From positions 1-55,947 of the forward strand of contig NZDU01000040.1 in assembly GCA_002688875.1 (NCBI GenBank): a DNA stretch of 55,947 bases, read 5' to 3'. The notes under the pieces are model-generated. The model made no database searches. It was given only the letters and a program-made list of their open reading frames with translations, and was not told where the DNA came from. The DNA comes from Candidatus Pacearchaeota archaeon (GTDB taxonomy: Archaea > Nanobdellota > Nanobdellia > Pacearchaeales > GW2011-AR1). The stretch's first letter is position 1, and every line of letters begins with the position of its first letter. Both the position numbers and the translations under genes were made by a program. This document shows, piece after piece, positions 1-55,947 of this stretch.

Positions 1-113
1 ACACTAACTCCCAAAATCATTGTTTGGGCTTCGCCGTGACTCATTTTGAGTACCTCTCGTGGCGGGCACCCTTTCGGGATTAAAAAATATGAAAGAAAAA
101 GAGTATATAAAGG

Positions 114-635
114 TTATGTTTGGGCTTCTAAACCTTGGAATTTATAGAGGTTAAGGTAGGATTTGATTTCTCCTATGAATTCATAGAGTTCTTCGTGTAA
201 TTCAGCTTCATAATCTTCTATTCTGGACTTTATAATGAATTTATTATATGCTTCTTTAAGGAATTTAATGAAAGCATTGCCTTCCCATTTACCTTCGTAA
301 TCTAATTCTAACCAAGCTGTAAAGCGCATATCGACATCGCCCTTGTTGGTTTTTTTCTTCATATTGTTAATTTCTATTTCTACACTATCTAAACCTACAA
401 TAAGGAATTTAATATCAATGTGGAATTTAATATAATCTGAGATTTTTCTATTGGTTTCCCAACCTATTTCTAAGTGTTTACCGCCTTGAGTGGTTTGTTC
501 CATATATTGTTTTTCTTGGAAATCGTAGTTATGTTGAGAGAACCAACGAAACATGGTTTTATACAAGTCCCCCATATCAAAGATGGAAACTTGACGTACT
601 TTAATATTATTGGCTACAAAGTCTTTTTCACTCAT
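114..635 (-). CDS. Hypothetical protein, tandem paralog 1 (no family recognised)
   Basis: 173-aa track ORF. It shares a long motif block (LYK..F.W....NY.F.EK.Y.E....GK...I.WE..RK..D[YF]IKF.I[DE]I) with the adjacent gene. The antisense ORF 474..761 is judged a shadow. Confidence 0.55.
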   Translation of the reverse strand: MSEKDFVANNIKVRQVSIFDMGDLYKTMFRWFSQHNYDFQEKQYMEQTTQGGKHLEIGWETNRKISDYIKFHIDIKFLIVGLDSVEIEINNMKKKTNKGDVDMRFTAWLELDYEGKWEGNAFIKFLKEAYNKFIIKSRIEDYEAELHEELYEFIGEIKSYLNLYKFQGLEAQT

Positions 636-675
636 ATGATTTTAGAATATATTTTTCTTAATAAAATTATCTATT

Positions 676-1170
676 TTAGAATAAGGAAAATTGGTTTAAT
701 TTGGATTTTATTAAAGCATGTAGGCCGTAGGTGTCTTCCCAACACTTTCCAGCATAGTTAAGAAAATATTGTTTTTTTAAATAATAAATGTGCATTTTCC
801 TTAAAAATTTAAAGATAGGGTTGGTTTCCCAATGATTTTGCCAATCCATCTCCATTTCTGAATCTACTACAATTTCAATCCAACCCTTAAGAAGAGAAGG
901 GTCTTTTTCAATAGGATTCATACTATGAGCCCAAATTTCTATTTCTATATTGAATTTTATAAAATCATTTACTTTTCTTTCAAATTCCCAACCTATAGTA
1001 AATTCTTTACCATGGGATTTTGATTTTTCCACATAACCTTTTTCATTAAAGAAATATTTATTTTCTTGAGCCCAAGTGTATAAGGATTTATGGAGTTCTT
1101 TGAAATTAACGGGGGAGTCTTGTCTTATAATTAAACTGCCTTCTTCTGTGATGGGCCATTTTTCGGACAT
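676..1170 (-). CDS. Hypothetical protein, tandem paralog 2
   Basis: The track ORF 676..1509 is trimmed to the internal Met (MSEKWPITEEG, cat at 1168-1170). Similarity to 114..635 begins there, and the upstream extension overlaps the pilin gene on the other strand. Confidence 0.5.
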   Translation of the reverse strand: MSEKWPITEEGSLIIRQDSPVNFKELHKSLYTWAQENKYFFNEKGYVEKSKSHGKEFTIGWEFERKVNDFIKFNIEIEIWAHSMNPIEKDPSLLKGWIEIVVDSEMEMDWQNHWETNPIFKFLRKMHIYYLKKQYFLNYAGKCWEDTYGLHALIKSKLNQFSLF

Positions 1171-1258
1171 ATATAATAAAGTAAATATTTGAGTTAATAT
1201 AATTTTCTCTTTAGAGGGAAAAGAAATGTTTATATAGGAGTTAAAATTAAGAATAAAT

Positions 1259-1771
1259 ATGAACAAAAGAGGTATTAGTCCATTAATTGCTTCTGTATTG
1301 TTAATCGCTTTTGCGGTTACTTTATTCTTGATTATTAGTACTTGGACTAGGACTAGTATTTTAGAACCTGGACTTGAAAAAGGTGGGGAAAAATATGCGG
1401 TTGGTTTAGATTGTTTGAGTACAAGTGTTAAAATTGAGAGTGCATGTGTGGATGATAGAGATAGTGTGACTTCTTTGAAATTAAATGTAGATAATAAAGG
1501 TTCCACCAATATTGAAAGCTTGAGTATTAGAGTTGTAGGTGAGGAAGGGAATTTGGCTACTATTCCTTATGGGCCAGCTTTAGCTTCAATTGCACCTCCT
1601 GGAAGAATTATTAGTTTTGGAGATAGGCAAACATTAGGAGATCAAGGACCTATAGCGGATTTAGATAGGATTGAAGTATTCCCTTATATAAAAGGCGGGA
1701 TTTGTCAGGATAATTTAGTTAGTATTGGACTTTCTAGATTGGAAGATGATTGTCCTGAGGATTCTCCATAA
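1259..1771 (+). CDS. Archaeal type IV pilin-like protein (class III signal peptide)
   Basis: The N-terminus MNKRGISPLIASVLLIAFAVTLFLII matches the archaeal pilin/archaellin prepilin motif: [KR]G then a hydrophobic helix (ISPLIA..LL). Confidence 0.6.
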   Translation: MNKRGISPLIASVLLIAFAVTLFLIISTWTRTSILEPGLEKGGEKYAVGLDCLSTSVKIESACVDDRDSVTSLKLNVDNKGSTNIESLSIRVVGEEGNLATIPYGPALASIAPPGRIISFGDRQTLGDQGPIADLDRIEVFPYIKGGICQDNLVSIGLSRLEDDCPEDSP

Positions 1772-1833
1772 ATAATTTTTAGAAAAGTTTAAAAAGAGTC
1801 TATTTCAATTTCTAATTATAATTGGGGTTAAAA

Positions 1834-2064
1834 ATGATTCAAGACAGACTAATGGCTTATGACCTTGATGGATTATTAAGATGTAGATGTGCTAGAGAGA
1901 TCCAATCAAAAACAGCAATGGGAAATTTTAGAGAAACCAGAGAAGGATTAGTAATAGACTCAGAAACAGATCCTCTTATATTTGAGGGTTGGGAACCAGA
2001 AGCTTATTCAGAAGGTCAAGCTCCTGAACCAACTGAAGAAGGAGATTCAAACTATGACTTATGA
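1834..2064 (+). CDS. Small acidic hypothetical protein
   Basis: Track ORF 1822..2064, with the first ATG at 1834. A TATA-like GAAAAGTTTAAAAAG lies about 35 nt upstream. It overlaps the next ORF by 11 nt. Confidence 0.35.
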   Translation: MIQDRLMAYDLDGLLRCRCAREIQSKTAMGNFRETREGLVIDSETDPLIFEGWEPEAYSEGQAPEPTEEGDSNYDL

Positions 2065-2374
2065 TTTAGAAGAAGTTTATGGACATTTAATTAAGGAACT
2101 TGGAAGTGCTTATAGTGGAGCTTTAAGAGTTAGGCGTAATGTTTTGTCTGATGATTCTTATTCTGAAGAAGAAGTTAGCGGTTTAGGTTTTGTAGTAGGA
2201 GCGAATGGGACAGTAAAAGAGATTGCGATTTTGACTCCATCTGGATTACTTCAAGATATGAGTGAAGGTACTGGAATTCCTTTACCAAGAGATTTAGTAT
2301 CTAGAATTGCTAAATTTATTCCGGAAGTGGAAATTATAGGCGGTAGATCATTGGGAGTGGTTGCAGATGACTGA
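2054..2374 (+). CDS. Hypothetical protein (106 aa) overlapping the thermosome start
   Basis: Track ORF 1982..2374 trimmed to the ATG at 2054 ([10 protein letters not shown]). Its 3' end overlaps the thermosome start by 14 nt. Confidence 0.4.
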
Positions 2375-4004
2375 TCAAAATGTACAACCCATATTTATTT
2401 TACCAGAGGATACTAAAAGAACTAGTGGGAAAGATGCTCAAAGAAATAATATAGCGGCGGCTAAAGCTGTGGCGGAAACTGTTAGGACAACATTAGGTCC
2501 AAAAGGAATGGATAAAATGTTAGTGGATTCTATGAATGAAACTGTGGTTACTAATGATGGTGTGACTATTTTGGATGAAATGTCCATAGAACATCCAACT
2601 GCAAAAATGATTGTTGAGGTTGCAAAAACTCAAGAAGATGAAGTTGGAGATGGAACTACTACTGCTGTTATTTTGGCGGGTGAATTATTAAAAAATGCCG
2701 AAGATTTATTGGATAAAAATATCCATCCTACTATTGTGACTAAGGGTTATAAATTAGCAGCTGATAAAACTCAAGATTTATTAGAGAAATTAGGAGAGGA
2801 TGTGGATGTTAAAGATGAAGATTTGTTAAAGAAAATTGGAATGACTGCTATGACTGGAAAAGGTGCGGAGACTGCTAAAGAATTATTAAGTGGGTTGTGT
2901 GTGAAGGCTGTTAAGAAAATTGTGGATAAAGGGAATAATGTGGATTTAGATGATATTAAAATTGAGAAAAAAGTAGGAGAAGGTATTGAGAATTCTGAAT
3001 TGATTGAAGGTATTGTTTTAGATAAAGAAAAAGTACATGTGGGAATGCCTTCTAAAATTGAAAAAGCTAAAGTGGCTTTATTGGATGTAGCTTTAGAAAT
3101 TAAAAGTACAGAGATGGATGCTAAAATAAGCATTGATGATCCAAATAAATTACAAGGGTTTTTAGATCAAGAAGAAAATATGTTGAAAGATATGGTGAGT
3201 AAAGTAATTGAGAGTGGAGCCAATGTTGTGGTATGTCAAAAAGGTATTGATGATGTGGCTCAATATCTATTAAGTGAAAATGGTGTTTATGCTGTTAGAA
3301 GAGTTAAAGAAAGTGATATGGGAAGATTAGCTAAGGCTACTGGTGGTAAGGTTGTAAGTAATTTAAATGCTTTAGATAAAGATAAATTGGGTAAGGCTGG
3401 AAAAGTGGAAAAAATTAAAGTTGGAGATGATGAAATGACTTATGTGAGTGGATGTGAGAATCCAAAAGCTGTTACCCTACTTGTTAAAGGTGGAACGCAA
3501 CATGTAGTAGATGAAGTGGAAAGAGCAATCACTGATGCCTTAGGTGATGTGGTTGCGAGTTTAAAAACAGGTAAGGTTGTGGGTGGTGCAGGTGCGATTG
3601 AAATGGAATTAAGTAAAGGTCTAAGGGAATATGCTAATAGTTTAAGTGGAAGAGAACAATTAGCAGTACTTGCTTTTGCTGAGGCTATTGAAGTTGTTCC
3701 AAGGACATTAGCTGAAAATGCCGGACTAGATCCTATTGATATGTTAACCGAATTAAAAGCCAGTCATGATTCTGGTAAAAAATGGGCTGGAATTGATGTG
3801 TTTAAGAGAGGGGTTCAAGATGCTTGGGAAAATGGTGTTATTGAACCACTTAAAATTAAAACCCAAGCTGTTAAATCTGCTTCTGAAGTTGCAGAGTTAA
3901 TATTAAGAATTGATGATGTAATTGCTGGAAGTACAAGTAAAGAACCAGCTATGCCGCCTGGTGGTATGGGTGGAATGCCTCCGGGGATGGGTGGGATGAT
4001 GTAG
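2361..4004 (+). CDS. ths: Thermosome subunit (group II chaperonin)
   Basis: 547 aa. Contains [11 protein letters not shown] and VGDGTTT motifs and a C-terminal [14 protein letters not shown] tail. Confidence 0.95.
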
Positions 4005-5111
4005 TTAATCTAAGAATTTATTAATTTGTTTTCTAGCTTTTTCTCTTTTTTGTCTGTGTTTTTTTAGGAAAGTATTTATTTTGTTGATTAAAATTTCTTT
4101 TAATTCTCCTGTAAGTAAAGAACCAGATTTATAATCTGTTTCTATTTTATTTAATTTTTTATCATTAGGTTCAAATAAATATTTTAACCATTGGAAACTA
4201 ACATCAATATCTGGATTTCCACCTTTTTCTTTATGTTCTTTTAAGGAAGTTTGACCGCCAGAGAAAGCGTATTTTTTTATTTTTCTTTCAACTTCTTTTT
4301 CAGTATCACTTGTATAGATTGCAGATATTTCACTACTCGAAGACATTTTCCCTTGAATTCCTTGTAGTGGTGGAAGGAAAGAACATTGGATTGAACCTGG
4401 TTTGTAATGACCTAATTTTGGAAGTATGTCTCTGGTTAGTCTAAAGTGAGGGTCTTGATCTATTGCATGAGGGATTAAGCAAGGTATTTTTTTATTTTTG
4501 AGGATGGAAGGAAGAAATGCAGGAACTGCTTGCATTGAAGTATAAAATATGGATCCTATATTTGATTTATCATTTAAACCGAATGAAGATTTAACCATGG
4601 AAAAGGTAATCTTTTTTGCAACCCTACATGCTTCTTTGTACATTAAGTTTGCGTGTTTTGTATCTATTAAGAATTTAGTTTTCTTTGGATCAAAACCCGT
4701 GGCAATTACATCTAACATATTATCTTGTAAATACTTTTGTCCTTCTTCAAAAGATAGCTTTTGTTTAAATAGAAACTTTTCTTCATCTGGAAATTGGAAT
4801 AATAATTCTACATTGAACTTGTCTTGCAACCATTTTGTAAATATCCAGGGTTGTAGGTGACCTATGTGAATTTTTCCTGAAGGCGCTCTTCCAGTGTATA
4901 GAAAAAATTTGTTTTCTTTTTCATATTCATCCAATATCCAATTTAAGTCACGATGTGCAAAAAATATTTTTCTTCTTAACATAAAATGTAATTCTTTAGT
5001 ATGCTTTTTTATTCTCTCTAATAACTTATTATCTATTTTAGAAACTCCGAATCCTTTTATTAATTTATTATAGTCAATATTTCCAGAGACTTCCCAAGGT
5101 GTGACTTTCAT
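4005..5111 (-). CDS. trpS: Tryptophanyl-tRNA synthetase (archaeal/eukaryal type)
   Basis: N-terminal VTPWEVSGNIDYNKLIKGFG, HIGH-like IHIGHL and KMSKS-like GKMSSS. Its stop codon abuts the thermosome stop with 0 nt spacer. Confidence 0.85.
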   Translation of the reverse strand: MKVTPWEVSGNIDYNKLIKGFGVSKIDNKLLERIKKHTKELHFMLRRKIFFAHRDLNWILDEYEKENKFFLYTGRAPSGKIHIGHLQPWIFTKWLQDKFNVELLFQFPDEEKFLFKQKLSFEEGQKYLQDNMLDVIATGFDPKKTKFLIDTKHANLMYKEACRVAKKITFSMVKSSFGLNDKSNIGSIFYTSMQAVPAFLPSILKNKKIPCLIPHAIDQDPHFRLTRDILPKLGHYKPGSIQCSFLPPLQGIQGKMSSSSEISAIYTSDTEKEVERKIKKYAFSGGQTSLKEHKEKGGNPDIDVSFQWLKYLFEPNDKKLNKIETDYKSGSLLTGELKEILINKINTFLKKHRQKREKARKQINKFLD

Positions 5112-5155
5112 TACTAAAGTAAATTAATTAGAAGTATAAAAAACTTTTTGAAAAA

Positions 5156-6670
5156 TTACCTTTTTAGATATCTTTTAATGTTATATCTCTTGCTACTTAA
5201 GTGATAGATAGCAGCTATGGCTATTATGAAAACGGCTATATGACCCAATAAAATATAAATTTGGGGCAGGACATCTTGTAAAGTAACTTCAAAGATTAAT
5301 AATTTTCTTAGAATGGTGTCGGAAACTACAAACATATTATAATTCACTACTTGTTTAATAGATGCGGTGAGGGATTCTAAAGGTATGATAGTATTGGAGA
5401 AGAATAATAAGATAGTACCTAGGGAAATAGCGCCTACAGTGGCAGTTTCTTCTGAACTAAATAAGTACCCTATGATCATACCTAATAAAATGAAAGCAGA
5501 GGTTATAATTAAAATAGCAGCAGTCACATTCATTAAAGTGCTAATTAGATCTGGTTGGATTGCTAGCATGACTGCGAAGACAATAGCTAATTGTAAAATA
5601 ATTATGAGAATGTTTGTTAGATAAGTGGAAGCTATGAATAAGAAGGCTTTGTTTGGACTGATATAATTTCTAAAGTAAGCAGGAGAGATCTTTTCTCTGA
5701 TAACAGTTACACTAGAAAGTAGAAGGGAGACGAACATGACTACCATCATAATTAAGGTAGGGAAGAGATAATTAATATGGGTTCTTTCAGTTGTGACGGG
5801 TTGAGTTACTGTCTTGATTGGAGAAATTAAAGTTTCAACATCTTTAACTTTGATAGCATCGATATCAGAAATGATTTTATTAGAAGCCCTATCTAATTCC
5901 ATTAATTGGGAAGATTCAGTTATGGCTATTTCTTTTAAGTTGGGTATGGCTGAGGAAATTATGTTTACTGCTTTTAATTGGAGAGTTAGTACGTTAATTA
6001 AGTCTTCTAGTTCTGTAATAGTTCGAGTATCATTGGTCTGGGATTTCAAGGCTGCGGTTTTATTATTTAGTTCATTTTCTAAATCTGCACTTAAGTCTAT
6101 ACCTGTTAATTCTGTTTCGATAGTGGTTATACCAGAGGTGAAGGCTTCATTAGTGGTCTTTAGGGAGGATAAAACAGATTTTTTAGATTGTAAGGAGGAA
6201 GAAGCTTCTTCTAGTTGGGCTACTACTATAGATGTTAGAGATTCAGAAAGTTCTTTTGAGGTTTCTCCAACTTTATCTAAGATGGCACCCTTTATAGCAA
6301 AGACTAAATTAATCCTGGATTGATCAACATAGACTTGGATTACATTTCCTTCAGAAACAGATAAATCAGGTGGGAAAATGGTACAGAGATGATAGGTTCC
6401 AGTTTTGACTCCTTTTATACATTCTTCCTCTGAAGAAGATCTGAAAATTCTATATTCATCTTCTTCTAACTTGTCTACAATAGAATTGGACAAATCATTG
6501 TAGCTAGAAGAATAAGAACCGACTTTAATATCCGAGAAAGTGGAAGTGTTAAAGGCAGTACCCACTAGAAGTATTAATAATAAAGGTCCAAATAGTATAA
6601 TCAAGGCTGAACTTTTAGATCTTATTAATATCTTAAAGTTCTTCCTAATGACCCCTAGGAGTTTCACCAC
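5156..6670 (-). CDS. ABC-2 type transporter permease with a large extracytoplasmic loop
   Basis: 504 aa with an N-terminal TM segment, a long helical loop and about 5 C-terminal TM segments. It overlaps the upstream ATPase gene by 26 nt. Confidence 0.75.
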   Translation of the reverse strand: MVKLLGVIRKNFKILIRSKSSALIILFGPLLLILLVGTAFNTSTFSDIKVGSYSSSYNDLSNSIVDKLEEDEYRIFRSSSEEECIKGVKTGTYHLCTIFPPDLSVSEGNVIQVYVDQSRINLVFAIKGAILDKVGETSKELSESLTSIVVAQLEEASSSLQSKKSVLSSLKTTNEAFTSGITTIETELTGIDLSADLENELNNKTAALKSQTNDTRTITELEDLINVLTLQLKAVNIISSAIPNLKEIAITESSQLMELDRASNKIISDIDAIKVKDVETLISPIKTVTQPVTTERTHINYLFPTLIMMVVMFVSLLLSSVTVIREKISPAYFRNYISPNKAFLFIASTYLTNILIIILQLAIVFAVMLAIQPDLISTLMNVTAAILIITSAFILLGMIIGYLFSSEETATVGAISLGTILLFFSNTIIPLESLTASIKQVVNYNMFVVSDTILRKLLIFEVTLQDVLPQIYILLGHIAVFIIAIAAIYHLSSKRYNIKRYLKR

Positions 6671-7595
6671 TTTTTTTCACCAAACTTACAAAAACTTCAC
6701 TTAAGGAAGGTTTTCTTACATCTACTTGTACTATTTTATCTTTTTGTTTTTTGATTCCATGGATTAATTTTTGCAATGTATTTTCTGCATCCGTTGTTCT
6801 AATCATTAATCGGTTTCCGAATCTTTCTATTTTTTTTATCTTACTGGATTTTAAACACTTCATAAGCTGAGTGTAATTTTTCTTTAAGGTAATTAAATGA
6901 ATTTCATCTTCTCGAGAGAATTGTTTTCTTAATTGCTCTGGAGTACCCCTTCTTAGAATTTTACCATTGTGTAAAATAGCAATTTCATCGCATAATTGTT
7001 CTGCTTCATGTAATAAATGAGAAGTTATAATGACAGTTGTGTCATCTTGGTTAATTTTTTTTATTAAAGATAAAATATCTTTTCTTAAAATAGGATCTAG
7101 ATCTTCAGTAGGTTCGTCTAAGATTAAAATTCGGGGATTATGAATTAGAGCACAGGCAATATCTAAGCGTCTTTGCATTCCACCAGATAAATTTTCAGCT
7201 AACTCATCTGCAGAATCTTCTAAATGGACGAATTTAATTACTTTATTTATATTGGATCTTAAAGTAGCTCTAGGAACGTTAGATAAAGTGCCAAAATATT
7301 CTAGATTTTCTTTTACAGATAATTTTGGATAAACACAATTATCTTGGGTTGCGAAGCCAACTATTTGTCTTATGAATTTTAGATTCTTTTTTAGTTCTCG
7401 TGTTTCATAATCTATTTCTCCAGAATCAGAATCCCAAAAGCCAATTAAAGTTTTTAGTAAAGTGGTTTTACCACAGCCAGAAGCCCCAATAATTCCAAAT
7501 ATTTTTTTAGATGGAACTTCAAAGTTAACATTTTTTAAAACCTGATGATTTCCAAAACTTTTAGAAAGATTTTTTACCTCTATTTGATTGGCCAT
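6645..7595 (-). CDS. ABC transporter ATP-binding protein
   Basis: Walker A GASGCGKTT, signature LSGGMQRRL and Walker B ILILDEPT. Confidence 0.9.
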   Translation of the reverse strand: MANQIEVKNLSKSFGNHQVLKNVNFEVPSKKIFGIIGASGCGKTTLLKTLIGFWDSDSGEIDYETRELKKNLKFIRQIVGFATQDNCVYPKLSVKENLEYFGTLSNVPRATLRSNINKVIKFVHLEDSADELAENLSGGMQRRLDIACALIHNPRILILDEPTEDLDPILRKDILSLIKKINQDDTTVIITSHLLHEAEQLCDEIAILHNGKILRRGTPEQLRKQFSREDEIHLITLKKNYTQLMKCLKSSKIKKIERFGNRLMIRTTDAENTLQKLIHGIKKQKDKIVQVDVRKPSLSEVFVSLVKKSGETPRGH

Positions 7596-7667
7596 ATTAA
7601 TGTAAAATGTTTATTTATTTTTAAAACTATCGCTGGCTTTTTATATAACTACTTATTATTGGGGTTA

Positions 7668-8534
7668 ATGAAGCATACATGGAAAATAACTGGTATATTG
7701 GTTGTGTTATTCTTATTTACCCAGGTTATTGGTTTGACGGTTATAAATAATTATATTGATGTTGAACAAATAGTTAAACAAGAAACTGTTATAGAAGATG
7801 GTAAGGAAGTTATTAAAGAAGTAATTGTGGAGGAACAAGTTTTTGAGGAATTACCTTATGGGATTGAAAGGCCGGAATTAAAAGAGAAGACGAGTTATTT
7901 ATCTATATTATTGGCCATTATTATTGCGACTTCTCTAGCTTTGATTTTATTAAAATTCCAGGCAATGAGATTATGGAAGTTGTGGTTTTTTTTAAGTGTG
8001 TTTTTTACTTTGATGATTGCATTTAATGCTTTTATTCCGCAATTATGGGCTTTAGTATTGGCTTTAGTATTTGCAGGTTTGAAGACATTTAGAAATAGTG
8101 TGATAATTCATAATTTTTCTGAGCTATTTATATATGGGGGTTTGGCTGTGATATTTGTGCCTGTTATAAATGTTTTAGCCATAGTTGTGATTTTGTTAAT
8201 AATTAGTATTTATGATTATATAGCTGTGTGGAAAACCAAACATATGATTAAAATGGCTAAATTTCAGGCTAAATTAAAATTATTTGCGGGTTTGATGATT
8301 CCTTATGGTAGGAAATCAGCTATATTGGGAGGAGGGGATTTAGGATTTCCTTTATTATTTTCTGGTGTAATCTTTAAGAGTTATGGATGGGGTGCTTTGA
8401 TTACAGTCTTGACTAGTACTTTGGCTTTGGGTTATTTATTGGTTAAAAGTGAGAAAGGAAAATATTATCCAGCTATGCCTTTTTTGACAGTGGGGATATT
8501 AATTGGGTTTATAGTTGTCAAGTTAGTGCTCTAG
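7668..8534 (+). CDS. Presenilin/signal-peptide-peptidase-like intramembrane aspartyl protease
   Basis: Polytopic membrane protein with YD (SIYDYIAV), GxGD (LGGGDLGFP) and PAL-like (YPAMPFL) motifs in that order. Start trimmed to MKHTWK (atg 7668). Confidence 0.7.
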   Translation: MKHTWKITGILVVLFLFTQVIGLTVINNYIDVEQIVKQETVIEDGKEVIKEVIVEEQVFEELPYGIERPELKEKTSYLSILLAIIIATSLALILLKFQAMRLWKLWFFLSVFFTLMIAFNAFIPQLWALVLALVFAGLKTFRNSVIIHNFSELFIYGGLAVIFVPVINVLAIVVILLIISIYDYIAVWKTKHMIKMAKFQAKLKLFAGLMIPYGRKSAILGGGDLGFPLLFSGVIFKSYGWGALITVLTSTLALGYLLVKSEKGKYYPAMPFLTVGILIGFIVVKLVL

Positions 8535-8578
8535 CTACAGTAAGAATTATTAATAAAACTATAAAAAAATAGTTAACT

Positions 8579-8680
8579 TATTCATTGTTGAATTCTATGT
8601 TATTACAAGTACAAACTAACCCTGTTGGCATACCATTACTAGTATATACTGCTCCGCATTTTTTACATGTGAATGTCATT
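8579..8680 (-). CDS. Possible 33-aa zinc-ribbon-like peptide (MTFTCKKCGAVYTSNGMPTGLVCTCNNIEFNNE)
   Basis: Hand-translated ORF, too short for the track. It has CxxC...CxC spacing and a TTTAAATA box about 30 nt upstream on the minus strand. Confidence 0.3.
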
Positions 8681-8753
8681 GTAATTAAGTTTTGAAATTG
8701 AGGGTATTTAAACTTATTCATTTAAAAGTAGTAGAAATGAAAAATTAGAAAAG

Positions 8754-8761
8754 TTTAAAAG
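8754..8761 (+). promoter_or_regulatory. TATA box candidate for the aEF-2 gene
   Basis: GAAAAGTTTAAAAGG ends 23 nt before the ATG at 8784. The same GAAAAGTTTAAAA core occurs at 1786. Confidence 0.45.
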
Positions 8762-8783
8762 GCGATTTTTTTTTGGGTAAATA

Positions 8784-10949
8784 ATGGCAGATGAATTAAC
8801 TGAAAAAATTTTAGGATTAATGAAGAAACAGAAACATATCAGAAATGTTGGAGTGGCTGCTCATATTGATCATGGTAAAACGACTTTTTCTGATAACCTC
8901 TTAGCTGGGGCAGGTATGATTTCCGAGGAATTAGCTGGAGAGCAACTAGTTTTGGACTTTCATGAGGATGAACAGGAAAGAGGAATTACAATTGATTCAG
9001 CTAATGTGAATATGGTTCATAATGTAGACGGTGAAGATTTTTTAATTAACTTAATTGATACCCCTGGGCACGTAGATTTTGGGGGTGATGTGACTAGAGC
9101 AATGAGAGCGGTGGATGGAGCTATTGTTTTAGTGGATGCTGTTGAAGGTATAATGCCTCAAACAGAGACTGTGTTTAGACAAGCTTTGAAAGAAAGAGTA
9201 AAACCAGTTTTGTTTATTAATAAAGTAGATAGATTGATTAAAGAATTAAAATTAAATCCCGAACAAATGCAGGAGAAATTTGTGGCTGTTATTGATTCTG
9301 TAAATAAATTAATTGCAGATTTGGCTCCTGATGAATTTAAAGGAAAATGGCAAGTTTCTGTTCAAGATGGAAGTGTGGCTTTTGGTTCTGCTATTCACAA
9401 TTGGGCCTTGTCCTTCCCGTTTATGCAAAAGAATAATGCTACTTTCAAAGATATGGTGGACGCTTATAATGAAAGTGATAATCCTAAAGAGTTAGCTAAA
9501 AAAGCCCCATTACATAAAGTGGTTTTGGATATGGTTATTAAACACCATCCTGATCCTGTTGAATCTCAGGAATATAGAATTCCAAGGATTTGGCATGGAG
9601 ATCCGGAATCTGAAATGGGAAAAGATCTATTGAAATGTAATACTAAAGGAGATTTAGCTTTTGTTGTTATTAAAATTGTGGTGGATAAACATGCAGGTGA
9701 AATAGCTGCGGGAAGATTATTTTCAGGAACTGTTAAACAAGGACAGGATATTTATTTGAATGGAGCTAAGAAAACTGTGAGAGTGCAGCAAGTAAATATC
9801 TATAAAGGAGCTATAAGAATTCAAGTAGACGAAGCTGTGGCTGGAAATATTGTGGGTATTGTAGGTCTTAAAGATACTTTTGCTGGAGAAACTATTTCAA
9901 GTAAAGAGATGGAACCGTTTGAAGCTATTAAACATATTTTTGAACCTGTTGTAACTAAAGCTATTGAAGCTAAAAAACCTTCGGACTTACCTAAATTAAT
10001 CGGGGTTTTAAGACAAGTGAATAAAGAAGATCCCACTGTTAATATTGAAATCAATGAAGAGACTGGAGAACATTTAATGCATGGGATGGGTGAATTGCAT
10101 TTAGAAGTTATTGAAAATAGAATTAAATCAGAAAAGGGTGTAGAGATTACTACTTCTGAACCTTTGGTTGTGTATAGAGAAACTGTGGGAAAGAAGGGGA
10201 ACGAGGCAGAGGGTAAGAGTCCAAACAAACATAATAAATTTGACATTACGGTTGAACCCTTACCAGATAATATTTATGAAGCTATTAAAAATGGAGATTT
10301 GCCAGAAGGTAGGTTAAAGAAAAAAGATCAAGCTGTTTGGGATAAATTTATTGAATTGGGAATTGATGCTAAAGAAGCTAGACAAGTATTTGAAATCTAT
10401 AATGGGAATATGTTAATTGATAATTCTAGAGGTATTGTACAAATCGGGGAAGTTATTGATTTAATTGGGGATGGTTTTGAACAAGTTATGGTGGGTGGTC
10501 CTTTAGCTAGAGAACCATGTGATAAGGTCTTAGTGAGAATTGCAGATATGAAATTGCATGAGGATGCTATCCATAGAGGTCCGGCGCAAGTATTGCCAGC
10601 TATTAGAGATGCGATTAGAGAAAGTATGGCTAGTGCAGAGGCAATCATATTTGAACCTTTACAAACATTACAAATTGATGCACCTGAAGAATATTTGGGG
10701 GAATTAAGCAAATTAATTCAGAATAAAAGAGGACAATTATTAGATGTAGAGACTGAAGGTGGAATGATTAGTGTGAAATCTAAATTGCCAGTTGCGGAGA
10801 TGTTTGGATTTACATCAGATTTAAGATCAGCTACGGGTGGAAGGGGAAGTCATTTCTTAGTAGATCAAGGATTTGAGAAATTACCTAGGGACTTACAAGA
10901 TAAAGTTATTAAACAAATTAGGACTAGAAAGGGTTTGAAACTGGAATAG
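8784..10949 (+). CDS. fusA: Translation elongation factor aEF-2
   Basis: 721 aa. G-domain AHIDHGKTT and DTPGHVDF, plus the diphthamide-site context HEDAIHRGPAQ. Confidence 0.97.
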   Translation: MADELTEKILGLMKKQKHIRNVGVAAHIDHGKTTFSDNLLAGAGMISEELAGEQLVLDFHEDEQERGITIDSANVNMVHNVDGEDFLINLIDTPGHVDFGGDVTRAMRAVDGAIVLVDAVEGIMPQTETVFRQALKERVKPVLFINKVDRLIKELKLNPEQMQEKFVAVIDSVNKLIADLAPDEFKGKWQVSVQDGSVAFGSAIHNWALSFPFMQKNNATFKDMVDAYNESDNPKELAKKAPLHKVVLDMVIKHHPDPVESQEYRIPRIWHGDPESEMGKDLLKCNTKGDLAFVVIKIVVDKHAGEIAAGRLFSGTVKQGQDIYLNGAKKTVRVQQVNIYKGAIRIQVDEAVAGNIVGIVGLKDTFAGETISSKEMEPFEAIKHIFEPVVTKAIEAKKPSDLPKLIGVLRQVNKEDPTVNIEINEETGEHLMHGMGELHLEVIENRIKSEKGVEITTSEPLVVYRETVGKKGNEAEGKSPNKHNKFDITVEPLPDNIYEAIKNGDLPEGRLKKKDQAVWDKFIELGIDAKEARQVFEIYNGNMLIDNSRGIVQIGEVIDLIGDGFEQVMVGGPLAREPCDKVLVRIADMKLHEDAIHRGPAQVLPAIRDAIRESMASAEAIIFEPLQTLQIDAPEEYLGELSKLIQNKRGQLLDVETEGGMISVKSKLPVAEMFGFTSDLRSATGGRGSHFLVDQGFEKLPRDLQDKVIKQIRTRKGLKLE

Positions 10950-11086
10950 AACCTTCTTTGGAAAAGAAGCTTCACCAAGAAAGAAAAGTTTCATCAAAAA
11001 TTGTTACTACCCCCCTATAATAACCGAAATCTTTATAAACACATAATTTACCAAACTGTTAAGTTAAAGGAGGAAATACACGAAAA

Positions 11087-12370
11087 ATGGCGAAAGAAAA
11101 ACCACATATAAATTTAGTATTTATTGGTCATGTAGATCATGGTAAAAGTACATTAGTAGGAAGACTATTATTTGATTCTGGTAATATTCCCGAAGCGGAA
11201 ATGAGAAAATTAAAAGATAAAGCTCAAGAATTAGGAAAAGCAGGTTTTGAATTTGCTTTTGTAATGGATAATCTAAAAGAAGAAAGAGAAAGAGGAGTTA
11301 CAATTGATTTATCACATCAAAAATTTGTAAGTGATAAATATGAGTTTACAATAATTGATGCTCCTGGACACAAGGACTTTATTAAAAATATGATAACTGG
11401 GACAAGTCAAGCAGATGCTGCTATTTTAGTTGTAGCTGCTACAGATGGTGTAATGGAGCAAACTAAAGAACATCTATTTTTATGTAAAACATTAGGTGTT
11501 AAACAATTAATAGTAGCTATCAATAAGATGGATGCTGTTAAATACGATCAAGCTAAATTTGATGCAACTAAAAAAGCTATGGGAGAATTAATGACTAAAA
11601 TTGGTTTCAATCCTGAAGAAATTCCATTTTTAGCAACTTCTGGATGGGAAGGCGATAATGTTGCTAAGAAATCCGAAAATATGAGTTGGTATGAAGGTAA
11701 AACTCTATTAGAACAAATGAATGAGTTAACAGAACCTGAAAAACCAACTGAATTACCTTTAAGACTTCCCTTACAAGATGTTTATAACATCACCGGGATT
11801 GGTGTAGTACCGGTTGGAAGAATTGAAACCGGTGTTATGAAAGTAGGCGATAAGGTTATTGTTGTACCTGGAAGAGAAGGTAAAGGTGTAGAAGGGGAAG
11901 TTAAAACTATTGAAATGCATCACGAGCAAGTAAATGAAGCTGAACCTGGAGATAATATTGGATTTAATGTAAGGGGTATTGGTAAAAAAGATATTGCAAG
12001 AGGAGATGTTTTAGGTCATGTAGACAACCCTCCAACTGTAGTTAAAGAATTTACAGCTCAAATTGTGGTGTTGAATCATCCAACTGTATTGACTGCTGGA
12101 TATACTCCGGTATTCCATATACATACAGCACAAGTAGCATGTAACTTTGCAGAATTAATTGAACAAATTGATCCTGCAAGTGGCGAAGTCAAAAAAGAAA
12201 AGCCAGATATGTTAAAGAATGGAGATGCTGGAAAAGTTAAAATCGTTCCAACTAAACCGGTTGTAATTGAGAAAAAGGCGGATATTCCACATATGGCAAG
12301 CTTTGCTGTTAGGGATGCAGGTAATACTGTTGCTGCAGGTGTATGTATTGATTTGGTAAAGAAAGAATAG
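11087..12370 (+). CDS. tuf: Translation elongation factor aEF-1 alpha
   Basis: 427 aa. [17 protein letters not shown] and NKMD motifs. Confidence 0.97.
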
Positions 12371-12477
12371 AAACTTTCTTAAGAAGAAATATTCACGAAA
12401 GAAAAAAAATTACTTTTTTATTTTAATTTTTTCTTCAAAACTAAACTTTTATAAACCCCTAATTTTCTTTTTAAAAT

Positions 12478-12786
12478 ATGCCAAAAGCAAGAATAAGTTT
12501 AGCAAGTGCAGATATTGATCAATTAAATGAGATATGCGGAGCTATCAACGATATAGCTGGAAAAACCAAAGTAAAAATCGCGGGTCCTATTACCTTGCCT
12601 ACGAAGAAATTAAAATTAACTACTAGAAAAAGCCCGGATGGAGAAGGTAAAGCTTCTTGGGAAAGATATGAAATGAGAGTGCATAAGAGGCTTATTGATT
12701 TAGGTGTGGATGAAAGGGCTTTGAGGCTGGTTATGAGAGTGCCTATTCCTGAAAGTGTGAATGTTGAGATTGAGATGCTTGACTAG
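12478..12786 (+). CDS. rps10: Ribosomal protein uS10
   Basis: 102 aa. Sits in the conserved position after tuf and has an RLIDL motif. Confidence 0.93.
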   Translation: MPKARISLASADIDQLNEICGAINDIAGKTKVKIAGPITLPTKKLKLTTRKSPDGEGKASWERYEMRVHKRLIDLGVDERALRLVMRVPIPESVNVEIEMLD

Positions 12787-12839
12787 CTCGTATTGCACAA
12801 TATAGTAAACTTTATATATTTTTAGTCCTTGTTGTTTGT

Positions 12840-13523
12840 ATGGATATATCCGAGAAAAATAGGAATAATATTATATCTAGATGGAATAAAATACACGAAG
12901 TAGATAAAGAGTATATTCGAAAAAATAGTAATAAATTTCTTCATTTGAAATCCAGAATTTGCGGTTTTATTGCTGGAGATGGAAATATCCTGGTTGATAA
13001 TGGCTCTACTTGTAGACATAATACGGTAAGATTCTTTCCGGATAATCTTTCTTTAGTTAAATCTTATGGAGAAGCAATTTTGAAAGTGTATAATAAAATA
13101 CCCAAGATTGTCGAGAAGGAAAATTATTTTTACATGACTTTAGACTCCAAACCCGTAGTTTTGGATTTGTTAAGTTATTGTGAGTTTGGGAAGATGGAAT
13201 GGACTATTCCTGATTTTGTTTACGAATCTGAAGAGAATAAGATAGAATGGTTAAAGTCTTTTTTTGATTGTGAAGCCTATGTAAATGGTAAGTCTATTGT
13301 TGTTAAATCTGTAAATGGGAAAGGTTTGTTGAAAGTTAAGGAATTAGTTGAAAGTTTTGGAATTGAGACTAAGATATACTCCTATAATCCTAAGAATAAA
13401 AAATGGAACATAAATTATATGTTGTACATTCTAAGAAAAGAAAGTAGGAGGAAATATCGAGATTTAATTGGTTTTAATCATTCCACAAAGCTTAAAAAAC
13501 TCAATATCGTTTTACAATCTTAA
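12840..13523 (+). CDS. Free-standing double-motif LAGLIDADG homing endonuclease-like protein
   Basis: Two LAGLIDADG-type motifs: ICGFIAGDGNI and LKSFFDCEAYV. A TATA-like CTTTATATAT lies about 22 nt upstream. The stop codon (13521-13523) directly abuts tRNA position 1. Confidence 0.75.
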   Translation: MDISEKNRNNIISRWNKIHEVDKEYIRKNSNKFLHLKSRICGFIAGDGNILVDNGSTCRHNTVRFFPDNLSLVKSYGEAILKVYNKIPKIVEKENYFYMTLDSKPVVLDLLSYCEFGKMEWTIPDFVYESEENKIEWLKSFFDCEAYVNGKSIVVKSVNGKGLLKVKELVESFGIETKIYSYNPKNKKWNINYMLYILRKESRRKYRDLIGFNHSTKLKKLNIVLQS

Positions 13524-13673
13524 GCCGGGATCGCATAACCTGGTATTGCACAAACTTTTTGGGTTATAATCTGAAAAAGTGTAGGCCTGGAATCTTGCTT
13601 GAATAAAGTGGGATCAAGGAATACCAGCGAGCTTGACCCTCTGGGTGTCTGGGTTCAAATCCCAGTCCCGGCG
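13524..13673 (+). tRNA. tRNA-Ser-like gene with ~65 nt of intervening sequence (candidate anticodon UGA at 13600-13602)
   Basis: Acceptor GCCGGGA/TCCCGGC with discriminator G. T-arm CTGGG-TTCAAAT-CCCAG. D-arm GCA-TAACCTGGTAT-TGC. Candidate anticodon arm TCTTG-CTTGAA..T-CAAGG. The 150-nt length implies one to three introns, and the exact splice sites are unresolved. Confidence 0.7.
13661..13673. repeat. attL core (CCCAGTCCCGGCG) inside the tRNA-Ser 3' end
   Basis: Exact 13-nt match to 25793-25805. An ATG follows both copies after one mismatched base. Confidence 0.7.
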
Positions 13674-13747
13674 AATGATACTTTTGTGATGTATCCGAAT
13701 TCTTTAAGATGTTTGGATTACTTAGAAGTAGCTGGAGGTGAAGATTC

Positions 13748-15004
13748 TTGAAGATCGATCCACACAAGCATAAAGAGAAATACCAAAACTGGAAGAAGAA
13801 AGGTGTTGTTGAAGGAGTTTCAAAATTCAACTCAGACATTTTGATAGAGTATTTGACTGATATGGAGAATGGGTTGAATGTAACCAGGAGAGGGGTAATT
13901 GGGTATGCTCGCTTGAACAATCTCAGACAGAGAATGAGATTTATCGCAAGGCATTTGGAGGAGCTTTATGGCAAGGGCAGGATAATTGATGTTATAGAAA
14001 AAGAAATTGTCGCCTTCTTTAAGGCGATGAGAGATGGGAAAATCCTAACCAGGGAAGGGAAGAACTACACTTCAATTCCTGATTATGTGAATGTGTTCAA
14101 GGCCTTCTGGCATTGGTATCAGCGAGTTGAGAATGAAAAAGGAAATTTGGTGAAGGACATCACCAGATACATTGACACGAGTCCGGTGAAGGAGTCTGAG
14201 TTCGTTTATTTCACCATTGAAGACGTCAAAAAGATAGCTGAACGAGCGAAGTATGAATACAGAGTGTTGATGTGGTTTTTGTTTGACTCTGGGATTAGAG
14301 CGCCTACGGAACTGATGAATGTTAAGGTGTCTGATCTGGCCCTATTGGAAGGCTCAGATATCTATCAATTGAACATCAGAGATGAAATCAGTAAGACTTT
14401 TGGGAGGAAAATAAAACTGATGCTCTGTTCCCATCTGCTGAGGGATTACATCCAGGATAAAGGACTTGGGGATGAGGATTATTTGTTTCCCATTGTTCCA
14501 AGAGTAGTGAGTCAATACCTCAAGAGATTGGTTGTGAGAACTTTGGGAGATAAAAAAACCAAGGGTGGGCAATTCTTGAGAGAGATATCAATGTATGACT
14601 TCAGACATTCTTCAGCTTGTTACTGGTTGCTGAGATATAAGAGTGAGTCTGGATTGAAATACAGGTTTGGCTGGAAAAAAGAGGCTATGGTTCATTACTA
14701 CACCAAATTACTTGGAATGAGGGATACTATTGCTGAAGATGATTTGATGATTGATAGTGAGGCAAAGACAAAATTAGAAAAGGAATTGGGACAGGAGAGG
14801 AAGAATAAGAGCTTGTTGGAAGAAGAGCTTCAATCTCAGAGGGAGGAAATGACTGCAATCAAAGAACAGCTTGAGCGAAATAAGGCAGGGAATTTATTCA
14901 TCTTGAAACTGTTGAAAAGTCTCCAGAAAAGAAAGAAAATTCAGGATGTGATAGAGGTTATCAAAGAGGAAGATTTGGTTGAGGAATTGGAGATGATCGG
15001 ATAG
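13748..15004 (+). CDS. Tyrosine recombinase / phage-type integrase
   Basis: 418 aa. Motifs GIRAPTEL, YDFRHSSA and MVHYYTK (R..H-x-x-R..Y pattern). TTG start preceded by GGAGGTGA. C-terminal coiled-coil tail. Confidence 0.85.
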   Translation: MKIDPHKHKEKYQNWKKKGVVEGVSKFNSDILIEYLTDMENGLNVTRRGVIGYARLNNLRQRMRFIARHLEELYGKGRIIDVIEKEIVAFFKAMRDGKILTREGKNYTSIPDYVNVFKAFWHWYQRVENEKGNLVKDITRYIDTSPVKESEFVYFTIEDVKKIAERAKYEYRVLMWFLFDSGIRAPTELMNVKVSDLALLEGSDIYQLNIRDEISKTFGRKIKLMLCSHLLRDYIQDKGLGDEDYLFPIVPRVVSQYLKRLVVRTLGDKKTKGGQFLREISMYDFRHSSACYWLLRYKSESGLKYRFGWKKEAMVHYYTKLLGMRDTIAEDDLMIDSEAKTKLEKELGQERKNKSLLEEELQSQREEMTAIKEQLERNKAGNLFILKLLKSLQKRKKIQDVIEVIKEEDLVEELEMIG

Positions 15005-15112
15005 TAGGGAGCCTTGGGGTTGGATTTCTTGTCTCGAAAGATTCTAAATCTGCTTGACATTGGGTAAATTTGGGTACATGTTAACAGGTGAGTCGGAAAG
15101 TGGACCCCATTG

Positions 15113-15946
15113 TCAAGACCAATTTGAGGCGAATTTAAGGTGGATTGCGTTTTTGTGCTCAATAGGCATCTCCTTTTTGAGGTAGAGGTCAGCGGGAACC
15201 CGATCATTGAGTCCCTGATGAGGGCGTTCGTCATTATAGAAGCCGAAGTATTCGGTCAGCCCCAGGTAGAGCTGGGGGACCCTGTCGTAGGACTTGAGGT
15301 AGAGTTCTTCGTATTTGACCGAGCGCCACAAGCGTTCGATGAACACGTTGTCCAGTGCTCTGCCCCGTCCGTCCATGCTGATGCGAATGCCTTCTTCCTC
15401 CAGCCTTTTTGTGAATCGGGGGGAAGTGAACTGAGACCCCTGGTCGGAGTTGAAGATCTCGGGTGTGCCGCGGGTGAGGGCTTCACCCAGAGCCTCCAGA
15501 CAGAAATCCACCTCCAGGGTGTTGGACAACCGCCAGGACAGCACATACCGACTATACCAATCCATCACGGCGACCAAATACATAAAGCCTTGTCGCATCG
15601 GGACATAGGTAATATCTGTGCTCCAGACCTGGTTAGGCCGGTCGATGGACAGGCCCCGTAGCAGGTAAGGATAGATGCGGTGTTGGGGATGGGACCGACT
15701 GGTGTTGGGACGCGGATAGATCGCTTCCAACCCCATCTTGTGCATCAACCGTTGCACGCGTTTGCGGTTGATATCGTATCCCAGATTTCTCAACCACGTC
15801 GTCATTCGTCTGGACCCATAGAAGGGTCGCTTTGTATATTGCCCATCGAGAAGACGCATCAAGAACAGGTTCTCCGAGGTTTCGCCTGCTGGCTGGTAGT
15901 AGAAACTGGACCGAGAAAGGCCAAGTAACTGGCATTGTCTGCGCAA
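15113..15946 (-). CDS. IS3 transposase OrfB (DDE/rve integrase core), expressed as OrfAB by -1 frameshift
   Basis: Contains WSTDITY, MDWYSRYVLSW, FNSDQGSQFTS and ERLWRSVKYEE motifs. The orfB frame stays open upstream to the A-run (KKKLPDKVEERRRLIDPGDPDLSLRRQCQ). Confidence 0.9.
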   Translation of the reverse strand: MRRQCQLLGLSRSSFYYQPAGETSENLFLMRLLDGQYTKRPFYGSRRMTTWLRNLGYDINRKRVQRLMHKMGLEAIYPRPNTSRSHPQHRIYPYLLRGLSIDRPNQVWSTDITYVPMRQGFMYLVAVMDWYSRYVLSWRLSNTLEVDFCLEALGEALTRGTPEIFNSDQGSQFTSPRFTKRLEEEGIRISMDGRGRALDNVFIERLWRSVKYEELYLKSYDRVPQLYLGLTEYFGFYNDERPHQGLNDRVPADLYLKKEMPIEHKNAIHLKFASNWS

Positions 15947-15995
15947 GCTGAGGTCCGGATCCCCCGGATCGATCAGCCTGCGCCTTTCCTCAACT

Positions 15996-16274
15996 TTATC
16001 CGGCAGCTTTTTTTTTCACAAAGTCCAGTTCGACCTTCAACCGACCAATTTGTTCGTAGAGTCGCGCTTTGAGTGCCTCATCATTTTGATGATCTTTGGC
16101 GCGGGAACTGGAGAAGAGGTCCACTGCCCCAACCTGGAGCTGCTTTTTCCACTGGCTGATCTGGTTGGGGTGAACCTCATACTCGGCTGCCAACTCATTG
16201 ATGGTTTTCAAACCCTTTAATGCTTCTATGGCGACACGGGATTTGAATTGGGCACTTCGGTGATTTCGCTTCAT
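15996..16274 (-). CDS. IS3 transposase OrfA (HTH)
   Basis: 92 aa. INELAAEYEVHPNQISQWKK helix-turn-helix plus a leucine-zipper-like tail. Ends just after the A9 run. Confidence 0.9.
   Translation of the reverse strand: MKRNHRSAQFKSRVAIEALKGLKTINELAAEYEVHPNQISQWKKQLQVGAVDLFSSSRAKDHQNDEALKARLYEQIGRLKVELDFVKKKAAG
16008..16016 (-). promoter_or_regulatory. Programmed -1 frameshift slippery run (A9 followed by G on the minus strand)
   Basis: T9 on the plus strand at 16008-16016, in the orfA/orfB overlap. This is the classical IS3 A-AAA-AAG type site. Confidence 0.7.
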
Positions 16275-16623
16275 GAATCCACTCCTTATTACTACTTAGT
16301 ATCTAACTTAATGAGTGGTCCAGTTTCTGGGGTCCAATATATCGCTGCTTACTTATCTGCTTCCTACCGGGAGGAAGTTGCCTATAGATTTACCATTCAT
16401 TAGTCCCAGACATCTCTTTTGAAGATATGTGCCTGGGATGTTTTTTTATTCGATAAAGGCAAACCTGCTGAAAAGCTGGGACGCAAAGGAGCGGGTCCTC
16501 GTCTGACCGACCACCGGGTGTGTGGGAGATGCGGGATGGAGAGGCCGGCCAGCTCCAAGACAGCCGCACTGCCGAAGATAATGGTGGTGCGGTTTTTCTT
16601 ACTTGTACAGAACAATCGTTCGA

Positions 16624-18075
16624 TCAGAATTTTTCAGGATCTATTCCTAAATCTTCACCGCTGTATTTTATTTTTCTCTTGACCTCGTTGAATTCTCGAG
16701 CCGTTGCATCATTACCCCTTTTTAGATCTCCGTAGGTTATAACACGCTTGTCATTAGGCTTTAAAATGAATTCCTTGTATGCTATCAGTCTATAATCTGG
16801 AACAATCTCTTTACAAGCAAATCTGTAATTTATCGTTCTGTCTTCCTCAAAGGTTTCTATTTCTCCTGGCTCTATGCCCAGAACTGATGATTTGAATTTA
16901 GCTTTTGCAGGTACAACAATCTTATTGTAGCCAACATTTCTCATATCCTCAATTTCATATTGCATTCTAATTACAGTATCCCACTTGTCTCTATAGATAT
17001 TCGAAAAGAAACAACCATCAACGCCGCAGATCATATTTCTGAATTCTAAAGAACATCGTATTTGAGTAGATGGATCTTTGGTTACAATAACACGGGTTGA
17101 AGGGTAAATCACCGTGGCTTGTGAAGACTTATCATTGAGCGGCATTATCTTGTTCGTTCCAAAAGGGTGGTCCATACAGAAATCATCCTCACAGTTATCC
17201 CCAGCGTCCCAAATCCCTTCCTTATTAAAATGACCAATGCGATTATAAAGGAAGTAAATCCGTTTTTTCGCCTCCTCAGGAGTCATAAATACTAAATCTG
17301 GACAATCGGTTGTATCAAAGCAAAATGTAGTATCAACACTGTACCACAATCCATCAATATGATACATAGTAACGATGTGATTTATGCTTACCAGTCTCGG
17401 AATAGAAGGAATTTCTGCAGCTCTCAACATAGCAGATGTAATAGTTGCAGCATCTAAACACACTCCTTCGTCACTATCAAAGATTACAGAAAAATCCTTG
17501 TCCTTATTGGCAGGAGATCTACAATCCTCATATAACTCAGGGCACTGATAATTCTTCGACCTAAACACCCAATTAGCAATAGCTTTGACCTTTTCAAAGT
17601 CGCTATCTTTCCCTTCAGTTAATTCCTCAACTTTCTTTACAAGAGGAGGATAGTTCTGCCAGTCATCCCACACTCTTTCAACACCAGGCAATCTATTGCC
17701 TAAGTAATCATCAAGATCATCTGACGCTACCAAGTTCATTAGTATTGGTTTACAAACACGTTGCTTTGTTAAGGGAGAAATTTCATCGTCAAGGATGAAT
17801 CCTTTTGGACATATGCCCTCTTCTAAAGCCCCGCATTCTGCTCCATAATAACTATCAGCAAATAGAAAAAAATCTTTGATTTCTACTTCATTATCATTGT
17901 CCAGATCAAATTCACTGTTTAAAATACCTTGGTTTTGAAATGCTATAAATGCCTTAGAGAAAAGTAAAAAATCATCTAAATTCACTTTGCAGTCATTATT
18001 GAAATCTGCTTGAAGGGCCGAAGTATCTTGACTAAAGACTATTAACACTAGCATTAAGAGAAATTTCTGTCTCAT
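16624..18075 (-). CDS. Secreted dockerin-like + transglutaminase-like (Cys-His-Asp) domain protein
   Basis: Signal peptide. Two Ca-loop repeats, DFNNDCKVNLDDF and DLDNDNEVEIKDF. Transglutaminase-core-like EGVCLDAATITSAMLRAAEIPSIPR...NHIVTMYHIDGLWYSVDTT. Confidence 0.7.
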   Translation of the reverse strand: MRQKFLLMLVLIVFSQDTSALQADFNNDCKVNLDDFLLFSKAFIAFQNQGILNSEFDLDNDNEVEIKDFFLFADSYYGAECGALEEGICPKGFILDDEISPLTKQRVCKPILMNLVASDDLDDYLGNRLPGVERVWDDWQNYPPLVKKVEELTEGKDSDFEKVKAIANWVFRSKNYQCPELYEDCRSPANKDKDFSVIFDSDEGVCLDAATITSAMLRAAEIPSIPRLVSINHIVTMYHIDGLWYSVDTTFCFDTTDCPDLVFMTPEEAKKRIYFLYNRIGHFNKEGIWDAGDNCEDDFCMDHPFGTNKIMPLNDKSSQATVIYPSTRVIVTKDPSTQIRCSLEFRNMICGVDGCFFSNIYRDKWDTVIRMQYEIEDMRNVGYNKIVVPAKAKFKSSVLGIEPGEIETFEEDRTINYRFACKEIVPDYRLIAYKEFILKPNDKRVITYGDLKRGNDATAREFNEVKRKIKYSGEDLGIDPEKF

Positions 18076-18142
18076 TCAATCTTTGAGAAGTGAACGTAAT
18101 ATTTAAATATTTAGATTACAATTGAGAAAAGAGTGATTTTAA

Positions 18143-18802
18143 ATGCCAGGAAGAATTGAGAAATTTATGAATGCACTTTCTCACAAGAGGGTAATTCTAG
18201 TGATGTTGGTGCTTATTATGATTAGCCCCAATTCATATGCTGATATCATCCCTTCTGGCCACCATTCCATAGAACACTGTTTTGAGATAGCAAATACAAA
18301 TGAATACCCAAATCATACCTTCTTGGCCAAAACTCTTGTGGTTACTATTGCAGATTCTAGTTGGATAAGTGAAGTCATCAAAGGTAACGACTGTATCAAG
18401 TTCCATAGAGGTGTCAAGAAGCTACAGATCTGCGCTACAAGCAGGGAATCAAATACTAAGGGTATGGCAGCGGAAGAATCTAGTAATCCTATCTGTTCAA
18501 ATATTCTTGATATGAAATTCGCCGGAATCGTTCACAAAAGTGACCCTACACAGAAGGTGATTGATTCTTTTAGTATTGAGGACACGAATGATGATCGCTT
18601 ATCAATAAAGGAAACTAAAGTTACCTATATATATAAGGATGGCAGCGTCGAGGAATTACCCTATACAACTCAAGCTGAAAGACCGGTAGCTACTAGAGCA
18701 TATTCAAGTCTTTCAGGAAAATTTTGGTTTATCTTACCTTTAAGTGCCTTGGTGGCAATCTTCCTGATTGTTATGTGGAAGCTTCTGAGACGGGAGAGAT
18801 GA
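18143..18802 (+). CDS. Secreted protein with C-terminal TM anchor
   Basis: 219 aa with an N-terminal hydrophobic segment and a C-terminal FWFILPLSALVAIFLIVMW followed by basic residues. Confidence 0.5.
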   Translation: MPGRIEKFMNALSHKRVILVMLVLIMISPNSYADIIPSGHHSIEHCFEIANTNEYPNHTFLAKTLVVTIADSSWISEVIKGNDCIKFHRGVKKLQICATSRESNTKGMAAEESSNPICSNILDMKFAGIVHKSDPTQKVIDSFSIEDTNDDRLSIKETKVTYIYKDGSVEELPYTTQAERPVATRAYSSLSGKFWFILPLSALVAIFLIVMWKLLRRER

Positions 18803-19116
18803 TAGGTTTATCCATAGAAGTGACCGCATTGCTTCTGACAATTCTGGTTGAATTTGTCATTATTTACCTAGTGCTAAAAGAAGACAGGTGGACTGTAATT
18901 TTGTTATATGTCACACTTATAAATTGTGTCTCTCTCCCTCTTGCTTTTAGGTTATATAATACTCAGTTACTGGGATTTTATGGAACCGAACTCTTCGTCT
19001 TTATTCTAGAAGTCTTCCTACTTGGAATGCTTGTTCAAAGAGAATATGGCCGTGTAGTTTTATCTTTGTCACTTGCCAATTTTTCAACTGCTGTCTTGAG
19101 TGTGATGTTCCTGTAA
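18799..19116 (+). CDS. Small polytopic membrane protein
   Basis: Start at ATG 18799, forming an ATGA overlap with the upstream stop. About 3-4 hydrophobic helices. Confidence 0.45.
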   Translation: MIGLSIEVTALLLTILVEFVIIYLVLKEDRWTVILLYVTLINCVSLPLAFRLYNTQLLGFYGTELFVFILEVFLLGMLVQREYGRVVLSLSLANFSTAVLSVMFL

Positions 19117-19147
19117 ACACTTCTACCCTTGCCCTTGGGGGTTTAAG

Positions 19148-21946
19148 ATGATTTCTATGCAACGTCTTTCAGTGCTCTTCACTGTGTTAATTTTGACAAC
19201 GGCTGCTACAACACCTGCTCAAAGACCAACAGTTTCAGATGACCTAGCTGAGAGGGCTGCACAAATATTTGCTGAACAACGCTGGGGATCGTCTACTTTG
19301 ATTTGGAGAAACCCACTATATGGGCTCAATGGTAAAATTCAAGCATACTCGTATTTAGTGTACTTGGATAATGCTGTGCCAAAAGAAATTGAGAAAGCTA
19401 TTGAGAGAGAGGACATTGATTATCTGTTATCTACATCGGAAAATCTGTTAGGCACTGTCGTTATATCTGCTACCAGAGATGAATTTCCTTTTCTTGAACG
19501 CTACGAGGGACCTCCGATCGAAATTGTTCAGAAGAACAAGGGCAAAGAAATTTATAAGAGGACTTGGGGGGAAACTGGAAATCCCCGATTTTACCGCTTA
19601 GGTCCGGGATTAATTATTGGAGATTATTCTGAAGACAAAGTGTTGCCTTCTAATGGCACTATTACTAAGGGAGTGTTCCTATCTACTCAGAAACCAATCC
19701 TTTTTGACCCAACGCCAGAATTAGCAACGAAACCAGCTATGGATCCAGTGACCAAGTTCCAATCTGAACAAATCTGGCGGAAGCTAGAACAGACCAGAAG
19801 TTCCAAGATCACGATGAAATTTCAGAGAAGTGAACAGTTTATCAGCGGTGTCCCCTATTATTTACAAGACGACTTTGATGGTCCTAATTCCACTATCTGT
19901 GTCCAGACAGCTACCGCCCAAGTGCTTGGCTATTGGGACGACAATGGATATGGTCTCCTTGTCAGAGGGGGAAATTCCAATTATACTTCTGGTGTTCGAC
20001 AGATGATTAATGATCTGAAGACTACGATGGGATGGTCCAGAGATGGTGCAACAAGCTTCGATGTATGGGATCTTTTTAATTTCCAAGGAATTACGAGATT
20101 TACAAATGATTCAGAATTTGGGAGGAATTACAATTTTCAAGCTCATATAGGTAGACTTAGCACATTCAGTGAAGCGTTTGTCTGGACTGATGTTGTATCT
20201 GAAATAGATGCTGGAAGACCCATAATTTATATGATCGGATTAGGCGGCAATCTTACACATATTGGTGATCATACCATTGAGAATCGTTCCCTTGCTACTT
20301 TTGGTCACGCGATGACAGCTGTTGGCTACGAATCTTGGGACATTGGTATTGGTACTGACTTACATATTGTCAAAGTACATTATAATCATCTCATTGGAGG
20401 ACAAAGACGTCCATTAGAGATTATAAATAACACCTCTACCCAAAAAGTAACTATCAAAGTCCAACCTGGAAGACCACCGCAGAGTATTGATTTGGTAGCT
20501 ACTTCCATTGATGGACCTGGGGAGGGGACACAAGGAGGATCAATATCTGTTTATCGGATCATCTCAAACGGTGGGGCGACAAACGCTGGTCGATTTAAAA
20601 TTAAGTATTATTTCTCATCCAATAGAACCATCTCAGACAGTGATTTTCTGCTCGGAGAAGAGGAAGTTACTAGCCTTAATGGTGGTTTTGTGTCTGGTCG
20701 CAATGTAAATATAACTGTCCCTGCGAGAGTAAGTACTGGTTCGTATTATCTAGGTATGATTGTAGATGCTGACAATGCCATCTTTGAATCTAATGAGGGT
20801 AATAATATCGAGCGTGACTCGGAAATAATTGTTATACGTTCGGGAGGTAGACCAAACTTAGTAGCTACTTCCATTGATGGTCCGAGTTCAGGTTCACAAG
20901 GGGGATCAATATCTGTTCGCAGGAGGGTTTCCAATGATGGGAATGCAGCCAGTGGAACGTTCAAAATTGGATATTATCTGTCAACTAACAGAACAATTTC
21001 AACCGGAGATAATTTACTTGGGAAGGAAGAAATCACACTCAATGCTGGTTCCAGTTCAGACATAATGGTTAGTATCAACATTCCAAATTCAATTAGCATA
21101 GGCACATTTTATTTAGGAATGATTGTAGACGTTGATGAAGATGTTACCGAATCTAATGAAGATAATAACATTGTTCGTGATTCAGGAACAATTAACATAG
21201 GCAGTGGAGGGGGTCTATCTGCTGATCGTTACGAAAATGACAACACTCGTTCTAGCGCAACACAAATTGCTACAGATGGTACATCTCAGACTCACACTGT
21301 TCACGTAAATAATGACAATGACTATGTTTATTTCGAGGCTCAATCTGGAGTTCAGTACACAATTGAGACAACAGGAAACATAGATACAGAATTGACAATT
21401 TACAACTCTAGTGGAACACAGCTCGCACATTATGATAACGATAGAGTGGCAGGTAACAATGAGCGAGAAACTTTCTCTCGAAGTGGATCAGGGAATCTTC
21501 GGACGTATGTAAAAATAAATGAACGTGGTCAGAACGATACTGGAACTTATACCATCTCTGTTACAAGTAGCGGAGGGGGTCTATCTGCTGATCGTTACGA
21601 AAATGACAACACTCGTTCTAGCGCAACACAGATTGCTACAGATGGTACATCTCAGACTCATACTATTCACACAAATAGTGACGAAGACTATGTTTATTTC
21701 GAGGCTCAATCTGGAGTTCAGTACACAATTGAGACAACAGGAAACATAGATACAGAATTGACAATTTACAACTCTAGTGGAAGACAGCTTTCGAATTACG
21801 ACAATGACAGAGGATCTGAAAATAATGAGCGAGAAACTTTCTCTCGAAGTGGATCAGGGAATCTTCGAACTTACATCAGAGTAATTGAACACCGCCAGGA
21901 CAATACTGGTAGCTATACTATTTTTGTTACAAGGGAGGGTGGATAA
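19148..21946 (+). CDS. Secreted streptopain-like (peptidase C10-like) cysteine protease with 2x CARDB and 2x PPC domains
   Basis: Signal peptide. Pro-region pattern GTVVISATRDEFPFLERYEG. Catalytic-Cys context CVQTATAQVLGYW (tgt 19898-19900) and His context FGHAMTAVGYE. CARDB-like repeats (LVATSIDGP..GGSISV...ESNE.NN). PPC-like repeats (DRYENDNTRSSATQI...DYVYFEA). Confidence 0.75.
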   Translation: MISMQRLSVLFTVLILTTAATTPAQRPTVSDDLAERAAQIFAEQRWGSSTLIWRNPLYGLNGKIQAYSYLVYLDNAVPKEIEKAIEREDIDYLLSTSENLLGTVVISATRDEFPFLERYEGPPIEIVQKNKGKEIYKRTWGETGNPRFYRLGPGLIIGDYSEDKVLPSNGTITKGVFLSTQKPILFDPTPELATKPAMDPVTKFQSEQIWRKLEQTRSSKITMKFQRSEQFISGVPYYLQDDFDGPNSTICVQTATAQVLGYWDDNGYGLLVRGGNSNYTSGVRQMINDLKTTMGWSRDGATSFDVWDLFNFQGITRFTNDSEFGRNYNFQAHIGRLSTFSEAFVWTDVVSEIDAGRPIIYMIGLGGNLTHIGDHTIENRSLATFGHAMTAVGYESWDIGIGTDLHIVKVHYNHLIGGQRRPLEIINNTSTQKVTIKVQPGRPPQSIDLVATSIDGPGEGTQGGSISVYRIISNGGATNAGRFKIKYYFSSNRTISDSDFLLGEEEVTSLNGGFVSGRNVNITVPARVSTGSYYLGMIVDADNAIFESNEGNNIERDSEIIVIRSGGRPNLVATSIDGPSSGSQGGSISVRRRVSNDGNAASGTFKIGYYLSTNRTISTGDNLLGKEEITLNAGSSSDIMVSINIPNSISIGTFYLGMIVDVDEDVTESNEDNNIVRDSGTINIGSGGGLSADRYENDNTRSSATQIATDGTSQTHTVHVNNDNDYVYFEAQSGVQYTIETTGNIDTELTIYNSSGTQLAHYDNDRVAGNNERETFSRSGSGNLRTYVKINERGQNDTGTYTISVTSSGGGLSADRYENDNTRSSATQIATDGTSQTHTIHTNSDEDYVYFEAQSGVQYTIETTGNIDTELTIYNSSGRQLSNYDNDRGSENNERETFSRSGSGNLRTYIRVIEHRQDNTGSYTIFVTREGG
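20495..21937 (+). repeat. Four in-frame 366-bp modules (2 diverged CARDB, 2 near-identical PPC)
   Basis: GTAGCTACTTCCATTGATGG occurs at 20495 and 20861. GGAGGGGGTCTATCTGCTGATCG occurs at 21206 and 21572. Long identical runs link the last two modules. Confidence 0.85.
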
Positions 21947-21979
21947 AACAATTAAAGAACCAGAGCAGAGGAGATAAAA

Positions 21980-22360
21980 ATGTTACAGATATACACAATT
22001 CAGATTTCAGTGGCCCATCAATTGAGACTGACACAGGACCCCCGCTATCTTGATACCACAGTCAAATCAGGCGACAAGATATTTGCACCGACGTGGAAGA
22101 TGGTGATGGGCGTAAAAGGAGGCAGGACTACAGAGGAAGAATACACGCAGCAATACTATGATATGATGCGTGCGAGTTATAGGCAGAATACAGAAGGGTG
22201 GAATGATATTCTAGCCCTGGATGAAATCATTCTGGCCTGCTACTGCAAACCCGATTCGTTCTGCCATCGTTATTTGCTGAAGGATATGTTAGTGAAATGT
22301 GGAGCGGAGTATTCGGGGGAAGTCAGAAGGGTAGAAGATTTAGCTTCAAGAAACTTTTGA
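21980..22360 (+). CDS. Small DUF488-like protein (FAPTW...ACYCKPDSFCHR motif)
   Basis: 126 aa, assigned by pattern-level resemblance only. AGGAG lies 7 nt upstream. Confidence 0.4.
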   Translation: MLQIYTIQISVAHQLRLTQDPRYLDTTVKSGDKIFAPTWKMVMGVKGGRTTEEEYTQQYYDMMRASYRQNTEGWNDILALDEIILACYCKPDSFCHRYLLKDMLVKCGAEYSGEVRRVEDLASRNF

Positions 22361-22442
22361 AGGATGATTGTGAGAGGGTGTTGCGGAAAGTAAACGCAGA
22401 ACTATAATCTGCTATGGAGGGAAAAACAAGTTGCTTTTTATT

Positions 22443-22886
22443 TTAAGATTTATTCATCAACCGACTGAGATCTTTTTTTAAGGAATCTTCAAAGTGGTCT
22501 TTATCATTTACAACAGTGAATTCAACAGGTAGATTTAAGTTTTGTATTTTCTCTTGAGGTGTTTCAGCTGTAACATAAATTAGACATTCCTTTCCTGAGG
22601 ACACAGCCTCTTCAATCCTGGGCATTGCCCAATTATCTTCAATGCTTCTTCCTTGATGTTCTGCAATGAGTAGAACCAACACTTTTGATTGGTGATAAGA
22701 ATCTAAAATTTCTCTGTTAAGGATACTTTTTATAGCACGTAATCCCACACCTACATAGAAATCAAGGGATAATCCGAGAGATTCAACCAGCCTATCCGCG
22801 AAACCAAAACGGACCTCATTATACCCTATGGATTGCTTAATGTCGATATTGGTGCAAAAAAAAATCCTCTCCCCTTTTTGAAGCAT
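22443..22886 (-). CDS. Hypothetical protein (147 aa)
   Basis: Start moved to MLQKGERIFF (cat 22884-22886), which has AGGAGG 7 nt upstream. There is a weak Rossmann-like pattern (VLVLLIAEHQG...IEEAVSSGKECLIYV). Confidence 0.5.
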   Translation of the reverse strand: MLQKGERIFFCTNIDIKQSIGYNEVRFGFADRLVESLGLSLDFYVGVGLRAIKSILNREILDSYHQSKVLVLLIAEHQGRSIEDNWAMPRIEEAVSSGKECLIYVTAETPQEKIQNLNLPVEFTVVNDKDHFEDSLKKDLSRLMNKS

Positions 22887-23097
22887 TTGTTTTCCTCCTA
22901 AAGGAGAGAGTTTGATTATTACACAGAAATTTTGCAATAAGGATTATTGAGCATTAATTGCCTATCTACGAACGGCTCACATTAATCTGAAATCTGTGAT
23001 TTATCGCGAAAAATGTGCTTTTAACGATTTTTCGGATGATGGGTGTCGATAATTTATAGCAAATTTCTCTCATTTTGAGCTTACTGCAAAATCTCTG

Positions 23098-24447
23098 TTA
23101 CAGTGCTTGAGCAAGTTCTTCTCTGTGCATAATCTCTTCAATATGATCAATACGTTTCTGAATGAGAGGATAAGTGCCGATGTCTCTTCTATGACGCACA
23201 GGTCCGATGACTTTGTTAACAGCATCTTCAGCTATTTGCTCTGCTGCTTCAAGATCATCACCAATCCCTACAAATGCAACCGCACGAGACCCCGTCATGT
23301 AGAGTTCATCTTGTTCCTTGTAAACCGCGCCATAGAACATTCTCAATTCATCACTTGGACTTGGAACTTCACTCATATTGATGCGGGCACCCCTTATAGG
23401 ATCATCTGGATATCCTTCAGGCACAACATATTTGCACACTGTAGCTTTTCTCTCAAATTCAATTGGAGTCCTATCAAGTGTGCCGTTAAGAATGGCCTCA
23501 CATACATCCATAAAATCTGTCTTCAGCAGCGGCAGCACATTCATAACTTCTGGATCTCCGAACCTTGCATTGTATTCTATGAGTCTTAGACCTTTTTTTG
23601 TGAACATAAATCCGCCATATAAAACCCCTTTATACTCACTACCAACTTCCTCTCGAAGTGCGCGAGCAACTGCCGAATTTATTTCACTAGCTTCTTGGAT
23701 ATGCTCTTTAGAAATGAAGGGCAGATCGTGTTCTTTACAAGAATAAGATCCCATACCTCCAGTGTTAGGACCTGTATCTCCATCGTATGCTCGCTTATGG
23801 TCCTGAGCAACAACCATATCCACTACGTGCTGACCATCACATAGAGATTGTAAGCTGAATTCTTCTCCTTCAAGTTTTTCCTCAATCACAACAGCTTGAT
23901 GTTTTTCGTGGAAAAGTTCCCTACTATATTGAAGGGCTTCATCAATCGAATGGAGGTGCTCTCCAAATACCTTTACTCCCTTTCCTCCTGTGAGACCATC
24001 AGGTTTAACAACGAACTCACCTACAGTGTGAAGATATGATTCAATGCCTTCAATGTCTCGAAAAATTCGGTAGTCTGGATTCCCAGGGATATCATATTTG
24101 GAAAGAAGTTCACGTGTGAAAAGTTTACTTGATTCGAGTCGTGCAAGAGATTTTCCAGGTCCTATACAAGGAATACCGAACTCCTCACTCAATACATCCA
24201 CAGCCCCAACAGCGAGTGGTTCCTCAGGTCCAATTACCGCGAAGTCTGGCTTCACTTTGTTAGCAACTTCCCTAATATCCTCTAGCCGATCTGTATAACC
24301 AGTTTTCAACTCTTCTACTTTCTCACGGAGACCTGGATTTTCAACCTCTGAAAGAGCGTATAACTGTGGAGACCCATGGCTTCTTCTTAAAGCATCGGCA
24401 ATGCAATCAATCCTAGCAGACTTTCCAATTAGAAGAACCTTATACAT
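23098..24447 (-). CDS. purD: Phosphoribosylamine-glycine ligase (ATP-grasp)
   Basis: 449 aa, full length. N-terminal KVLLIGKSARIDCIA, ATP-grasp core VVKPDGLTGGKGV, and C-terminal GSRAVAFVG. Confidence 0.88.
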   Translation of the reverse strand: MYKVLLIGKSARIDCIADALRRSHGSPQLYALSEVENPGLREKVEELKTGYTDRLEDIREVANKVKPDFAVIGPEEPLAVGAVDVLSEEFGIPCIGPGKSLARLESSKLFTRELLSKYDIPGNPDYRIFRDIEGIESYLHTVGEFVVKPDGLTGGKGVKVFGEHLHSIDEALQYSRELFHEKHQAVVIEEKLEGEEFSLQSLCDGQHVVDMVVAQDHKRAYDGDTGPNTGGMGSYSCKEHDLPFISKEHIQEASEINSAVARALREEVGSEYKGVLYGGFMFTKKGLRLIEYNARFGDPEVMNVLPLLKTDFMDVCEAILNGTLDRTPIEFERKATVCKYVVPEGYPDDPIRGARINMSEVPSPSDELRMFYGAVYKEQDELYMTGSRAVAFVGIGDDLEAAEQIAEDAVNKVIGPVRHRRDIGTYPLIQKRIDHIEEIMHREELAQAL

Positions 24448-24545
24448 TATTGCCCTCCCCGAGAATTTAAAACGATAGTCATAACAAATTCTTTACATTA
24501 AGATATTAAATATCAATAACTTATATATAAATCTTGCGATTTGTA

Positions 24546-24971
24546 TTATGTAAGACCCCGCCGAGATTTTTTTAGAAGTTGAAACCCCTCTTGAAACCGA
24601 TTAATCCTTTTGCTGGTAAGACCATGTTGTCTGAACATTGGAAAATTACGATCTTGTCCCGGTTCCAACTGTGTCGCAAAGGCTTTAGTCCGAGCAAGAG
24701 TATATTTCCAACGGTCGGTCACTAGATCAACCAGTGCTGTGTAACAAACTGAAGGGATTCCTGTGTCTTCTACTTGCAGCACGGCAAAAGAAGGGTCGTC
24801 GATTCTTTCCCCATTCTCTCTATAGACATATCTCAGTTCAAATCCATAAAGTGATGCCCAAATCGCCTCGGATTCAGTACCGAGTTTTGACTCTGGCATA
24901 GATTGGAATTCTATTCCGGCAATATTGATTGCTTGGCGAGGAGGCTGAATGTATGGTAATACGATAAGCAT
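24546..24971 (-). CDS. Hypothetical protein (141 aa)
   Basis: Track ORF with no recognisable motif. Confidence 0.4.
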   Translation of the reverse strand: MLIVLPYIQPPRQAINIAGIEFQSMPESKLGTESEAIWASLYGFELRYVYRENGERIDDPSFAVLQVEDTGIPSVCYTALVDLVTDRWKYTLARTKAFATQLEPGQDRNFPMFRQHGLTSKRINRFQEGFQLLKKSRRGLT

Positions 24972-25174
24972 TTTGTAACCTTACCATAGAATTGCGGTGA
25001 AAAATAACCCTATTCTATATTGTATTTTGGAATCACACGGCGTGGCCACTCGTCTTTTGGGGTAGGGCAGACATGGCGCACACCTACGAGCTTATCCAAC
25101 CTTGTTTGGAATATACTTTTTTTATAAGGATAATGTCAATCCTCTACTTCAAGTAATTCTTTTTATTTGGCATA

Positions 25175-25348
25175 TTATTTAAACTTATTTTTATGTACGT
25201 CCTTGCTTACATAATTAGAGGAACTGTGCTTCACCTTTTCAGAGATGACTCCAGGTTTCTGCTCTTCAGCACCGGTTTTTGAACCCTCTTCCAATTCACT
25301 CAGAAATTTTCGCAGAAGTGTAACCCATTCTGGAACCTCATTCTTCAT
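25175..25348 (-). CDS. Possible 57-aa ORF overlapping the AbrB-like gene by 11 nt
   Basis: Hand translation gives MKNEVPEWVTLLRKFLSELEEGSKTGAEEQKPGVISEKVKHSSSNYVSKDVHKNKFK. The overlap sequence is ATGAAGAATGA. Confidence 0.25.
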   Translation of the reverse strand: MKNEVPEWVTLLRKFLSELEEGSKTGAEEQKPGVISEKVKHSSSNYVSKDVHKNKFK

Positions 25349-25571
25349 CTTGCTTCACCTCATCTTCTTTCACAATTTCCTTCGGCTTTCCATCCAGGTA
25401 GGAAACCATTAAGGGTCTTCCATTTTCATCCTTTGCAGTGTAAGAATAAATAGGCATCCCTCTCTCCAAACCGAGTCCTTTCACAACAGGTTTCAAGATA
25501 AGGATCTTGGAAGTTCCTGCCTTCATCTGTAGCAAGGATTTCCAGCCGTGAAATTGAAAGGTGATTCTCAT
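25338..25571 (-). CDS. Small AbrB/SpoVT-like DNA-binding protein (tentative)
   Basis: 77 aa. The pattern SKILILKPVVKGLGLERGMPIYSYTAKDENGRPLMVSYL resembles a swapped-hairpin barrel. Acidic tail. Confidence 0.35.
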   Translation of the reverse strand: MRITFQFHGWKSLLQMKAGTSKILILKPVVKGLGLERGMPIYSYTAKDENGRPLMVSYLDGKPKEIVKEDEVKQDEE

Positions 25572-25792
25572 TTTCTTATTAAGGAGATGCTGAAGTTCTT
25601 AACACTTTTCGGCACTTTTGAGATGCCGTAAGGAAGAGTAGTGTTTCGCCACTTGAATGTGCAGGTGAGGATAGAGGAGAAACATAACTTGATGACTCAG
25701 TAGAAAGATATAAATAGGAGTAGTGTCTTACTTATTTTAATGAGGCATTCCATTATCAATGCCAATCGAAGATATCACACAAAGGTATTCTG

Positions 25793-25805
25793 CCCAGTCC
25801 CGGCG
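25793..25805. repeat. attR core (CCCAGTCCCGGCG)
   Basis: Exact copy of the tRNA-Ser 3' end. AT-rich backbone sequence resumes immediately after it. Confidence 0.7.
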
Positions 25806-26130
25806 TATGTAATTCTATTTAATCGCTTAAAGAAAATAAAATGGGTGTCTAAATGTTGCCGATAATTTATAAGCTGGGACTTTCTCCAAAAGAAGGAATG
25901 AAAAAATGGCTAAAAAATAAATAAATACGACTATGAAAAAAAATTAAACTAAAAGATAAAAAGTATTGAAAAGTCTAGTATGGGTAATAAGAATAAAGAA
26001 TTAATTTTTGAGTTTAGAGACTTTTGCTTTATGGAGGGATTAAGTAAAGTTAGAGTTTGGAGGGAAACACAGAGACTTAAATAATTTATGGACAGTAAAT
26101 TATATAAATTTTTCTTCTTTCGTCCTTAAC

Positions 26131-26694
26131 ATGCCTAAAATAAATTCCCTAGCTCCAGTTTTTCAAGCTGAAGCTTTTCACGAAGGAGAAATAAAAAAAC
26201 TCTCCTCAGAAAATTACAAGGATAAATGGAAAATTTTAATGTTCTATCCTGCTGATTTCACTTTCGTTTGCCCCACAGAGCTCGGAGAATTTGCTGATAA
26301 ATATGAAGAATTCAAAAATCTCAATACTGAAGTTTTCTCCGTTTCCACTGACACCGCTTTTGTTCATAAAGCTTGGCATGATTCTTCAGACACTATTAAA
26401 AAAATTCAATATCCCATGCTCGCCGATCCCACTGGTAAAATTTGCAAAGACTTTGGGACTTACATTGGAGAAGAAGGTTTAAGTTTAAGAGCCACTTTTA
26501 TAATTGATTCTGAAAACTTAATAAAATTTTATGAAATTCACGACAATTCTATAGGAAGAAATGTTAATGAAATCTTAAGAAAATTAAAAGCCGCTCAATA
26601 TGTTTCCAAAAATGACGGAGAAGTCTGCCCTGTCAATTGGGAAGAAGGCAAAGACACTCTTCGCCCAGGTTTGCATTTAGTCGGAAAACTCTAA
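26131..26694 (+). CDS. Peroxiredoxin (2-Cys Prx/AhpC type)
   Basis: FTFVCPTE peroxidatic Cys motif and a C-terminal EVCPVNW resolving Cys. Confidence 0.9.
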   Translation: MPKINSLAPVFQAEAFHEGEIKKLSSENYKDKWKILMFYPADFTFVCPTELGEFADKYEEFKNLNTEVFSVSTDTAFVHKAWHDSSDTIKKIQYPMLADPTGKICKDFGTYIGEEGLSLRATFIIDSENLIKFYEIHDNSIGRNVNEILRKLKAAQYVSKNDGEVCPVNWEEGKDTLRPGLHLVGKL

Positions 26695-26806
26695 TCCCCT
26701 TTCTTAGAAAACTCGTCTAAAGAGGTATCCAACCCAGCCAGTTTATTATGATGAAACTCAAGATTTCTTAATAAAACATATAAATCTTACTAACACTATT
26801 AAAATT

Positions 26807-27370
26807 ATGAAAAAGTGGAGGGTTTTACTAATTTTGGTGTTATTATTACCTATTGGAGAAGCCAAGACTAAGACTTTTACTTTTCAGAGAGATGGGAGTG
26901 AAGTTATTGAAGATATTAATGTGACTTTATTGGATTTTGATAAAAAAGAAAATAAGGTGATTGTGTGTGTAAATAATAAAAAAGGGATTATTTCTAATGA
27001 TAAAAAAATTAATGGGGTCTATTTTGAGATTAAGAAATATGAGGGTGAGACTGTGAAGATGAGTTTGGAGGTAGAGTGTAATGAATGTGTTATAAGGGAT
27101 AATTTAGAGTGTTATGATGAATGTAGGATAAATAGTGATTGTGATGATAATGATAAAGAAACATTGGATTCTTGTAAAGGAAGGCCAAAACAATGTATCC
27201 ATACCAAGGTAGTAGTGCCTAAGTCTGTAGAACTTGTAAATAAAACCCAAGAAAAGAATAAAACAGAGGAGAATCCATCTCCTTCACCCCAGCAAGAAGA
27301 AGTACGAGAAGTTGAATATTTTAGCTTTTTTAAACAATTGAGTTTGTGGATAATTGGGTGGTTTCGTTAG
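26807..27370 (+). CDS. Secreted Cys-rich protein with C-terminal hydrophobic anchor
   Basis: Signal peptide followed by the cysteine cluster CNECVIRDNLECYDECRINSDCDD. Confidence 0.45.
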   Translation: MKKWRVLLILVLLLPIGEAKTKTFTFQRDGSEVIEDINVTLLDFDKKENKVIVCVNNKKGIISNDKKINGVYFEIKKYEGETVKMSLEVECNECVIRDNLECYDECRINSDCDDNDKETLDSCKGRPKQCIHTKVVVPKSVELVNKTQEKNKTEENPSPSPQQEEVREVEYFSFFKQLSLWIIGWFR

Positions 27371-27377
27371 TATTTTT

Positions 27378-27397
27378 AAGAGAGTTAGTTTTATAAA
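27378..27397 (+). promoter_or_regulatory. Promoter block AAGAGAGTTAGTTTTATAAA (BRE/TATA) for RNase P RNA
   Basis: Identical 20-mer at 35998-36017 upstream of tRNA-Tyr. It ends 23 nt before the predicted RNA 5' end. Confidence 0.6.
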
Positions 27398-27419
27398 GCA
27401 ATAATTTCTATATTTTAAG

Positions 27420-27810
27420 AGTAGGTAACAGACCGACTAATCGGAAACTTTTCAAACCGATTCCATTAGTGATTCACAATAAAAACTAAGATCATCGTGG
27501 AACATGAAAAGTTGCTGAGGAAAGTCCACACACAAAAAAAGGCTATTCCTGAAAGGGAGTTTCAGAAATGAAAGGCAACCACGCAGAAACGACACGGCTT
27601 ATTGATGTGATGATGTTCACGAAATCTCCAGTGATGGGGACGAGAACTAACTGAATATATCAATAAGAAACGATGAAACGGTGAGTCCTGGCTTGTGCAA
27701 GTCTGTAAGACGCATAGTTGAATGGTCGGAACCTTTTTTAGGAAAAAAGCTTCACCAGAAAATGAAGCAAATCTAAAAGGTTAACAGAATGTGGCTTACT
27801 GTTGCCTACT
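27420..27810 (+). ncRNA. rnpB: RNase P RNA
   Basis: CR-I GAGGAAAGTCC at 27517-27527. CR-V ACAGAATGTGGCTTAC at 27784-27799. P1 pairing of AGTAGGTAACAG (27420-27431) with CTGTTGCCTACT (27799-27810). No ORF is present. Confidence 0.8.
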
Positions 27811-27858
27811 TCCATTTTTAAAAAAGTGGAGTCAAAACAAAGAAAGGAAAAATAGAAA

Positions 27859-28011
27859 ATGGCAGATGAAAAAATACAAATGCCTTCAGGTATTGGGGGA
27901 TTAGTAAGGTATTTTGATGATTATAAGAGTAAAATAGAGATACCCAATATGGTTTTTATTGCGTTTTGTGTGTTAGTTATTATATTTTACTTATATTTAC
28001 ACTTTAGATAA
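27859..28011 (+). CDS. secG: Preprotein translocase subunit Sec61 beta
   Basis: Hand-translated 50 aa: MADEKIQMPSGIGGLVRYFDDYKSKIEIPNMVFIAFCVLVIIFYLYLHFR. It has the G(L)xRYFD motif and a C-terminal TM anchor. Confidence 0.7.
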   Translation: MADEKIQMPSGIGGLVRYFDDYKSKIEIPNMVFIAFCVLVIIFYLYLHFR

Positions 28012-28038
28012 AAAATGATACCTGGAATGAATCTTAAA

Positions 28039-28407
28039 TTAGAGTAATAATTCTTTGAATTCCTTGTAATTGGGATAGTCTTTTAGCAATTCTTTGCCTT
28101 TTGTTGTGATTTTTAGTTGATTAAATTTGCCTTGTTTTCCAATTTTTGAAATATAAGCTTGTGAGATTAATTTTCCTATTGTATTTGATACTGTTTTACG
28201 TTTTTTATTTGAATTTTTTATTATATCATTTATAGCGAAGTTACCTTTTTGTTGTTCTATTTGTAGTCCTTGTAATAAATAATAAATAAGACTTAGTTTT
28301 TTGGGTAGATGTAATCCATATTTTCTAATCGAATATGAAATGTTCTTCTTTTTATAAGGGATAGAGATGTCTTCTTTAACTAAATTATAAAATTTTTTGA
28401 CATCCTG
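28039..28407 (-). pseudogene. Winged-helix regulator-like ORF lacking an in-frame start codon
   Basis: Open frame of about 120 codons (..KYGLHLPKKLSLIYYLLQGLQIEQQKGNFAINDII...ISKIGKQGKFNQLKITTKGKELL) with no ATG, GTG or TTG. The nearby ATG at 28401-28403 is out of frame across an A6T4 run. Confidence 0.4.
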
Positions 28408-28442
28408 TCAATGATAGAAACACTCTTGAATCCTTTGTAGAT

Positions 28443-28988
28443 ATGTCAGAAGATGCTGAAGGTGCCCCTCTTTATAAAGGAAGAGATGCACCCGGTTTTG
28501 GCGCAATTTCTTTAGAGGAGTTAGGAGACTCTGGCCAAATCCTTTCCGCTGAAGATTTTGTTCAGAGCAAACTTGCAAGAGTTATTGAACATACTAGTGA
28601 TGCTACGGCTAAAAATACCGGCAATTTACTTAAGTCTCTAGAATGTGGGCATGTTCATATATCTTTTTCTAATTTTCTATATGAACACGAGATTTTATGT
28701 GAAGATTATCTTGGATCTGAAAGAAATGAACGTTATAATAGATGCTATGATGAATGTATAACAAAGGGGTTTACTTCCGAGGAAGCATCCTTACTCGCTC
28801 ATATACACTCAATCGAACCAAAGAATATAAAGGTCAAAAAAGGGAGCATAAGAGACACTATGATGGGATTGAAAGTTTTATATTATAACATTAGCAAAAC
28901 AGGGGAGGGAAAAACCCTCTGTGTTGACATTGTGGAGCCGAATGGGAGAACGGATAAAGGCTCCACTTTTGGGATACTAGACTCTTGA
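28443..28988 (+). CDS. Hypothetical protein (181 aa), visibly GC-richer than its neighbours
   Basis: Track ORF with no recognisable motif. Confidence 0.45.
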   Translation: MSEDAEGAPLYKGRDAPGFGAISLEELGDSGQILSAEDFVQSKLARVIEHTSDATAKNTGNLLKSLECGHVHISFSNFLYEHEILCEDYLGSERNERYNRCYDECITKGFTSEEASLLAHIHSIEPKNIKVKKGSIRDTMMGLKVLYYNISKTGEGKTLCVDIVEPNGRTDKGSTFGILDS

Positions 28989-29068
28989 TAAAGTTTTAAC
29001 TATACCCCTTAGACTTTACATTACATAAAAAAGTTAATTTTATAAAACCTCTTTCTTAGTTTTTATTT

Positions 29069-29398
29069 ATGTTACCAAATATTAATCCCAAGAAAATGCA
29101 GAAAATGATGAAAAGTCTTGGTATGAAACAGGAAGAGATAGAAGCTTCTGAGGTTATAATTAAATGTCCTGATAAAGAACTTGTTATTAGAAATCCAAGT
29201 GTGCAGAAAGTAAATATGATGGGGCAAGAATCTTTACAAATAAGTGGGGATATTGAAGAAAAATCTATTGAAAGTTTTAGTGAAGAGGATATTAAAATGG
29301 TTTCTGAACAAACAGAGTGTAGTGAAGAGGAAGCTAGAGAAAGTTTAGAGAAAAATGAGGGCGATATTGCTAAATCGATTCTAGAATTGAAGAAATAA
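29069..29398 (+). CDS. nac: Nascent polypeptide-associated complex protein (NAC + UBA)
   Basis: N-terminal PKKMQKMMKSLGM, a NAC beta-barrel region, and a C-terminal UBA-like EEEARESLEKNEGDIAKSILELK. Confidence 0.85.
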   Translation: MLPNINPKKMQKMMKSLGMKQEEIEASEVIIKCPDKELVIRNPSVQKVNMMGQESLQISGDIEEKSIESFSEEDIKMVSEQTECSEEEARESLEKNEGDIAKSILELKK

Positions 29399-29443
29399 TG
29401 AAGTATATAAATGCTTAAAAATTTTGACTTTTTTTAATATTAT

Positions 29444-29908
29444 ATGGAACTGCATGAAATTCATTTAAAGAAAGCAATCAATTTCTTTAAGACAGCAGAC
29501 CATTTAGTATATGTGACTATGCCTGTGGTGAATGATAATAAGCTGTTTATAACTGTTTTAGATAATATTCATATGGCTTTAGAGAATGGAATGAATGCGG
29601 TTTTAGAGTATGAGAGGTTGTATAAGCGGATTATGCCTTTAGCAGATAATTTTGAGAGTAGATTTGAGGTCTTTAAAAGAATGGTTGGAAAGCATGGTTT
29701 TATAAATGACGATGTTATAATAATAAAGGAGTTAAAGAGGTTTATAGAAGACAGAAAGGAGGCTCCTGTGGAGTTTACAAGGTCAGATAAATTCGTAATT
29801 TGTTCAGATGATTACCGAATGAAGACCATTTCAATCGAGGAAATAAAGAAATATTTATCAATAACAAAGAATTTCTTATTGAAAATTAATAAAATAGTGA
29901 AAAAATGA
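29444..29908 (+). CDS. Helical hypothetical protein, paralog a (ADHL[VI]YV motif)
   Basis: 154 aa with an ATGA overlap to the next gene. Shares KxADHLxYVx...L motifs with 29905..30375. Confidence 0.5.
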   Translation: MELHEIHLKKAINFFKTADHLVYVTMPVVNDNKLFITVLDNIHMALENGMNAVLEYERLYKRIMPLADNFESRFEVFKRMVGKHGFINDDVIIIKELKRFIEDRKEAPVEFTRSDKFVICSDDYRMKTISIEEIKKYLSITKNFLLKINKIVKK

Positions 29909-30375
29909 TTGAAGAAGATAAGAATTATGATGGTGTTGACGAAGAACTCAAGCGTGCGGATCACTTGATTTACGTTTCTTTGAAATATACACGAACAGTA
30001 GATGTGATTTTAAGTGTGATTGCGCGTTTAATTAGTGTGCAGGAGAGTTTAATTGATATTTTATTGGAGTTTTTAGAGAAAAAGAAGGGAGTAAAAGATA
30101 TCAATATGGGAAAACCCTATTTGATCAAGATTAAATGGGTGAGAGAAGGATTTAAGAAAGATGTAAATGTGAATGAATTACTGGATTTTTATGAATTATT
30201 AATTAAAATAATGAAATCAGAGCATATTAAAAAAGGAGAATTTAGAAAAGGTTTAATGTTAATTGCGCAAGATAAAAGTGCAGAGGTAGTTGCGGAAGTA
30301 AATGTGGATGTGCTAAAGGAATATTATAAAAACACTGAAAATTTAGTTAAAAAAATACAAAAAATAGTAAAATGA
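29905..30375 (+). CDS. Helical hypothetical protein, paralog b
   Basis: 156 aa with ATGA overlaps on both sides. Confidence 0.5.
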   Translation: MIEEDKNYDGVDEELKRADHLIYVSLKYTRTVDVILSVIARLISVQESLIDILLEFLEKKKGVKDINMGKPYLIKIKWVREGFKKDVNVNELLDFYELLIKIMKSEHIKKGEFRKGLMLIAQDKSAEVVAEVNVDVLKEYYKNTENLVKKIQKIVK

Positions 30376-31166
30376 CAAAAGTGGTGTGTTGTATTTCTGG
30401 AAAAGGAGGTGTAGGTAAGAGTACTACAGCTATAAATTTAGGATTGGCTTTGCACCAATATGGTAAAAATACAGCTGTGTTGGATGCGAATTTAACCACA
30501 CCTAATGTGGGGGTTTATTTAGGGGTGCCTAAGGTGCCTGTAACTATACACCATGTTTTAAATGATAATAGAAAGAAGTTAAATAAGGCCATCTATGAAC
30601 ATAATTCTGGGCTTAAAGTAATCCCTGGGGATTTATCTGTGGGGAAGTTAAATAATTTAAAAATTGATAAATTAAAAAGTGTTGTAGCAGATGTGGAAGG
30701 ATTATTAGATTATTTAGTTTTGGATGGAGCTGCTGGTTTGGGTAAAGAAGCTGCGAGTGCTTTAGATGCATGTGATAGCGTGTTAATTGTGACTAATCCG
30801 GAATTGGCAGCTGTGACAGATGCTTTGAAAACTGTGGAAGTAGTTAAGAAAATGAGAAAACAAGTTCTGGGAGTTGTGTTAACTAGGAGTAGGAAAGATG
30901 ATGTAGATTTGGGTATAAAAGAAGTAGAAGAAATGTTAGAGTATCCCATACTTGGGATGATTCCCGAAGATAAGAATATTAGGAAAGCCAGTAGTAAAGG
31001 ATTTCCAATATTACATAAATACCCTAATTCAGAAGCTTCTATTGGTTATAAAAAATTAGCAGCTAAATTATTGGGTGAAGAATATATAGATATGACCCCC
31101 CCTATTAAGAAAAAAGAGCATCTGATTCGAGATTTATTAAGGGTGTTTGGATTTAAGTCTAGATAA
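30372..31166 (+). CDS. minD: MinD/ParA-family P-loop ATPase
   Basis: Deviant Walker A SGKGGVGKST and Walker B YLVLDGAAG. Confidence 0.85.
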   Translation: MTKVVCCISGKGGVGKSTTAINLGLALHQYGKNTAVLDANLTTPNVGVYLGVPKVPVTIHHVLNDNRKKLNKAIYEHNSGLKVIPGDLSVGKLNNLKIDKLKSVVADVEGLLDYLVLDGAAGLGKEAASALDACDSVLIVTNPELAAVTDALKTVEVVKKMRKQVLGVVLTRSRKDDVDLGIKEVEEMLEYPILGMIPEDKNIRKASSKGFPILHKYPNSEASIGYKKLAAKLLGEEYIDMTPPIKKKEHLIRDLLRVFGFKSR

Positions 31167-31204
31167 TATAAATCTTTATTAATTTTCTATTTTGAATTTT
31201 TATT

Positions 31205-32380
31205 ATGAAATTTGGACATATGGCAGATTGTCATGTTGGGGGGTGGAGAGACCAGAAATTGAATGATCTAAGTTTGGAATATTTTAAAGAAGCTATTAAG
31301 ATTTGTTTAAAAGAGAATGTAGGTTTTGTGTTGATTTCGGGAGATTTATTTGATACTGCTTTGCCTGGAACAGATTTAATTAAGGAAGTGGCTGGAGAAT
31401 TGAATAGATTAAAGGAAGGTAATGTGGATGTGTATTTGGTGCCTGGAAGTCATGACTTTTCTCCTTCTGGTAAAACTGTGTTGGATGTATTTGAGAAATC
31501 CGGATTGTGTGTTAATGTAAATACTTATGAGGATGGAAAGTTAAAGTTTTTTGAGGACAAAACAGGGGTTAAATTAACAGGGGTTTTAGGAAGGAGAGGG
31601 GGATTGGAAAAAGAGGATTATATTAAATTAGATAAAGAGTATTTAGAAAAGGAAGAAGGGTTTAAGATATTCTTATTTCATACTGCTTTAGAGGAATTTA
31701 AACCTCATGATCTTGAGAAAGTAGAATGCATGAGTTTTGCTAGTCTTCCGAGAAATTTTAATTATTATGCAGGGGGGCATGTACATTATATTTATGATGT
31801 TGTAAAGGAAGGATATGGTAAGATCGTATATCCCGGTCCTTTATTTCCAAATAATTTTAAAGAGATTGAGGAATTGAAAAAAGGAGGATTTTATGTTGTA
31901 GATGAAAAATTAAATTTATTTAGAAAAGATATTGAATTAAAGAAAGTTTTGAGTTTTTCTATTTCTGGAACAATTTCAAGAGAAATTAACGCTCAAATAG
32001 AAAACATAATTGAGAATGAGAATTTTTCTGATAAGATTGTGACTTTAAGAATTTCTGGAGAATTAGAAGAAGGGAAAGTGAGTGATGTTAAAGTTAAGAA
32101 TTATGTTAAAAGGATGGAGGAGAAGGGGGCTTTTTTTGTGATGAAGAATTTGAATAAATTAAAATTAAAGGAGTTTAGTGAAATTAAATTAGAAGGAGAA
32201 GTTAAGGATATTGAAGAATCTTTAATTAAAGAACATCTAGGGCAATTTAAAATTGAGAATGAGAAAGAATTGACTGATGAATTGATTGGTGTTTTTTCTG
32301 AAGAGAAATTAGAAGGAGAAACTAATACTACTTTTGAGAATAGGGTGATAAATATGGCTTTAAAGATTTTAAAATTATGA
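31205..32380 (+). CDS. mre11: DNA double-strand break repair nuclease Mre11
   Basis: Phosphoesterase motifs MADCHVG, SGDLFD, GSHD and GGHVH. Confidence 0.85.
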   Translation: MKFGHMADCHVGGWRDQKLNDLSLEYFKEAIKICLKENVGFVLISGDLFDTALPGTDLIKEVAGELNRLKEGNVDVYLVPGSHDFSPSGKTVLDVFEKSGLCVNVNTYEDGKLKFFEDKTGVKLTGVLGRRGGLEKEDYIKLDKEYLEKEEGFKIFLFHTALEEFKPHDLEKVECMSFASLPRNFNYYAGGHVHYIYDVVKEGYGKIVYPGPLFPNNFKEIEELKKGGFYVVDEKLNLFRKDIELKKVLSFSISGTISREINAQIENIIENENFSDKIVTLRISGELEEGKVSDVKVKNYVKRMEEKGAFFVMKNLNKLKLKEFSEIKLEGEVKDIEESLIKEHLGQFKIENEKELTDELIGVFSEEKLEGETNTTFENRVINMALKILKL

Positions 32381-34431
32381 TACTGAATAAAATAAAACTG
32401 GAAAATATTCGAAGTTATACTAGTCAAGAAGTGAGGTTTCCAGAAGGTTCTGTATTGTTAAGTGGAGATATTGGATCGGGAAAAAGTTCGGTTTTATTAG
32501 CTGTGGAGTTTGCTCTATTTGGTTTGGAAAAAGGAGGTGGAGTGGGACTATTAAAAAACGGTCAGGATTCTGGAAGTGTAGAATTATATTTTGATTTAGA
32601 TGATAAAGAAATAGTAATTAAAAGAACTTTGAAAAGGTCTAATAAAAGTGTGAGCCAGGATGCGGGTTATATTATCCTAAATGGGAAGAAAGAAGAAGGA
32701 ACCGCTACAGAATTAAAAACCAAAGTTTTGAAATTATTGAATTACCCCAAAGATTATTTGACTAAATCTAAAGGTTTGATTTACAAATACACGGTTTATA
32801 CTCCTCAGGAAGAGATGAAAAGAATTCTAATGGAAAATAAAGAAAGTAGATTAGAGGTTTTAAGGAGGGTGTTTGATATTGATAAATATAAAAGGATTCA
32901 AGAAAATTCTAACAGTTTTTTAAAATATTTAAGAAGTGAAAATAAGGTTTATGAAGAAAGATTGAAAGATATGGATGTTAAAAAGGGAGAGAAGAAAGAA
33001 AAGGAAGGAGAATTGGAAGAGAATAAGAAAATATTAGAAGATATTAAAAAAGAATTGGAAAATGTAAAGAAAGAGGTGGAGGATAAAAGAAAAGATGTAA
33101 GTGTTTTTGAAGATAAGGTTAAGGACTTAAATGAATTAAAAAATCAGATTTCTTTAATTGAGAATAGTTATGGACATAAAGCAAATGAGAAAAAAAGAAT
33201 AGAAGAGAAAATTGAAGAATTGAGATTAGAAGTTAAAGAAGTGCAAGAGGGAAACTTTGAAGATCTAAGAAAAGAATATGATTTCAAAATTGATGTGGTA
33301 AAAAAGAATATTGGAGAATTTGAAGGTAATTTGGAGGAAACTAGGGGGAAATTAAGTGGATTTAAAGCTAAAGAAAATCATGCGTGCGAGGTTAAGGATA
33401 GTATAAAAGATTTGGATAAATGTCCAACTTGTTTTCAAGAGGTGAAGCAAGAGTATAAGGATGTGATTTTCAAAAGTCAAGATGAATTAATTATTAAGAT
33501 TAAAGAAGATGTAGAGACTCTATTAAAAATAGAAGAGGAATATAGGGCGGGATTGTTAAAAAATAGAGAAAAATTAGAGAGTTTAAATAAAAAATTAAGT
33601 GAGATTGATTTAGAGAGGGTTAAGTTTGAAAACAATCAAAAGAAGAAAGATGAATTGATTAAAAATGAAACAATTTTAAGAGATTTGAACAGGGAGATTC
33701 TTAGATTAGAAGATGATAAAAAGAAAATTTCTGAGGAGTTAGAGAAAATCAAAGACGTGGAGGAAGATTATAATAAATTAAAACAAGAATTAGATTCTAA
33801 ATTAAACAAAGAAAAAGAAATTGAGATTAAAAAGTCTGGGATAGAGGAGAAAAGAAGATTCTATTTGGAAAGTGTAGGAAGATTAGATTTCGAAATTAAG
33901 AAATTAGAAGAATTAAAATTAAAATTGGGTAAGATAAAAAATATTGAGGATTTTTTGGATAAACATTTTTTGAATTTAATGGGGATAATTGAGAAGAATG
34001 TGATGTTTAAGTTGCATAATGAGTTTAACGAATTATTTAAGAAATGGTTCGGGATATTGAATGAAGGCATTAATGTGGTTTTGGATGAAGAATTTAGTCC
34101 TTTGATTACCCAAGACGGTTACAATATTGAATATTCGGATTTATCTGGAGGGGAAAGGACGGCTGTAGCATTAGCATATAGATTAAGTTTGAATCAAGTT
34201 ATTAATAATCTAATTGGAGAGGTTAAAACTAAGGATTTATTGATATTGGATGAACCTACCGAAGGTTTTAGTACAGAGCAGTTGGATAGAGTTAGGGTAG
34301 TATTGGATGAATTAGATATTAAGCAGATTATAATTGTGAGTCATGAAGCTAAAGTAGAGAGTTTTGTAGATAATATTTTAAAGTTTGAGAAAAAGAATGG
34401 AATAAGTGGGGCTGTGGGCCAATCTGGTTAA
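32377..34431 (+). CDS. rad50: DNA repair ATPase Rad50
   Basis: Walker A GDIGSGKSS, long coiled coil with zinc hook CPTC, signature LSGGE, Walker B LLILDEPT, and VSHE. The last ~8 codons read into the tRNA gene. Confidence 0.9.
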   Translation: MILNKIKLENIRSYTSQEVRFPEGSVLLSGDIGSGKSSVLLAVEFALFGLEKGGGVGLLKNGQDSGSVELYFDLDDKEIVIKRTLKRSNKSVSQDAGYIILNGKKEEGTATELKTKVLKLLNYPKDYLTKSKGLIYKYTVYTPQEEMKRILMENKESRLEVLRRVFDIDKYKRIQENSNSFLKYLRSENKVYEERLKDMDVKKGEKKEKEGELEENKKILEDIKKELENVKKEVEDKRKDVSVFEDKVKDLNELKNQISLIENSYGHKANEKKRIEEKIEELRLEVKEVQEGNFEDLRKEYDFKIDVVKKNIGEFEGNLEETRGKLSGFKAKENHACEVKDSIKDLDKCPTCFQEVKQEYKDVIFKSQDELIIKIKEDVETLLKIEEEYRAGLLKNREKLESLNKKLSEIDLERVKFENNQKKKDELIKNETILRDLNREILRLEDDKKKISEELEKIKDVEEDYNKLKQELDSKLNKEKEIEIKKSGIEEKRRFYLESVGRLDFEIKKLEELKLKLGKIKNIEDFLDKHFLNLMGIIEKNVMFKLHNEFNELFKKWFGILNEGINVVLDEEFSPLITQDGYNIEYSDLSGGERTAVALAYRLSLNQVINNLIGEVKTKDLLILDEPTEGFSTEQLDRVRVVLDELDIKQIIIVSHEAKVESFVDNILKFEKKNGISGAVGQSG
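34374..34382 (+). promoter_or_regulatory. TATA box candidate for the tRNA at 34408
   Basis: ATATTTTAAAG ends 26 nt upstream of tRNA position 1, inside the rad50 3' end. Confidence 0.4.
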
Positions 34432-34520
34432 GCTTCCACCTCGGGGTTCCTGGAGAAAGTCGAAAAGACTATCTATGAAATGGAAAGGTGGCGATCACGA
34501 TTCAAATTCGTGCAGCCCCA
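34408..34520 (+). tRNA. Intron-containing tRNA, most likely tRNA-Pro (GGG or CGG)
   Basis: Perfect acceptor GGGGCTG/CAGCCCC with discriminator A. T-arm CACGA-TTCAAAT-TCGTG. Anticodon stem CCACC/GGTGG enclosing 46 nt that begins TCGGGG. 4-nt variable loop CGAT. Overlaps the rad50 3' end by 24 nt. Confidence 0.65.
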
Positions 34521-34556
34521 AAGTCTCGAAAAATTTAAATAGATTGTTTCAATAAA

Positions 34557-36008
34557 ATGAAATTAATGAAGAAATTAGCTATATTTGCGTTCTTAGTGGT
34601 ACTTTTGAGTATGGGGGTTATGGCTATAGAAGATAGAGATAAAGACGATATAGAAATTACCATAACAACAGAGAATAATCAAATAACAGCTAATGATTTT
34701 GCTATATTTGATGTGGCTGTTGCGAGTAATTTGCTAAGAGACAGTGATTTCTTTATAGCTAAGAATTTTTATAGTGATAAATGGAGAGTAACTGCTGATC
34801 CCTATATTGTAAGTGTGCAGAGTGGATTTAGCAAAAAGACTAGATTAAAAGTGGTGCCTTTGGGATTTTTGGCTCAGGGTAAATATAATCTTATTATAAC
34901 TGTAGAAAGTAGAGATAAAGCGATTATAAAAGAAGTTCCTTTGGAAGTAGAAATTATTCCTTTTGGAGAGGAAAATGTTAAAACTGATTTAATTATCGAT
35001 AGCAAGATAGATCCCCGAAGTGGGACTATTGCAAGAGTCAAATTAGAGAATTTGTTTAATTATGATATAGAAGAAGTGACTATTCTTTTTACAAGTGAAT
35101 TGTTTGATTTTAAGAGGGAAGTTAGCTTGGAAGCGAATGAGATCAAGATAGAGAAATTTAATTTAGAATTTGATGAAACTGTGGAATTAGGAGAATATTT
35201 ATTTAAAGTAAATGTTAAGAGTGGGCATGAAGTTTTAGGAGGAGCTAATAAAAAAATAGAATTGACTTCTTATACTGAAGTGACTGAAAAAGTGTTTAGA
35301 AGTAATAATTTTAATAAGAGAATTATAGTTACTCGAGAGAACACAGGTACAGAAGAGAGTTCAGAGATTGTGAATTTAGAATTAACTAGTTTTGAAAGAT
35401 TTTTAGCTAAATATAGTGATCAACCGGATGAAATTGAGAATGTGGGGGGGAAATATGTGGTGCATTGGATTTTTAATTTAAGTCCGGGAGATAGGAAAGA
35501 TATTGTTGTTACATTACCTTATGGGACTTATTTGGCTATTTTGCTGTTAATTATTGTGTTTATCTATATTGCTTTGTATGTGAGCAGAAAGAAAGTAGTT
35601 TTAATTAAAAGGGTGGCAGATGTACATAAAGATAGAGAGGGAATTAAAGGTATTAAGATAATTTTGCATTTGACTAATAGGGGGAATAAGGCTATACATA
35701 AGATAAGAGTTATTGATTATTTGCCTAAATTGGTGGCTGCCTCAAATAAAGATTTTACAACTATGAGACCGAGTAAGGTTCAGAGAAGTCATGATGGAAG
35801 AATGAGATTGGTTTGGGATTTAGATGGTTTAGATAGGGGTGAAGAAAGAATTATTTCTTATATTGCTAAGTCTAAATTAAGTATAATTGGAAAATTAACC
35901 TTGCCGGATGCAGTTGTTGAGTATCATTCTGGGAAGAAGTATATACATGTGAGGTCTAATAAATTAACTTTATTGACTCAAGCTAGTGAAAAAGAAGAAG
36001 AGAGTTAG
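34557..36008 (+). CDS. Surface/membrane protein (signal peptide, beta-rich ectodomain, one TM, cytoplasmic beta domain)
   Basis: 483 aa with a central TM segment LAILLLIIVFIYIALYV. No catalytic motif seen. Confidence 0.5.
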   Translation: MKLMKKLAIFAFLVVLLSMGVMAIEDRDKDDIEITITTENNQITANDFAIFDVAVASNLLRDSDFFIAKNFYSDKWRVTADPYIVSVQSGFSKKTRLKVVPLGFLAQGKYNLIITVESRDKAIIKEVPLEVEIIPFGEENVKTDLIIDSKIDPRSGTIARVKLENLFNYDIEEVTILFTSELFDFKREVSLEANEIKIEKFNLEFDETVELGEYLFKVNVKSGHEVLGGANKKIELTSYTEVTEKVFRSNNFNKRIIVTRENTGTEESSEIVNLELTSFERFLAKYSDQPDEIENVGGKYVVHWIFNLSPGDRKDIVVTLPYGTYLAILLLIIVFIYIALYVSRKKVVLIKRVADVHKDREGIKGIKIILHLTNRGNKAIHKIRVIDYLPKLVAASNKDFTTMRPSKVQRSHDGRMRLVWDLDGLDRGEERIISYIAKSKLSIIGKLTLPDAVVEYHSGKKYIHVRSNKLTLLTQASEKEEES

Positions 36009-36017
36009 TTTTATAAA
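35998..36017 (+). promoter_or_regulatory. Promoter block AAGAGAGTTAGTTTTATAAA for tRNA-Tyr
   Basis: Identical to 27378-27397. It ends 24 nt before tRNA position 1. Confidence 0.6.
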
Positions 36018-36040
36018 TAAGATTTCTTTGATTTAAATTA

Positions 36041-36162
36041 CCATGCGTAGCTCAATGGTAGAGCATTCGGCTGTAGAAACTTTTGGACGTAGCTAAGATG
36101 CTAAGGATGAATGAGAGTTAGCCGTTACCGAAAGGTTGGCAGTTCAAATCTGCCCGCATGGA
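36041..36162 (+). tRNA. tRNA-Tyr (GUA) with ~50-nt canonical (37/38) intron
   Basis: Acceptor CCATGCG/CGCATGG (C1-G72) with discriminator A. D-arm GCTC-AATGGTA-GAGC. Anticodon stem TTCGG/CCGAA with loop CTGTAG + intron (36077-36126) + A. T-arm GGCAG-TTCAAAT-CTGCC. A T7 run follows. Confidence 0.85.
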
Positions 36163-36220
36163 CTTTTTTTATTTTTATTAAACGACACGTACCCGTAAGC
36201 CTTTTTAAGTAAGAAAATAC

Positions 36221-36846
36221 TTGTTGTTTATGAAGGTAAATGAGGATATTGCTGAATTAATGGGTATTATCTTGGGAGATGGGAACATATATGTTGATGA
36301 ATCTAATGGCCATTATCAATTAAGAATCACCGGGCATTTATCTAATGATAAAGATTATCATGAAAAATTTATTAAAGATTTATTTTGGAGGATTTTTAAA
36401 AAAGAATTGAAAGTTAAATGTTATGAGAATAGAAGGGTCTTGTATTATTATGGAAAGGAAATTATTTGTGAGTTGTTGAAATTAGGTTTGGTATCTGGGA
36501 ATAAATTGAAAAATAATATTAACATTCCGACTTGGATTTTTTCTAATAAGGAATATATGAAATCTTGTTTAAGAGGATTAATTGATACTGATGGAAGTGT
36601 TTTTCCTAAATCCACAATAAAAATTTCCTTCAAATAGAGATTTGTTGCGGAATCCCTGCCTTGGGGGAGTCTATTTCTAAATTGTTTTTATCTCTTGATC
36701 TGAAATCTAGTAGATGGAGTAGAGGGAGTAATACTCCGAATTGTGGTTTATATAAAAAAGAAGAAATCTTTAAATACTGTAAATTGGTTGGTTTTAGTAA
36801 TCCTGTAAAGGCGAAAAGATTTAAAGAAATCCAAATGCCCTGGTAG
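36221..36846 (+). pseudogene. LAGLIDADG homing endonuclease-like gene split by a frameshift
   Basis: Motifs LMGIILGDGNI and LRGLIDTDGSV lie in ORF 36221..36637. The C-terminal part continues in another frame (36661..36846), with the frame change near the A-run at ~36620-36640. The 3' end overlaps tRNA-Asp by 10 nt. Confidence 0.6.
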
Positions 36847-36945
36847 TGTAGCCCGGTCTAGCACATATTTTTTCAGAATGCGTTCTGAGAGATGTGAGGC
36901 CCTGTCGAGGCTATAACCCGAGTTCAAATCTCGGCCAGGGCGCCA
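36837..36945 (+). tRNA. tRNA-Asp (GUC) with ~31-nt non-canonical intron near position 27/28; CCA encoded
   Basis: Acceptor GCCCTGG/CCAGGGC followed by G and CCA. D-arm GTGT-AGCCCGGTCTA-GCAC. T-arm CCGAG-TTCAAAT-CTCGG. Anticodon loop CTGTCGA (GTC at 36904-36906). Removing ~36867-36897 yields stem TGGCC/GGCTA. Confidence 0.7.
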
Positions 36946-36992
36946 TAATCTTTTTATATGTTTGCTTATTCTTAAATTGAGGAGGTTATAAC

Positions 36993-37610
36993 ATGGAAGA
37001 AAATAAAACTAATGAAAACCAAACTGAGAATAGAAATCAAGAGATTTTTGGTTCTAATGAACCTAAGAAAGAAGAGTCTTTTACTATGAAAAAAGCTACT
37101 TTGTGGAAAATATCCACATTGGTGTTTGCTATATTATTGGCGGTTTCCTGGTATACCGGAGGATCTAATTTTGATGGTGGAAATGAAATTACTGGTGGGA
37201 CTGTTATTAATACAGGAGATCAACCTTCCTTAGTGGAAGATTGGAGTATATTTGAAAATGATATCCCTTCAAGTATAAAATCTAAAATATCAGATTTTAC
37301 CACTGAAAATCCGGTTAATAGTGCAGAGGGCATTTCAGAGTTTAAGAGTTATGATTTAATCCCGAATACTTTGATTGTGTTTTATGAGCCTGAGTGCGGA
37401 TGGTGTAAAAGATATTATCCTGTCTTGATTGAAGCTGAGAAAAAGTATCCGGAAATTGATATTTATGTTCCTAGATTAACGGAAAATAGGGATATTGCGA
37501 GTAAATATGGGATTACTGGAACTCCTTCAAATGTAATTAATGGGAAGTATGCTGTTGGAGGATACATGCCTTTGGAAGGTTTATCTGAAGTTTTGGATAG
37601 CCTAAATTAA
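36993..37610 (+). CDS. Membrane-anchored thioredoxin-fold thiol:disulfide oxidoreductase
   Basis: N-terminal TM segment and a CGWC active-site motif (YEPECGWCKRYYP). Confidence 0.7.
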   Translation: MEENKTNENQTENRNQEIFGSNEPKKEESFTMKKATLWKISTLVFAILLAVSWYTGGSNFDGGNEITGGTVINTGDQPSLVEDWSIFENDIPSSIKSKISDFTTENPVNSAEGISEFKSYDLIPNTLIVFYEPECGWCKRYYPVLIEAEKKYPEIDIYVPRLTENRDIASKYGITGTPSNVINGKYAVGGYMPLEGLSEVLDSLN

Positions 37611-37646
37611 AGAACCTTTTAGAAGGTTCTTATTTTTCTTTTTTTT
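37611..37646 (+). terminator. Hairpin + T-run terminator
   Basis: AGAACCTT-TTAG-AAGGTTCT followed by TATTTTTCTTTTTTTT. Confidence 0.5.
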
Positions 37647-37796
37647 ACATATATTCAAATTAGGGAAACTATTCCGAGCTATATAAAGAGGAAATCCTAT
37701 AATGTTTATTTTGAGGATAGTGTTATATTCGTTGTTAATATTTGGGACTTGATTTTTTTAAATAAATTTAAATATGATAAATCATTTTGAAAGAAT

Positions 37797-38654
37797 ATGA
37801 AGATTTATGCTCGGGCTCCGGTTAGGATAGATTTTGGAGGGGGAACTACAGATATTTTTCCCTTCACAGAGAATTATGAGGGCGTGGTTTTAAATGCAGG
37901 TATTAATCGCTATGTGCATGGGAGTTTAATTGCTTTGCCGAATGAGACCAAATTGGAGTACCATGCAGATATCCCCACTAGTTCGGGATTGGGGACGAGT
38001 GGGGTTATGAATGTAGTATGGTTAGCGTTGGTGAATCATTTTACAGACTTGAAGAATAAATCCCGCATAGCAGAGTTAGCGTACGATATAGAGAGGGCTA
38101 TGGATGTAGTTGGAGGAAAACAGGATCAATATGCGGCTGCCTTGGGTGGTATTAATTTTCTTAAGTTTAAATATAAAAAACCACCTAAAATAGAACAGAT
38201 AAAACTGCGCCCCAAGATCTTGAAAGAGTTTGAGAGTAGATTGTTTTTGTATTATACAGGTCCTAGACTTTCGAGTAGCGTGAATGCTGTGGTCTTGAAT
38301 CGAATTAAGAAGAAAGAGAAACGAGTTATTTATACTTTAAATAGGATTGCTAAAAATGCTAGGCTAATGAGAGATGCTTTAAAGAAAGAACATTTGTATG
38401 ATTTTGCTAACTATTTAAATCATGAATGGGTGTTGAGGAAGAATTTACATCCAAGGATTACGACTAAGAAAATAGAAGATACCATTAAGTTTGCGAAGAA
38501 AAATGGGGCTCTGGCTGCTAAAGTGTGTGGAGCCGGGGGTGGAGGTTGTATTTTGTTCTATAGTGATTGTAAGCGAAAGTTAATGGAAAAGCTTAAAAAG
38601 AATATCATTGACTTTAAATTTGATACTGAAGGATTAAAAATCTGGAAAAAATAA
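37797..38654 (+). CDS. GHMP-family sugar kinase (HddA/fucokinase-like)
   Basis: Contains RIDFGGGTTD, PTSSGLGTSG, GGKQDQY and CGAGGGG motifs. Confidence 0.8.
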   Translation: MKIYARAPVRIDFGGGTTDIFPFTENYEGVVLNAGINRYVHGSLIALPNETKLEYHADIPTSSGLGTSGVMNVVWLALVNHFTDLKNKSRIAELAYDIERAMDVVGGKQDQYAAALGGINFLKFKYKKPPKIEQIKLRPKILKEFESRLFLYYTGPRLSSSVNAVVLNRIKKKEKRVIYTLNRIAKNARLMRDALKKEHLYDFANYLNHEWVLRKNLHPRITTKKIEDTIKFAKKNGALAAKVCGAGGGGCILFYSDCKRKLMEKLKKNIIDFKFDTEGLKIWKK

Positions 38655-38659
38655 TCAAA

Positions 38660-40879
38660 TTGGGGGAGATTACAACGGATAAATCTAATGTTCTGTATAT
38701 TTCTAGTTTTCCACCTAGAGAGTGCGGTATAGCGACTTTTTGTAAAGATTTGACTAATGCGATGGATAAAAAATTTAATCCAAGTTTGAAGTCTAACATT
38801 TTGGCCTTAAATGATCCTGGTGGAATTTATAATTATGGTAAAAGTGTGGTGATGCAGCTAGATGAGGATGATATTGAGCAGTATGTGGATGTGGCTGAGA
38901 AGATAAATAAAAGTGAGGACATTAAGCTAATTAATATTCAACACGAGTTTGGAATCTTTGGCGGTGAGGGAGGGGAGTTTTTAATTCCGTTTTTGGAGAA
39001 GCTGGAGAAGCCAATTGTGATTACGTTTCATAGTGTGTTGCCTAAGCCGGATAAGAAGAGATTGAAGATTGTGCAGGGTATTTGTAAACGATGTCATGCG
39101 ATTATTGTGATGACGGAGAGTGCGATAAAGATTTTGTATGAGGATTATGGGGTGGAGAAGAGTAAATTGCATGCAGTCCATCATGGGGTGCCGTATGTGG
39201 AGTTCTTAAAAGACAATTCTAAATTAAAAGAATTACATAATTTGAAAAACAGAAAAGTGATTTCGACTTTTGGTTTGATTAATCGGGGGAAGGGAATTGA
39301 GTATGTGATTAAAGCACTTCCTGCGCTGGTTGATAAACATCCAGAGTTGCTGTATCTGATTATTGGAGAAACACATCCGAATGTAAGGAAAGAGGAAGGG
39401 GAGAGTTATAGGAAAGAATTGATTAATTTGATTAATGAGTTGGGGTTGAGAAGGAATGTTAAGTTTTATAATAAATATTTGACTTTGCAAGAGATTATTA
39501 CTTATCTGAAAGCGAGTGATATTTATGTCTATTCAGCCTTGGATACTAATCAGACTTCTTCTGGGACACTGGCGTATGCTTTGGGGGCAGGGAGGGCGGT
39601 TATAGCGACTCCGACTTTTTATGCTCAGGATATGCTGAAAAATAAAAAAGGTGTGATTGTGGAATTAAAAAGTGTGGAAAGCATGCAGCAAGCGTTGAGT
39701 GGTATTTTGGGTAGTAAGAAATTGAAGGAAAGTTTAGAAAGGAATGCATATAAATTTAGTAGACGGATGTTGTGGGAAAATGTGGCTAGAAAATATTTGG
39801 AAATTTTTAGAAACGTTGTGGATGTGAGTGAAACTCTAGGGATGTATAAATTACCAAGATTGAAATTGAATCATTTAATGACCATGAGTGATGATACAGG
39901 GATTATACAGCATGCTAAACATTTGCTTCCGAATAGATTTACGGGATATTGTCTGGATGATAATGCAAGAGCTTTAATCGTGGCTTGTGGATACTATAGT
40001 AAAATTAAAAAGGGGGAAAAGATTTTGGGCTTAATAAATACTTATTTGGGATTTTTACACTATGCTCAAACTGGAGAAGGTTATTTTCAGGACTTTATGA
40101 ATTATGAGAAAAAATTTGAATGGAAGAAGGGTAGTGAGGATAGTTTTGGGAGAGTGTTGTGGAGTCTGGGTTATTTGTTGCAAAGTGGGATTCATGAAAA
40201 TTTAAGAGCAAGTGCTAAGTTTATTTTTGATAAAGCGATTGGAAATGTGAGAGGATTAAAAAGCTTGAGAGGATGGGCTTTTAGTTTGATTGGTTTGTGT
40301 TATTATTATAAGGTTTATAAAAATAAGGATATTTTGGAGAAGATTAGAATGTTGGCAGATAGGATTGTGAGTGATTATGGAAGTTATAGCAGTGATGAGT
40401 GGAAATGGTTTGAAAAGAAGGTGACTTATTCTAATGGTAAATTACCAGAAGCGTTGTTTTTGGCTTATGAAGTGAGTAAGGATAAAAAATATTTGGAAGT
40501 AGCGGAGGAAAGTTTGGAATTTTTGAGTAGTTTAGTTATTCTGGATAATCGATTAGTGCTTATTGGGCAGAAAGGATGGTTTATTGAAGGGGGGAAGAGA
40601 GCGTATTATGATCAGCAACCAGTGGATGCGTGTAGTATGGTGTGTGCTTATGTGAGTGCTTATAGGATTACGGAGAAGAAGGAATATTATGAAAAAGCAT
40701 TTTTGGCTTTTAGCTGGTATTTGGGAAATAATTCTTTGAATCAGACTATTTATGATGAGGTAAGTGGGGGATGCTATGATGGGCTATTGCCGAGATGTGT
40801 GAATTTAAATCAAGGGAGTGAGAGTACTATTAGCTATCTGCTTTCGAGATTAGAGTTGGAGAATTTTAGGAAAAATTGA
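38660..40879 (+). CDS. GT4 glycosyltransferase fused to a ~350-aa C-terminal helical (six-hairpin-like) domain
   Basis: N-terminal ISSFPPRECGIATF and a GT4-type core (ETHPN...E.....SGTLAYALGAGRAVIATP). The function of the C-terminal half is unrecognised. TTG start. Confidence 0.7.
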   Translation: MGEITTDKSNVLYISSFPPRECGIATFCKDLTNAMDKKFNPSLKSNILALNDPGGIYNYGKSVVMQLDEDDIEQYVDVAEKINKSEDIKLINIQHEFGIFGGEGGEFLIPFLEKLEKPIVITFHSVLPKPDKKRLKIVQGICKRCHAIIVMTESAIKILYEDYGVEKSKLHAVHHGVPYVEFLKDNSKLKELHNLKNRKVISTFGLINRGKGIEYVIKALPALVDKHPELLYLIIGETHPNVRKEEGESYRKELINLINELGLRRNVKFYNKYLTLQEIITYLKASDIYVYSALDTNQTSSGTLAYALGAGRAVIATPTFYAQDMLKNKKGVIVELKSVESMQQALSGILGSKKLKESLERNAYKFSRRMLWENVARKYLEIFRNVVDVSETLGMYKLPRLKLNHLMTMSDDTGIIQHAKHLLPNRFTGYCLDDNARALIVACGYYSKIKKGEKILGLINTYLGFLHYAQTGEGYFQDFMNYEKKFEWKKGSEDSFGRVLWSLGYLLQSGIHENLRASAKFIFDKAIGNVRGLKSLRGWAFSLIGLCYYYKVYKNKDILEKIRMLADRIVSDYGSYSSDEWKWFEKKVTYSNGKLPEALFLAYEVSKDKKYLEVAEESLEFLSSLVILDNRLVLIGQKGWFIEGGKRAYYDQQPVDACSMVCAYVSAYRITEKKEYYEKAFLAFSWYLGNNSLNQTIYDEVSGGCYDGLLPRCVNLNQGSESTISYLLSRLELENFRKN

Positions 40880-41470
40880 TTTAAAAAGTTCTTGCATATT
40901 TTTTTGAGTTCTTTTTGAAAGTTGTTTTTCTTTTGGAGCTTGCCAATTAATAACGTATTTCATCCAATTATTTTTATCTAATTTTTTTGCATGTATTCCA
41001 AAAAATATGTGGATTTCTTTGTTGGTTACATGTTTTTGATTTTGATTATAAACAATCAAATGGGGTATTTCATTGAGATATTTTCTTCCCACATACATGT
41101 AAGCGAGTATTGAATGGTGACCATCAAATAAGACCCAGTTATTGTTTTTTGTTTTTATTAGTTTGATGTTGGGCAATTTATTTTGTGAGGTTATTTCTTT
41201 ACCATTTTTTATCTGATTAATCATATTTTTAATCTGTGGGGTATCTCTAATTCCGGTATCATCATGCAAATTTATAATCTCGCTTAATTTAATCTTTTTA
41301 TTGATTTTTTTGGTTTTCAATTTTAATCCTTGGAAATATTTTTTTTCAAAGAGGTTAAGGGTTTTATAGATATCAATTTTCTTATTTGTAATGAAGATGG
41401 TTGAGGTTGTTGTATTTATAAAATTATTATTTTTATTGGGATAAAATAATCTTATGGTTCTATAGTTCAT
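40850..41470 (-). CDS. ParB/sulfiredoxin-like nuclease-domain protein
   Basis: VLFDGHHSILAYMYVGRKYLNEIP matches the ParB N-domain DGHHR-type motif. Start moved to MNYRTIRLF (cat 41468-41470) to leave a divergent promoter region. Confidence 0.5.
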   Translation of the reverse strand: MNYRTIRLFYPNKNNNFINTTTSTIFITNKKIDIYKTLNLFEKKYFQGLKLKTKKINKKIKLSEIINLHDDTGIRDTPQIKNMINQIKNGKEITSQNKLPNIKLIKTKNNNWVLFDGHHSILAYMYVGRKYLNEIPHLIVYNQNQKHVTNKEIHIFFGIHAKKLDKNNWMKYVINWQAPKEKQLSKRTQKNMQELFKSIFPKILQL

Positions 41471-41573
41471 ATTTATTTTAAATAAAAGACCATTATATAA
41501 AGAGGGAGGTTCTTGTGTTTTTAGATTTAAAGATTTGAAAAGATTTAAATAAAACATAATTCTTAGAGTATAT

Positions 41574-42647
41574 ATGTTGAGTATTAAAAAAGAAGGTGTT
41601 TTAGTTAGTTCTGAGGATTTTGAACCGAGTACTCGGGGATTTGAAGTAGTGGGAGCTTTTAATCCTGGGGTGGCTGAGTTAAAGAATGGGAAGATTGTGT
41701 TGTATGTGAGAATAGCGGAAAAACCGGTTAAGATCTGGAGAGAAAATGAAATAAGTGCTCCGAGGTTTGTATCTAATAAAAAGTTTAGATTAAAATTAGA
41801 TAAATTCAGAAGGAATGAATTAAGAAGTATTCATTCTCCTTATGGATTTCATCATAAGGATGGAAGGGTAAGATTGGTTAATATTTCTCATCTAAGAAGA
41901 GTTTTTTTGGATAAAAGTGGATTTTCTGTAGAGAAAATAGAACAAAAACCGGCTTTTTATGGGACTGTGGATGATGGAGAATTGGGAATAGAAGATCCCT
42001 GCATTACGCGGATGGGAAATAAATATATTATGACTTATGTGGCTTTATCTAGATCCAATGGCATTTCCACGAGTTATGCTGTTTCTAATGATGGGATTAA
42101 ATGGCATAAGAGGGGGATTATTTTTAGGCATCAAAATAAGGATGTGGTGTTATTTCCGGAAAAGGTAAGGGGTAGGTATGTAGCCTTTAATCGGCCGGAA
42201 GGGAATCTGAATTTTTCTTTGCCACATATGTGGATTTCCTATTCTCGGGATTTGGAGTATTGGGGTGATGATGAAACTGTGTTATTGTCTCAAAGAGGCT
42301 GGGATTCTATAAGGGCGGGTGCAGGTGCAGCTCCAATAAAAACTAAAAAAGGATGGTTGGAATTTTATCATGGGGTGAGGAAAACTAAACATGAAAAACA
42401 ATATTGTGTAGGTGTGGCTTTGTTTGATTTAAAAAATCCAAGTAAGTTAATTGCTAAGTCGCATGAGCCGTTTATTGTTCCTACGATGAAAGAAGAGAAG
42501 AAGGGATTTGTACATGATGTGGTGTTTCCGACAGGGGCAATTTTAAATAAGAAAAGTATTTTATTGTACTCTGGAGGTGCAGATAGGGTTGTTATTTGTA
42601 GAGAAATTGAATTGGAGGAAATATTTAAGTATTTAAAAAAGAGATGA
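41574..42647 (+). CDS. GH130/DUF377-like glycosidase or mannoside phosphorylase
   Basis: GAFNPGVAELKNGKIVLYVRIAE, EDPCITRMGNKYIMTYVA and AFNRPEG patterns. Confidence 0.7.
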   Translation: MLSIKKEGVLVSSEDFEPSTRGFEVVGAFNPGVAELKNGKIVLYVRIAEKPVKIWRENEISAPRFVSNKKFRLKLDKFRRNELRSIHSPYGFHHKDGRVRLVNISHLRRVFLDKSGFSVEKIEQKPAFYGTVDDGELGIEDPCITRMGNKYIMTYVALSRSNGISTSYAVSNDGIKWHKRGIIFRHQNKDVVLFPEKVRGRYVAFNRPEGNLNFSLPHMWISYSRDLEYWGDDETVLLSQRGWDSIRAGAGAAPIKTKKGWLEFYHGVRKTKHEKQYCVGVALFDLKNPSKLIAKSHEPFIVPTMKEEKKGFVHDVVFPTGAILNKKSILLYSGGADRVVICREIELEEIFKYLKKR

Positions 42648-43627
42648 AAGTTGCGATTAATGGATTTGGAAGGATTGGAAGGACTGTGTTTAAAATTGGT
42701 TTGCAAAGAGGAGTGAATATTGTGGCTATTAATGATGTGCATGGTCCGAAAGATGCGGCTTATTTGTTGAAATATGACTCTGTTTATGGGGTTTATGATA
42801 AAGAGGTTAAAGTAGGGAAGGATTGCATTATAGTTGGGAGTAGAAGGATAAAAGTCCTACAAGAAAGAGACCCTAAGAAGTTACCTTGGAGGAAGAGAGG
42901 TGTGGATTGCGTGGTTGAGTCTACCGGGGTGTTTACAGATAGGAAGGGTGCGAGTTTACACCTGCAGGCCGGGGCTAAGAAGGTGTTGATAAGTGCGCCG
43001 GGTAAACATATGGATCTTACTATTGTGCCAGGTGCAAATTCTGATAAATTAATGAAGAAGCATAAAATTATTTCTGTGGCTTCGTGTACGACAAATTGTT
43101 TGGCCCCTGTGGCTAAAATATTAAATGATAAATTTGGGATTGAGAAAGCTTTGATGACAACCGTGCATGCGTATACTAATTCCCAAGCTTTGCATGATGG
43201 TTCAGCTGAGAAACCTCGAAGAGGAAGAGCGGCTGCTGCTAATATTGTGCCAACTACTACTGGTGCTACAAAGGCCGTTATTGAAGTTCTGCCAGAGTTA
43301 AAAGGAAAGTTAGATGGGTTGGCTATGAGAGTTCCTGTAGTGACTGGTTCTATTGTGGATTTGACTGCTAAGCTGAAGAAAAGTTTTAATGTGGATTTGA
43401 TTAATAAAGAGTTTAAGAGGGCTGCTGAGGGGGATTATAATGGGATTGTGGATTATACTGAGGAAGAATTAGTTTCTAGTGATACTATTAAGAACCCATA
43501 TTCGGCCATTGTTTCTGGGATTGATACTCAGAAAGTGGGAGATTTGGTTAAAATTTTAGCCTGGTATGATAATGAATGGGGTTATAGTAATAGGATGGTT
43601 GATGTTATTAAAATGTTGAGAGGTTAA
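42644..43627 (+). CDS. gap: Glyceraldehyde-3-phosphate dehydrogenase, class I (bacterial/eukaryal type)
   Basis: INGFGRIGR and ASCTTNCLAP active-site motifs, plus WYDNEWGYS. Confidence 0.92.
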   Translation: MKVAINGFGRIGRTVFKIGLQRGVNIVAINDVHGPKDAAYLLKYDSVYGVYDKEVKVGKDCIIVGSRRIKVLQERDPKKLPWRKRGVDCVVESTGVFTDRKGASLHLQAGAKKVLISAPGKHMDLTIVPGANSDKLMKKHKIISVASCTTNCLAPVAKILNDKFGIEKALMTTVHAYTNSQALHDGSAEKPRRGRAAAANIVPTTTGATKAVIEVLPELKGKLDGLAMRVPVVTGSIVDLTAKLKKSFNVDLINKEFKRAAEGDYNGIVDYTEEELVSSDTIKNPYSAIVSGIDTQKVGDLVKILAWYDNEWGYSNRMVDVIKMLRG

Positions 43628-43628
43628 A

Positions 43629-43739
43629 ATGGCTAAGAAAAAAGAATCTAAATTTATAACTTGGCTTACGATTGTATTAAGTATTATTGGGATAGTTGCT
43701 TTGGTTTTGATGGCTTTGAAAGTGATTGGAATCATATAA
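43629..43739 (+). CDS. Possible 36-aa single-TM peptide
   Basis: Hand translation: MAKKKESKFITWLTIVLSIIGIVALVLMALKVIGII. Confidence 0.3.
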   Translation: MAKKKESKFITWLTIVLSIIGIVALVLMALKVIGII

Positions 43740-43740
43740 A

Positions 43741-43917
43741 ATGAATGAAAGAGATGCTTTGATTCTTTTAGATTTGGTCTTGTTATTGATGGCAATGGGT
43801 TGGATGTTGGTTGCTTTATGGAGAGGGGTGGTGAATATTGAATTATTTTATAATTACACTTATATTGTATTAATGCTTTTTGCTATGGTATTAAATGTGA
43901 GAATGTTAAAAAAATGA
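43741..43917 (+). CDS. Small two-TM membrane protein
   Basis: Track ORF trimmed to ATG 43741 (MNERDALILLDL). ATGA overlap with pgk. Confidence 0.35.
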   Translation: MNERDALILLDLVLLLMAMGWMLVALWRGVVNIELFYNYTYIVLMLFAMVLNVRMLKK

Positions 43918-45008
43918 AGACCTTAGATAGTTTTAATTTTAAAGGTAAGACAGTTTTAGCGAGGTGTGATTTGGATTCTCCTGTTGTTAAGGGTAAAGTT
44001 TTGATGAATGAAAGGCTGAAAGGTAATTTTAAAACTTTGAAAGAGTTGAAAAATAAAAAAGCTAAAGTTGTGGTAATTGGACATCAGGGGAGACCTGGGC
44101 AAAGTGATTTTACTTCTTTAAAACAGCATGCTAAGTTGTTAAAAATTAAGTTTGTTCCAGATATCATTGGAAAGAAAGCTTTAGAAGAGATTGAGAAATT
44201 AAAGGATGGAGAGGTTTTAATGTTAGAGAATGTTCGAAAGTTGAAGGATGAATTTAAAGGTAATAGTAATAATAACCTAGTGAAGAAATTAAAAGAGAAA
44301 TGTGAGGTTTATGTAAATGATGCTTTTTCAGTGTGTCATCGGAAACATACTAGTGTTGTAGGGTTTCCAAAAGTAATGAGAAAATGTATGGGGAGGAGTT
44401 TGGAGAAAGAGTTGAAAGCTTTAAAGAAATTAAAAAAAGTAAAGGGTTTGTATATTTTAGCCGGGACTAAGCCTAAGGATAATATTAATTTGTTAAAAGG
44501 TCAGAAGGTGTTGAGTTGTGGAATTTTTGGGCAATTGTGTTTAATTGCTAAAGGATTTAAATTTGGAGCTCAGAATAAATTCTTAAGAAAGAAAATTGGA
44601 ATTGTTAAAAAGAGTAAATTAAGGAATATTTTGACCCCCATAGATTTTGGTGTAAAAGTGGATGGAAAGAGGAAGGAATTGAAATTAGAAGATTTTCCAA
44701 GTAAATATGAGATTTATGATATTGGAGAAGAAACTATAAAAAAATATGTTAGTGAAATTAAGAAAGCTAAAACTGTGTTTATGAAAGGAACAGCAGGTTA
44801 TTGTGAAGATAAAAAATTTTGTAAAGGAACCGAAGAAATATTGAAAGCTGTAAGTAAATGTAAATTTTCAGTTGTGGGAGGAGGTCATTTGAGTGAGGCT
44901 GTAAGTAAATTAAAAATCAAGGGAATAAATCATGTGAGTTTGAGTGGGGGAACTTTATTGGAATATGTTTCTGGGAAAAAGTTAGTTGGTGTTGAGGCTT
45001 TGAACTAA
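43914..45008 (+). CDS. pgk: Phosphoglycerate kinase
   Basis: RCDLDSP and VVVIGHQGRPG motifs. The 364-aa length is short for PGK. Confidence 0.88.
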   Translation: MKTLDSFNFKGKTVLARCDLDSPVVKGKVLMNERLKGNFKTLKELKNKKAKVVVIGHQGRPGQSDFTSLKQHAKLLKIKFVPDIIGKKALEEIEKLKDGEVLMLENVRKLKDEFKGNSNNNLVKKLKEKCEVYVNDAFSVCHRKHTSVVGFPKVMRKCMGRSLEKELKALKKLKKVKGLYILAGTKPKDNINLLKGQKVLSCGIFGQLCLIAKGFKFGAQNKFLRKKIGIVKKSKLRNILTPIDFGVKVDGKRKELKLEDFPSKYEIYDIGEETIKKYVSEIKKAKTVFMKGTAGYCEDKKFCKGTEEILKAVSKCKFSVVGGGHLSEAVSKLKIKGINHVSLSGGTLLEYVSGKKLVGVEALN

Positions 45009-45343
45009 ACTCGACCGTACTTATCTTCTAATTTGACTTCATCTTTTTCATCGAAAATGCCGAAAGAAATCTCTAAGACTTTAACGATTTTATTATAAGC
45101 ACCCAACCTATGTTTTTTCTTAACAGGAATATTAAATTCATCTCCTTTTTTTCCTCTAAGAGTTTTGTTTCCAATTACAATTTTGGCAGGTCCTTCTAAG
45201 ACTTTCCAGAATTCTCTTCTTTTTTTATGATATTGCAAACTTAAAACTTGTTTGGGTTTAACTATTAAGATTTTAACTGTAGATTTCTCATTTAAAGTGA
45301 ATTGTTTAAATTCACCCCAGGGTCTTTTTACTGTTTTTGCCAT
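45005..45343 (-). CDS. Cupin-domain protein (type II phosphomannose isomerase-like)
   Basis: KRPWGEF...LSLQYHKKRREFW...G....IP...HRL pattern. Confidence 0.7.
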   Translation of the reverse strand: MAKTVKRPWGEFKQFTLNEKSTVKILIVKPKQVLSLQYHKKRREFWKVLEGPAKIVIGNKTLRGKKGDEFNIPVKKKHRLGAYNKIVKVLEISFGIFDEKDEVKLEDKYGRV

Positions 45344-45402
45344 ATAAGTTGAATAATTTTATATATTATAAAAACCTTATGTTCTAAAAAAGAGGATAAT
45401 AT

Positions 45403-46278
45403 ATGTTTGATGTAGTTACAGTTGGAAGTAATGTAGTGGATGTGTTTGTAGATACTAACATTCATGAGAAGAAAAAAGCTCTGAATTATCCCGTGGGTTC
45501 TAAATTATTGATTAAAGACATTAGATTTGATATTGGTGGGGGAGGTACAAATACTGGAGTGGCTTTTGCTAGATTGGGGTTGAGAACCGGGTATGCAGGG
45601 AAGGTTGGAAAAGATAACAATGGAAAGGAAATTTTAGCTTTATTAAGAAATGAAAAGGTTAAATTCTTAGGTAAGCAGGAAGGGAAGAGTGATGTTTCTA
45701 TTATTTTGGATAGTAAAGAGCATGGAAGGACTGTTTTAACTAAGAAAGTTTTGAATAATACTTTAAGATTAAAAAATGTTAAAAAGTTTAAAACAAAGTG
45801 GTTATATTATTCAACTATGATGGGAGAAAGTTTTGAGACCCAATTAGAATTGGCTAGGAAGACAAAGGCGAAGATTGCGTTTAATCCTACAGAGTATTTA
45901 ATTAAGAGAGTGAATTTAAAGCCTTTACTGAAGCATGTTAAGATTTTGATTTTAAATAAAGAAGAAAGTAAAATGTTGGCTAATAATGTTGAAAAGTTAA
46001 GGGAATTAGGCCCGGAGATTATATGTATTACGGATAAAGATAAAGAGATTCAATGTTACAATGGGATTAAAAATTATAAAATAAAACCCCATAAGATAAA
46101 GGTGGTGGAGAGGACGGGTGCGGGGGATGCTTTTGCAGCTACCCTTGTGGGATGTATAATAAAAGGAGTTAGTATGAACAAAAGTTTAGAATTGGCTGTT
46201 AAAAATTCAGAGTCTGTTATCAGACATATTGGAGCTAAAAATAAATTATTGAGGTGGAGAAATGGTTGGCTTAGGTAA
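45403..46278 (+). CDS. PfkB-family carbohydrate/nucleoside kinase
   Basis: GGGGTNTGVAFARLG and TGAGDAFAA motifs. Confidence 0.8.
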   Translation: MFDVVTVGSNVVDVFVDTNIHEKKKALNYPVGSKLLIKDIRFDIGGGGTNTGVAFARLGLRTGYAGKVGKDNNGKEILALLRNEKVKFLGKQEGKSDVSIILDSKEHGRTVLTKKVLNNTLRLKNVKKFKTKWLYYSTMMGESFETQLELARKTKAKIAFNPTEYLIKRVNLKPLLKHVKILILNKEESKMLANNVEKLRELGPEIICITDKDKEIQCYNGIKNYKIKPHKIKVVERTGAGDAFAATLVGCIIKGVSMNKSLELAVKNSESVIRHIGAKNKLLRWRNGWLR

Positions 46279-46999
46279 AATAACCAAAAAAGGGAAAGCT
46301 TTGTATTTGGCTTATGACCAGGGATTAGAACATGGGCCAATTGATTTTAATGATAAAAATGTAGATCCTAATTATATTTTGGATATTGCTAAAAGGGGGA
46401 AAGTAAGTGGGTTGATTTTTCAAAAAGGCATAGCTGAGAAATATAAATCTAAAGTGCCTTTGATTGTGAAGTTAAATGGGAAGACGAGTTTAGTGAAAGG
46501 GGAACCACTCTCTAGACAATTGTGTAGTGTGAAGGAAGCTTTAAAATTAAAAGCTAAAGCTGTGGGTTATACCATATACATAGGGAGTAGGCATGAAAAT
46601 ATTATGTTTAGAGAATTTGAAAAGATAGAGAAAGAGGCACATAAAAGAAAACTACCCGTGATATTGTGGGCCTATCCCAGAGGAAAAGGTGTAAATGAAA
46701 ATAGTGGGAAAAATTTAGCTTATGCTGCCAGAGTAGGATTGGAGTTGGGAGCAGATATTATTAAAATTAGATATAATGGAAAAATAGAAGATATGAAATG
46801 GGCTGTAAAATCGGCTGGAAAAACTAGGGTGGTTGTGGCTGGGGGTAAAAGAAAATCCCCTTCAGGATTTTTACAAGATGCTAAAGAAGTTATGAAAGCA
46901 GGGGCTATCGGACTTGCGGTTGGAAGGAATATTTGGCAGGCTAAAGAACCTTTAGAAGTTGTTAGTAAATTAAAAAAAATAATTTGGGGAAAATGTTAA
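46262..46999 (+). CDS. fba: Class IA (DhnA-type) fructose-bisphosphate aldolase
   Basis: LAYDQGLEHGP and GADIIKIRY (Schiff-base Lys context). Confidence 0.78.
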   Translation: MVGLGKITKKGKALYLAYDQGLEHGPIDFNDKNVDPNYILDIAKRGKVSGLIFQKGIAEKYKSKVPLIVKLNGKTSLVKGEPLSRQLCSVKEALKLKAKAVGYTIYIGSRHENIMFREFEKIEKEAHKRKLPVILWAYPRGKGVNENSGKNLAYAARVGLELGADIIKIRYNGKIEDMKWAVKSAGKTRVVVAGGKRKSPSGFLQDAKEVMKAGAIGLAVGRNIWQAKEPLEVVSKLKKIIWGKC

Positions 47000-47598
47000 T
47001 TATTAATTTGAAGACGTATAAATTTGGAAATGAGGAAATAGCTAAAATAATTGGTAGGAAAGGAATAATTGCATGTCAAGCTATGGAAATTAAAACCTTG
47101 AGTAAGTTTAGTACTATATATGCTCAACATGTGGATAGTTTTGAACCTGGAAGACATACGGGTTATATCTTGCCAGAGAGTGTTAAAAAGGCCGGAGCCA
47201 AGGGTGTGATATTAAATCACTCAGAACACAAGTTAAGTTTAAATGTACTAAAAGCTACCATTAATAGGTGCAAAAAGCTGAATTTGAAGACTTTGATATG
47301 TGTTTCAAGTTTGGGAGAGGTGAAGAAAATAAAGAAGTTGAAGCCAAGTATGATAGCTTATGAGGCTAGGGAATTGATTGGAACGGGTAAGAGTGTGAGT
47401 AAGTCTAAACCCAAGATTGTGGAAAATTTTGTGAAATCATTAAAGAACACTAAAATAATTCCGTTGTGCGGGGCTGGGATTTCCGATGGAGAGGATGTTA
47501 GAATAGCTAAACAACTAGGATGCAAGGGTGTATTGGTGGCGAGTGCGATTGCTAAAGCTAAGAATCCTAAGAAAATAATAAAGGATTTAAAATGGTAA
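46993..47598 (+). CDS. tpiA: Triosephosphate isomerase (short archaeal type)
   Basis: [14 protein letters not shown] and GAGIS motifs. The ATG at 46993 overlaps the fba stop. Confidence 0.8.
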
Positions 47599-47807
47599 AA
47601 GAGACTAAAGTGGAGAAGTATTTTTTATTATCTTGGAAAAAAGGCGGGATTATTGTGGTTATTGGGTTTGTAAGTATTTTGTTACATAATTTTTTATCAG
47701 CTTTATTAGGGATGGAAGGGCCTGTGTTTTTTTCCAATGGTGGTTTTTTTGATTCCTCTTTATTTAACGATTTCAATCAGTTATACTTTATTTAGGAAAA
47801 TAAAAAA

Positions 47808-48788
47808 ATGAAAATTGGGTTTTTTGAAATAGAAAGGAAGTGGGAAAGAGAATATTTGAAAGAGAAATTAAAAAGACATAATTTAAAATTTTTTGAAGAT
47901 GAGTTGACTTTAAAGAATGTAGATAAAGTGAAAGATGTGGATGTTTTAAGTGTATTTGTGTATTCCGAGATTACGGAAGAAATCTTAGATTTACTTCCTA
48001 AATTAAAATTAATTTGTTCTATGTCTACCGGGGTGGACCATATTAATCTGGAAGAGTGTAAGAGAAGAAGGATAAGGGTGGAGAGTGTACCCCATTATGG
48101 AGAAAATACTGTGGCTGAGTACACATTCGCTTTAATTTTGACTCTGTCTAGAAGAATAATGGAAGCGTGTGAAAAAGTAAGAGAAGGGAAGTTTGAACAT
48201 GAAGGTTTAACAGGGTTTGATTTGAAAGGAAAAACAATCGGGGTTATAGGGGTAGGACATATTGGGGAGCATGTAGTTAAAATAGCTAAAGGATTTGAGA
48301 TGAAAGTACTGGGATGTGCAAGAAAACCAAATAAGAAATTAGCTAGAAAATTAGGGTTTAGATATTGTAGTTTGGAAACTGCTTTGAAAAAATCAGATGT
48401 GATTACTTTACATTTACCTTTAACACCTGGAACTAAAAATATAATTAATCAGAAAAATATTAATTTGGTTAAGAAAGGGGCTTTGTTGATTAATACTTCC
48501 AGAGGGGGCATTGTGGAAACAGATGCTATTTTGAAAGGATTAAAAAATAGAAAATTATCTGGAGTGGGTCTGGATGTTTTAGAGGAAGAATGTTTTATTA
48601 AAGAAGAGACAGAATTGTTATCTAAAAAATCTAAGAAAAGTTATGATTTGAGAACTTTAATTCAAAATCATATTTTGTTAAAACATCCTAAAGTGATTAT
48701 TACTCCACATAATGCCTTTAATACTAAAGAAGCTTTGACTAGGATAATGGATACAACCGTGGAGAATATCAAACAATTTAGAAAATGA
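47808..48788 (+). CDS. D-isomer-specific 2-hydroxyacid dehydrogenase
   Basis: GVIGVGHIGEHV NAD-binding motif, RGG..D, and the catalytic His context TPHNA. Confidence 0.85.
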   Translation: MKIGFFEIERKWEREYLKEKLKRHNLKFFEDELTLKNVDKVKDVDVLSVFVYSEITEEILDLLPKLKLICSMSTGVDHINLEECKRRRIRVESVPHYGENTVAEYTFALILTLSRRIMEACEKVREGKFEHEGLTGFDLKGKTIGVIGVGHIGEHVVKIAKGFEMKVLGCARKPNKKLARKLGFRYCSLETALKKSDVITLHLPLTPGTKNIINQKNINLVKKGALLINTSRGGIVETDAILKGLKNRKLSGVGLDVLEEECFIKEETELLSKKSKKSYDLRTLIQNHILLKHPKVIITPHNAFNTKEALTRIMDTTVENIKQFRK

Positions 48789-49606
48789 TAATAGGGGTAG
48801 ATATTGGAGGAACAAGTATTCGGGCAGGTTTAATTAAAAATGGCAAGATAATTAAGAAATGTAAAAAAGTGAGTTGCATGGATGTGGGGAAAAAATGTTT
48901 CATTGGGAATTTGTTAGGTTGTATTGAAGCTGTTTATGATAAGAGAGTTAAAACAATCGGGGTTGGATGTCCGGGACCTGCGAATTATCAAACTGGAAAA
49001 TTGATTAATCCTCCAAATTTAAGACCGCTTTGGGGGGTAAATATAAAAAATATAATTAAGAGAAGGTATAAAGTAAAAGTGGAGATGAATAATGATGCTA
49101 ATTGTGCAGCTTTGGCTGAGGCAAAAAATAGAAAAGAGAAAGATTTCGTAGTTTTGACATTGGGAACTGGTATTGGATGTGGGGTAATTTTGGGTGGTAA
49201 ATTGTACAGAGGAAAAGGGAATGCTTCAGAATTAGGACATATGATTATTGATAAGGAAAAAGATTTAGAAGATTTAGCTTCTGGGACTGCAATTACAAAT
49301 AAAGCTAAAAGAAGATTAAGGAAAAAATTATTGGCTTCTGAATTAGTTAAAAGATGTACTAACGATGCTGGAGCTAGGAGAATTATAAAAGAAAGTGCAG
49401 AATATTTGGGTATTGGATTGGCGAATATTGCAAATATTTTTGATCCAGAAGTCATTGTTTTGACCGGAGGTATTAAAGAAGCTGGAAGTTATTATTTATC
49501 TATTGCAAAAGAAAAAATGAAAGAGTATTGTCTATTAAATTCTAAAGTGGTTTGGAGTAAAGTTAAGGATGCTGGAATAATCGGGGCAGGTTGTTTAGTA
49601 GAGTAG
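48785..49606 (+). CDS. ROK-family glucokinase
   Basis: IGVDIGGTSIRAG, NDANCAALAE, and ATGA overlap with the upstream gene. Confidence 0.8.
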   Translation: MIIGVDIGGTSIRAGLIKNGKIIKKCKKVSCMDVGKKCFIGNLLGCIEAVYDKRVKTIGVGCPGPANYQTGKLINPPNLRPLWGVNIKNIIKRRYKVKVEMNNDANCAALAEAKNRKEKDFVVLTLGTGIGCGVILGGKLYRGKGNASELGHMIIDKEKDLEDLASGTAITNKAKRRLRKKLLASELVKRCTNDAGARRIIKESAEYLGIGLANIANIFDPEVIVLTGGIKEAGSYYLSIAKEKMKEYCLLNSKVVWSKVKDAGIIGAGCLVE

Positions 49607-49649
49607 ATTACCACAAGCTTTATAAAAAATTTAAGTTTTTTGAGGATAT

Positions 49650-50144
49650 ATGAAACGAAATATTACTTTATTTGGAATTTTAGTTTTGGCTGCATTTTTA
49701 GTAAGTGGAGTAGGGTGTGTAGAAGATATGGAAGATAATCTCTATGATCTATCTATAGATGATGACTCCGTAAATAAAAATGATGTGGTTATTGGAGCAG
49801 TAGTTTCTGAAAAAGTTTTGGTAGATAGGACCAGATATGTCCAAGCAGGAAATCCCCCCTTTGATATGACTAATGTTATCTTTGTTAATGAGGTAGGTAA
49901 AGGCTACAAGATAGAAGTTATGTCGGGAAGTGAATTGAAAGTGGATGTAATGACTGACAAAGACTGTTTATTAAAAGCTCAAGGTGATGACTTTAATGTA
50001 ATAACTACTGAACAAGGAACAGAAGTAGTTATGGTGAATGAAGTGGCTCCGGAAGAAGATCAAAATATTTGTGTGAGTGGAGAGGCTATGGGTGGAGAGG
50101 GACAAATAGAGATTAAATTTAAAGTAACTGAGCTAAACTACTGA
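49650..50144 (+). CDS. Lipoprotein-like secreted protein
   Basis: Signal peptide with the lipobox-like sequence LVSGVGC. Confidence 0.5.
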   Translation: MKRNITLFGILVLAAFLVSGVGCVEDMEDNLYDLSIDDDSVNKNDVVIGAVVSEKVLVDRTRYVQAGNPPFDMTNVIFVNEVGKGYKIEVMSGSELKVDVMTDKDCLLKAQGDDFNVITTEQGTEVVMVNEVAPEEDQNICVSGEAMGGEGQIEIKFKVTELNY

Positions 50145-50196
50145 AACTTTTAAAAAAGGTTTCATCAAAAGAATCTTTTTGGAAGAAAATTTCACC

Positions 50197-50219
50197 AAAA
50201 AGAATTTTTTCTTTTTTTT
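50197..50219 (+). terminator. A/T hairpin + T-run
   Basis: AAAAAGAA-TTTT-TTCTTTTT followed by TTT. Confidence 0.35.
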
Positions 50220-50231
50220 AAAACCATTAAT

Positions 50232-50240
50232 TATTTAAAC
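50232..50240 (+). promoter_or_regulatory. TATA box candidate for tRNA-Lys
   Basis: TATTTAAAC ends 26 nt upstream of tRNA position 1. Confidence 0.45.
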
Positions 50241-50265
50241 AGGATATTTCTTTTATTTTTATTAT

Positions 50266-50366
50266 GGGCCCGTAGCTCAGCTTGGTAGAGCAACAGCCTT
50301 TTAAGCTGTGGGTCGAGGGAATGTGTTAGAAATAGCATATCTCGAATTCAAATCCCTTCGGGCCCG
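50266..50366 (+). tRNA. tRNA-Lys (UUU) with 27-nt intron in the T-arm (position 53/54)
   Basis: Acceptor GGGCCCG/CGGGCCC with discriminator G. D-arm GCTC-AGCTTGGTA-GAGC. Anticodon arm ACAGC-CTTTTAA-GCTGT (TTT at 50300-50302). The T-stem 5' half GAGGG is separated from TTCAAAT-CCCTT by 50320-50346. Confidence 0.85.
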
Positions 50367-50404
50367 CTTTTTATTATTTCTTCTCTTTGGGCTAAATCCG
50401 ATGC

Positions 50405-50585
50405 TTGTAAAGCCAGACTAATTGAAAATTTTAGTATAAATGAAGTACCCGTTAATCTTTATCTGGTTAATGACCAAGATGGAATTAAACATGCTTTCAT
50501 TACTAATTTGAAAGTTCCAGTTTTATTGTCTCATTATCTCTATAAGTGGTATGGTAAGCGTTAGGGGATTGAAACAGGCTATCGG
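50405..50585 (+). pseudogene. Decayed fragment of the DDE transposase (homologous to the C-terminal part of 51072..52622)
   Basis: Hand translation KARLIENFSINEVPVNLYLVNDQDGIKHAFITNLKVPVLLSHYLYKWYGKR*GIETGYR aligns to KARKIKDFEIG..LILVDDDEGIKRAFITNLNIPEQLAHYLYKFYSKRWGIETSYR. The W codon is replaced by TAG (50562-50564). Confidence 0.6.
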
Positions 50586-50606
50586 TTAAAAAACAGAGGA
50601 AAATAC

Positions 50607-50894
50607 TTGGAATATCACAAGAGATATTACGAAGAAAATAAAAAGAAAATAATAGAACAAAAGAAACAATACAGAAGACTAACCAAAGAAGCGAGAAATA
50701 AATGTAGAAGGAGATACAGAAAGAAATTCTTAGAGAAGACAAGAATGATGGCTCAAATAAATACCTACAGAAGGTTACAGGCTAAGTTAGCAGAACGGCG
50801 TCTTAAAATCAATGGTTATAAGCCTAGTACCCAGGACATAGACAATTCGTTTTCCACTTATGGTCTTTCGGAACTACTGTTTTACAGTAGTTGA
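50607..50894 (+). CDS. Basic K/R/Y-rich protein fragment, paralog of the C-terminal half of 55356..55868
   Basis: NRGKYLEYHKRYYEENKKK...LSELLF aligns to NKDKYLEMRRKMREKYRQR...LSQLLF. It is in frame with the transposase fragment and is probably a remnant. Confidence 0.35.
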   Translation: MEYHKRYYEENKKKIIEQKKQYRRLTKEARNKCRRRYRKKFLEKTRMMAQINTYRRLQAKLAERRLKINGYKPSTQDIDNSFSTYGLSELLFYSS

Positions 50895-51071
50895 GTAAGT
50901 AATTTACCTCGAGGGTTGAACATACTTAGTATAAAGAATTTTTCCTACTCTTCCCACTGAAATTTCAGATGAATTTTTAGAAAGTCAAATTTTTAGTTAC
51001 AATTCTATAGAAATGACAACAAAACAGTAGAGTTCCAACTAGAAGAACCCTTTAGAAGAGCTTCACTAAAA

Positions 51072-52622
51072 TTATGTTGGAGGATCTTCATAAGCAACCC
51101 TATAGAGAACCACAGCAAACAGCTTAGCAGTTATCACAGGTTTATCTCTAATCCTTCCATAAAGAGTCATAGAAACAACTATGTTAACCAAGACCCATAA
51201 ATTATACAATGCAACTGAGAAGAGGAAATAAAACAGTCTAATATGATAGTTCTTTGAAGTAGTCTTAGCCTTGAAGTCATGATCCATTTGACGGTAGCTA
51301 GTTTCAATTCCCCATCTCTTGCTATAAAACTTATATAAATAATGAGCTAATTGTTCAGGAATATTTAAGTTTGTAATAAATGCCCTTTTAATTCCTTCAT
51401 CATCATCAACTAAAATCAGATCAATTACAGCCTTATCCTTTCTTCCAATTTCAAAGTCTTTAATTTTTCTAGCTTTAACCCCTACACTTTTCTTCATCCA
51501 TGCTTTTACTCTTTCACTTCTTACTTTTGGCATTACGAATTTTACTCTATTAACTTTTAGAATGTTAATTACTTTTGGTTTGTCAAATCCTCTGTCTAAG
51601 TAAACCTTGCTAATTCTAATTTTTTCTTTAGCCTTTTTGACTAAAATATCTACTAGATTTTCTAAAGTATCAAATTTGTGGATTGGAACAGCATCTAGAG
51701 TAAACCTTCTTCCAGCTACGACAATTGAGCTGGTTATGAATTGGTAAAAATGTGAAGTTCCACGCTCAGGCTTTCCCTCTGTTACATACGGATCGTTTTT
51801 ATCTCCGTAGTAAGGAATTTTGTGAATATCAATAGCAATGTCTAATTTTCTTCTCTTTAGGATATTATAGTTCTGTTTAGCGTAATTGAAGATAACTTCC
51901 AAAACCTTGTCAAACATGTCTTGGATTTTGTTTTTATCATTAAACTTACTGAAATGGTATAACATAGTCCAACTAGTTGGTGCTTTACTTTCGGGATTTA
52001 GTTCTTTAAAAGTCACACTTCCGTCATGTGTAAAGTCATGAGTCTGAGCAATATGGACTAAAACATCAAGTAAATCTTTGGTTGTGAATTTTCCGTTTTC
52101 CTTAATTTTTAAATCAATTTGAGGGTAAACTAATTTTTTAACAAGCTTAGTTGCTTCCTTCAATGCTCTGTTTTGTTCTTTCTTATTATTTTGTTTAATT
52201 ACTTTCTTTACAATTTCCAAATCTAGGATGATTCCTTTTTCACTAGCCTTCTTTAAGATTGCTTTAGCTATGTTATTTAGTTCTTCTTTTACATCCTTGT
52301 GTTTTTGATAGAACTTGTTGAAGTATCTCTTTCCAGGTAGGACTAGTTCGTTGTTGTCGTTATTCAAAAATCCCAATCTGTAAGCTTCTTCTTTTTCCTC
52401 TTGTAAAGCCTTGAGTAATTCTTCGTAGTAAGTAATTCCTTTTATTCTTCTGAATAGATAAAGCTTTAACAAAGATTCAGTCTTGAAAATGATCTCTTTT
52501 TGTTTAACTAAATCTAGCTGTAGCTTTGAAAGAATGTAGGAAATCTTGATCCAATTTCGCTGACCAAGATTCCCGAAAATATTATTAAGTTCTTTATCCA
52601 CTTCTTTTTTTGGGTTTTTCAT
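51072..52622 (-). CDS. DDE transposase (IS4/ISH3-like)
   Basis: 516 aa. The C-terminal YSKRWGIETSYRQMDHDFKAKT motif is typical of DDE_Tnp_1-type transposases. Confidence 0.8.
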   Translation of the reverse strand: MKNPKKEVDKELNNIFGNLGQRNWIKISYILSKLQLDLVKQKEIIFKTESLLKLYLFRRIKGITYYEELLKALQEEKEEAYRLGFLNNDNNELVLPGKRYFNKFYQKHKDVKEELNNIAKAILKKASEKGIILDLEIVKKVIKQNNKKEQNRALKEATKLVKKLVYPQIDLKIKENGKFTTKDLLDVLVHIAQTHDFTHDGSVTFKELNPESKAPTSWTMLYHFSKFNDKNKIQDMFDKVLEVIFNYAKQNYNILKRRKLDIAIDIHKIPYYGDKNDPYVTEGKPERGTSHFYQFITSSIVVAGRRFTLDAVPIHKFDTLENLVDILVKKAKEKIRISKVYLDRGFDKPKVINILKVNRVKFVMPKVRSERVKAWMKKSVGVKARKIKDFEIGRKDKAVIDLILVDDDEGIKRAFITNLNIPEQLAHYLYKFYSKRWGIETSYRQMDHDFKAKTTSKNYHIRLFYFLFSVALYNLWVLVNIVVSMTLYGRIRDKPVITAKLFAVVLYRVAYEDPPT

Positions 52623-52656
52623 TTTGCGATGGGAAACTCACCCGAGAGGAGGGGTG

Positions 52657-52815
52657 TCAAAGTCTTCCTCTCGGATCCATTTGTATTTCAGCTATTGCTT
52701 GCCAAAGGGTGCGTATGTTCATGTAAACGTCCTTGTGGTCTTCACAAAGAGTTTTGTGCAATAACTGATCATATCTGCCTGGCTTTCGGCAATACTTACA
52801 TGGTCGATGTTTCAT
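52657..52815 (-). CDS. Possible 52-aa Cys/His-rich protein upstream of the transposase
   Basis: Hand translation MKHRPCKYCRKPGRYDQLLHKTLCEDHKDVYMNIRTLWQAIAEIQMDPRGRL. GGAGGTGA lies 7 nt upstream. Its stop falls in the loop of the 9-bp hairpin CCGAGAGGA/TCCTCTCGG. Confidence 0.4.
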   Translation of the reverse strand: MKHRPCKYCRKPGRYDQLLHKTLCEDHKDVYMNIRTLWQAIAEIQMDPRGRL

Positions 52816-52866
52816 AGTTTATCACCTCCTTTGGTTTATTTATCGTATTATAATAATATATATAGT

Positions 52867-52884
52867 ATACTTATATATAAGTAT
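52867..52884. repeat. Perfect 18-bp palindrome ATACTTATATATAAGTAT in the divergent intergenic region
   Basis: Read directly from the sequence. It lies between the small Cys-rich ORF (-) and the wHTH gene (+). Confidence 0.8.
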
Positions 52885-52947
52885 TTCTATTGTATAGTAT
52901 ATATATTAATAATAAGTTTTATATACAAATAGTATTACTTTAATCTT

Positions 52948-53202
52948 ATGTCACAACCAATACCAAAATGGCTCCAAGAAAGATATGCTCTTCTGTTGAA
53001 AGAGTTTGGAGATAGAGAATTCACCTTCGGCTTAGCTAGAAAACTATTGAAGAAAGATCAAGAGAAGATAGTGAGTATTTCTTTGTCTAAATTAAAGAAA
53101 GCAGGATGGTTGGAGATAATAAGGTTAGATCCTAACGATTCTAGGAAGAGGTATTATAAGTTGAAAACTCTTAACGAAATATTCAAAGGAATGAATCAGT
53201 AA
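52948..53202 (+). CDS. Small winged-helix DNA-binding protein
   Basis: 84 aa. Pattern FTFGLARKLLKKDQEKIVSISLSKLKKAGWLEIIR. Confidence 0.5.
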   Translation: MSQPIPKWLQERYALLLKEFGDREFTFGLARKLLKKDQEKIVSISLSKLKKAGWLEIIRLDPNDSRKRYYKLKTLNEIFKGMNQ

Positions 53203-53208
53203 TTACTT

Positions 53209-55299
53209 TTATCTAATTGGTAACCTTGCAAGTAATACCTTTCCATATTTAGTATCAACTATTTCCCATAGATACCTAATTCTTAAATATAAATCCACAT
53301 CAATAAATTCTTTACAATCAATAGGCACTAAACCCTTAATACCGTTTTCTAACTTTACTTTTTCAAATTTACAATTATCAATAACTATTTCATATATTGG
53401 CTGAAATGAAAATGGTCCTATTAACTGTTTTTTGTTATTTTCATAGACAATCTCCTCAAAACCACCATAAGGATCAGGATCAATTAATTCAGTAATTCCA
53501 TCACCATCAATATCCACCCAACCTAATGTTCTCTGTAACTCAATGCCAATAAGATTATTATCATGCATGATTTCATATTCTCCATCTTGATCATAATCTT
53601 TTAGAACTTCATTATTGTGGGCACCAAATAGACATGGTCCTGAAGAACTAACTCTCTTACGCAGCCAATCTGGTTCTTGACCAACAAAAATCTTTAGATT
53701 TTCAGGAAGTTTAACAGCGTAATAATCAGGAGAGGATCCTAAAAAATCACAACTTCCTACTCCAGCAAATCCACCCCAATTCAAAGATTCGGTTCCATAA
53801 CCCATAGGAAAATGATCTCCAGCAAGTCCCAATGCGTGTAAAATTTCATGACTAATTACACCAAATAAATGTTGAAATGCAGCCAACGCATTAATCCCTT
53901 TTTGTTTATCCAACCCGGAATAAGATTCAGGCGGGTTTAAAGTTGCTCTAACATGTTGCATATTTCCAAGAGTGCTATAGGCTCCACCAAATCCCTTAAT
54001 AACAACAGGAGATATGATAAATACTTGAAAATCATTTTGATTTATCTTTTCAATTGCTGCATTGTATATTTTCCATAAATCTTCGTTTGTTGCCTCCAAA
54101 GATTCAAGTGATTTTTCCTCAATACCTTCCGGAGGTTCTATTACGACTGGAAAAAACTCGTATTGAATGGGGTTATCAACATTTTGCTTCTTCTTAATAT
54201 AATCATTCAAGAAATATTCGTATCTTTTAGTCCAGCTCAACAAAATATCCTCCGGATATGCATCATCAAACATAACAAAGACCAAAAGAGATTTTAATCT
54301 CTCTCCGTAAACAGGAAAGAAACTTTTACGTCTTGAAACTGAGGTTGAATGTTGGGGTCCTTGATTAGTATCAACATTAAAATCCAAAACTGAATAATGA
54401 GAATCATCTTCCCACAATGTCGATCTTAAAAAAGTACCTGCTTTAAAAGAAATACTTCCAATATAAGAAAATTCAATATTGGGATTAGGGGCTTTATAAG
54501 AAATCCCGTTTCTTTGTTTAGGAGTTTCCCACAAATCAGAAATAAATTTCAACATACGCTCTGAATAACCAGATTCATAATTAACAGCCCCTAATTCTTC
54601 AGCCCAACAAGAAGATGGATAAAAAACTCCATTTGAATCATAAACAGGATCATAAGATCTTGGACAAACATGCTTATAACGAATACCGTATGAATAGTGA
54701 ATTTCTTTGAAATATTGTTTACATTCAGGCAAATTCCAATATTCCTTTTCTAAGCTAGCTCTAAAACACTTTGGATTTTTAGGTAAAGGAATTTCAAGAA
54801 TATTTTCATCCGGTAAAGGTATATTAAAATCTAATTTTTCAAGTGGAGGGTCTAATCTCATAGTAAGCTCTTTGTCTTTAAAATCCACTATGACTAATCT
54901 AAATTCTCCTATGGGGATTACTTGCCCCCTAGAAACAACTTGAGTATTACCGTCAACTTCTAGAAGTACTTTTTCTGTTCCAACTCTAACTAAAGAAAAT
55001 TCTGTTCCACGGATATCTATCGCTTTAGTTTGGGATTCAGAAAGTATAAAAAGTTCACATTCTTCTCCAAATAGATCATCCGCAAAGATAAAGAAATCAT
55101 TGATGGTTATTCTTTTATCGTCATTTAGGTCAAAGTCTACATTTAAAAATTTTTCTTCATTAAAGTTTCCAAAAGCTTGAGCAAACATCAAAAAATCATT
55201 AAAATCTATCTTACAATTCCCATCAAAATCCCCCTCTAAACCTAAAACCGGACTACTTAAGATAAATAACACAAATAAAGATATACTTATTTTTCGCAT
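53209..55299 (-). CDS. Secreted dockerin-like + HExxH zinc metalloprotease-domain protein
   Basis: Signal peptide. Ca-loop repeats DFDGNCKIDFNDF and DLNDDKRITINDF. HEILHALGLAGDH, with HEILH encoded at 53836-53850. C-terminal DQDGEYE/DIDGDGITELIDPD loops. Confidence 0.7.
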   Translation of the reverse strand: MRKISISLFVLFILSSPVLGLEGDFDGNCKIDFNDFLMFAQAFGNFNEEKFLNVDFDLNDDKRITINDFFIFADDLFGEECELFILSESQTKAIDIRGTEFSLVRVGTEKVLLEVDGNTQVVSRGQVIPIGEFRLVIVDFKDKELTMRLDPPLEKLDFNIPLPDENILEIPLPKNPKCFRASLEKEYWNLPECKQYFKEIHYSYGIRYKHVCPRSYDPVYDSNGVFYPSSCWAEELGAVNYESGYSERMLKFISDLWETPKQRNGISYKAPNPNIEFSYIGSISFKAGTFLRSTLWEDDSHYSVLDFNVDTNQGPQHSTSVSRRKSFFPVYGERLKSLLVFVMFDDAYPEDILLSWTKRYEYFLNDYIKKKQNVDNPIQYEFFPVVIEPPEGIEEKSLESLEATNEDLWKIYNAAIEKINQNDFQVFIISPVVIKGFGGAYSTLGNMQHVRATLNPPESYSGLDKQKGINALAAFQHLFGVISHEILHALGLAGDHFPMGYGTESLNWGGFAGVGSCDFLGSSPDYYAVKLPENLKIFVGQEPDWLRKRVSSSGPCLFGAHNNEVLKDYDQDGEYEIMHDNNLIGIELQRTLGWVDIDGDGITELIDPDPYGGFEEIVYENNKKQLIGPFSFQPIYEIVIDNCKFEKVKLENGIKGLVPIDCKEFIDVDLYLRIRYLWEIVDTKYGKVLLARLPIR

Positions 55300-55355
55300 A
55301 ATTTTTTTAAGATTTCACAAATACTTAAATATATCCTTTGAATTATCTCCGATTT

Positions 55356-55868
55356 ATGCCAACTTGTCAAAATTGCAATTACGAACTAGTACTTTTACCT
55401 AGGGGCAAGTATAAATGCTCAATTTGTTCTAAACTATATCCTCCTAAAAAAGTTGAATCCAAATCTTTTCGAACTTGGAATCAAAAACAACGAGAGCTTG
55501 ATATTCACAATGATAAACTAGATCATAAAAATAAGGTTTCTGAGAAAAGAGAAATTAGAAAATTTATTAGACAATTATTCAACGGTCTACCTAAAACAAG
55601 AAAACAGATTTATGAAGAATACAAAGAGGTTCAATATCAAAAGAAAAAATTATGGATACAGAATAACAAGGATAAGTATCTTGAGATGAGAAGGAAGATG
55701 AGAGAGAAGTATAGACAAAGAATAAGAGGATATGCAAACTTATATTATTATAGAAAAAAGCAGAAAGCTCTTGCACTACATTACCTCAGAAATAAACAAT
55801 ACAATGGCTCTAAGGAAGAAATAGACTTTTCAGTTCCCGCTAGCTCACTTTCTCAACTACTGTTTTAA
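55356..55868 (+). CDS. Zn-ribbon (CxxC..CxxC) + basic K/R/Y-rich repeat protein
   Basis: MPTCQNCNYELVLLPRGKYKCSICSKLY. The ATG at 55356 lies about 25 nt after the TATA-like ACTTAAATATA. The track start at 55338 is a TTG. Confidence 0.5.
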   Translation: MPTCQNCNYELVLLPRGKYKCSICSKLYPPKKVESKSFRTWNQKQRELDIHNDKLDHKNKVSEKREIRKFIRQLFNGLPKTRKQIYEEYKEVQYQKKKLWIQNNKDKYLEMRRKMREKYRQRIRGYANLYYYRKKQKALALHYLRNKQYNGSKEEIDFSVPASSLSQLLF

Positions 55869-55947
55869 TCGAAAGATTTATAAAGCTTTGGTTGGTTTTT
55901 CAAGTTGGATGCTCGCTTTTAAATCATATTTATAATCTATGAGATAG

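Follow-up and report, generated by a model that had tools for sequence, protein, structure and literature searches.

Integrated elements of several described kinds resemble the locus reported here. In the pNOB8-type systems (type II, also called classical or non-suicidal), known from integrases and integrated plasmids of Sulfolobus (She et al., reviewed in PMC8371274), an integrase gene that remains intact adjoins one att site, integration into a tRNA gene duplicates the 3' end of that gene and so spares the tRNA, and the integrase carries the signature R..YxxR..Y (PMC8371274). SSV-type ("suicidal") integrases belong to the same tyrosine recombinase superfamily, are carried by archaeal mobile elements and often target tRNA genes; their int gene contains attP and is split at integration, and their signature is R..KxxR..Y (PMC8371274). 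The cryptic integrated elements (CIEs) of Thaumarchaeota are defined by an integrase and flanking direct repeats and lack viral or conjugative signature genes. They are mostly smaller than 20 kb and bring along auxiliary metabolic genes and further accessory genes, and in many of them no replication protein can be identified (Krupovic et al. 2019, PMC6563490). In bacteria, tRNA-linked genomic islands and integrative mobilisable elements whose integrases are P4/lambda-like likewise target the 3' end of a tRNA, have direct repeats and a tRNA-proximal integrase, are foreign in composition and carry accessory genes and nested IS elements.

We analysed a contig of 55,947 nucleotides (the window) from a marine Pacearchaeota (DPANN) archaeon. 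Positions 13674–25805 are very probably an integrative mobile element of this archaeon, namely a cryptic integrated element with a pNOB8-type (type II, non-suicidal) integrase. The element has no recognisable replication, conjugation or virion genes, which places it in the class of cryptic integrated elements. An earlier note, made from the sequence alone, had proposed an integrated element in tRNA-Ser with a pNOB8-type mode and non-viral cargo, possibly an undescribed type that delivers surface or host-interaction functions. The former part stands and the latter is not supported: CIEs already cover elements that have an integrase alone, direct repeats, a tRNA target and auxiliary cargo (PMC6563490), and the surface cargo is not shared by relatives (see below). 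The element is a clear but fairly ordinary case of a known kind, in a group of ultra-small archaea whose mobile DNA is little studied.

Like CIEs, the element is defined by its integrase and direct repeats and lacks signature viral or conjugative genes. It differs from them in host phylum (Nanoarchaeota/Pacearchaeota), in integrase family and in cargo, which is mostly secreted and membrane proteins plus purD. It has the target, the duplicated 3' end and the intact integrase gene of the pNOB8-type systems, but it resides in a mesophilic marine DPANN archaeon and not in a member of the Sulfolobales, it carries no conjugation or replication genes, and its identity block is short (13 bp). In contrast to SSV-type elements, the integrase gene is unsplit and is preceded by the core at a distance of 75 nt. 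Bacterial tRNA-linked islands differ in host and integrase family, and no mobilisation genes (relaxase, oriT) were recognised in the element.

Target tRNA gene and element boundaries

The insert is 12,132 bp long (13674–25805), and the repeated unit is likewise 12,132 bp. A 13-bp sequence, CCCAGTCCCGGCG, occurs exactly twice in the window, in identical form on the plus strand, as the attL core (13661–13673) and the attR core (25793–25805); none was expected in shuffles, also with one mismatch allowed. If one mismatch is allowed, the identity covers 17 bp (core, A/T and ATG), and host DNA restarts at 25806. These data bear out the exact repeat that had been claimed to bound an element of about 12.1 kb. 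The attL core is the 3' T-stem and acceptor end, including G73, of a tRNA-Ser(GGA) gene (13524–13673, plus strand), which is the host target and lies outside the element. The gene was matched by Rfam (34.5 bits). Orthologues from other metagenomes (L161, L108 and L168) give a tRNA-Ser(GGA) with two introns and define its exons at 13524–13553, 13585–13592 and 13630–13673 (plus strand). Intron 1 (13554–13584, 31 nt) is at the non-canonical position 29/30 and intron 2 (13593–13629, 37 nt) at the canonical position 37/38. ARAGORN missed the unspliced gene at default settings but folded the spliced 82-nt tRNA into a perfect Ser(gga) cloverleaf, and the Ser-type D-arm and variable arm are common to DPANN tRNA-Ser genes. 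The Rfam call, the orthologues and the cloverleaf agree with the earlier assignment of the first repeat copy to the 3' end of tRNA-Ser.

An imperfect inverted repeat has its element-side arm, ATACTTTTGTGAT (13678–13690, plus strand), 4 nt from the attL core and its second arm, ATCACACAAAGGTAT (25774–25788, plus strand), 4 nt ahead of the attR core. The two arms pair in the reconstituted attP, and an analogous pair surrounds the same core in a relative, L020. From this pairing, the element-side arm is a candidate core-type binding site of the integrase. In L020, the core GCCCAGTCCCGGCG has no tRNA ahead of it and lies between a p77 homologue and the integrase gene, with its own flanking inverted repeat. 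This arrangement is attP-like, although it could also represent two tandem integrated elements rather than a free circle.

We propose that the element's own integrase would recombine the 13-bp attP core, flanked by the imperfect inverted repeat, with the identical 3' end of tRNA-Ser(GGA) (attB). The core would be duplicated at insertion, so that the tRNA would be left intact, and the integrase gene would stay unsplit, 75 nt inside attL. Run in reverse, the reaction would yield a circle of 12.1 kb with p77 and the integrase facing apart across attP. A search of IMG/VR for this circular attP junction was negative. The element may still be active and may move from cell to cell.

The integrase and its family

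The integrase gene (13748–15004, plus strand) encodes 418 aa and has a TTG start preceded by GGAGGTGA. The N-terminal MKIDP is kept in all homologues, indicating that the start really lies 75 nt past the tRNA, as the earlier note had stated. No catalytic residue is missing from the full-length ORF; R184, K216, Y283-x-x-R286, W309 and Y318 are invariant across 26 homologues (family alignment A1). The protein scored 27.6 bits against Pfam PF00589 (cut-off 27.1) and matched a PHROG integrase family (E=2e-19). Its AlphaFold model (pLDDT 78.5) gave Foldseek matches only to Cre, XerA, lambda Int, XerH and IntI, with probability 1.0. Judged from this model, the integrase has the tyrosine-recombinase fold.

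The integrase carries the R..YxxR..Y signature and, together with the regenerated tRNA and the intact gene, this supports pNOB8-type integration. We use this term for mode and signature rather than for demonstrated kinship, as the integrase showed no detectable similarity to that of pNOB8 or of any other plasmid or virus; tblastn (E<=1e-3) against 72,556 plasmid records gave no match. The family of the integrase is compact and isolated. A word-index search found more than 2,200 homologues, and an exhaustive search of 1.84 billion representatives gave 582 clusters at 50% identity. The GTDB species genomes contain 237 integrase loci, nearly all of them in Woese-, Pace- or Nanoarchaeota. The family was absent from 50,697 phage and archaeal-virus records, and no relative was found among the 2.9 million viral contigs of IMG/VR.

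Linkage to tRNA genes is a property of the family. Of 77 loci, 36 have a co-oriented tRNA ahead of the integrase start, at a distance of 71–236 nt (median 85 nt; 71–94 nt in 27 of the 36). About half of the relatives have no adjacent tRNA, which was confirmed with Rfam in a sample of seven. In four relatives, repeats of 12–14 nt of the tRNA acceptor end bound 3.3–11.1 kb.

Insertion polymorphism and composition

The tRNA-Ser site is empty in six independent public contigs (L004, L006, L007, L008, L009 and L015). In these, the sequence from window position 25806 onward directly adjoins the tRNA end, and the flanks are 99.8–100% identical, which indicates that the difference between the alleles is recent. 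The site is occupied in five others (L001/L003, L002, L014/L005, L016 and L011), which come from differing samples and assemblers. All occupied copies are at least 99.9% identical, and every one carries the same IS3 insertion sequence. Among Logan contigs of a single run, ERR594346, L018 ends exactly at 13673 and L010 begins exactly at 25793. Such ends are expected of an assembly-graph branch at the core if both alleles are present; thus, occupied and empty alleles appear to coexist in this sample.

The composition break that had been noticed at both junctions is confirmed. The GC content of the element is 0.411 (0.396 without the IS and the riboswitch region), against 0.325 in both flanks (sd of 1-kb windows, 0.023), and its tetranucleotide distance to the backbone is 0.32–0.36, against a backbone maximum of 0.18.

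Cargo genes

The genes listed in the earlier note are all present: a nested IS3, transglutaminase-like and C39-like/CARDB/PPC proteins, membrane proteins, purD and unmatched ORFs. On the minus strand, 16624–18075 encodes a secreted transglutaminase-core (cysteine-protease-fold) protein of 483 aa (Pfam Transglut_core and Dockerin_1) with an N-terminal signal peptide and a dockerin-like module. Over its first 81 aa, it shares 41% identity with the N-terminus of a protein from the host chromosome (53209–55299). On the plus strand follow p219 (18143–18802; 219 aa), with an N-terminal signal/TM segment, a C-terminal TM anchor and no match in Pfam, PHROGs or NCBIfam, and p130 (18724–19116), a small multi-pass membrane protein without a family match in Pfam or PHROGs; p130 is a 130-aa ORF, called as 105–113 aa from about 18799 in public annotations. 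A secreted 932-aa protein (19148–21946, plus strand) has a signal peptide, a C39-like peptidase domain, two CARDB and two PPC domains (Pfam), and its gene contains an internal 365-bp tandem duplication that is 88–90% identical (blastn). The next gene (21980–22360, plus strand) encodes a DUF488-N3a family protein of 126 aa (PF22751; phrog_2450, function unknown, E=8e-36).

The remaining genes are on the minus strand. purD (23098–24447; phosphoribosylamine-glycine ligase, 449 aa) scored 425 bits against TIGR00877 (cut-off 288) and has the Pfam domains GARS_N/A/C. Its closest relatives (65–69% identity) are on MGE-like contigs. It is followed by p164 (22443–22937; called as 147 aa), which has no Pfam or PDB match; homologues of p164 (36% identical) lie directly after purD in L219, L220 and L221. 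The cassette of purD and its partner gene thus recurs on other mobile-element-like contigs. p141 (24546–24971) had no match in Pfam, PHROGs or NCBIfam. At the attR end, p77 (25338–25571) is a small conserved protein with 17 homologues (60–76% identity), one of which (70% identical) adjoins the same core and an integrase in L020; the confidence of its structure model was too low for use. p77 is a candidate regulator or directionality factor. The cargo is accessory, comprising three or four secreted or membrane proteins, the DUF488 protein and the purD cassette.

Cargo is heterogeneous among relatives with the same integrase family: restriction-modification/HEPN genes with a rolling-circle Rep, QueC-like and NUDIX genes, wHTH regulators, a giant Rhs/Tc-toxin-like protein, or NB-ARC and TPR proteins. 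The surface-protein cargo of the window is shared with 0 of 80 relatives. The surface proteins belong to this copy and not to the family, which leaves the idea of a new type that delivers surface functions unsupported.

Alternative explanations

Because none of p219, p130, p164, p141 and p77 has a detectable relative whose function is known, a replication or virion module may have escaped recognition. One reading is a provirus of an undescribed archaeal virus, with p219, the small membrane protein and the 932-aa protein as a membrane-virion module of the kind found in pleomorphic or spindle-shaped archaeal viruses and the integrase providing lysogeny. Archaeal virion proteins are often beyond recognition by sequence, p219, p130, p141 and p77 are unmatched, and the adjacent genes for small hydrophobic and anchored or secreted proteins presumably resemble pleolipovirus-like modules. 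Furthermore, nanohaloarchaeal spindle-shaped viruses have been reported to share tyrosine integrases (bioRxiv 10.1101/2025.02.15.638363). We consider a provirus highly improbable, as no viral, conjugative or replication hallmark genes were found in the element with PHROGs, Pfam and NCBIfam (morphogenesis ATPase, capsid and terminase included), PHROG matches were limited to the integrase and the DUF488 family, the putative module genes occur in 0 of 80 relatives, and the transglutaminase-like protein has its N-terminal module in common with a host protein. The absence of the integrase family from the viral collections also argues against it and, with the PHROG result, agrees with the earlier view that the cargo is not virus-like. 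An integrative plasmid that replicates itself after excision, its initiator hidden in an ORF such as p141 or p164, is quite improbable. The element yielded no gene for a Rep, primase, helicase or partition protein, and p164 accompanies purD on unrelated MGE-like contigs and so looks like cargo rather than backbone. It is true that L054, of the same integrase family and att design, has a rolling-circle Rep_1 gene adjoining attR, and that two conserved genes of unknown function past the p77 homologue in L020 and L222 (about 113–116 aa and 294–335 aa) could be a replication module, but both genes are missing from the window element and p141 is not homologous to them.

A fixed, immobile island, either an old insertion sorted among strains or a site emptied by deletion between the 13-bp repeats, would account for the near-identity of the occupied copies and their common IS3, which are consistent with a single insertion event. 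The absence of the two conserved backbone genes of its relatives and the later addition of the IS3 and an orphan riboswitch also suggest some decay. This reading is unlikely in view of the full-length integrase with all catalytic residues, the identical att cores, the recent difference between empty and occupied alleles and their apparent coexistence in one sample. An assembly chimera, in which foreign DNA was misjoined to an archaeal contig at a short shared k-mer, is effectively refuted. The short repeat, the foreign composition and the bacterial look of the IS3 and riboswitch would fit a chimera, but both junctions recur in independent assemblies that differ in sample and assembler (MEGAHIT, TARA scaffolds, Logan and JGI), a 13-bp repeat falls short of the k-mer lengths used and cannot itself make the join, and the integrase family is specific to DPANN archaea.

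Nested insertion sequence and riboswitch-like aptamer

In the integrated element that we favour, the IS3 and an orphan bacterial-type c-di-GMP riboswitch fragment would be later additions. The IS3-family insertion sequence (15101–16336, minus strand; 1,236 bp, GC 0.52; Pfam HTH_Tnp_1, HTH_21, rve and rve_3) contains orfA (15996–16274) and orfB (15113–15946), both on the minus strand. Its terminal inverted repeats, read off the sequence, are TGGACCCCA and TGGGGTCCA, and no target-site duplication was seen at its ends. Bacterial plasmid-borne IS3 copies match the transposase at no more than 62% identity. Next to it, at 16449–16600 on the plus strand, Rfam and a terminator scan revealed a c-di-GMP-I riboswitch-like aptamer with a terminator-like hairpin, and no same-strand gene follows downstream. 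The aptamer (16449–16577) scored 53.4 bits against RF01051 (gathering score 35; E=1e-7) and 56.8 against RF03167 (score 59). The overlapping hairpin (16562–16594) is followed by a T-run, and the GC content of the region is 0.59–0.62.

Insertion polymorphism at a tRNA-Ser gene

The window carries a 12,132-bp insert (13674-25805) at the 3' end of a tRNA gene, and public contigs carry the same locus with and without it. Within the 55,947-bp window, the 13-mer CCCAGTCCCGGCG has exactly two copies, the attL core (13661-13673) and the attR core (25793-25805); dinucleotide-preserving shuffles gave zero matches to it, even with one mismatch allowed. A sliding-window profile showed that GC steps up from ~0.32 to ~0.40 at 13.5-14 kb and down again at 25.5-26 kb, with an inner peak of 0.50-0.53 at 15-16.5 kb. 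The element has a GC of 0.411 (0.396 if the IS and riboswitch region is left out), compared with 0.325 in both flanks (1-kb-window sd 0.023). In tetranucleotide usage it lies 0.32-0.36 from the backbone, whose own distances average 0.14 and reach 0.18 at most. The compositional break that the earlier note had proposed from spot counts is confirmed.

The states of the site were found by looking up the flanking proteins in public assemblies. The empty tRNA-Ser site, which the earlier note named as a check on its reading of the locus as an integrated element, was recovered in six related contigs (L004, 97 kb, from ERR594345; L006; L007; L008; L009; L015). They read ...GGGTTCAAATCCCAGTCCCGGCG|TATGTAATTC..., that is, window 1-13673 joined straight to 25806 onward, at 99.8-100% identity. 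attB is thus the tRNA end plus TATGTAATTC, with one repeat copy. Occupied junctions were found in five cases: L014/L005, which is a 137-kb contig of ERR594346 identical to the window, L001/L003 (TARA scaffolds), L002, L016 (JGI) and L011. This precise polymorphism, six empty and five occupied, is that of a site-specific integrative element. The core is followed by TATG at attB and by AATG at attL, and strand exchange must therefore fall within the 13-bp block.

Two assemblies bear on how the alleles are distributed. A 12,226-bp TARA scaffold begins at 13619 and, if colinear with the window (all but its last 840 bp were retrieved), ends near 25844. It would then comprise the element flanked on either side by some 40-55 bp of shared sequence, as expected from a bubble in the assembly graph. 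Among the contigs that Logan assembled from run ERR594346 alone, one stops exactly at 13673 and another starts exactly at 25793. This suggests that both alleles coexist in the ERR594346 sample.

A third allele was observed in L017 (1577-1745; TARA_SAMEA2620039 scaffold_37175), in which AT-rich sequence follows the same tRNA-Ser end. Its 167 available nt encode a signal-peptide protein and match neither the element nor the peroxiredoxin flank. L017 was considered as another integrase element and rejected, as these 167 nt hold the AT-rich signal-peptide ORF and no integrase. The tRNA 3' flank is thus variable between strains. A metagenome scan with the 23-mer of the tRNA 3' end retrieved 80 loci from many environments, none with the integrase downstream, so no further occupants were found in it; the scan supplied orthologous tRNA genes.

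The target is tRNA-Ser(GGA) with two introns

The tRNA at 13524-13673 was missed by ARAGORN in its default run, and Rfam detected it as a 150-nt tRNA. Its D-arm (TCGCATA..GGTATTGCA) and its 13-nt CCC...GGG variable arm match DPANN tRNA-Ser genes. Metagenomic orthologues with an identical 3' end (L161 and L108) place an insertion at ...GCACAA|A...GTAG|GCCTGGAAAGCTTG, and the intron-less orthologue L168 reads CAGGC-CTGGAAA-GCCTG. From these orthologues, the gene is tRNA-Ser(GGA) with two introns: intron 1 (13554-13584, 31 nt) at the non-canonical position 29/30, and intron 2 (13593-13629, 37 nt) at the canonical position 37/38. The spliced 82-nt tRNA forms a perfect Ser(gga) cloverleaf. The assignment to tRNA-Ser in the earlier note was thus correct.

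Other readings of this gene were examined. ARAGORN with -i called Lys(ttt), and a single canonical intron likewise leaves an anticodon UUU, which is incompatible with the Ser-type body; the Lys reading is ruled out by that body and by the two introns seen through the orthologues. Enumeration of single deletions with ARAGORN re-runs was too permissive to discriminate between intron positions. A simple script of our own found no clean bulge-helix-bulge motifs at the introns, so their boundaries, taken from the comparison of orthologues, may be wrong by one or two bases. The 29/30 intron is common to L161 and L108, and the canonical intron 2 is specific to the window lineage. An 8-bp complementarity was also observed between the D-loop (CTGGTATT) and intron 2 (AATACCAG).

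A pNOB8-type integrase

A full-length integrase ORF (13748-15004) begins 75 nt after the attL core at a TTG codon preceded by GGAGGTGA. The N-terminal MKIDP is conserved in all integrase homologues, supporting the TTG start. Tyrosine recombinases share a catalytic set of Arg, Lys, His/Tyr-x-x-Arg, His/Trp and a Tyr nucleophile, and R184, K216, Y283-D-F-R286, W309 and Y318 are invariant in an alignment of 26 sequences. The protein passes the Pfam PF00589 Phage_integrase cut-off marginally (27.6 bits vs 27.1) and matches the PHROG_1 integrase family at E=2e-19. Its AlphaFold2 model has a pLDDT of 78.5, with low confidence at residues 293-344. Foldseek against the PDB gave 48 matches at E<=1e-3; the best 50 listed were all tyrosine recombinases, over 270-310 aligned columns, and include Cre, archaeal XerA, lambda Int, XerH, IntI and Tn1549 Int (Foldseek probability 1.0). 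The modelled structure has the two-domain tyrosine-recombinase fold, core-binding plus catalytic, as in Cre, lambda Int and Xer. By residues, fold and profile, the integrase belongs to the tyrosine recombinase superfamily.

Two types of archaeal integrase are distinguished in a review. In the SSV1 type the signature is R..KxxR..Y and the gene is split on integration, whereas in the pNOB8 type it is R..YxxR..Y and the gene stays intact (PMC8371274). In the window the gene is intact with the core outside it, which rules out a suicidal, SSV-type integrase, and Y283-D-F-R286 is invariant throughout the family. The pNOB8-type integration suggested in the earlier note is upheld in this sense: the term describes the mode of action and the signature, and is not a claim of kinship with pNOB8 Int. 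Searches with tblastn (E<=1e-3) gave no match to the integrase in 72,556 plasmids (PLSDB) or in 50,697 phage and archaeal-virus records (INPHARED). Any relationship to pNOB8 Int is therefore remote, as plasmids gave no match. IMG/VR held no relatives either, and the family profile matched no PDB sequence. The element is site-specifically integrated in tRNA-Ser(GGA), with a pNOB8-type integrase, and is probably still mobile; we consider this explanation as a whole likely. Its mechanism shows no departure from known tRNA-targeting tyrosine-integrase elements.

The predicted attP site and the p77 neighbourhood

p77, a 77-aa ORF near attR, is the sole cargo or backbone gene with a relative among 80 integrase loci. 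The homologue, 70% identical, lies on L020, a 9.5-kb contig (GC 0.43) whose integrase is 55% identical to that of the window. L020 carries the p77 homologue (-), then GCCCAGTCCCGGCG with no tRNA body ahead of it, and then the integrase. Judged from this gene order, the arrangement is what attP in an excised circle should look like; two insertions in tandem would give the same picture. The predicted attP of the window element was reconstituted as ...GGTATTCTG-CCCAGTCCCGGCG-AATGATAC..., and its 30-mer junction is absent from IMG/VR. In the reconstituted site the core is flanked symmetrically, at a distance of 4 nt, by the two arms of an imperfect inverted repeat, ATCACACAAAGGTAT (25774-25788) and ATACTTTTGTGAT (13678-13690). 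A comparable pair occurs in L020 (CAAAATCCTA and TAGGGTTTTG). In this classic layout, the arms are candidate core-type binding sites of the recombinase.

p77 has 17 homologues at 60-76% identity and lies across attP from the integrase in the subgroup of the family to which the window element belongs. Its structural model (pLDDT 54) was too low to use for a fold search, and an AbrB-like fold is a candidate at the level of a guess. In L020 (5482-7321) and L222 (1285-3093), the p77 homologue is followed by two conserved genes, of ~113-116 aa (48% identical between the two contigs) and ~294-335 aa (51% identical). A third contig has the same layout as judged by gene sizes alone. Neither gene matches Pfam, and the sole PHROG match is a weak one of the 335-aa protein (E=1.3e-6) to a family of unknown function. 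Both genes are absent from the window element, which thus keeps only the p77-attP-int core of the L020/L222-type backbone. They may be a backbone or replication module of the element family that the window element has lost.

Cargo genes

No replication, partition, conjugation or virion genes were recognised in the element with Pfam, PHROGs and NCBIfam, within the sensitivity of such profiles. The cargo comprises a secreted transglutaminase-core protein with a dockerin-like N-terminal module (16624-18075, -), a 219-aa protein with a signal peptide and a TM anchor, a small multi-pass membrane protein, a 932-aa secreted protein (C39-like/2xCARDB/2xPPC), a DUF488 protein, p164, p141, p77 and purD (TIGR00877, 425 bits vs a cut-off of 288). 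Over its first 81 aa, the transglutaminase-like protein shares 41% identity with the N-terminus of a protein encoded on the host chromosome (53209-55299, -; 696 aa, HExxH, metalloprotease-like). The module common to both is an N-terminal signal peptide plus a dockerin-like double repeat. From this likeness, the cargo protein uses a secretion and anchoring module native to the lineage, which hints at a surface-display system common to the element's transglutaminase-like protein and the host HExxH protein. In the gene of the 932-aa protein, a ~365-bp internal tandem duplication (21203-21933, 88-90% identical) corresponds to the repeated PPC-domain region.

An IS3 element is nested at 15101-16336 (GC 0.52), with the termini TGGACCCCA and TGGGGTCCA. 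IS3 elements are marked by orfA and orfB, TG..CA inverted repeats and a 3-4-bp target duplication. The copy here has the orfA (HTH) and orfB (DDE rve) domains, and its termini are perfect inverted repeats of 9 bp; a 49-nt gap separates the two ORFs, which do not overlap, and no target-site duplication was seen (AAG vs ATA). Copies on bacterial plasmids match its transposase at no more than 62% identity, and no plasmid DNA matches were found outside this transposase. Every archaeal phylum is reported to contain IS3 elements, with mixing across domains (PMC13343696), so the nested copy is unremarkable and was rejected as a sign of rarity.

A c-di-GMP-I riboswitch-like aptamer (RF01051; 16449-16577, +; GC 0.62) lies 112 nt beyond the IS. 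Its score of 53.4 bits exceeds the gathering threshold of 35 (E=1e-7), and the GGC variant model of this riboswitch gave 56.8 against 59. A terminator-like hairpin and T-run overlap the end of the aptamer (feature 16449-16600, +). No gene to be regulated lies downstream on its strand; the next gene is the convergent transglutaminase-like gene, which ends at 16624. The riboswitch-like sequence is probably a non-functional, stranded fragment of bacterial DNA. To our knowledge, c-di-GMP riboswitches have not been reported in archaea.

The exact protein encoded by purD is deposited at NCBI under Candidatus Pacearchaeota archaeon. The next-best matches are at most 71% identical, and the named ones are bacterial (Rhizomicrobium, Desulfovibrio; about 60%). 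Among the relatives whose genomic context could be established, the two closest are both on mobile-element-like contigs, one (L219 7001-8845, L220 2040-3857) with a D5_N primase-helicase and an IS3 58% identical to that of the window, the other (L221 7001-9037) with a resolvase and ParA/ParB. In L219, L220 and L221, purD is followed by a ~147-150-aa homologue of p164 (36% identity), as in the window (22443-24447, -). This recurring order indicates a two-gene cargo cassette. p164 matched no PDB sequence. An ancestral IS3-riboswitch-purD unit was also considered and is unsupported, as neither the purD/IS3 relatives nor L020 yielded the c-di-GMP riboswitch. With its IS3, riboswitch fragment and bacterial-like purD, the cargo shows that bacterial genes have flowed into the mobile DNA of DPANN.

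Classification of the element

A provirus would be expected to carry capsid, portal, terminase or other morphogenesis genes; no PHROG structural match was found, and the integrase family is absent from IMG/VR and INPHARED. The cargo is thus not recognisably virus-like, in line with the earlier note, although novel virion proteins may have escaped the profiles. Of the genes that mark an integrative conjugative element, no VirB4/HerA-type ATPase, coupling protein or mating-pore genes were detected in the element. Integrase and direct repeats without viral, conjugative or casposon signature genes, as far as the sensitivity of Pfam, PHROGs and NCBIfam extends, are the marks of the cryptic integrated elements (CIE). 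The CIEs of Thaumarchaeota are defined by their integrase, mostly <20 kb, often without an identifiable replicon, and rich in auxiliary genes (PMC6563490). The window element resembles them in being integrase-defined and in carrying accessory cargo.

The cargo of related loci is heterogeneous. L054 carries a rolling-circle Rep_1 with ResIII, HEPN and a DNA methylase; L083, QueC-like and NUDIX proteins; L086, wHTH regulators; L094, a 1,943-aa Rhs/TcdB/SpvB-like protein; and L020, NB-ARC and TPR proteins. The integrase family is therefore a general vehicle and not a dedicated surface-function element. The proposal in the earlier note that the locus might be an undescribed type of element delivering surface functions is therefore not sustained, as the relatives differ in cargo and the CIE class (PMC6563490) already matches.

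The locus is instead of value as a clean population-level example of an integrative element in marine Pacearchaeota, a little-studied DPANN host, with exact attB, attL and attR sites, the empty site, an apparent attP in a relative and an abundant, isolated integrase family. The attB/attP pair and the integrase could seed genetic tools.

The integrase family in DPANN

A word-index search found more than 2,200 integrase homologues, and the named ones are from Woesearchaeota, Pacearchaeota and Nanoarchaeota. An exhaustive search of 1.84 billion representatives gave only 582 clusters at E<=1e-3 (133 at E<=1e-30), which makes this a compact and isolated family. Across the GTDB species genomes, relatives of the integrase are encoded at 237 loci, nearly all in DPANN MAGs. 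A co-oriented tRNA lies 71-236 nt before the integrase start in 36 of the 77 loci with enough upstream sequence (median gap 85 nt; 27 of the 36 within 71-94 nt), and the 75-nt gap of the window fits this spacing. These tRNAs are Glu, Asp, Ser, Gly, Arg, Tyr, Gln, Ala and Leu. In four relatives, 12-14-nt acceptor-end repeats bound elements of 3.3-11.1 kb. Rfam found no upstream tRNA in a sample of seven family loci without an ARAGORN call, so roughly half of the family is arranged differently.

How DPANN archaea, with their tiny genomes and their dependence on hosts, gain genes is little understood. A tentative reading, which we hold to be rather unlikely, is that the integrase defines a large mobilome that is confined to Woese-, Pace- and Nanoarchaeota and has yet to be catalogued. 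It draws on the compact, isolated family, its absence from sequenced plasmids, phages and IMG/VR, the silence of a 2021 review of archaeal tyrosine recombinases on DPANN, and a fixed design, in which the core (12-14 bp) sits where the tRNA ends in 3' and the integrase follows some 85 nt inside attL. If this were true, surface proteins, defence systems and modules of bacterial origin (the IS3, the c-di-GMP riboswitch fragment, and purD with its partner) would travel on such elements among episymbiotic archaea with reduced genomes, and the elements would be one of the main routes by which these archaea gain genes. The abundant, DPANN-specific family could in any case serve systematic mapping of the DPANN mobilome.

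One small contig of the family, L092 (JAHJSH010000025.1, 5,031 bp), has a 136-bp terminal direct repeat and is thus possibly a 4.9-kb circle. Its integrase is split into two ORFs and it encodes a reverse-transcriptase-like ORF (YVDD motif); for these reasons it was set aside as evidence of a free circle.

Backbone of the window

The backbone is archaeal, with an archaeal RNase P RNA (27488-27811) and intron-containing tRNAs. Around the insertion it runs EF-2, EF-1alpha, S10, a free-standing LAGLIDADG ORF, the tRNA, the element and peroxiredoxin. The LAGLIDADG ORF (12840-13523, +; 227 aa) lies between S10 and the tRNA, with a stop codon directly adjoining the tRNA's first base. Empty and occupied alleles alike carry this ORF, which places it outside the element. 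The sole default ARAGORN call in the window, a tRNA-Asn(att) at 41390-41479 in very AT-rich sequence and without Rfam support, is probably a false positive. A 516-aa transposase-like ORF (51072-52622, -) adjoins an intron-containing tRNA (50266-50366) in the backbone.

What the first reader, a model, noticed from the sequence alone, without database searches (positions are those of the whole stretch)
16624..21946. Island cargo: divergent secreted-enzyme module
Two divergent units make up the module:
- On the minus strand, a signal-peptide protein with dockerin-like Ca loops fused to a Cys-His-Asp transglutaminase-like core.
- On the plus strand, an ATGA-coupled pair of membrane proteins followed by a 932-aa protein. 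That protein has a streptopain-type pro-region, a catalytic Cys (CVQTATAQVLGYW), a His (GHAMTAVGY), 2 CARDB modules and 2 PPC modules.

These domains are typically bacterial. Their delivery on a mobile element into an archaeon that the rest of the window suggests is a small-genome, possibly symbiotic lineage (inference) would fit a horizontally acquired cell-surface attack or attachment toolkit.
Basis: partly seen in the sequence, partly recalled or inferred. Interest (0 to 1): 0.7.

Follow-up and report, generated by a model that had tools for sequence, protein, structure and literature searches.

The report
Secreted-enzyme island in a Pacearchaeote
A 12-kb mobile island inserted at a tRNA gene of a tiny marine archaeon carries two predicted secreted cysteine enzymes and a pair of small membrane proteins; most of these genes have their closest relatives in other tiny archaea rather than in bacteria, so this is a good annotation but not a new kind of system.

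Summary
All four ORFs exist.

- **TGase-like protein (483 aa, minus strand):** it has a Sec-type signal peptide, a dockerin-like double Ca-loop (Pfam 22.0 bits, cut-off 22.9) and a Transglut_core domain (37.4 bits) with Cys206, His233 and Asp248.
- **Plus-strand operon:** it encodes a 219-aa type-I membrane protein, an ATGA-overlapped 105-aa four-TM protein, and a 932-aa protein.
- **932-aa protein:** signal peptide, about 200-aa pro-region, papain-like core (Cys251, His387), 2 CARDB and 2 PPC modules.
- **Protease family:** Pfam places the core in Peptidase_C39_2. The C10 and streptopain pro-region HMMs fail. An AlphaFold model nevertheless matches the streptopain zymogen best (E 2e-5).

"Island cargo" is confirmed. 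A 13-nt direct repeat (CCCAGTCCCGGCG) at 13661 (tRNA 3' end) and 25793 bounds a 12.1-kb element. It has an adjacent tyrosine recombinase, a bacterial-type IS3 and deviant composition.

"Typically bacterial" is only partly right. The closest TGase relatives and the membrane pair are in DPANN archaea. Only the deeper relatives of the protease core are bacterial.

The attack or attachment role is untested. Extracellular proteolysis or surface remodelling is the best guess. The domains are known, so these are new members of known kinds.

A side find is an orphan c-di-GMP-I riboswitch beside the IS3.

The parts
13524..13673 (+). Intron-containing tRNA gene. Its 3' end (13661-13673) is the left att repeat.
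   Evidence: Rfam RF00005, 34.5 bits, full length. Repeat found.
13661..13673 (+). attL: CCCAGTCCCGGCG, made of the T-stem 3' strand, the acceptor 3' strand and the discriminator base.
   Evidence: Exact 13-mer occurs only twice in the window; 0 of 100 shuffles give 2 matches. 16 of 17 nt match when extended.
13748..15004 (+). Tyrosine recombinase (integrase), 418 aa, intact, 75 nt from attL.
   Evidence: Pfam Phage_integrase 27.6 bits (cut-off 27.1). PHROG phrog_1 integrase, E 2e-19.
15101..16336 (-). Bacterial-type IS3 element: orfB 15113-15946, orfA 15996-16274, terminal inverted repeats TGGACCCCA.
   Evidence: NCBIfam transpos_IS3 270.6 bits (cut-off 160). About 61% aa identity to bacterial IS3 transposases. 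Inverted repeats read from the sequence. GC 0.48-0.54.
16448..16604 (+). Orphan c-di-GMP-I riboswitch: aptamer 16448-16577 plus overlapping hairpin and T-run terminator 16562-16604. No gene lies downstream on this strand.
   Evidence: Rfam RF01051 53.4 bits (gathering score 35). Alignment. 13-bp stem terminator.
16624..18075 (-). Secreted TGase-like cysteine enzyme, 483 aa. Signal peptide aa 1-20 (18016-18075). Dockerin-like module aa 22-78 (17842-18012). Transglut_core from aa 149 (17631 downward). C206 (17458-17460), H233 (17377-17379), D248 (17332-17334). Conserved Cys-rich C-terminal region.
18076..18142 (.). 67-bp divergent intergenic region with a palindromic TATA-like TATTTAAATA at 18100-18109. 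It lies about 25-34 nt from both start codons (inferred shared archaeal promoter region).
   Evidence: Sequence read. The promoter role is inference.
18143..18802 (+). 219-aa type-I membrane protein: signal peptide, about 155-aa ectodomain with 4 invariant Cys, C-terminal TM (aa 194-212), basic tail.
   Evidence: Homologues only in L012, L017-L020 and L022. No family hit in Pfam, NCBIfam, PHROGs or PDB.
18799..19116 (+). 105-aa four-TM protein. Its ATG overlaps the TGA of the upstream gene (ATGA). Conserved intramembrane E18, N42, E64, E71, Q80 and R85.
   Evidence: No family or PDB hit.
19148..21946 (+). 932-aa secreted cysteine-peptidase zymogen. Signal peptide aa 1-24 (19148-19219). Pro-region aa 25-225 (19220-19822). 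Papain-like core aa 226-440 (19823-20467) with Q240, C251 (19898-19900), H387 (20306-20308) and N413. CARDB x2 (about 20486-20827 and 20849-21187). PPC x2 (about 21197-21562 and 21563-21943).
21980..22360 (+). 126-aa DUF488-N3a-like gene, a phage-associated family, downstream of the protease inside the island.
   Evidence: Pfam PF22751 35 bits. phrog_2450, E 8e-36.
23098..24447 (-). purD (GARS) inside the island.
   Evidence: Pfam GARS_A/N/C. Composition.
25793..25805 (+). attR: second copy of CCCAGTCCCGGCG. The island spans 12,132 bp from attL to attR.
   Evidence: The independent Tara scaffold L001 spans 13619-25844, ending within about 40 nt of both repeats.

Best explanation
A 12.1-kb integrative element sits in the 3' end of a tRNA gene of a marine Pacearchaeote (DPANN archaeon). 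It carries its own intact tyrosine recombinase and has since picked up a bacterial IS3 and a riboswitch fragment.

Its cargo includes two separately evolving extracellular thiol-enzyme units that share a 67-bp divergent promoter region.

Unit 1 is a Sec-exported transglutaminase-fold enzyme (Cys206-His233-Asp248). It belongs to a family shared by DPANN archaea and CPR-like bacteria. Here it has uniquely gained an N-terminal dockerin-like Ca-binding module, which would dock it to a partner on a surface.

Unit 2 is an operon. A DPANN-specific membrane pair (a single-pass ectodomain protein plus a small four-TM protein) is followed by a papain-fold peptidase. The peptidase is exported as a zymogen and held inactive by a roughly 200-residue streptopain-like pro-region. 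After pro-region removal it uses Cys251 and His387. Two CARDB and two PPC beta-sandwich modules act as binding or spacer domains.

The most likely role (inferred) is extracellular proteolysis and cell-surface remodelling, serving peptide scavenging or host contact in an organism with little biosynthetic capacity.

Shown here: gene structures, domain memberships, catalytic residues, island borders, and who the relatives are. Inferred: secretion, zymogen activation, substrates, and any cooperation between the membrane pair, the protease and the TGase-like enzyme.

The island's cargo most probably came from another, higher-GC DPANN lineage, not directly from a bacterium.
For: Island:
- Exact 13-nt direct repeats at 13661 and 25793; 0 of 100 shuffles match.
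- Integrase next to attL.
- Tetranucleotide correlation with the host falls to 0.55-0.84 between 13.5 and 25.5 kb, against 0.94-0.98 elsewhere.
- Plus-strand cargo genes lie 2.9-4.5 sd below the host GC skew.
- An independent Tara scaffold breaks within about 40 nt of both repeats.
- Three assemblies share all junctions at 99.9-100% identity.

TGase-like enzyme:
- Pfam 37.4 bits and a conserved triad.
- The dockerin-like segment is present only in this member.
- Woesearchaeota homologues sit next to an SPP gene. The window's own SPP (7545-8534) lacks that neighbour, so the gene is not at the location seen in relatives.

Protease:
- 22 of 22 family members hit Peptidase_C39_2 and 4 of 22 hit C10.
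- C251 and H387 are invariant.
- The profile gives weak hits to chymopapain (E 0.008) and interpain A (E 0.08).
- The AlphaFold model (pLDDT 78, pTM 0.82) best matches the SpeB zymogen at E 2e-5, and prointerpain A at E 5e-3.

Operon:
- The same order (pair then protease) occurs in L012 at 43, 55 and 51-56% identity. L012 has GC 0.40, like the island.
- The pair alone occurs in archaeal contigs L017/L018 and L022.

Signal peptides.
Against: - No secretion predictor could be run.
- The C10 and streptopain pro-region HMMs fail.
- Fold-search TM-scores are below 0.5.
- The Dockerin HMM is just under its cut-off, and no cohesin was seen in the ORFs scanned.
- The membrane pair occurs without a protease in two of four lineages. 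In L022 an MFS transporter follows it instead. A functional link to the protease is therefore not obligatory.
- The TGase gene is never seen beside the protease elsewhere.
- No expression, substrate or host data exist.
- The donor lineage is inferred only from GC content and one 4-kb contig.
Confidence: 0.6

Rival explanations
1. A bacterial secreted-enzyme toolkit was delivered as a unit by a mobile element into the archaeon and is used to attack or attach to other cells.
For: - The island is real.
- It contains clearly bacterial DNA: an IS3 about 61% identical to bacterial copies, and a c-di-GMP-I riboswitch.
- The identifiable genome-resolved relatives of the protease core are bacterial: Sumerlaeota, Desulfovibrio and Marinilabiliaceae, plus NCBI 'bacterium' P0028.
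- CARDB, PPC and dockerin modules suit surface binding.
Against: - The nearest TGase homologues, all homologues of the membrane pair, and the nearest protease are in archaeal (DPANN-type) contexts.
- Bacterial protease relatives share only 25-37% identity and lack the pair.
- The TGase and protease units are not linked elsewhere.
- TGase-like and dockerin domains are common in archaea (PMC10117817, PMC9012536).
- The attack function is untested.
Confidence: 0.2
2. Self-directed envelope maintenance. Both enzymes and the membrane pair process or cross-link the cell's own surface or S-layer proteins. The island location is incidental.
For: - TGase homologues in Woesearchaeota are fixed next to a signal-peptide peptidase gene in ordinary chromosomal contexts.
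- The membrane pair sits among core genes (radA, PCNA, ribosomal protein S2) in other DPANN contigs.
- TGase-fold enzymes have been proposed for cell-wall cross-linking and recycling in archaea (PMC10117817).
Against: - In this genome all four genes are accessory island cargo.
- The protease family is rare: 98 hits among 1.84 billion representatives. It is absent beside the pair in two of four lineages.
- The dockerin-like module and the CARDB and PPC modules suggest binding to something external.
Confidence: 0.17
3. Assembly chimera. The higher-GC stretch is foreign (bacterial) DNA joined to an archaeal contig by mis-assembly.
For: GC 0.37-0.54 against 0.33 in the host, and a bacterial IS3 and riboswitch.
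Against: - Both flanks are archaeal.
- The borders are a tRNA-derived direct repeat with an adjacent integrase.
- The same junctions appear in three contigs from different assemblies at 99.9-100% identity.
- Cargo genes have DPANN homologues.
Confidence: 0.03

Closest known systems
Streptopain (SpeB) and interpain A zymogens, MEROPS family C10
   Same: - Best PDB fold match for residues 1-451, covering both the pro-region and the catalytic domain (1dki and 1pvj at E 2e-5; 3bb7 at E 5e-3).
- Similar Cys motif (C-x-x-T-A-T-A-Q) and G-H-A His motif. The interpain alignment spans Cys to His.
- Both are secreted zymogens with an N-terminal inhibitory pro-region.
   Different: - The Pfam C10 HMM is not reached (14.4 against 26 bits), and there is no pro-region HMM hit.
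- TM-scores are below 0.5.
- The pro-region is about 200 aa, against about 118 in SpeB (from my own knowledge).
- There are four C-terminal beta-sandwich modules.
- The host is an archaeon, and the gene follows a membrane-protein pair.
Pfam Peptidase_C39_2 (PF13529), uncharacterised C39-like papain-fold peptidases
   Same: Passes the curated cut-off (26.7-32.7 against 24 bits), as do all 22 aligned relatives.
   Different: This is a catch-all family with no defined substrate. There is no ABC-transporter fusion of the kind seen in true C39 bacteriocin-processing peptidases (from my own knowledge).
Transglutaminase-like superfamily of Makarova, Aravind and Koonin 1999, including the phage pseudomurein endoisopeptidase PeiW
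   Same: Transglut_core HMM hit and a Cys-His-Asp triad. The enzyme is extracellular. Archaeal members are numerous and some act on cell walls (PMC10117817).
   Different: - No detectable sequence match to any solved TGase-fold structure.
- It has its own conserved Cys-rich C-terminal region.
- The family is restricted to DPANN and CPR-like genomes in the searches run.
- The dockerin-like module is unique to this copy.
tRNA-targeting integrative elements of archaea with an intact integrase (pNOB8-type arrangement, named from my own knowledge)
   Same: - An intact tyrosine recombinase next to attL in the tRNA 3' end.
- A short direct repeat at the far end.
- Deviant composition.
   Different: - No replication, conjugation or virion genes were recognised.
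- The cargo is surface enzymes, purD and a bacterial IS3.
- The host is a DPANN archaeon.

Membership tests
Peptidase C10 (streptopain family) | Pfam PF01640 at or above the gathering score | tested here: not met
   14.4 bits against 26, covering only the Cys motif at aa 246-269. 4 of 22 relatives hit at E<=0.01; in the separate scan, relatives scored 25.7 and 22.9 bits, below the 26-bit cut-off.
Peptidase C10 (streptopain family) | Catalytic Cys and His in the conserved motifs | tested here: met
   C251 and H387 are invariant in 22 sequences. The alignment to interpain A covers both.
Peptidase C10 (streptopain family) | N-terminal streptopain-type pro-region (Pfam Spi_Prtas-inh / Inhibitor_I69) | tested here: inconclusive
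   No HMM hit at E<=10. The AlphaFold model aligns to the SpeB zymogen over 410-480 columns at E 2e-5, but with TM 0.37-0.48.
Peptidase C10 (streptopain family) | Autocatalytic zymogen activation | not testable with these tools
   Needs biochemistry.
Peptidase_C39_2 (PF13529) | HMM at or above the gathering score | tested here: met
   26.7 bits for the full protein and 32.7 bits for the N-terminal 451 aa, against 24. 22 of 22 relatives match.
Transglutaminase-like superfamily (PF01841) | HMM at or above the gathering score | tested here: met
   37.4 bits against 23.
Transglutaminase-like superfamily (PF01841) | Cys-His-Asp triad | tested here: met
   C206 and H233 are invariant in 9 of 9. D248 is present in 8 of 9, with Glu in one.
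Dockerin type I (PF00404) | HMM at or above the gathering score | tested here: not met
   22.0 bits against 22.9, E 2e-4. A PDB dockerin matches at E 0.015.
Dockerin type I (PF00404) | Duplicated 12-residue Ca-binding loop with D/N at positions 1, 3, 5 and 12 | tested here: met
   D24/N26/D28/D35 and D57/D59/D61/D68.
Dockerin type I (PF00404) | A cohesin partner encoded by the organism | tested here: inconclusive
   No Cohesin hit in the 39 window ORFs scanned. The rest of the genome was not available.
CARDB (PF07705) and PPC (PF04151) modules | HMMs at or above the gathering score, two copies each | tested here: met
   CARDB 84.2 bits and PPC 37.3 bits, 2 stretches each. Internal repeats with periods of 363 and 366 nt.
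tRNA-integrated genomic island | Direct repeats, one within the tRNA 3' end, flanking the element | tested here: met
   A 13-nt exact repeat (16 of 17 nt when extended) at 13661 and 25793; 0 of 100 shuffles match.
tRNA-integrated genomic island | Tyrosine recombinase adjacent to an att site | tested here: met
   13748-15004. Pfam 27.6 against 27.1 bits; phrog_1, E 2e-19.
tRNA-integrated genomic island | Composition distinct from the host | tested here: met
tRNA-integrated genomic island | Empty site or excised circle observed in a population | not tested
   The only hint is that Tara scaffold L001 ends about 40 nt outside both repeats.
c-di-GMP-I riboswitch (RF01051) | Covariance model at or above the gathering score, full length | tested here: met
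   53.4 bits against 35, model positions 1-87.
c-di-GMP-I riboswitch (RF01051) | A regulated gene downstream on the same strand | tested here: not met
   The terminator ends about 20 nt before the stop codon of the convergent TGase gene.

The most novel reading that the evidence does not exclude
The 219-aa and 105-aa membrane pair may be a DPANN-specific surface platform that accepts interchangeable third-gene partners: a C10-like zymogen protease here and in L012, an MFS transporter in L022. On this reading it tethers or activates the protease at the archaeal surface for contact-dependent digestion of a host envelope. The whole unit would be traded between DPANN lineages on tRNA-targeting islands. 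Those islands also trap DNA from bacterial neighbours (IS3 plus an intact c-di-GMP riboswitch), which would record physical DNA flow from bacteria into a DPANN cell.
Probability: 0.12. Interest if true: 0.65.

Novelty: new member of a known kind. Interest (0 to 1): 0.38.

Why it matters
DPANN archaea are thought to live off other cells, but the proteins that work at their surfaces are mostly unannotated. This locus gives four "hypothetical proteins" testable identities:

- a zymogen-type cysteine peptidase;
- a docking-capable transglutaminase-fold enzyme;
- a conserved, DPANN-restricted membrane pair.

It also shows that these genes travel on a cleanly delimited integrative element. That offers a concrete example of how surface functions move within the DPANN gene pool. 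The bacterial IS3 and riboswitch are a small, dated trace of bacterial DNA entering such a genome. None of this overturns current views.

Tried and rejected
- **att site, first attempts.** The repeat finder with a minimum length of 14, and 20-22-mer patterns from the tRNA 3' end, found nothing. The 13-nt repeat emerged only after the Tara scaffold ends pointed to about 25.8 kb.
- **Structure prediction.** Single-sequence AlphaFold of the protease N-terminus was unusable (pLDDT 39.8).
- **PDB sequence searches.** Sequence-only searches gave only marginal hits for the protease. They gave none for the TGase core or the membrane pair.
- **Other family libraries.** NCBIfam and PHROGs gave nothing for the four module proteins.
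- **The search for related loci.** The trimmed alignment found only four bacterial loci.
- **Viral collections.** Scans with the integrase and the protease found nothing, so there is no evidence for a provirus.
- **HxxEH motif.** This motif sits just after the signal peptide of the 219-aa protein and suggested a metal site. I dropped the idea because the motif is absent from the L022 homologue.
- **Taxonomy of distant protease relatives.** Source names were mostly blank.
- **IS3 target-site duplication.** None was evident.

Full report
**What the window is.** The window carries an archaeal RNase P RNA and intron-bearing tRNAs. It also carries thermosome, EF-2, EF-1alpha, Mre11/Rad50, GAPDH and PGK genes. 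The exact proteins of the finding are deposited as hypothetical proteins of a Candidatus Pacearchaeota MAG, from the Tara station 039 mesopelagic 0.1-0.22 um fraction.

**Check of the observation.** All ORFs exist as described.

The minus-strand 483-aa protein:
- It starts MRQKFLLMLVLIVFSQDTSA|LQ. This is a short basic n-region, a 10-residue hydrophobic core and a small-residue cleavage motif (manual judgement, no SignalP).
- Residues 22-78 hit Pfam Dockerin_1 at 22.0 bits (E 2e-4), just below the 22.9 cut-off, and a solved dockerin at E 0.015.
- Two 12-residue loops carry D/N at positions 1, 3, 5 and 12.
- Transglut_core scores 37.4 bits against a cut-off of 23.
- In an alignment of nine family members, C206 and H233 are invariant. 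D248 is conserved in eight, with Glu in the ninth.

The plus-strand unit:
- It begins 67 bp away with a 219-aa protein. This has a signal peptide, an ectodomain with four invariant Cys, one C-terminal TM and a basic tail.
- The ATG at 18799 overlaps that gene's TGA stop (ATGA). It opens a 105-aa protein with four hydrophobic segments.
- The 932-aa protein starts MISMQRLSVLFTVLILTTAATTPA|QR. It hits CARDB twice (84.2 bits), PPC twice (37.3 bits) and Peptidase_C39_2 (26.7 bits for the full protein, 32.7 for the first 451 aa; cut-off 24).
- The two PPC modules are 91% identical at the DNA level.

**What kind of protease it is.** Pfam Peptidase_C10 reaches only 14.4 bits (cut-off 26), over the Cys motif alone. 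No streptopain pro-region model hits even at E<=10.

Other evidence points the other way:
- An exhaustive HMMER search of 1.84 billion representatives found 98 relatives (32 below 1e-10). Most are large secreted multidomain proteins.
- All 22 aligned relatives match C39_2, and 4 of the 22 also match C10 weakly.
- Across the alignment, C251, H387, W263, W346, P358, G393 and Y394 are invariant. The N-terminal region (about aa 28-225) is conserved together with the core.
- A profile of the family gives weak PDB hits to chymopapain (E 0.008) and to the C10 enzyme interpain A (E 0.08, spanning Cys to His).
- An AlphaFold model built on that alignment (pLDDT 78, pTM 0.82) has the streptopain zymogen as its best PDB matches (1dki and 1pvj: E 2e-5, probability 1.0, 410-480 aligned columns including the pro-domain). 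Prointerpain A and mature streptopain come next. TM-scores are only 0.37-0.48.

My reading is that this is a papain-fold (clan CA) peptidase from an uncharacterised family lying between Pfam C39_2 and C10. It has a streptopain-like but longer pro-region. "Works like a C10 zymogen" is reasonable. "Is a C10 member" is not shown.

**The island.** A tyrosine recombinase (Pfam 27.6 against 27.1 bits; phrog_1 at E 2e-19) lies 75 nt after an intron-bearing tRNA.

My first searches for an att repeat failed. A blastn of the independent Tara scaffold L001 then showed that it covers exactly 13619-25844. That pointed me to about 25.8 kb. There the 13-mer CCCAGTCCCGGCG recurs at 25793. It corresponds to the tRNA T-stem 3' strand, the acceptor 3' strand and the discriminator at 13661-13673. 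It extends to 16 of 17 nt, occurs nowhere else, and 0 of 100 shuffles reproduce it.

The element is 12,132 bp long. Composition agrees with these borders:
- Tetranucleotide correlation with the rest of the window is 0.55-0.84 for 3-kb windows between 13.5 and 25.5 kb. It is 0.94-0.98 elsewhere.
- The plus-strand cargo genes lie 2.9-4.5 sd below the host GC skew and 1-4 sd above host GC.

Three contigs from different assemblies carry the same junctions at 99.9-100% identity, which argues against a chimera. Two of them end inside or next to the att sites. I take this, as an inference, to reflect branching in the assembly graph between island-bearing and island-free genomes.

The island also holds:
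- a bacterial-type IS3 (NCBIfam 270.6 bits; about 61% identity to bacterial transposases; inverted repeats TGGACCCCA at 15101 and 16328; GC 0.48-0.54);
- a DUF488-N3a gene with a strong phage-family match;
- purD.

**Where the cargo comes from.**

TGase-like protein:
- It has nine relatives in 5.8 billion clusters.
- The closest (47-62% identity) are archaeal. One is named Woesearchaeota by NCBI. Two (P0005, P0006) sit directly after a presenilin-type signal-peptide peptidase gene in a conserved block. P0003 sits next to a PAC2 gene.
- More distant relatives (38-40%) are in bacterial contexts with sigma-70, Mur ligase, GroEL/ES and SecG. One carries an SLH domain where the window's protein has the dockerin-like module.
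- The window's own SPP gene (7545-8534, 40% identical to the Woesearchaeota one) is not next to the TGase gene. This fits acquisition on the island.

Membrane pair:
- The 219-aa protein has one homologue cluster, in Hainich groundwater 0.1-um contigs. There it is again followed by an overlapping 105-aa four-TM gene, lies near a RadA-like N-terminal fragment (my reading of the translation), and has no protease.
- A metagenome scan with the 105-aa alignment found a more distant pair beside PCNA and ribosomal protein S2. That pair is followed by an overlapping MFS transporter.

Protease:
- The nearest protease is on contig L012 (GC 0.40, like the island). It follows homologues of the same pair at 43%, 55% and 51-56% identity, and its reading frame is interrupted near residue 240.
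- In species-representative genomes, the pattern-limited scan found only four loci, all bacterial (Desulfovibrio, Marinilabiliaceae and two Sumerlaeota). The catalytic-domain query matched them at 32-37% identity and the full protein at 25-29%. None has the pair.

The module is therefore a mosaic. The TGase and the pair belong to a DPANN (and CPR) gene pool. The protease core has bacterial deep relatives, but its nearest copy is already embedded in the archaeal-type operon. The two divergent units are not linked anywhere else that I could see.

**Mechanism.**

Shown:
- intact catalytic residues in both enzymes;
- a conserved pro-region;
- binding-type modules;
- an overlapping-codon operon;
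- a 67-bp divergent intergenic region containing a palindromic TATTTAAATA, about 25-34 nt from both start codons.

Inferred:
- Both enzymes are exported by Sec.
- The protease is an inactive zymogen until its pro-region is removed.
- The CARDB and PPC modules and the dockerin-like module position the enzymes on a surface or substrate.
- The pair may anchor or assist the protease.

Given the host's reduced metabolism, extracellular proteolysis or surface remodelling, for scavenging or for host contact, is the most likely purpose. A self-directed envelope role is a serious rival, because relatives of the TGase and the pair sit in ordinary chromosomal contexts.

**Comparison with what is known.** TGase-fold enzymes are widespread in archaea and include cell-wall isopeptidases such as PeiW (PMC10117817). 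Dockerin and cohesin modules are common in archaea outside cellulosomes (PMC9012536). From general knowledge, CARDB and PPC are also frequent in archaeal surface proteins despite their names. The finding therefore adds new members to known kinds, on a well-defined DPANN island.

**Side observation.** A full-length c-di-GMP-I aptamer lies 111 nt from the IS3 (53.4 bits, gathering score 35). It has a 13-bp terminator hairpin overlapping its P1 strand. It points into the 3' end of the convergent TGase gene and has no gene to regulate. I read it as bacterial DNA that arrived with or near the IS3.

**Verdict.**
The island and the secreted enzymes hold. Bacterial origin of the module does not. The attack role is untested.
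- Interest is moderate to low.

Noticed in passing
window 16448-16604 (+): A full-length c-di-GMP-I (GEMM-I) riboswitch aptamer (Rfam 53.4 bits, gathering score 35) with an overlapping 13-bp hairpin and T-run terminator. It is a complete bacterial-style switch in an archaeal genome. It has no downstream gene, since it runs into the 3' end of the convergent TGase gene. GC is 0.62.
   Followed up: partly
window 15101-16336: An apparently intact bacterial-type IS3 (orfA and orfB, inverted repeats TGGACCCCA). Its transposase is about 61% identical to proteobacterial and cyanobacterial copies, and its GC is 0.48-0.54 in a genome of GC 0.33. No target-site duplication is visible.
   Followed up: partly
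window 23098-24447 (-): A complete purD (GARS) gene lies inside the 12.1-kb island as cargo. This is odd for a lineage expected to lack purine synthesis. No other pur genes are in the window.
   Followed up: no
window 21980-22360 (+): A 126-aa DUF488-N3a protein just downstream of the protease matches phage family phrog_2450 at E 8e-36.
   Followed up: no
window 12840-13523 (+) and 13524-13673: A LAGLIDADG_3-domain ORF ends exactly where the intron-bearing tRNA (about 75-nt intron) begins. The tRNA isotype was not determined, and ARAGORN missed this tRNA.
   Followed up: no
L007, L008, L010, L011 (Woesearchaeota-type contigs): Homologues of the TGase-like protein always sit directly downstream of a presenilin-type signal-peptide peptidase, after a conserved block of three unannotated genes. 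The window has the SPP (7545-8534) but not this arrangement.
   Followed up: partly
L022 5444-7280; L017 308-1283: The membrane pair (a protein with a signal peptide and a C-terminal TM, plus a small four-TM protein, with overlapping start and stop codons) recurs in DPANN-type contigs with different third genes. In L022 the third gene is an MFS transporter. In L017 there is none.
   Followed up: partly
L001 (Tara scaffold) = window 13619-25844: An independently assembled scaffold begins and ends within about 40 nt of the two att repeats. This suggests the assembly graph branches there, which would mean island-free variants exist in the population.
   Followed up: no
window 41390-41479 (+): ARAGORN calls a tRNA-Asn(att) that overlaps a 235-aa minus-strand ORF (40850-41557) and is not supported by Rfam. 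It is probably a false positive.
   Followed up: no
L012 about 1600-1615: The closest protease homologue is split by a frame change near residue 240. This is either a pseudogene or a sequencing error.
   Followed up: no
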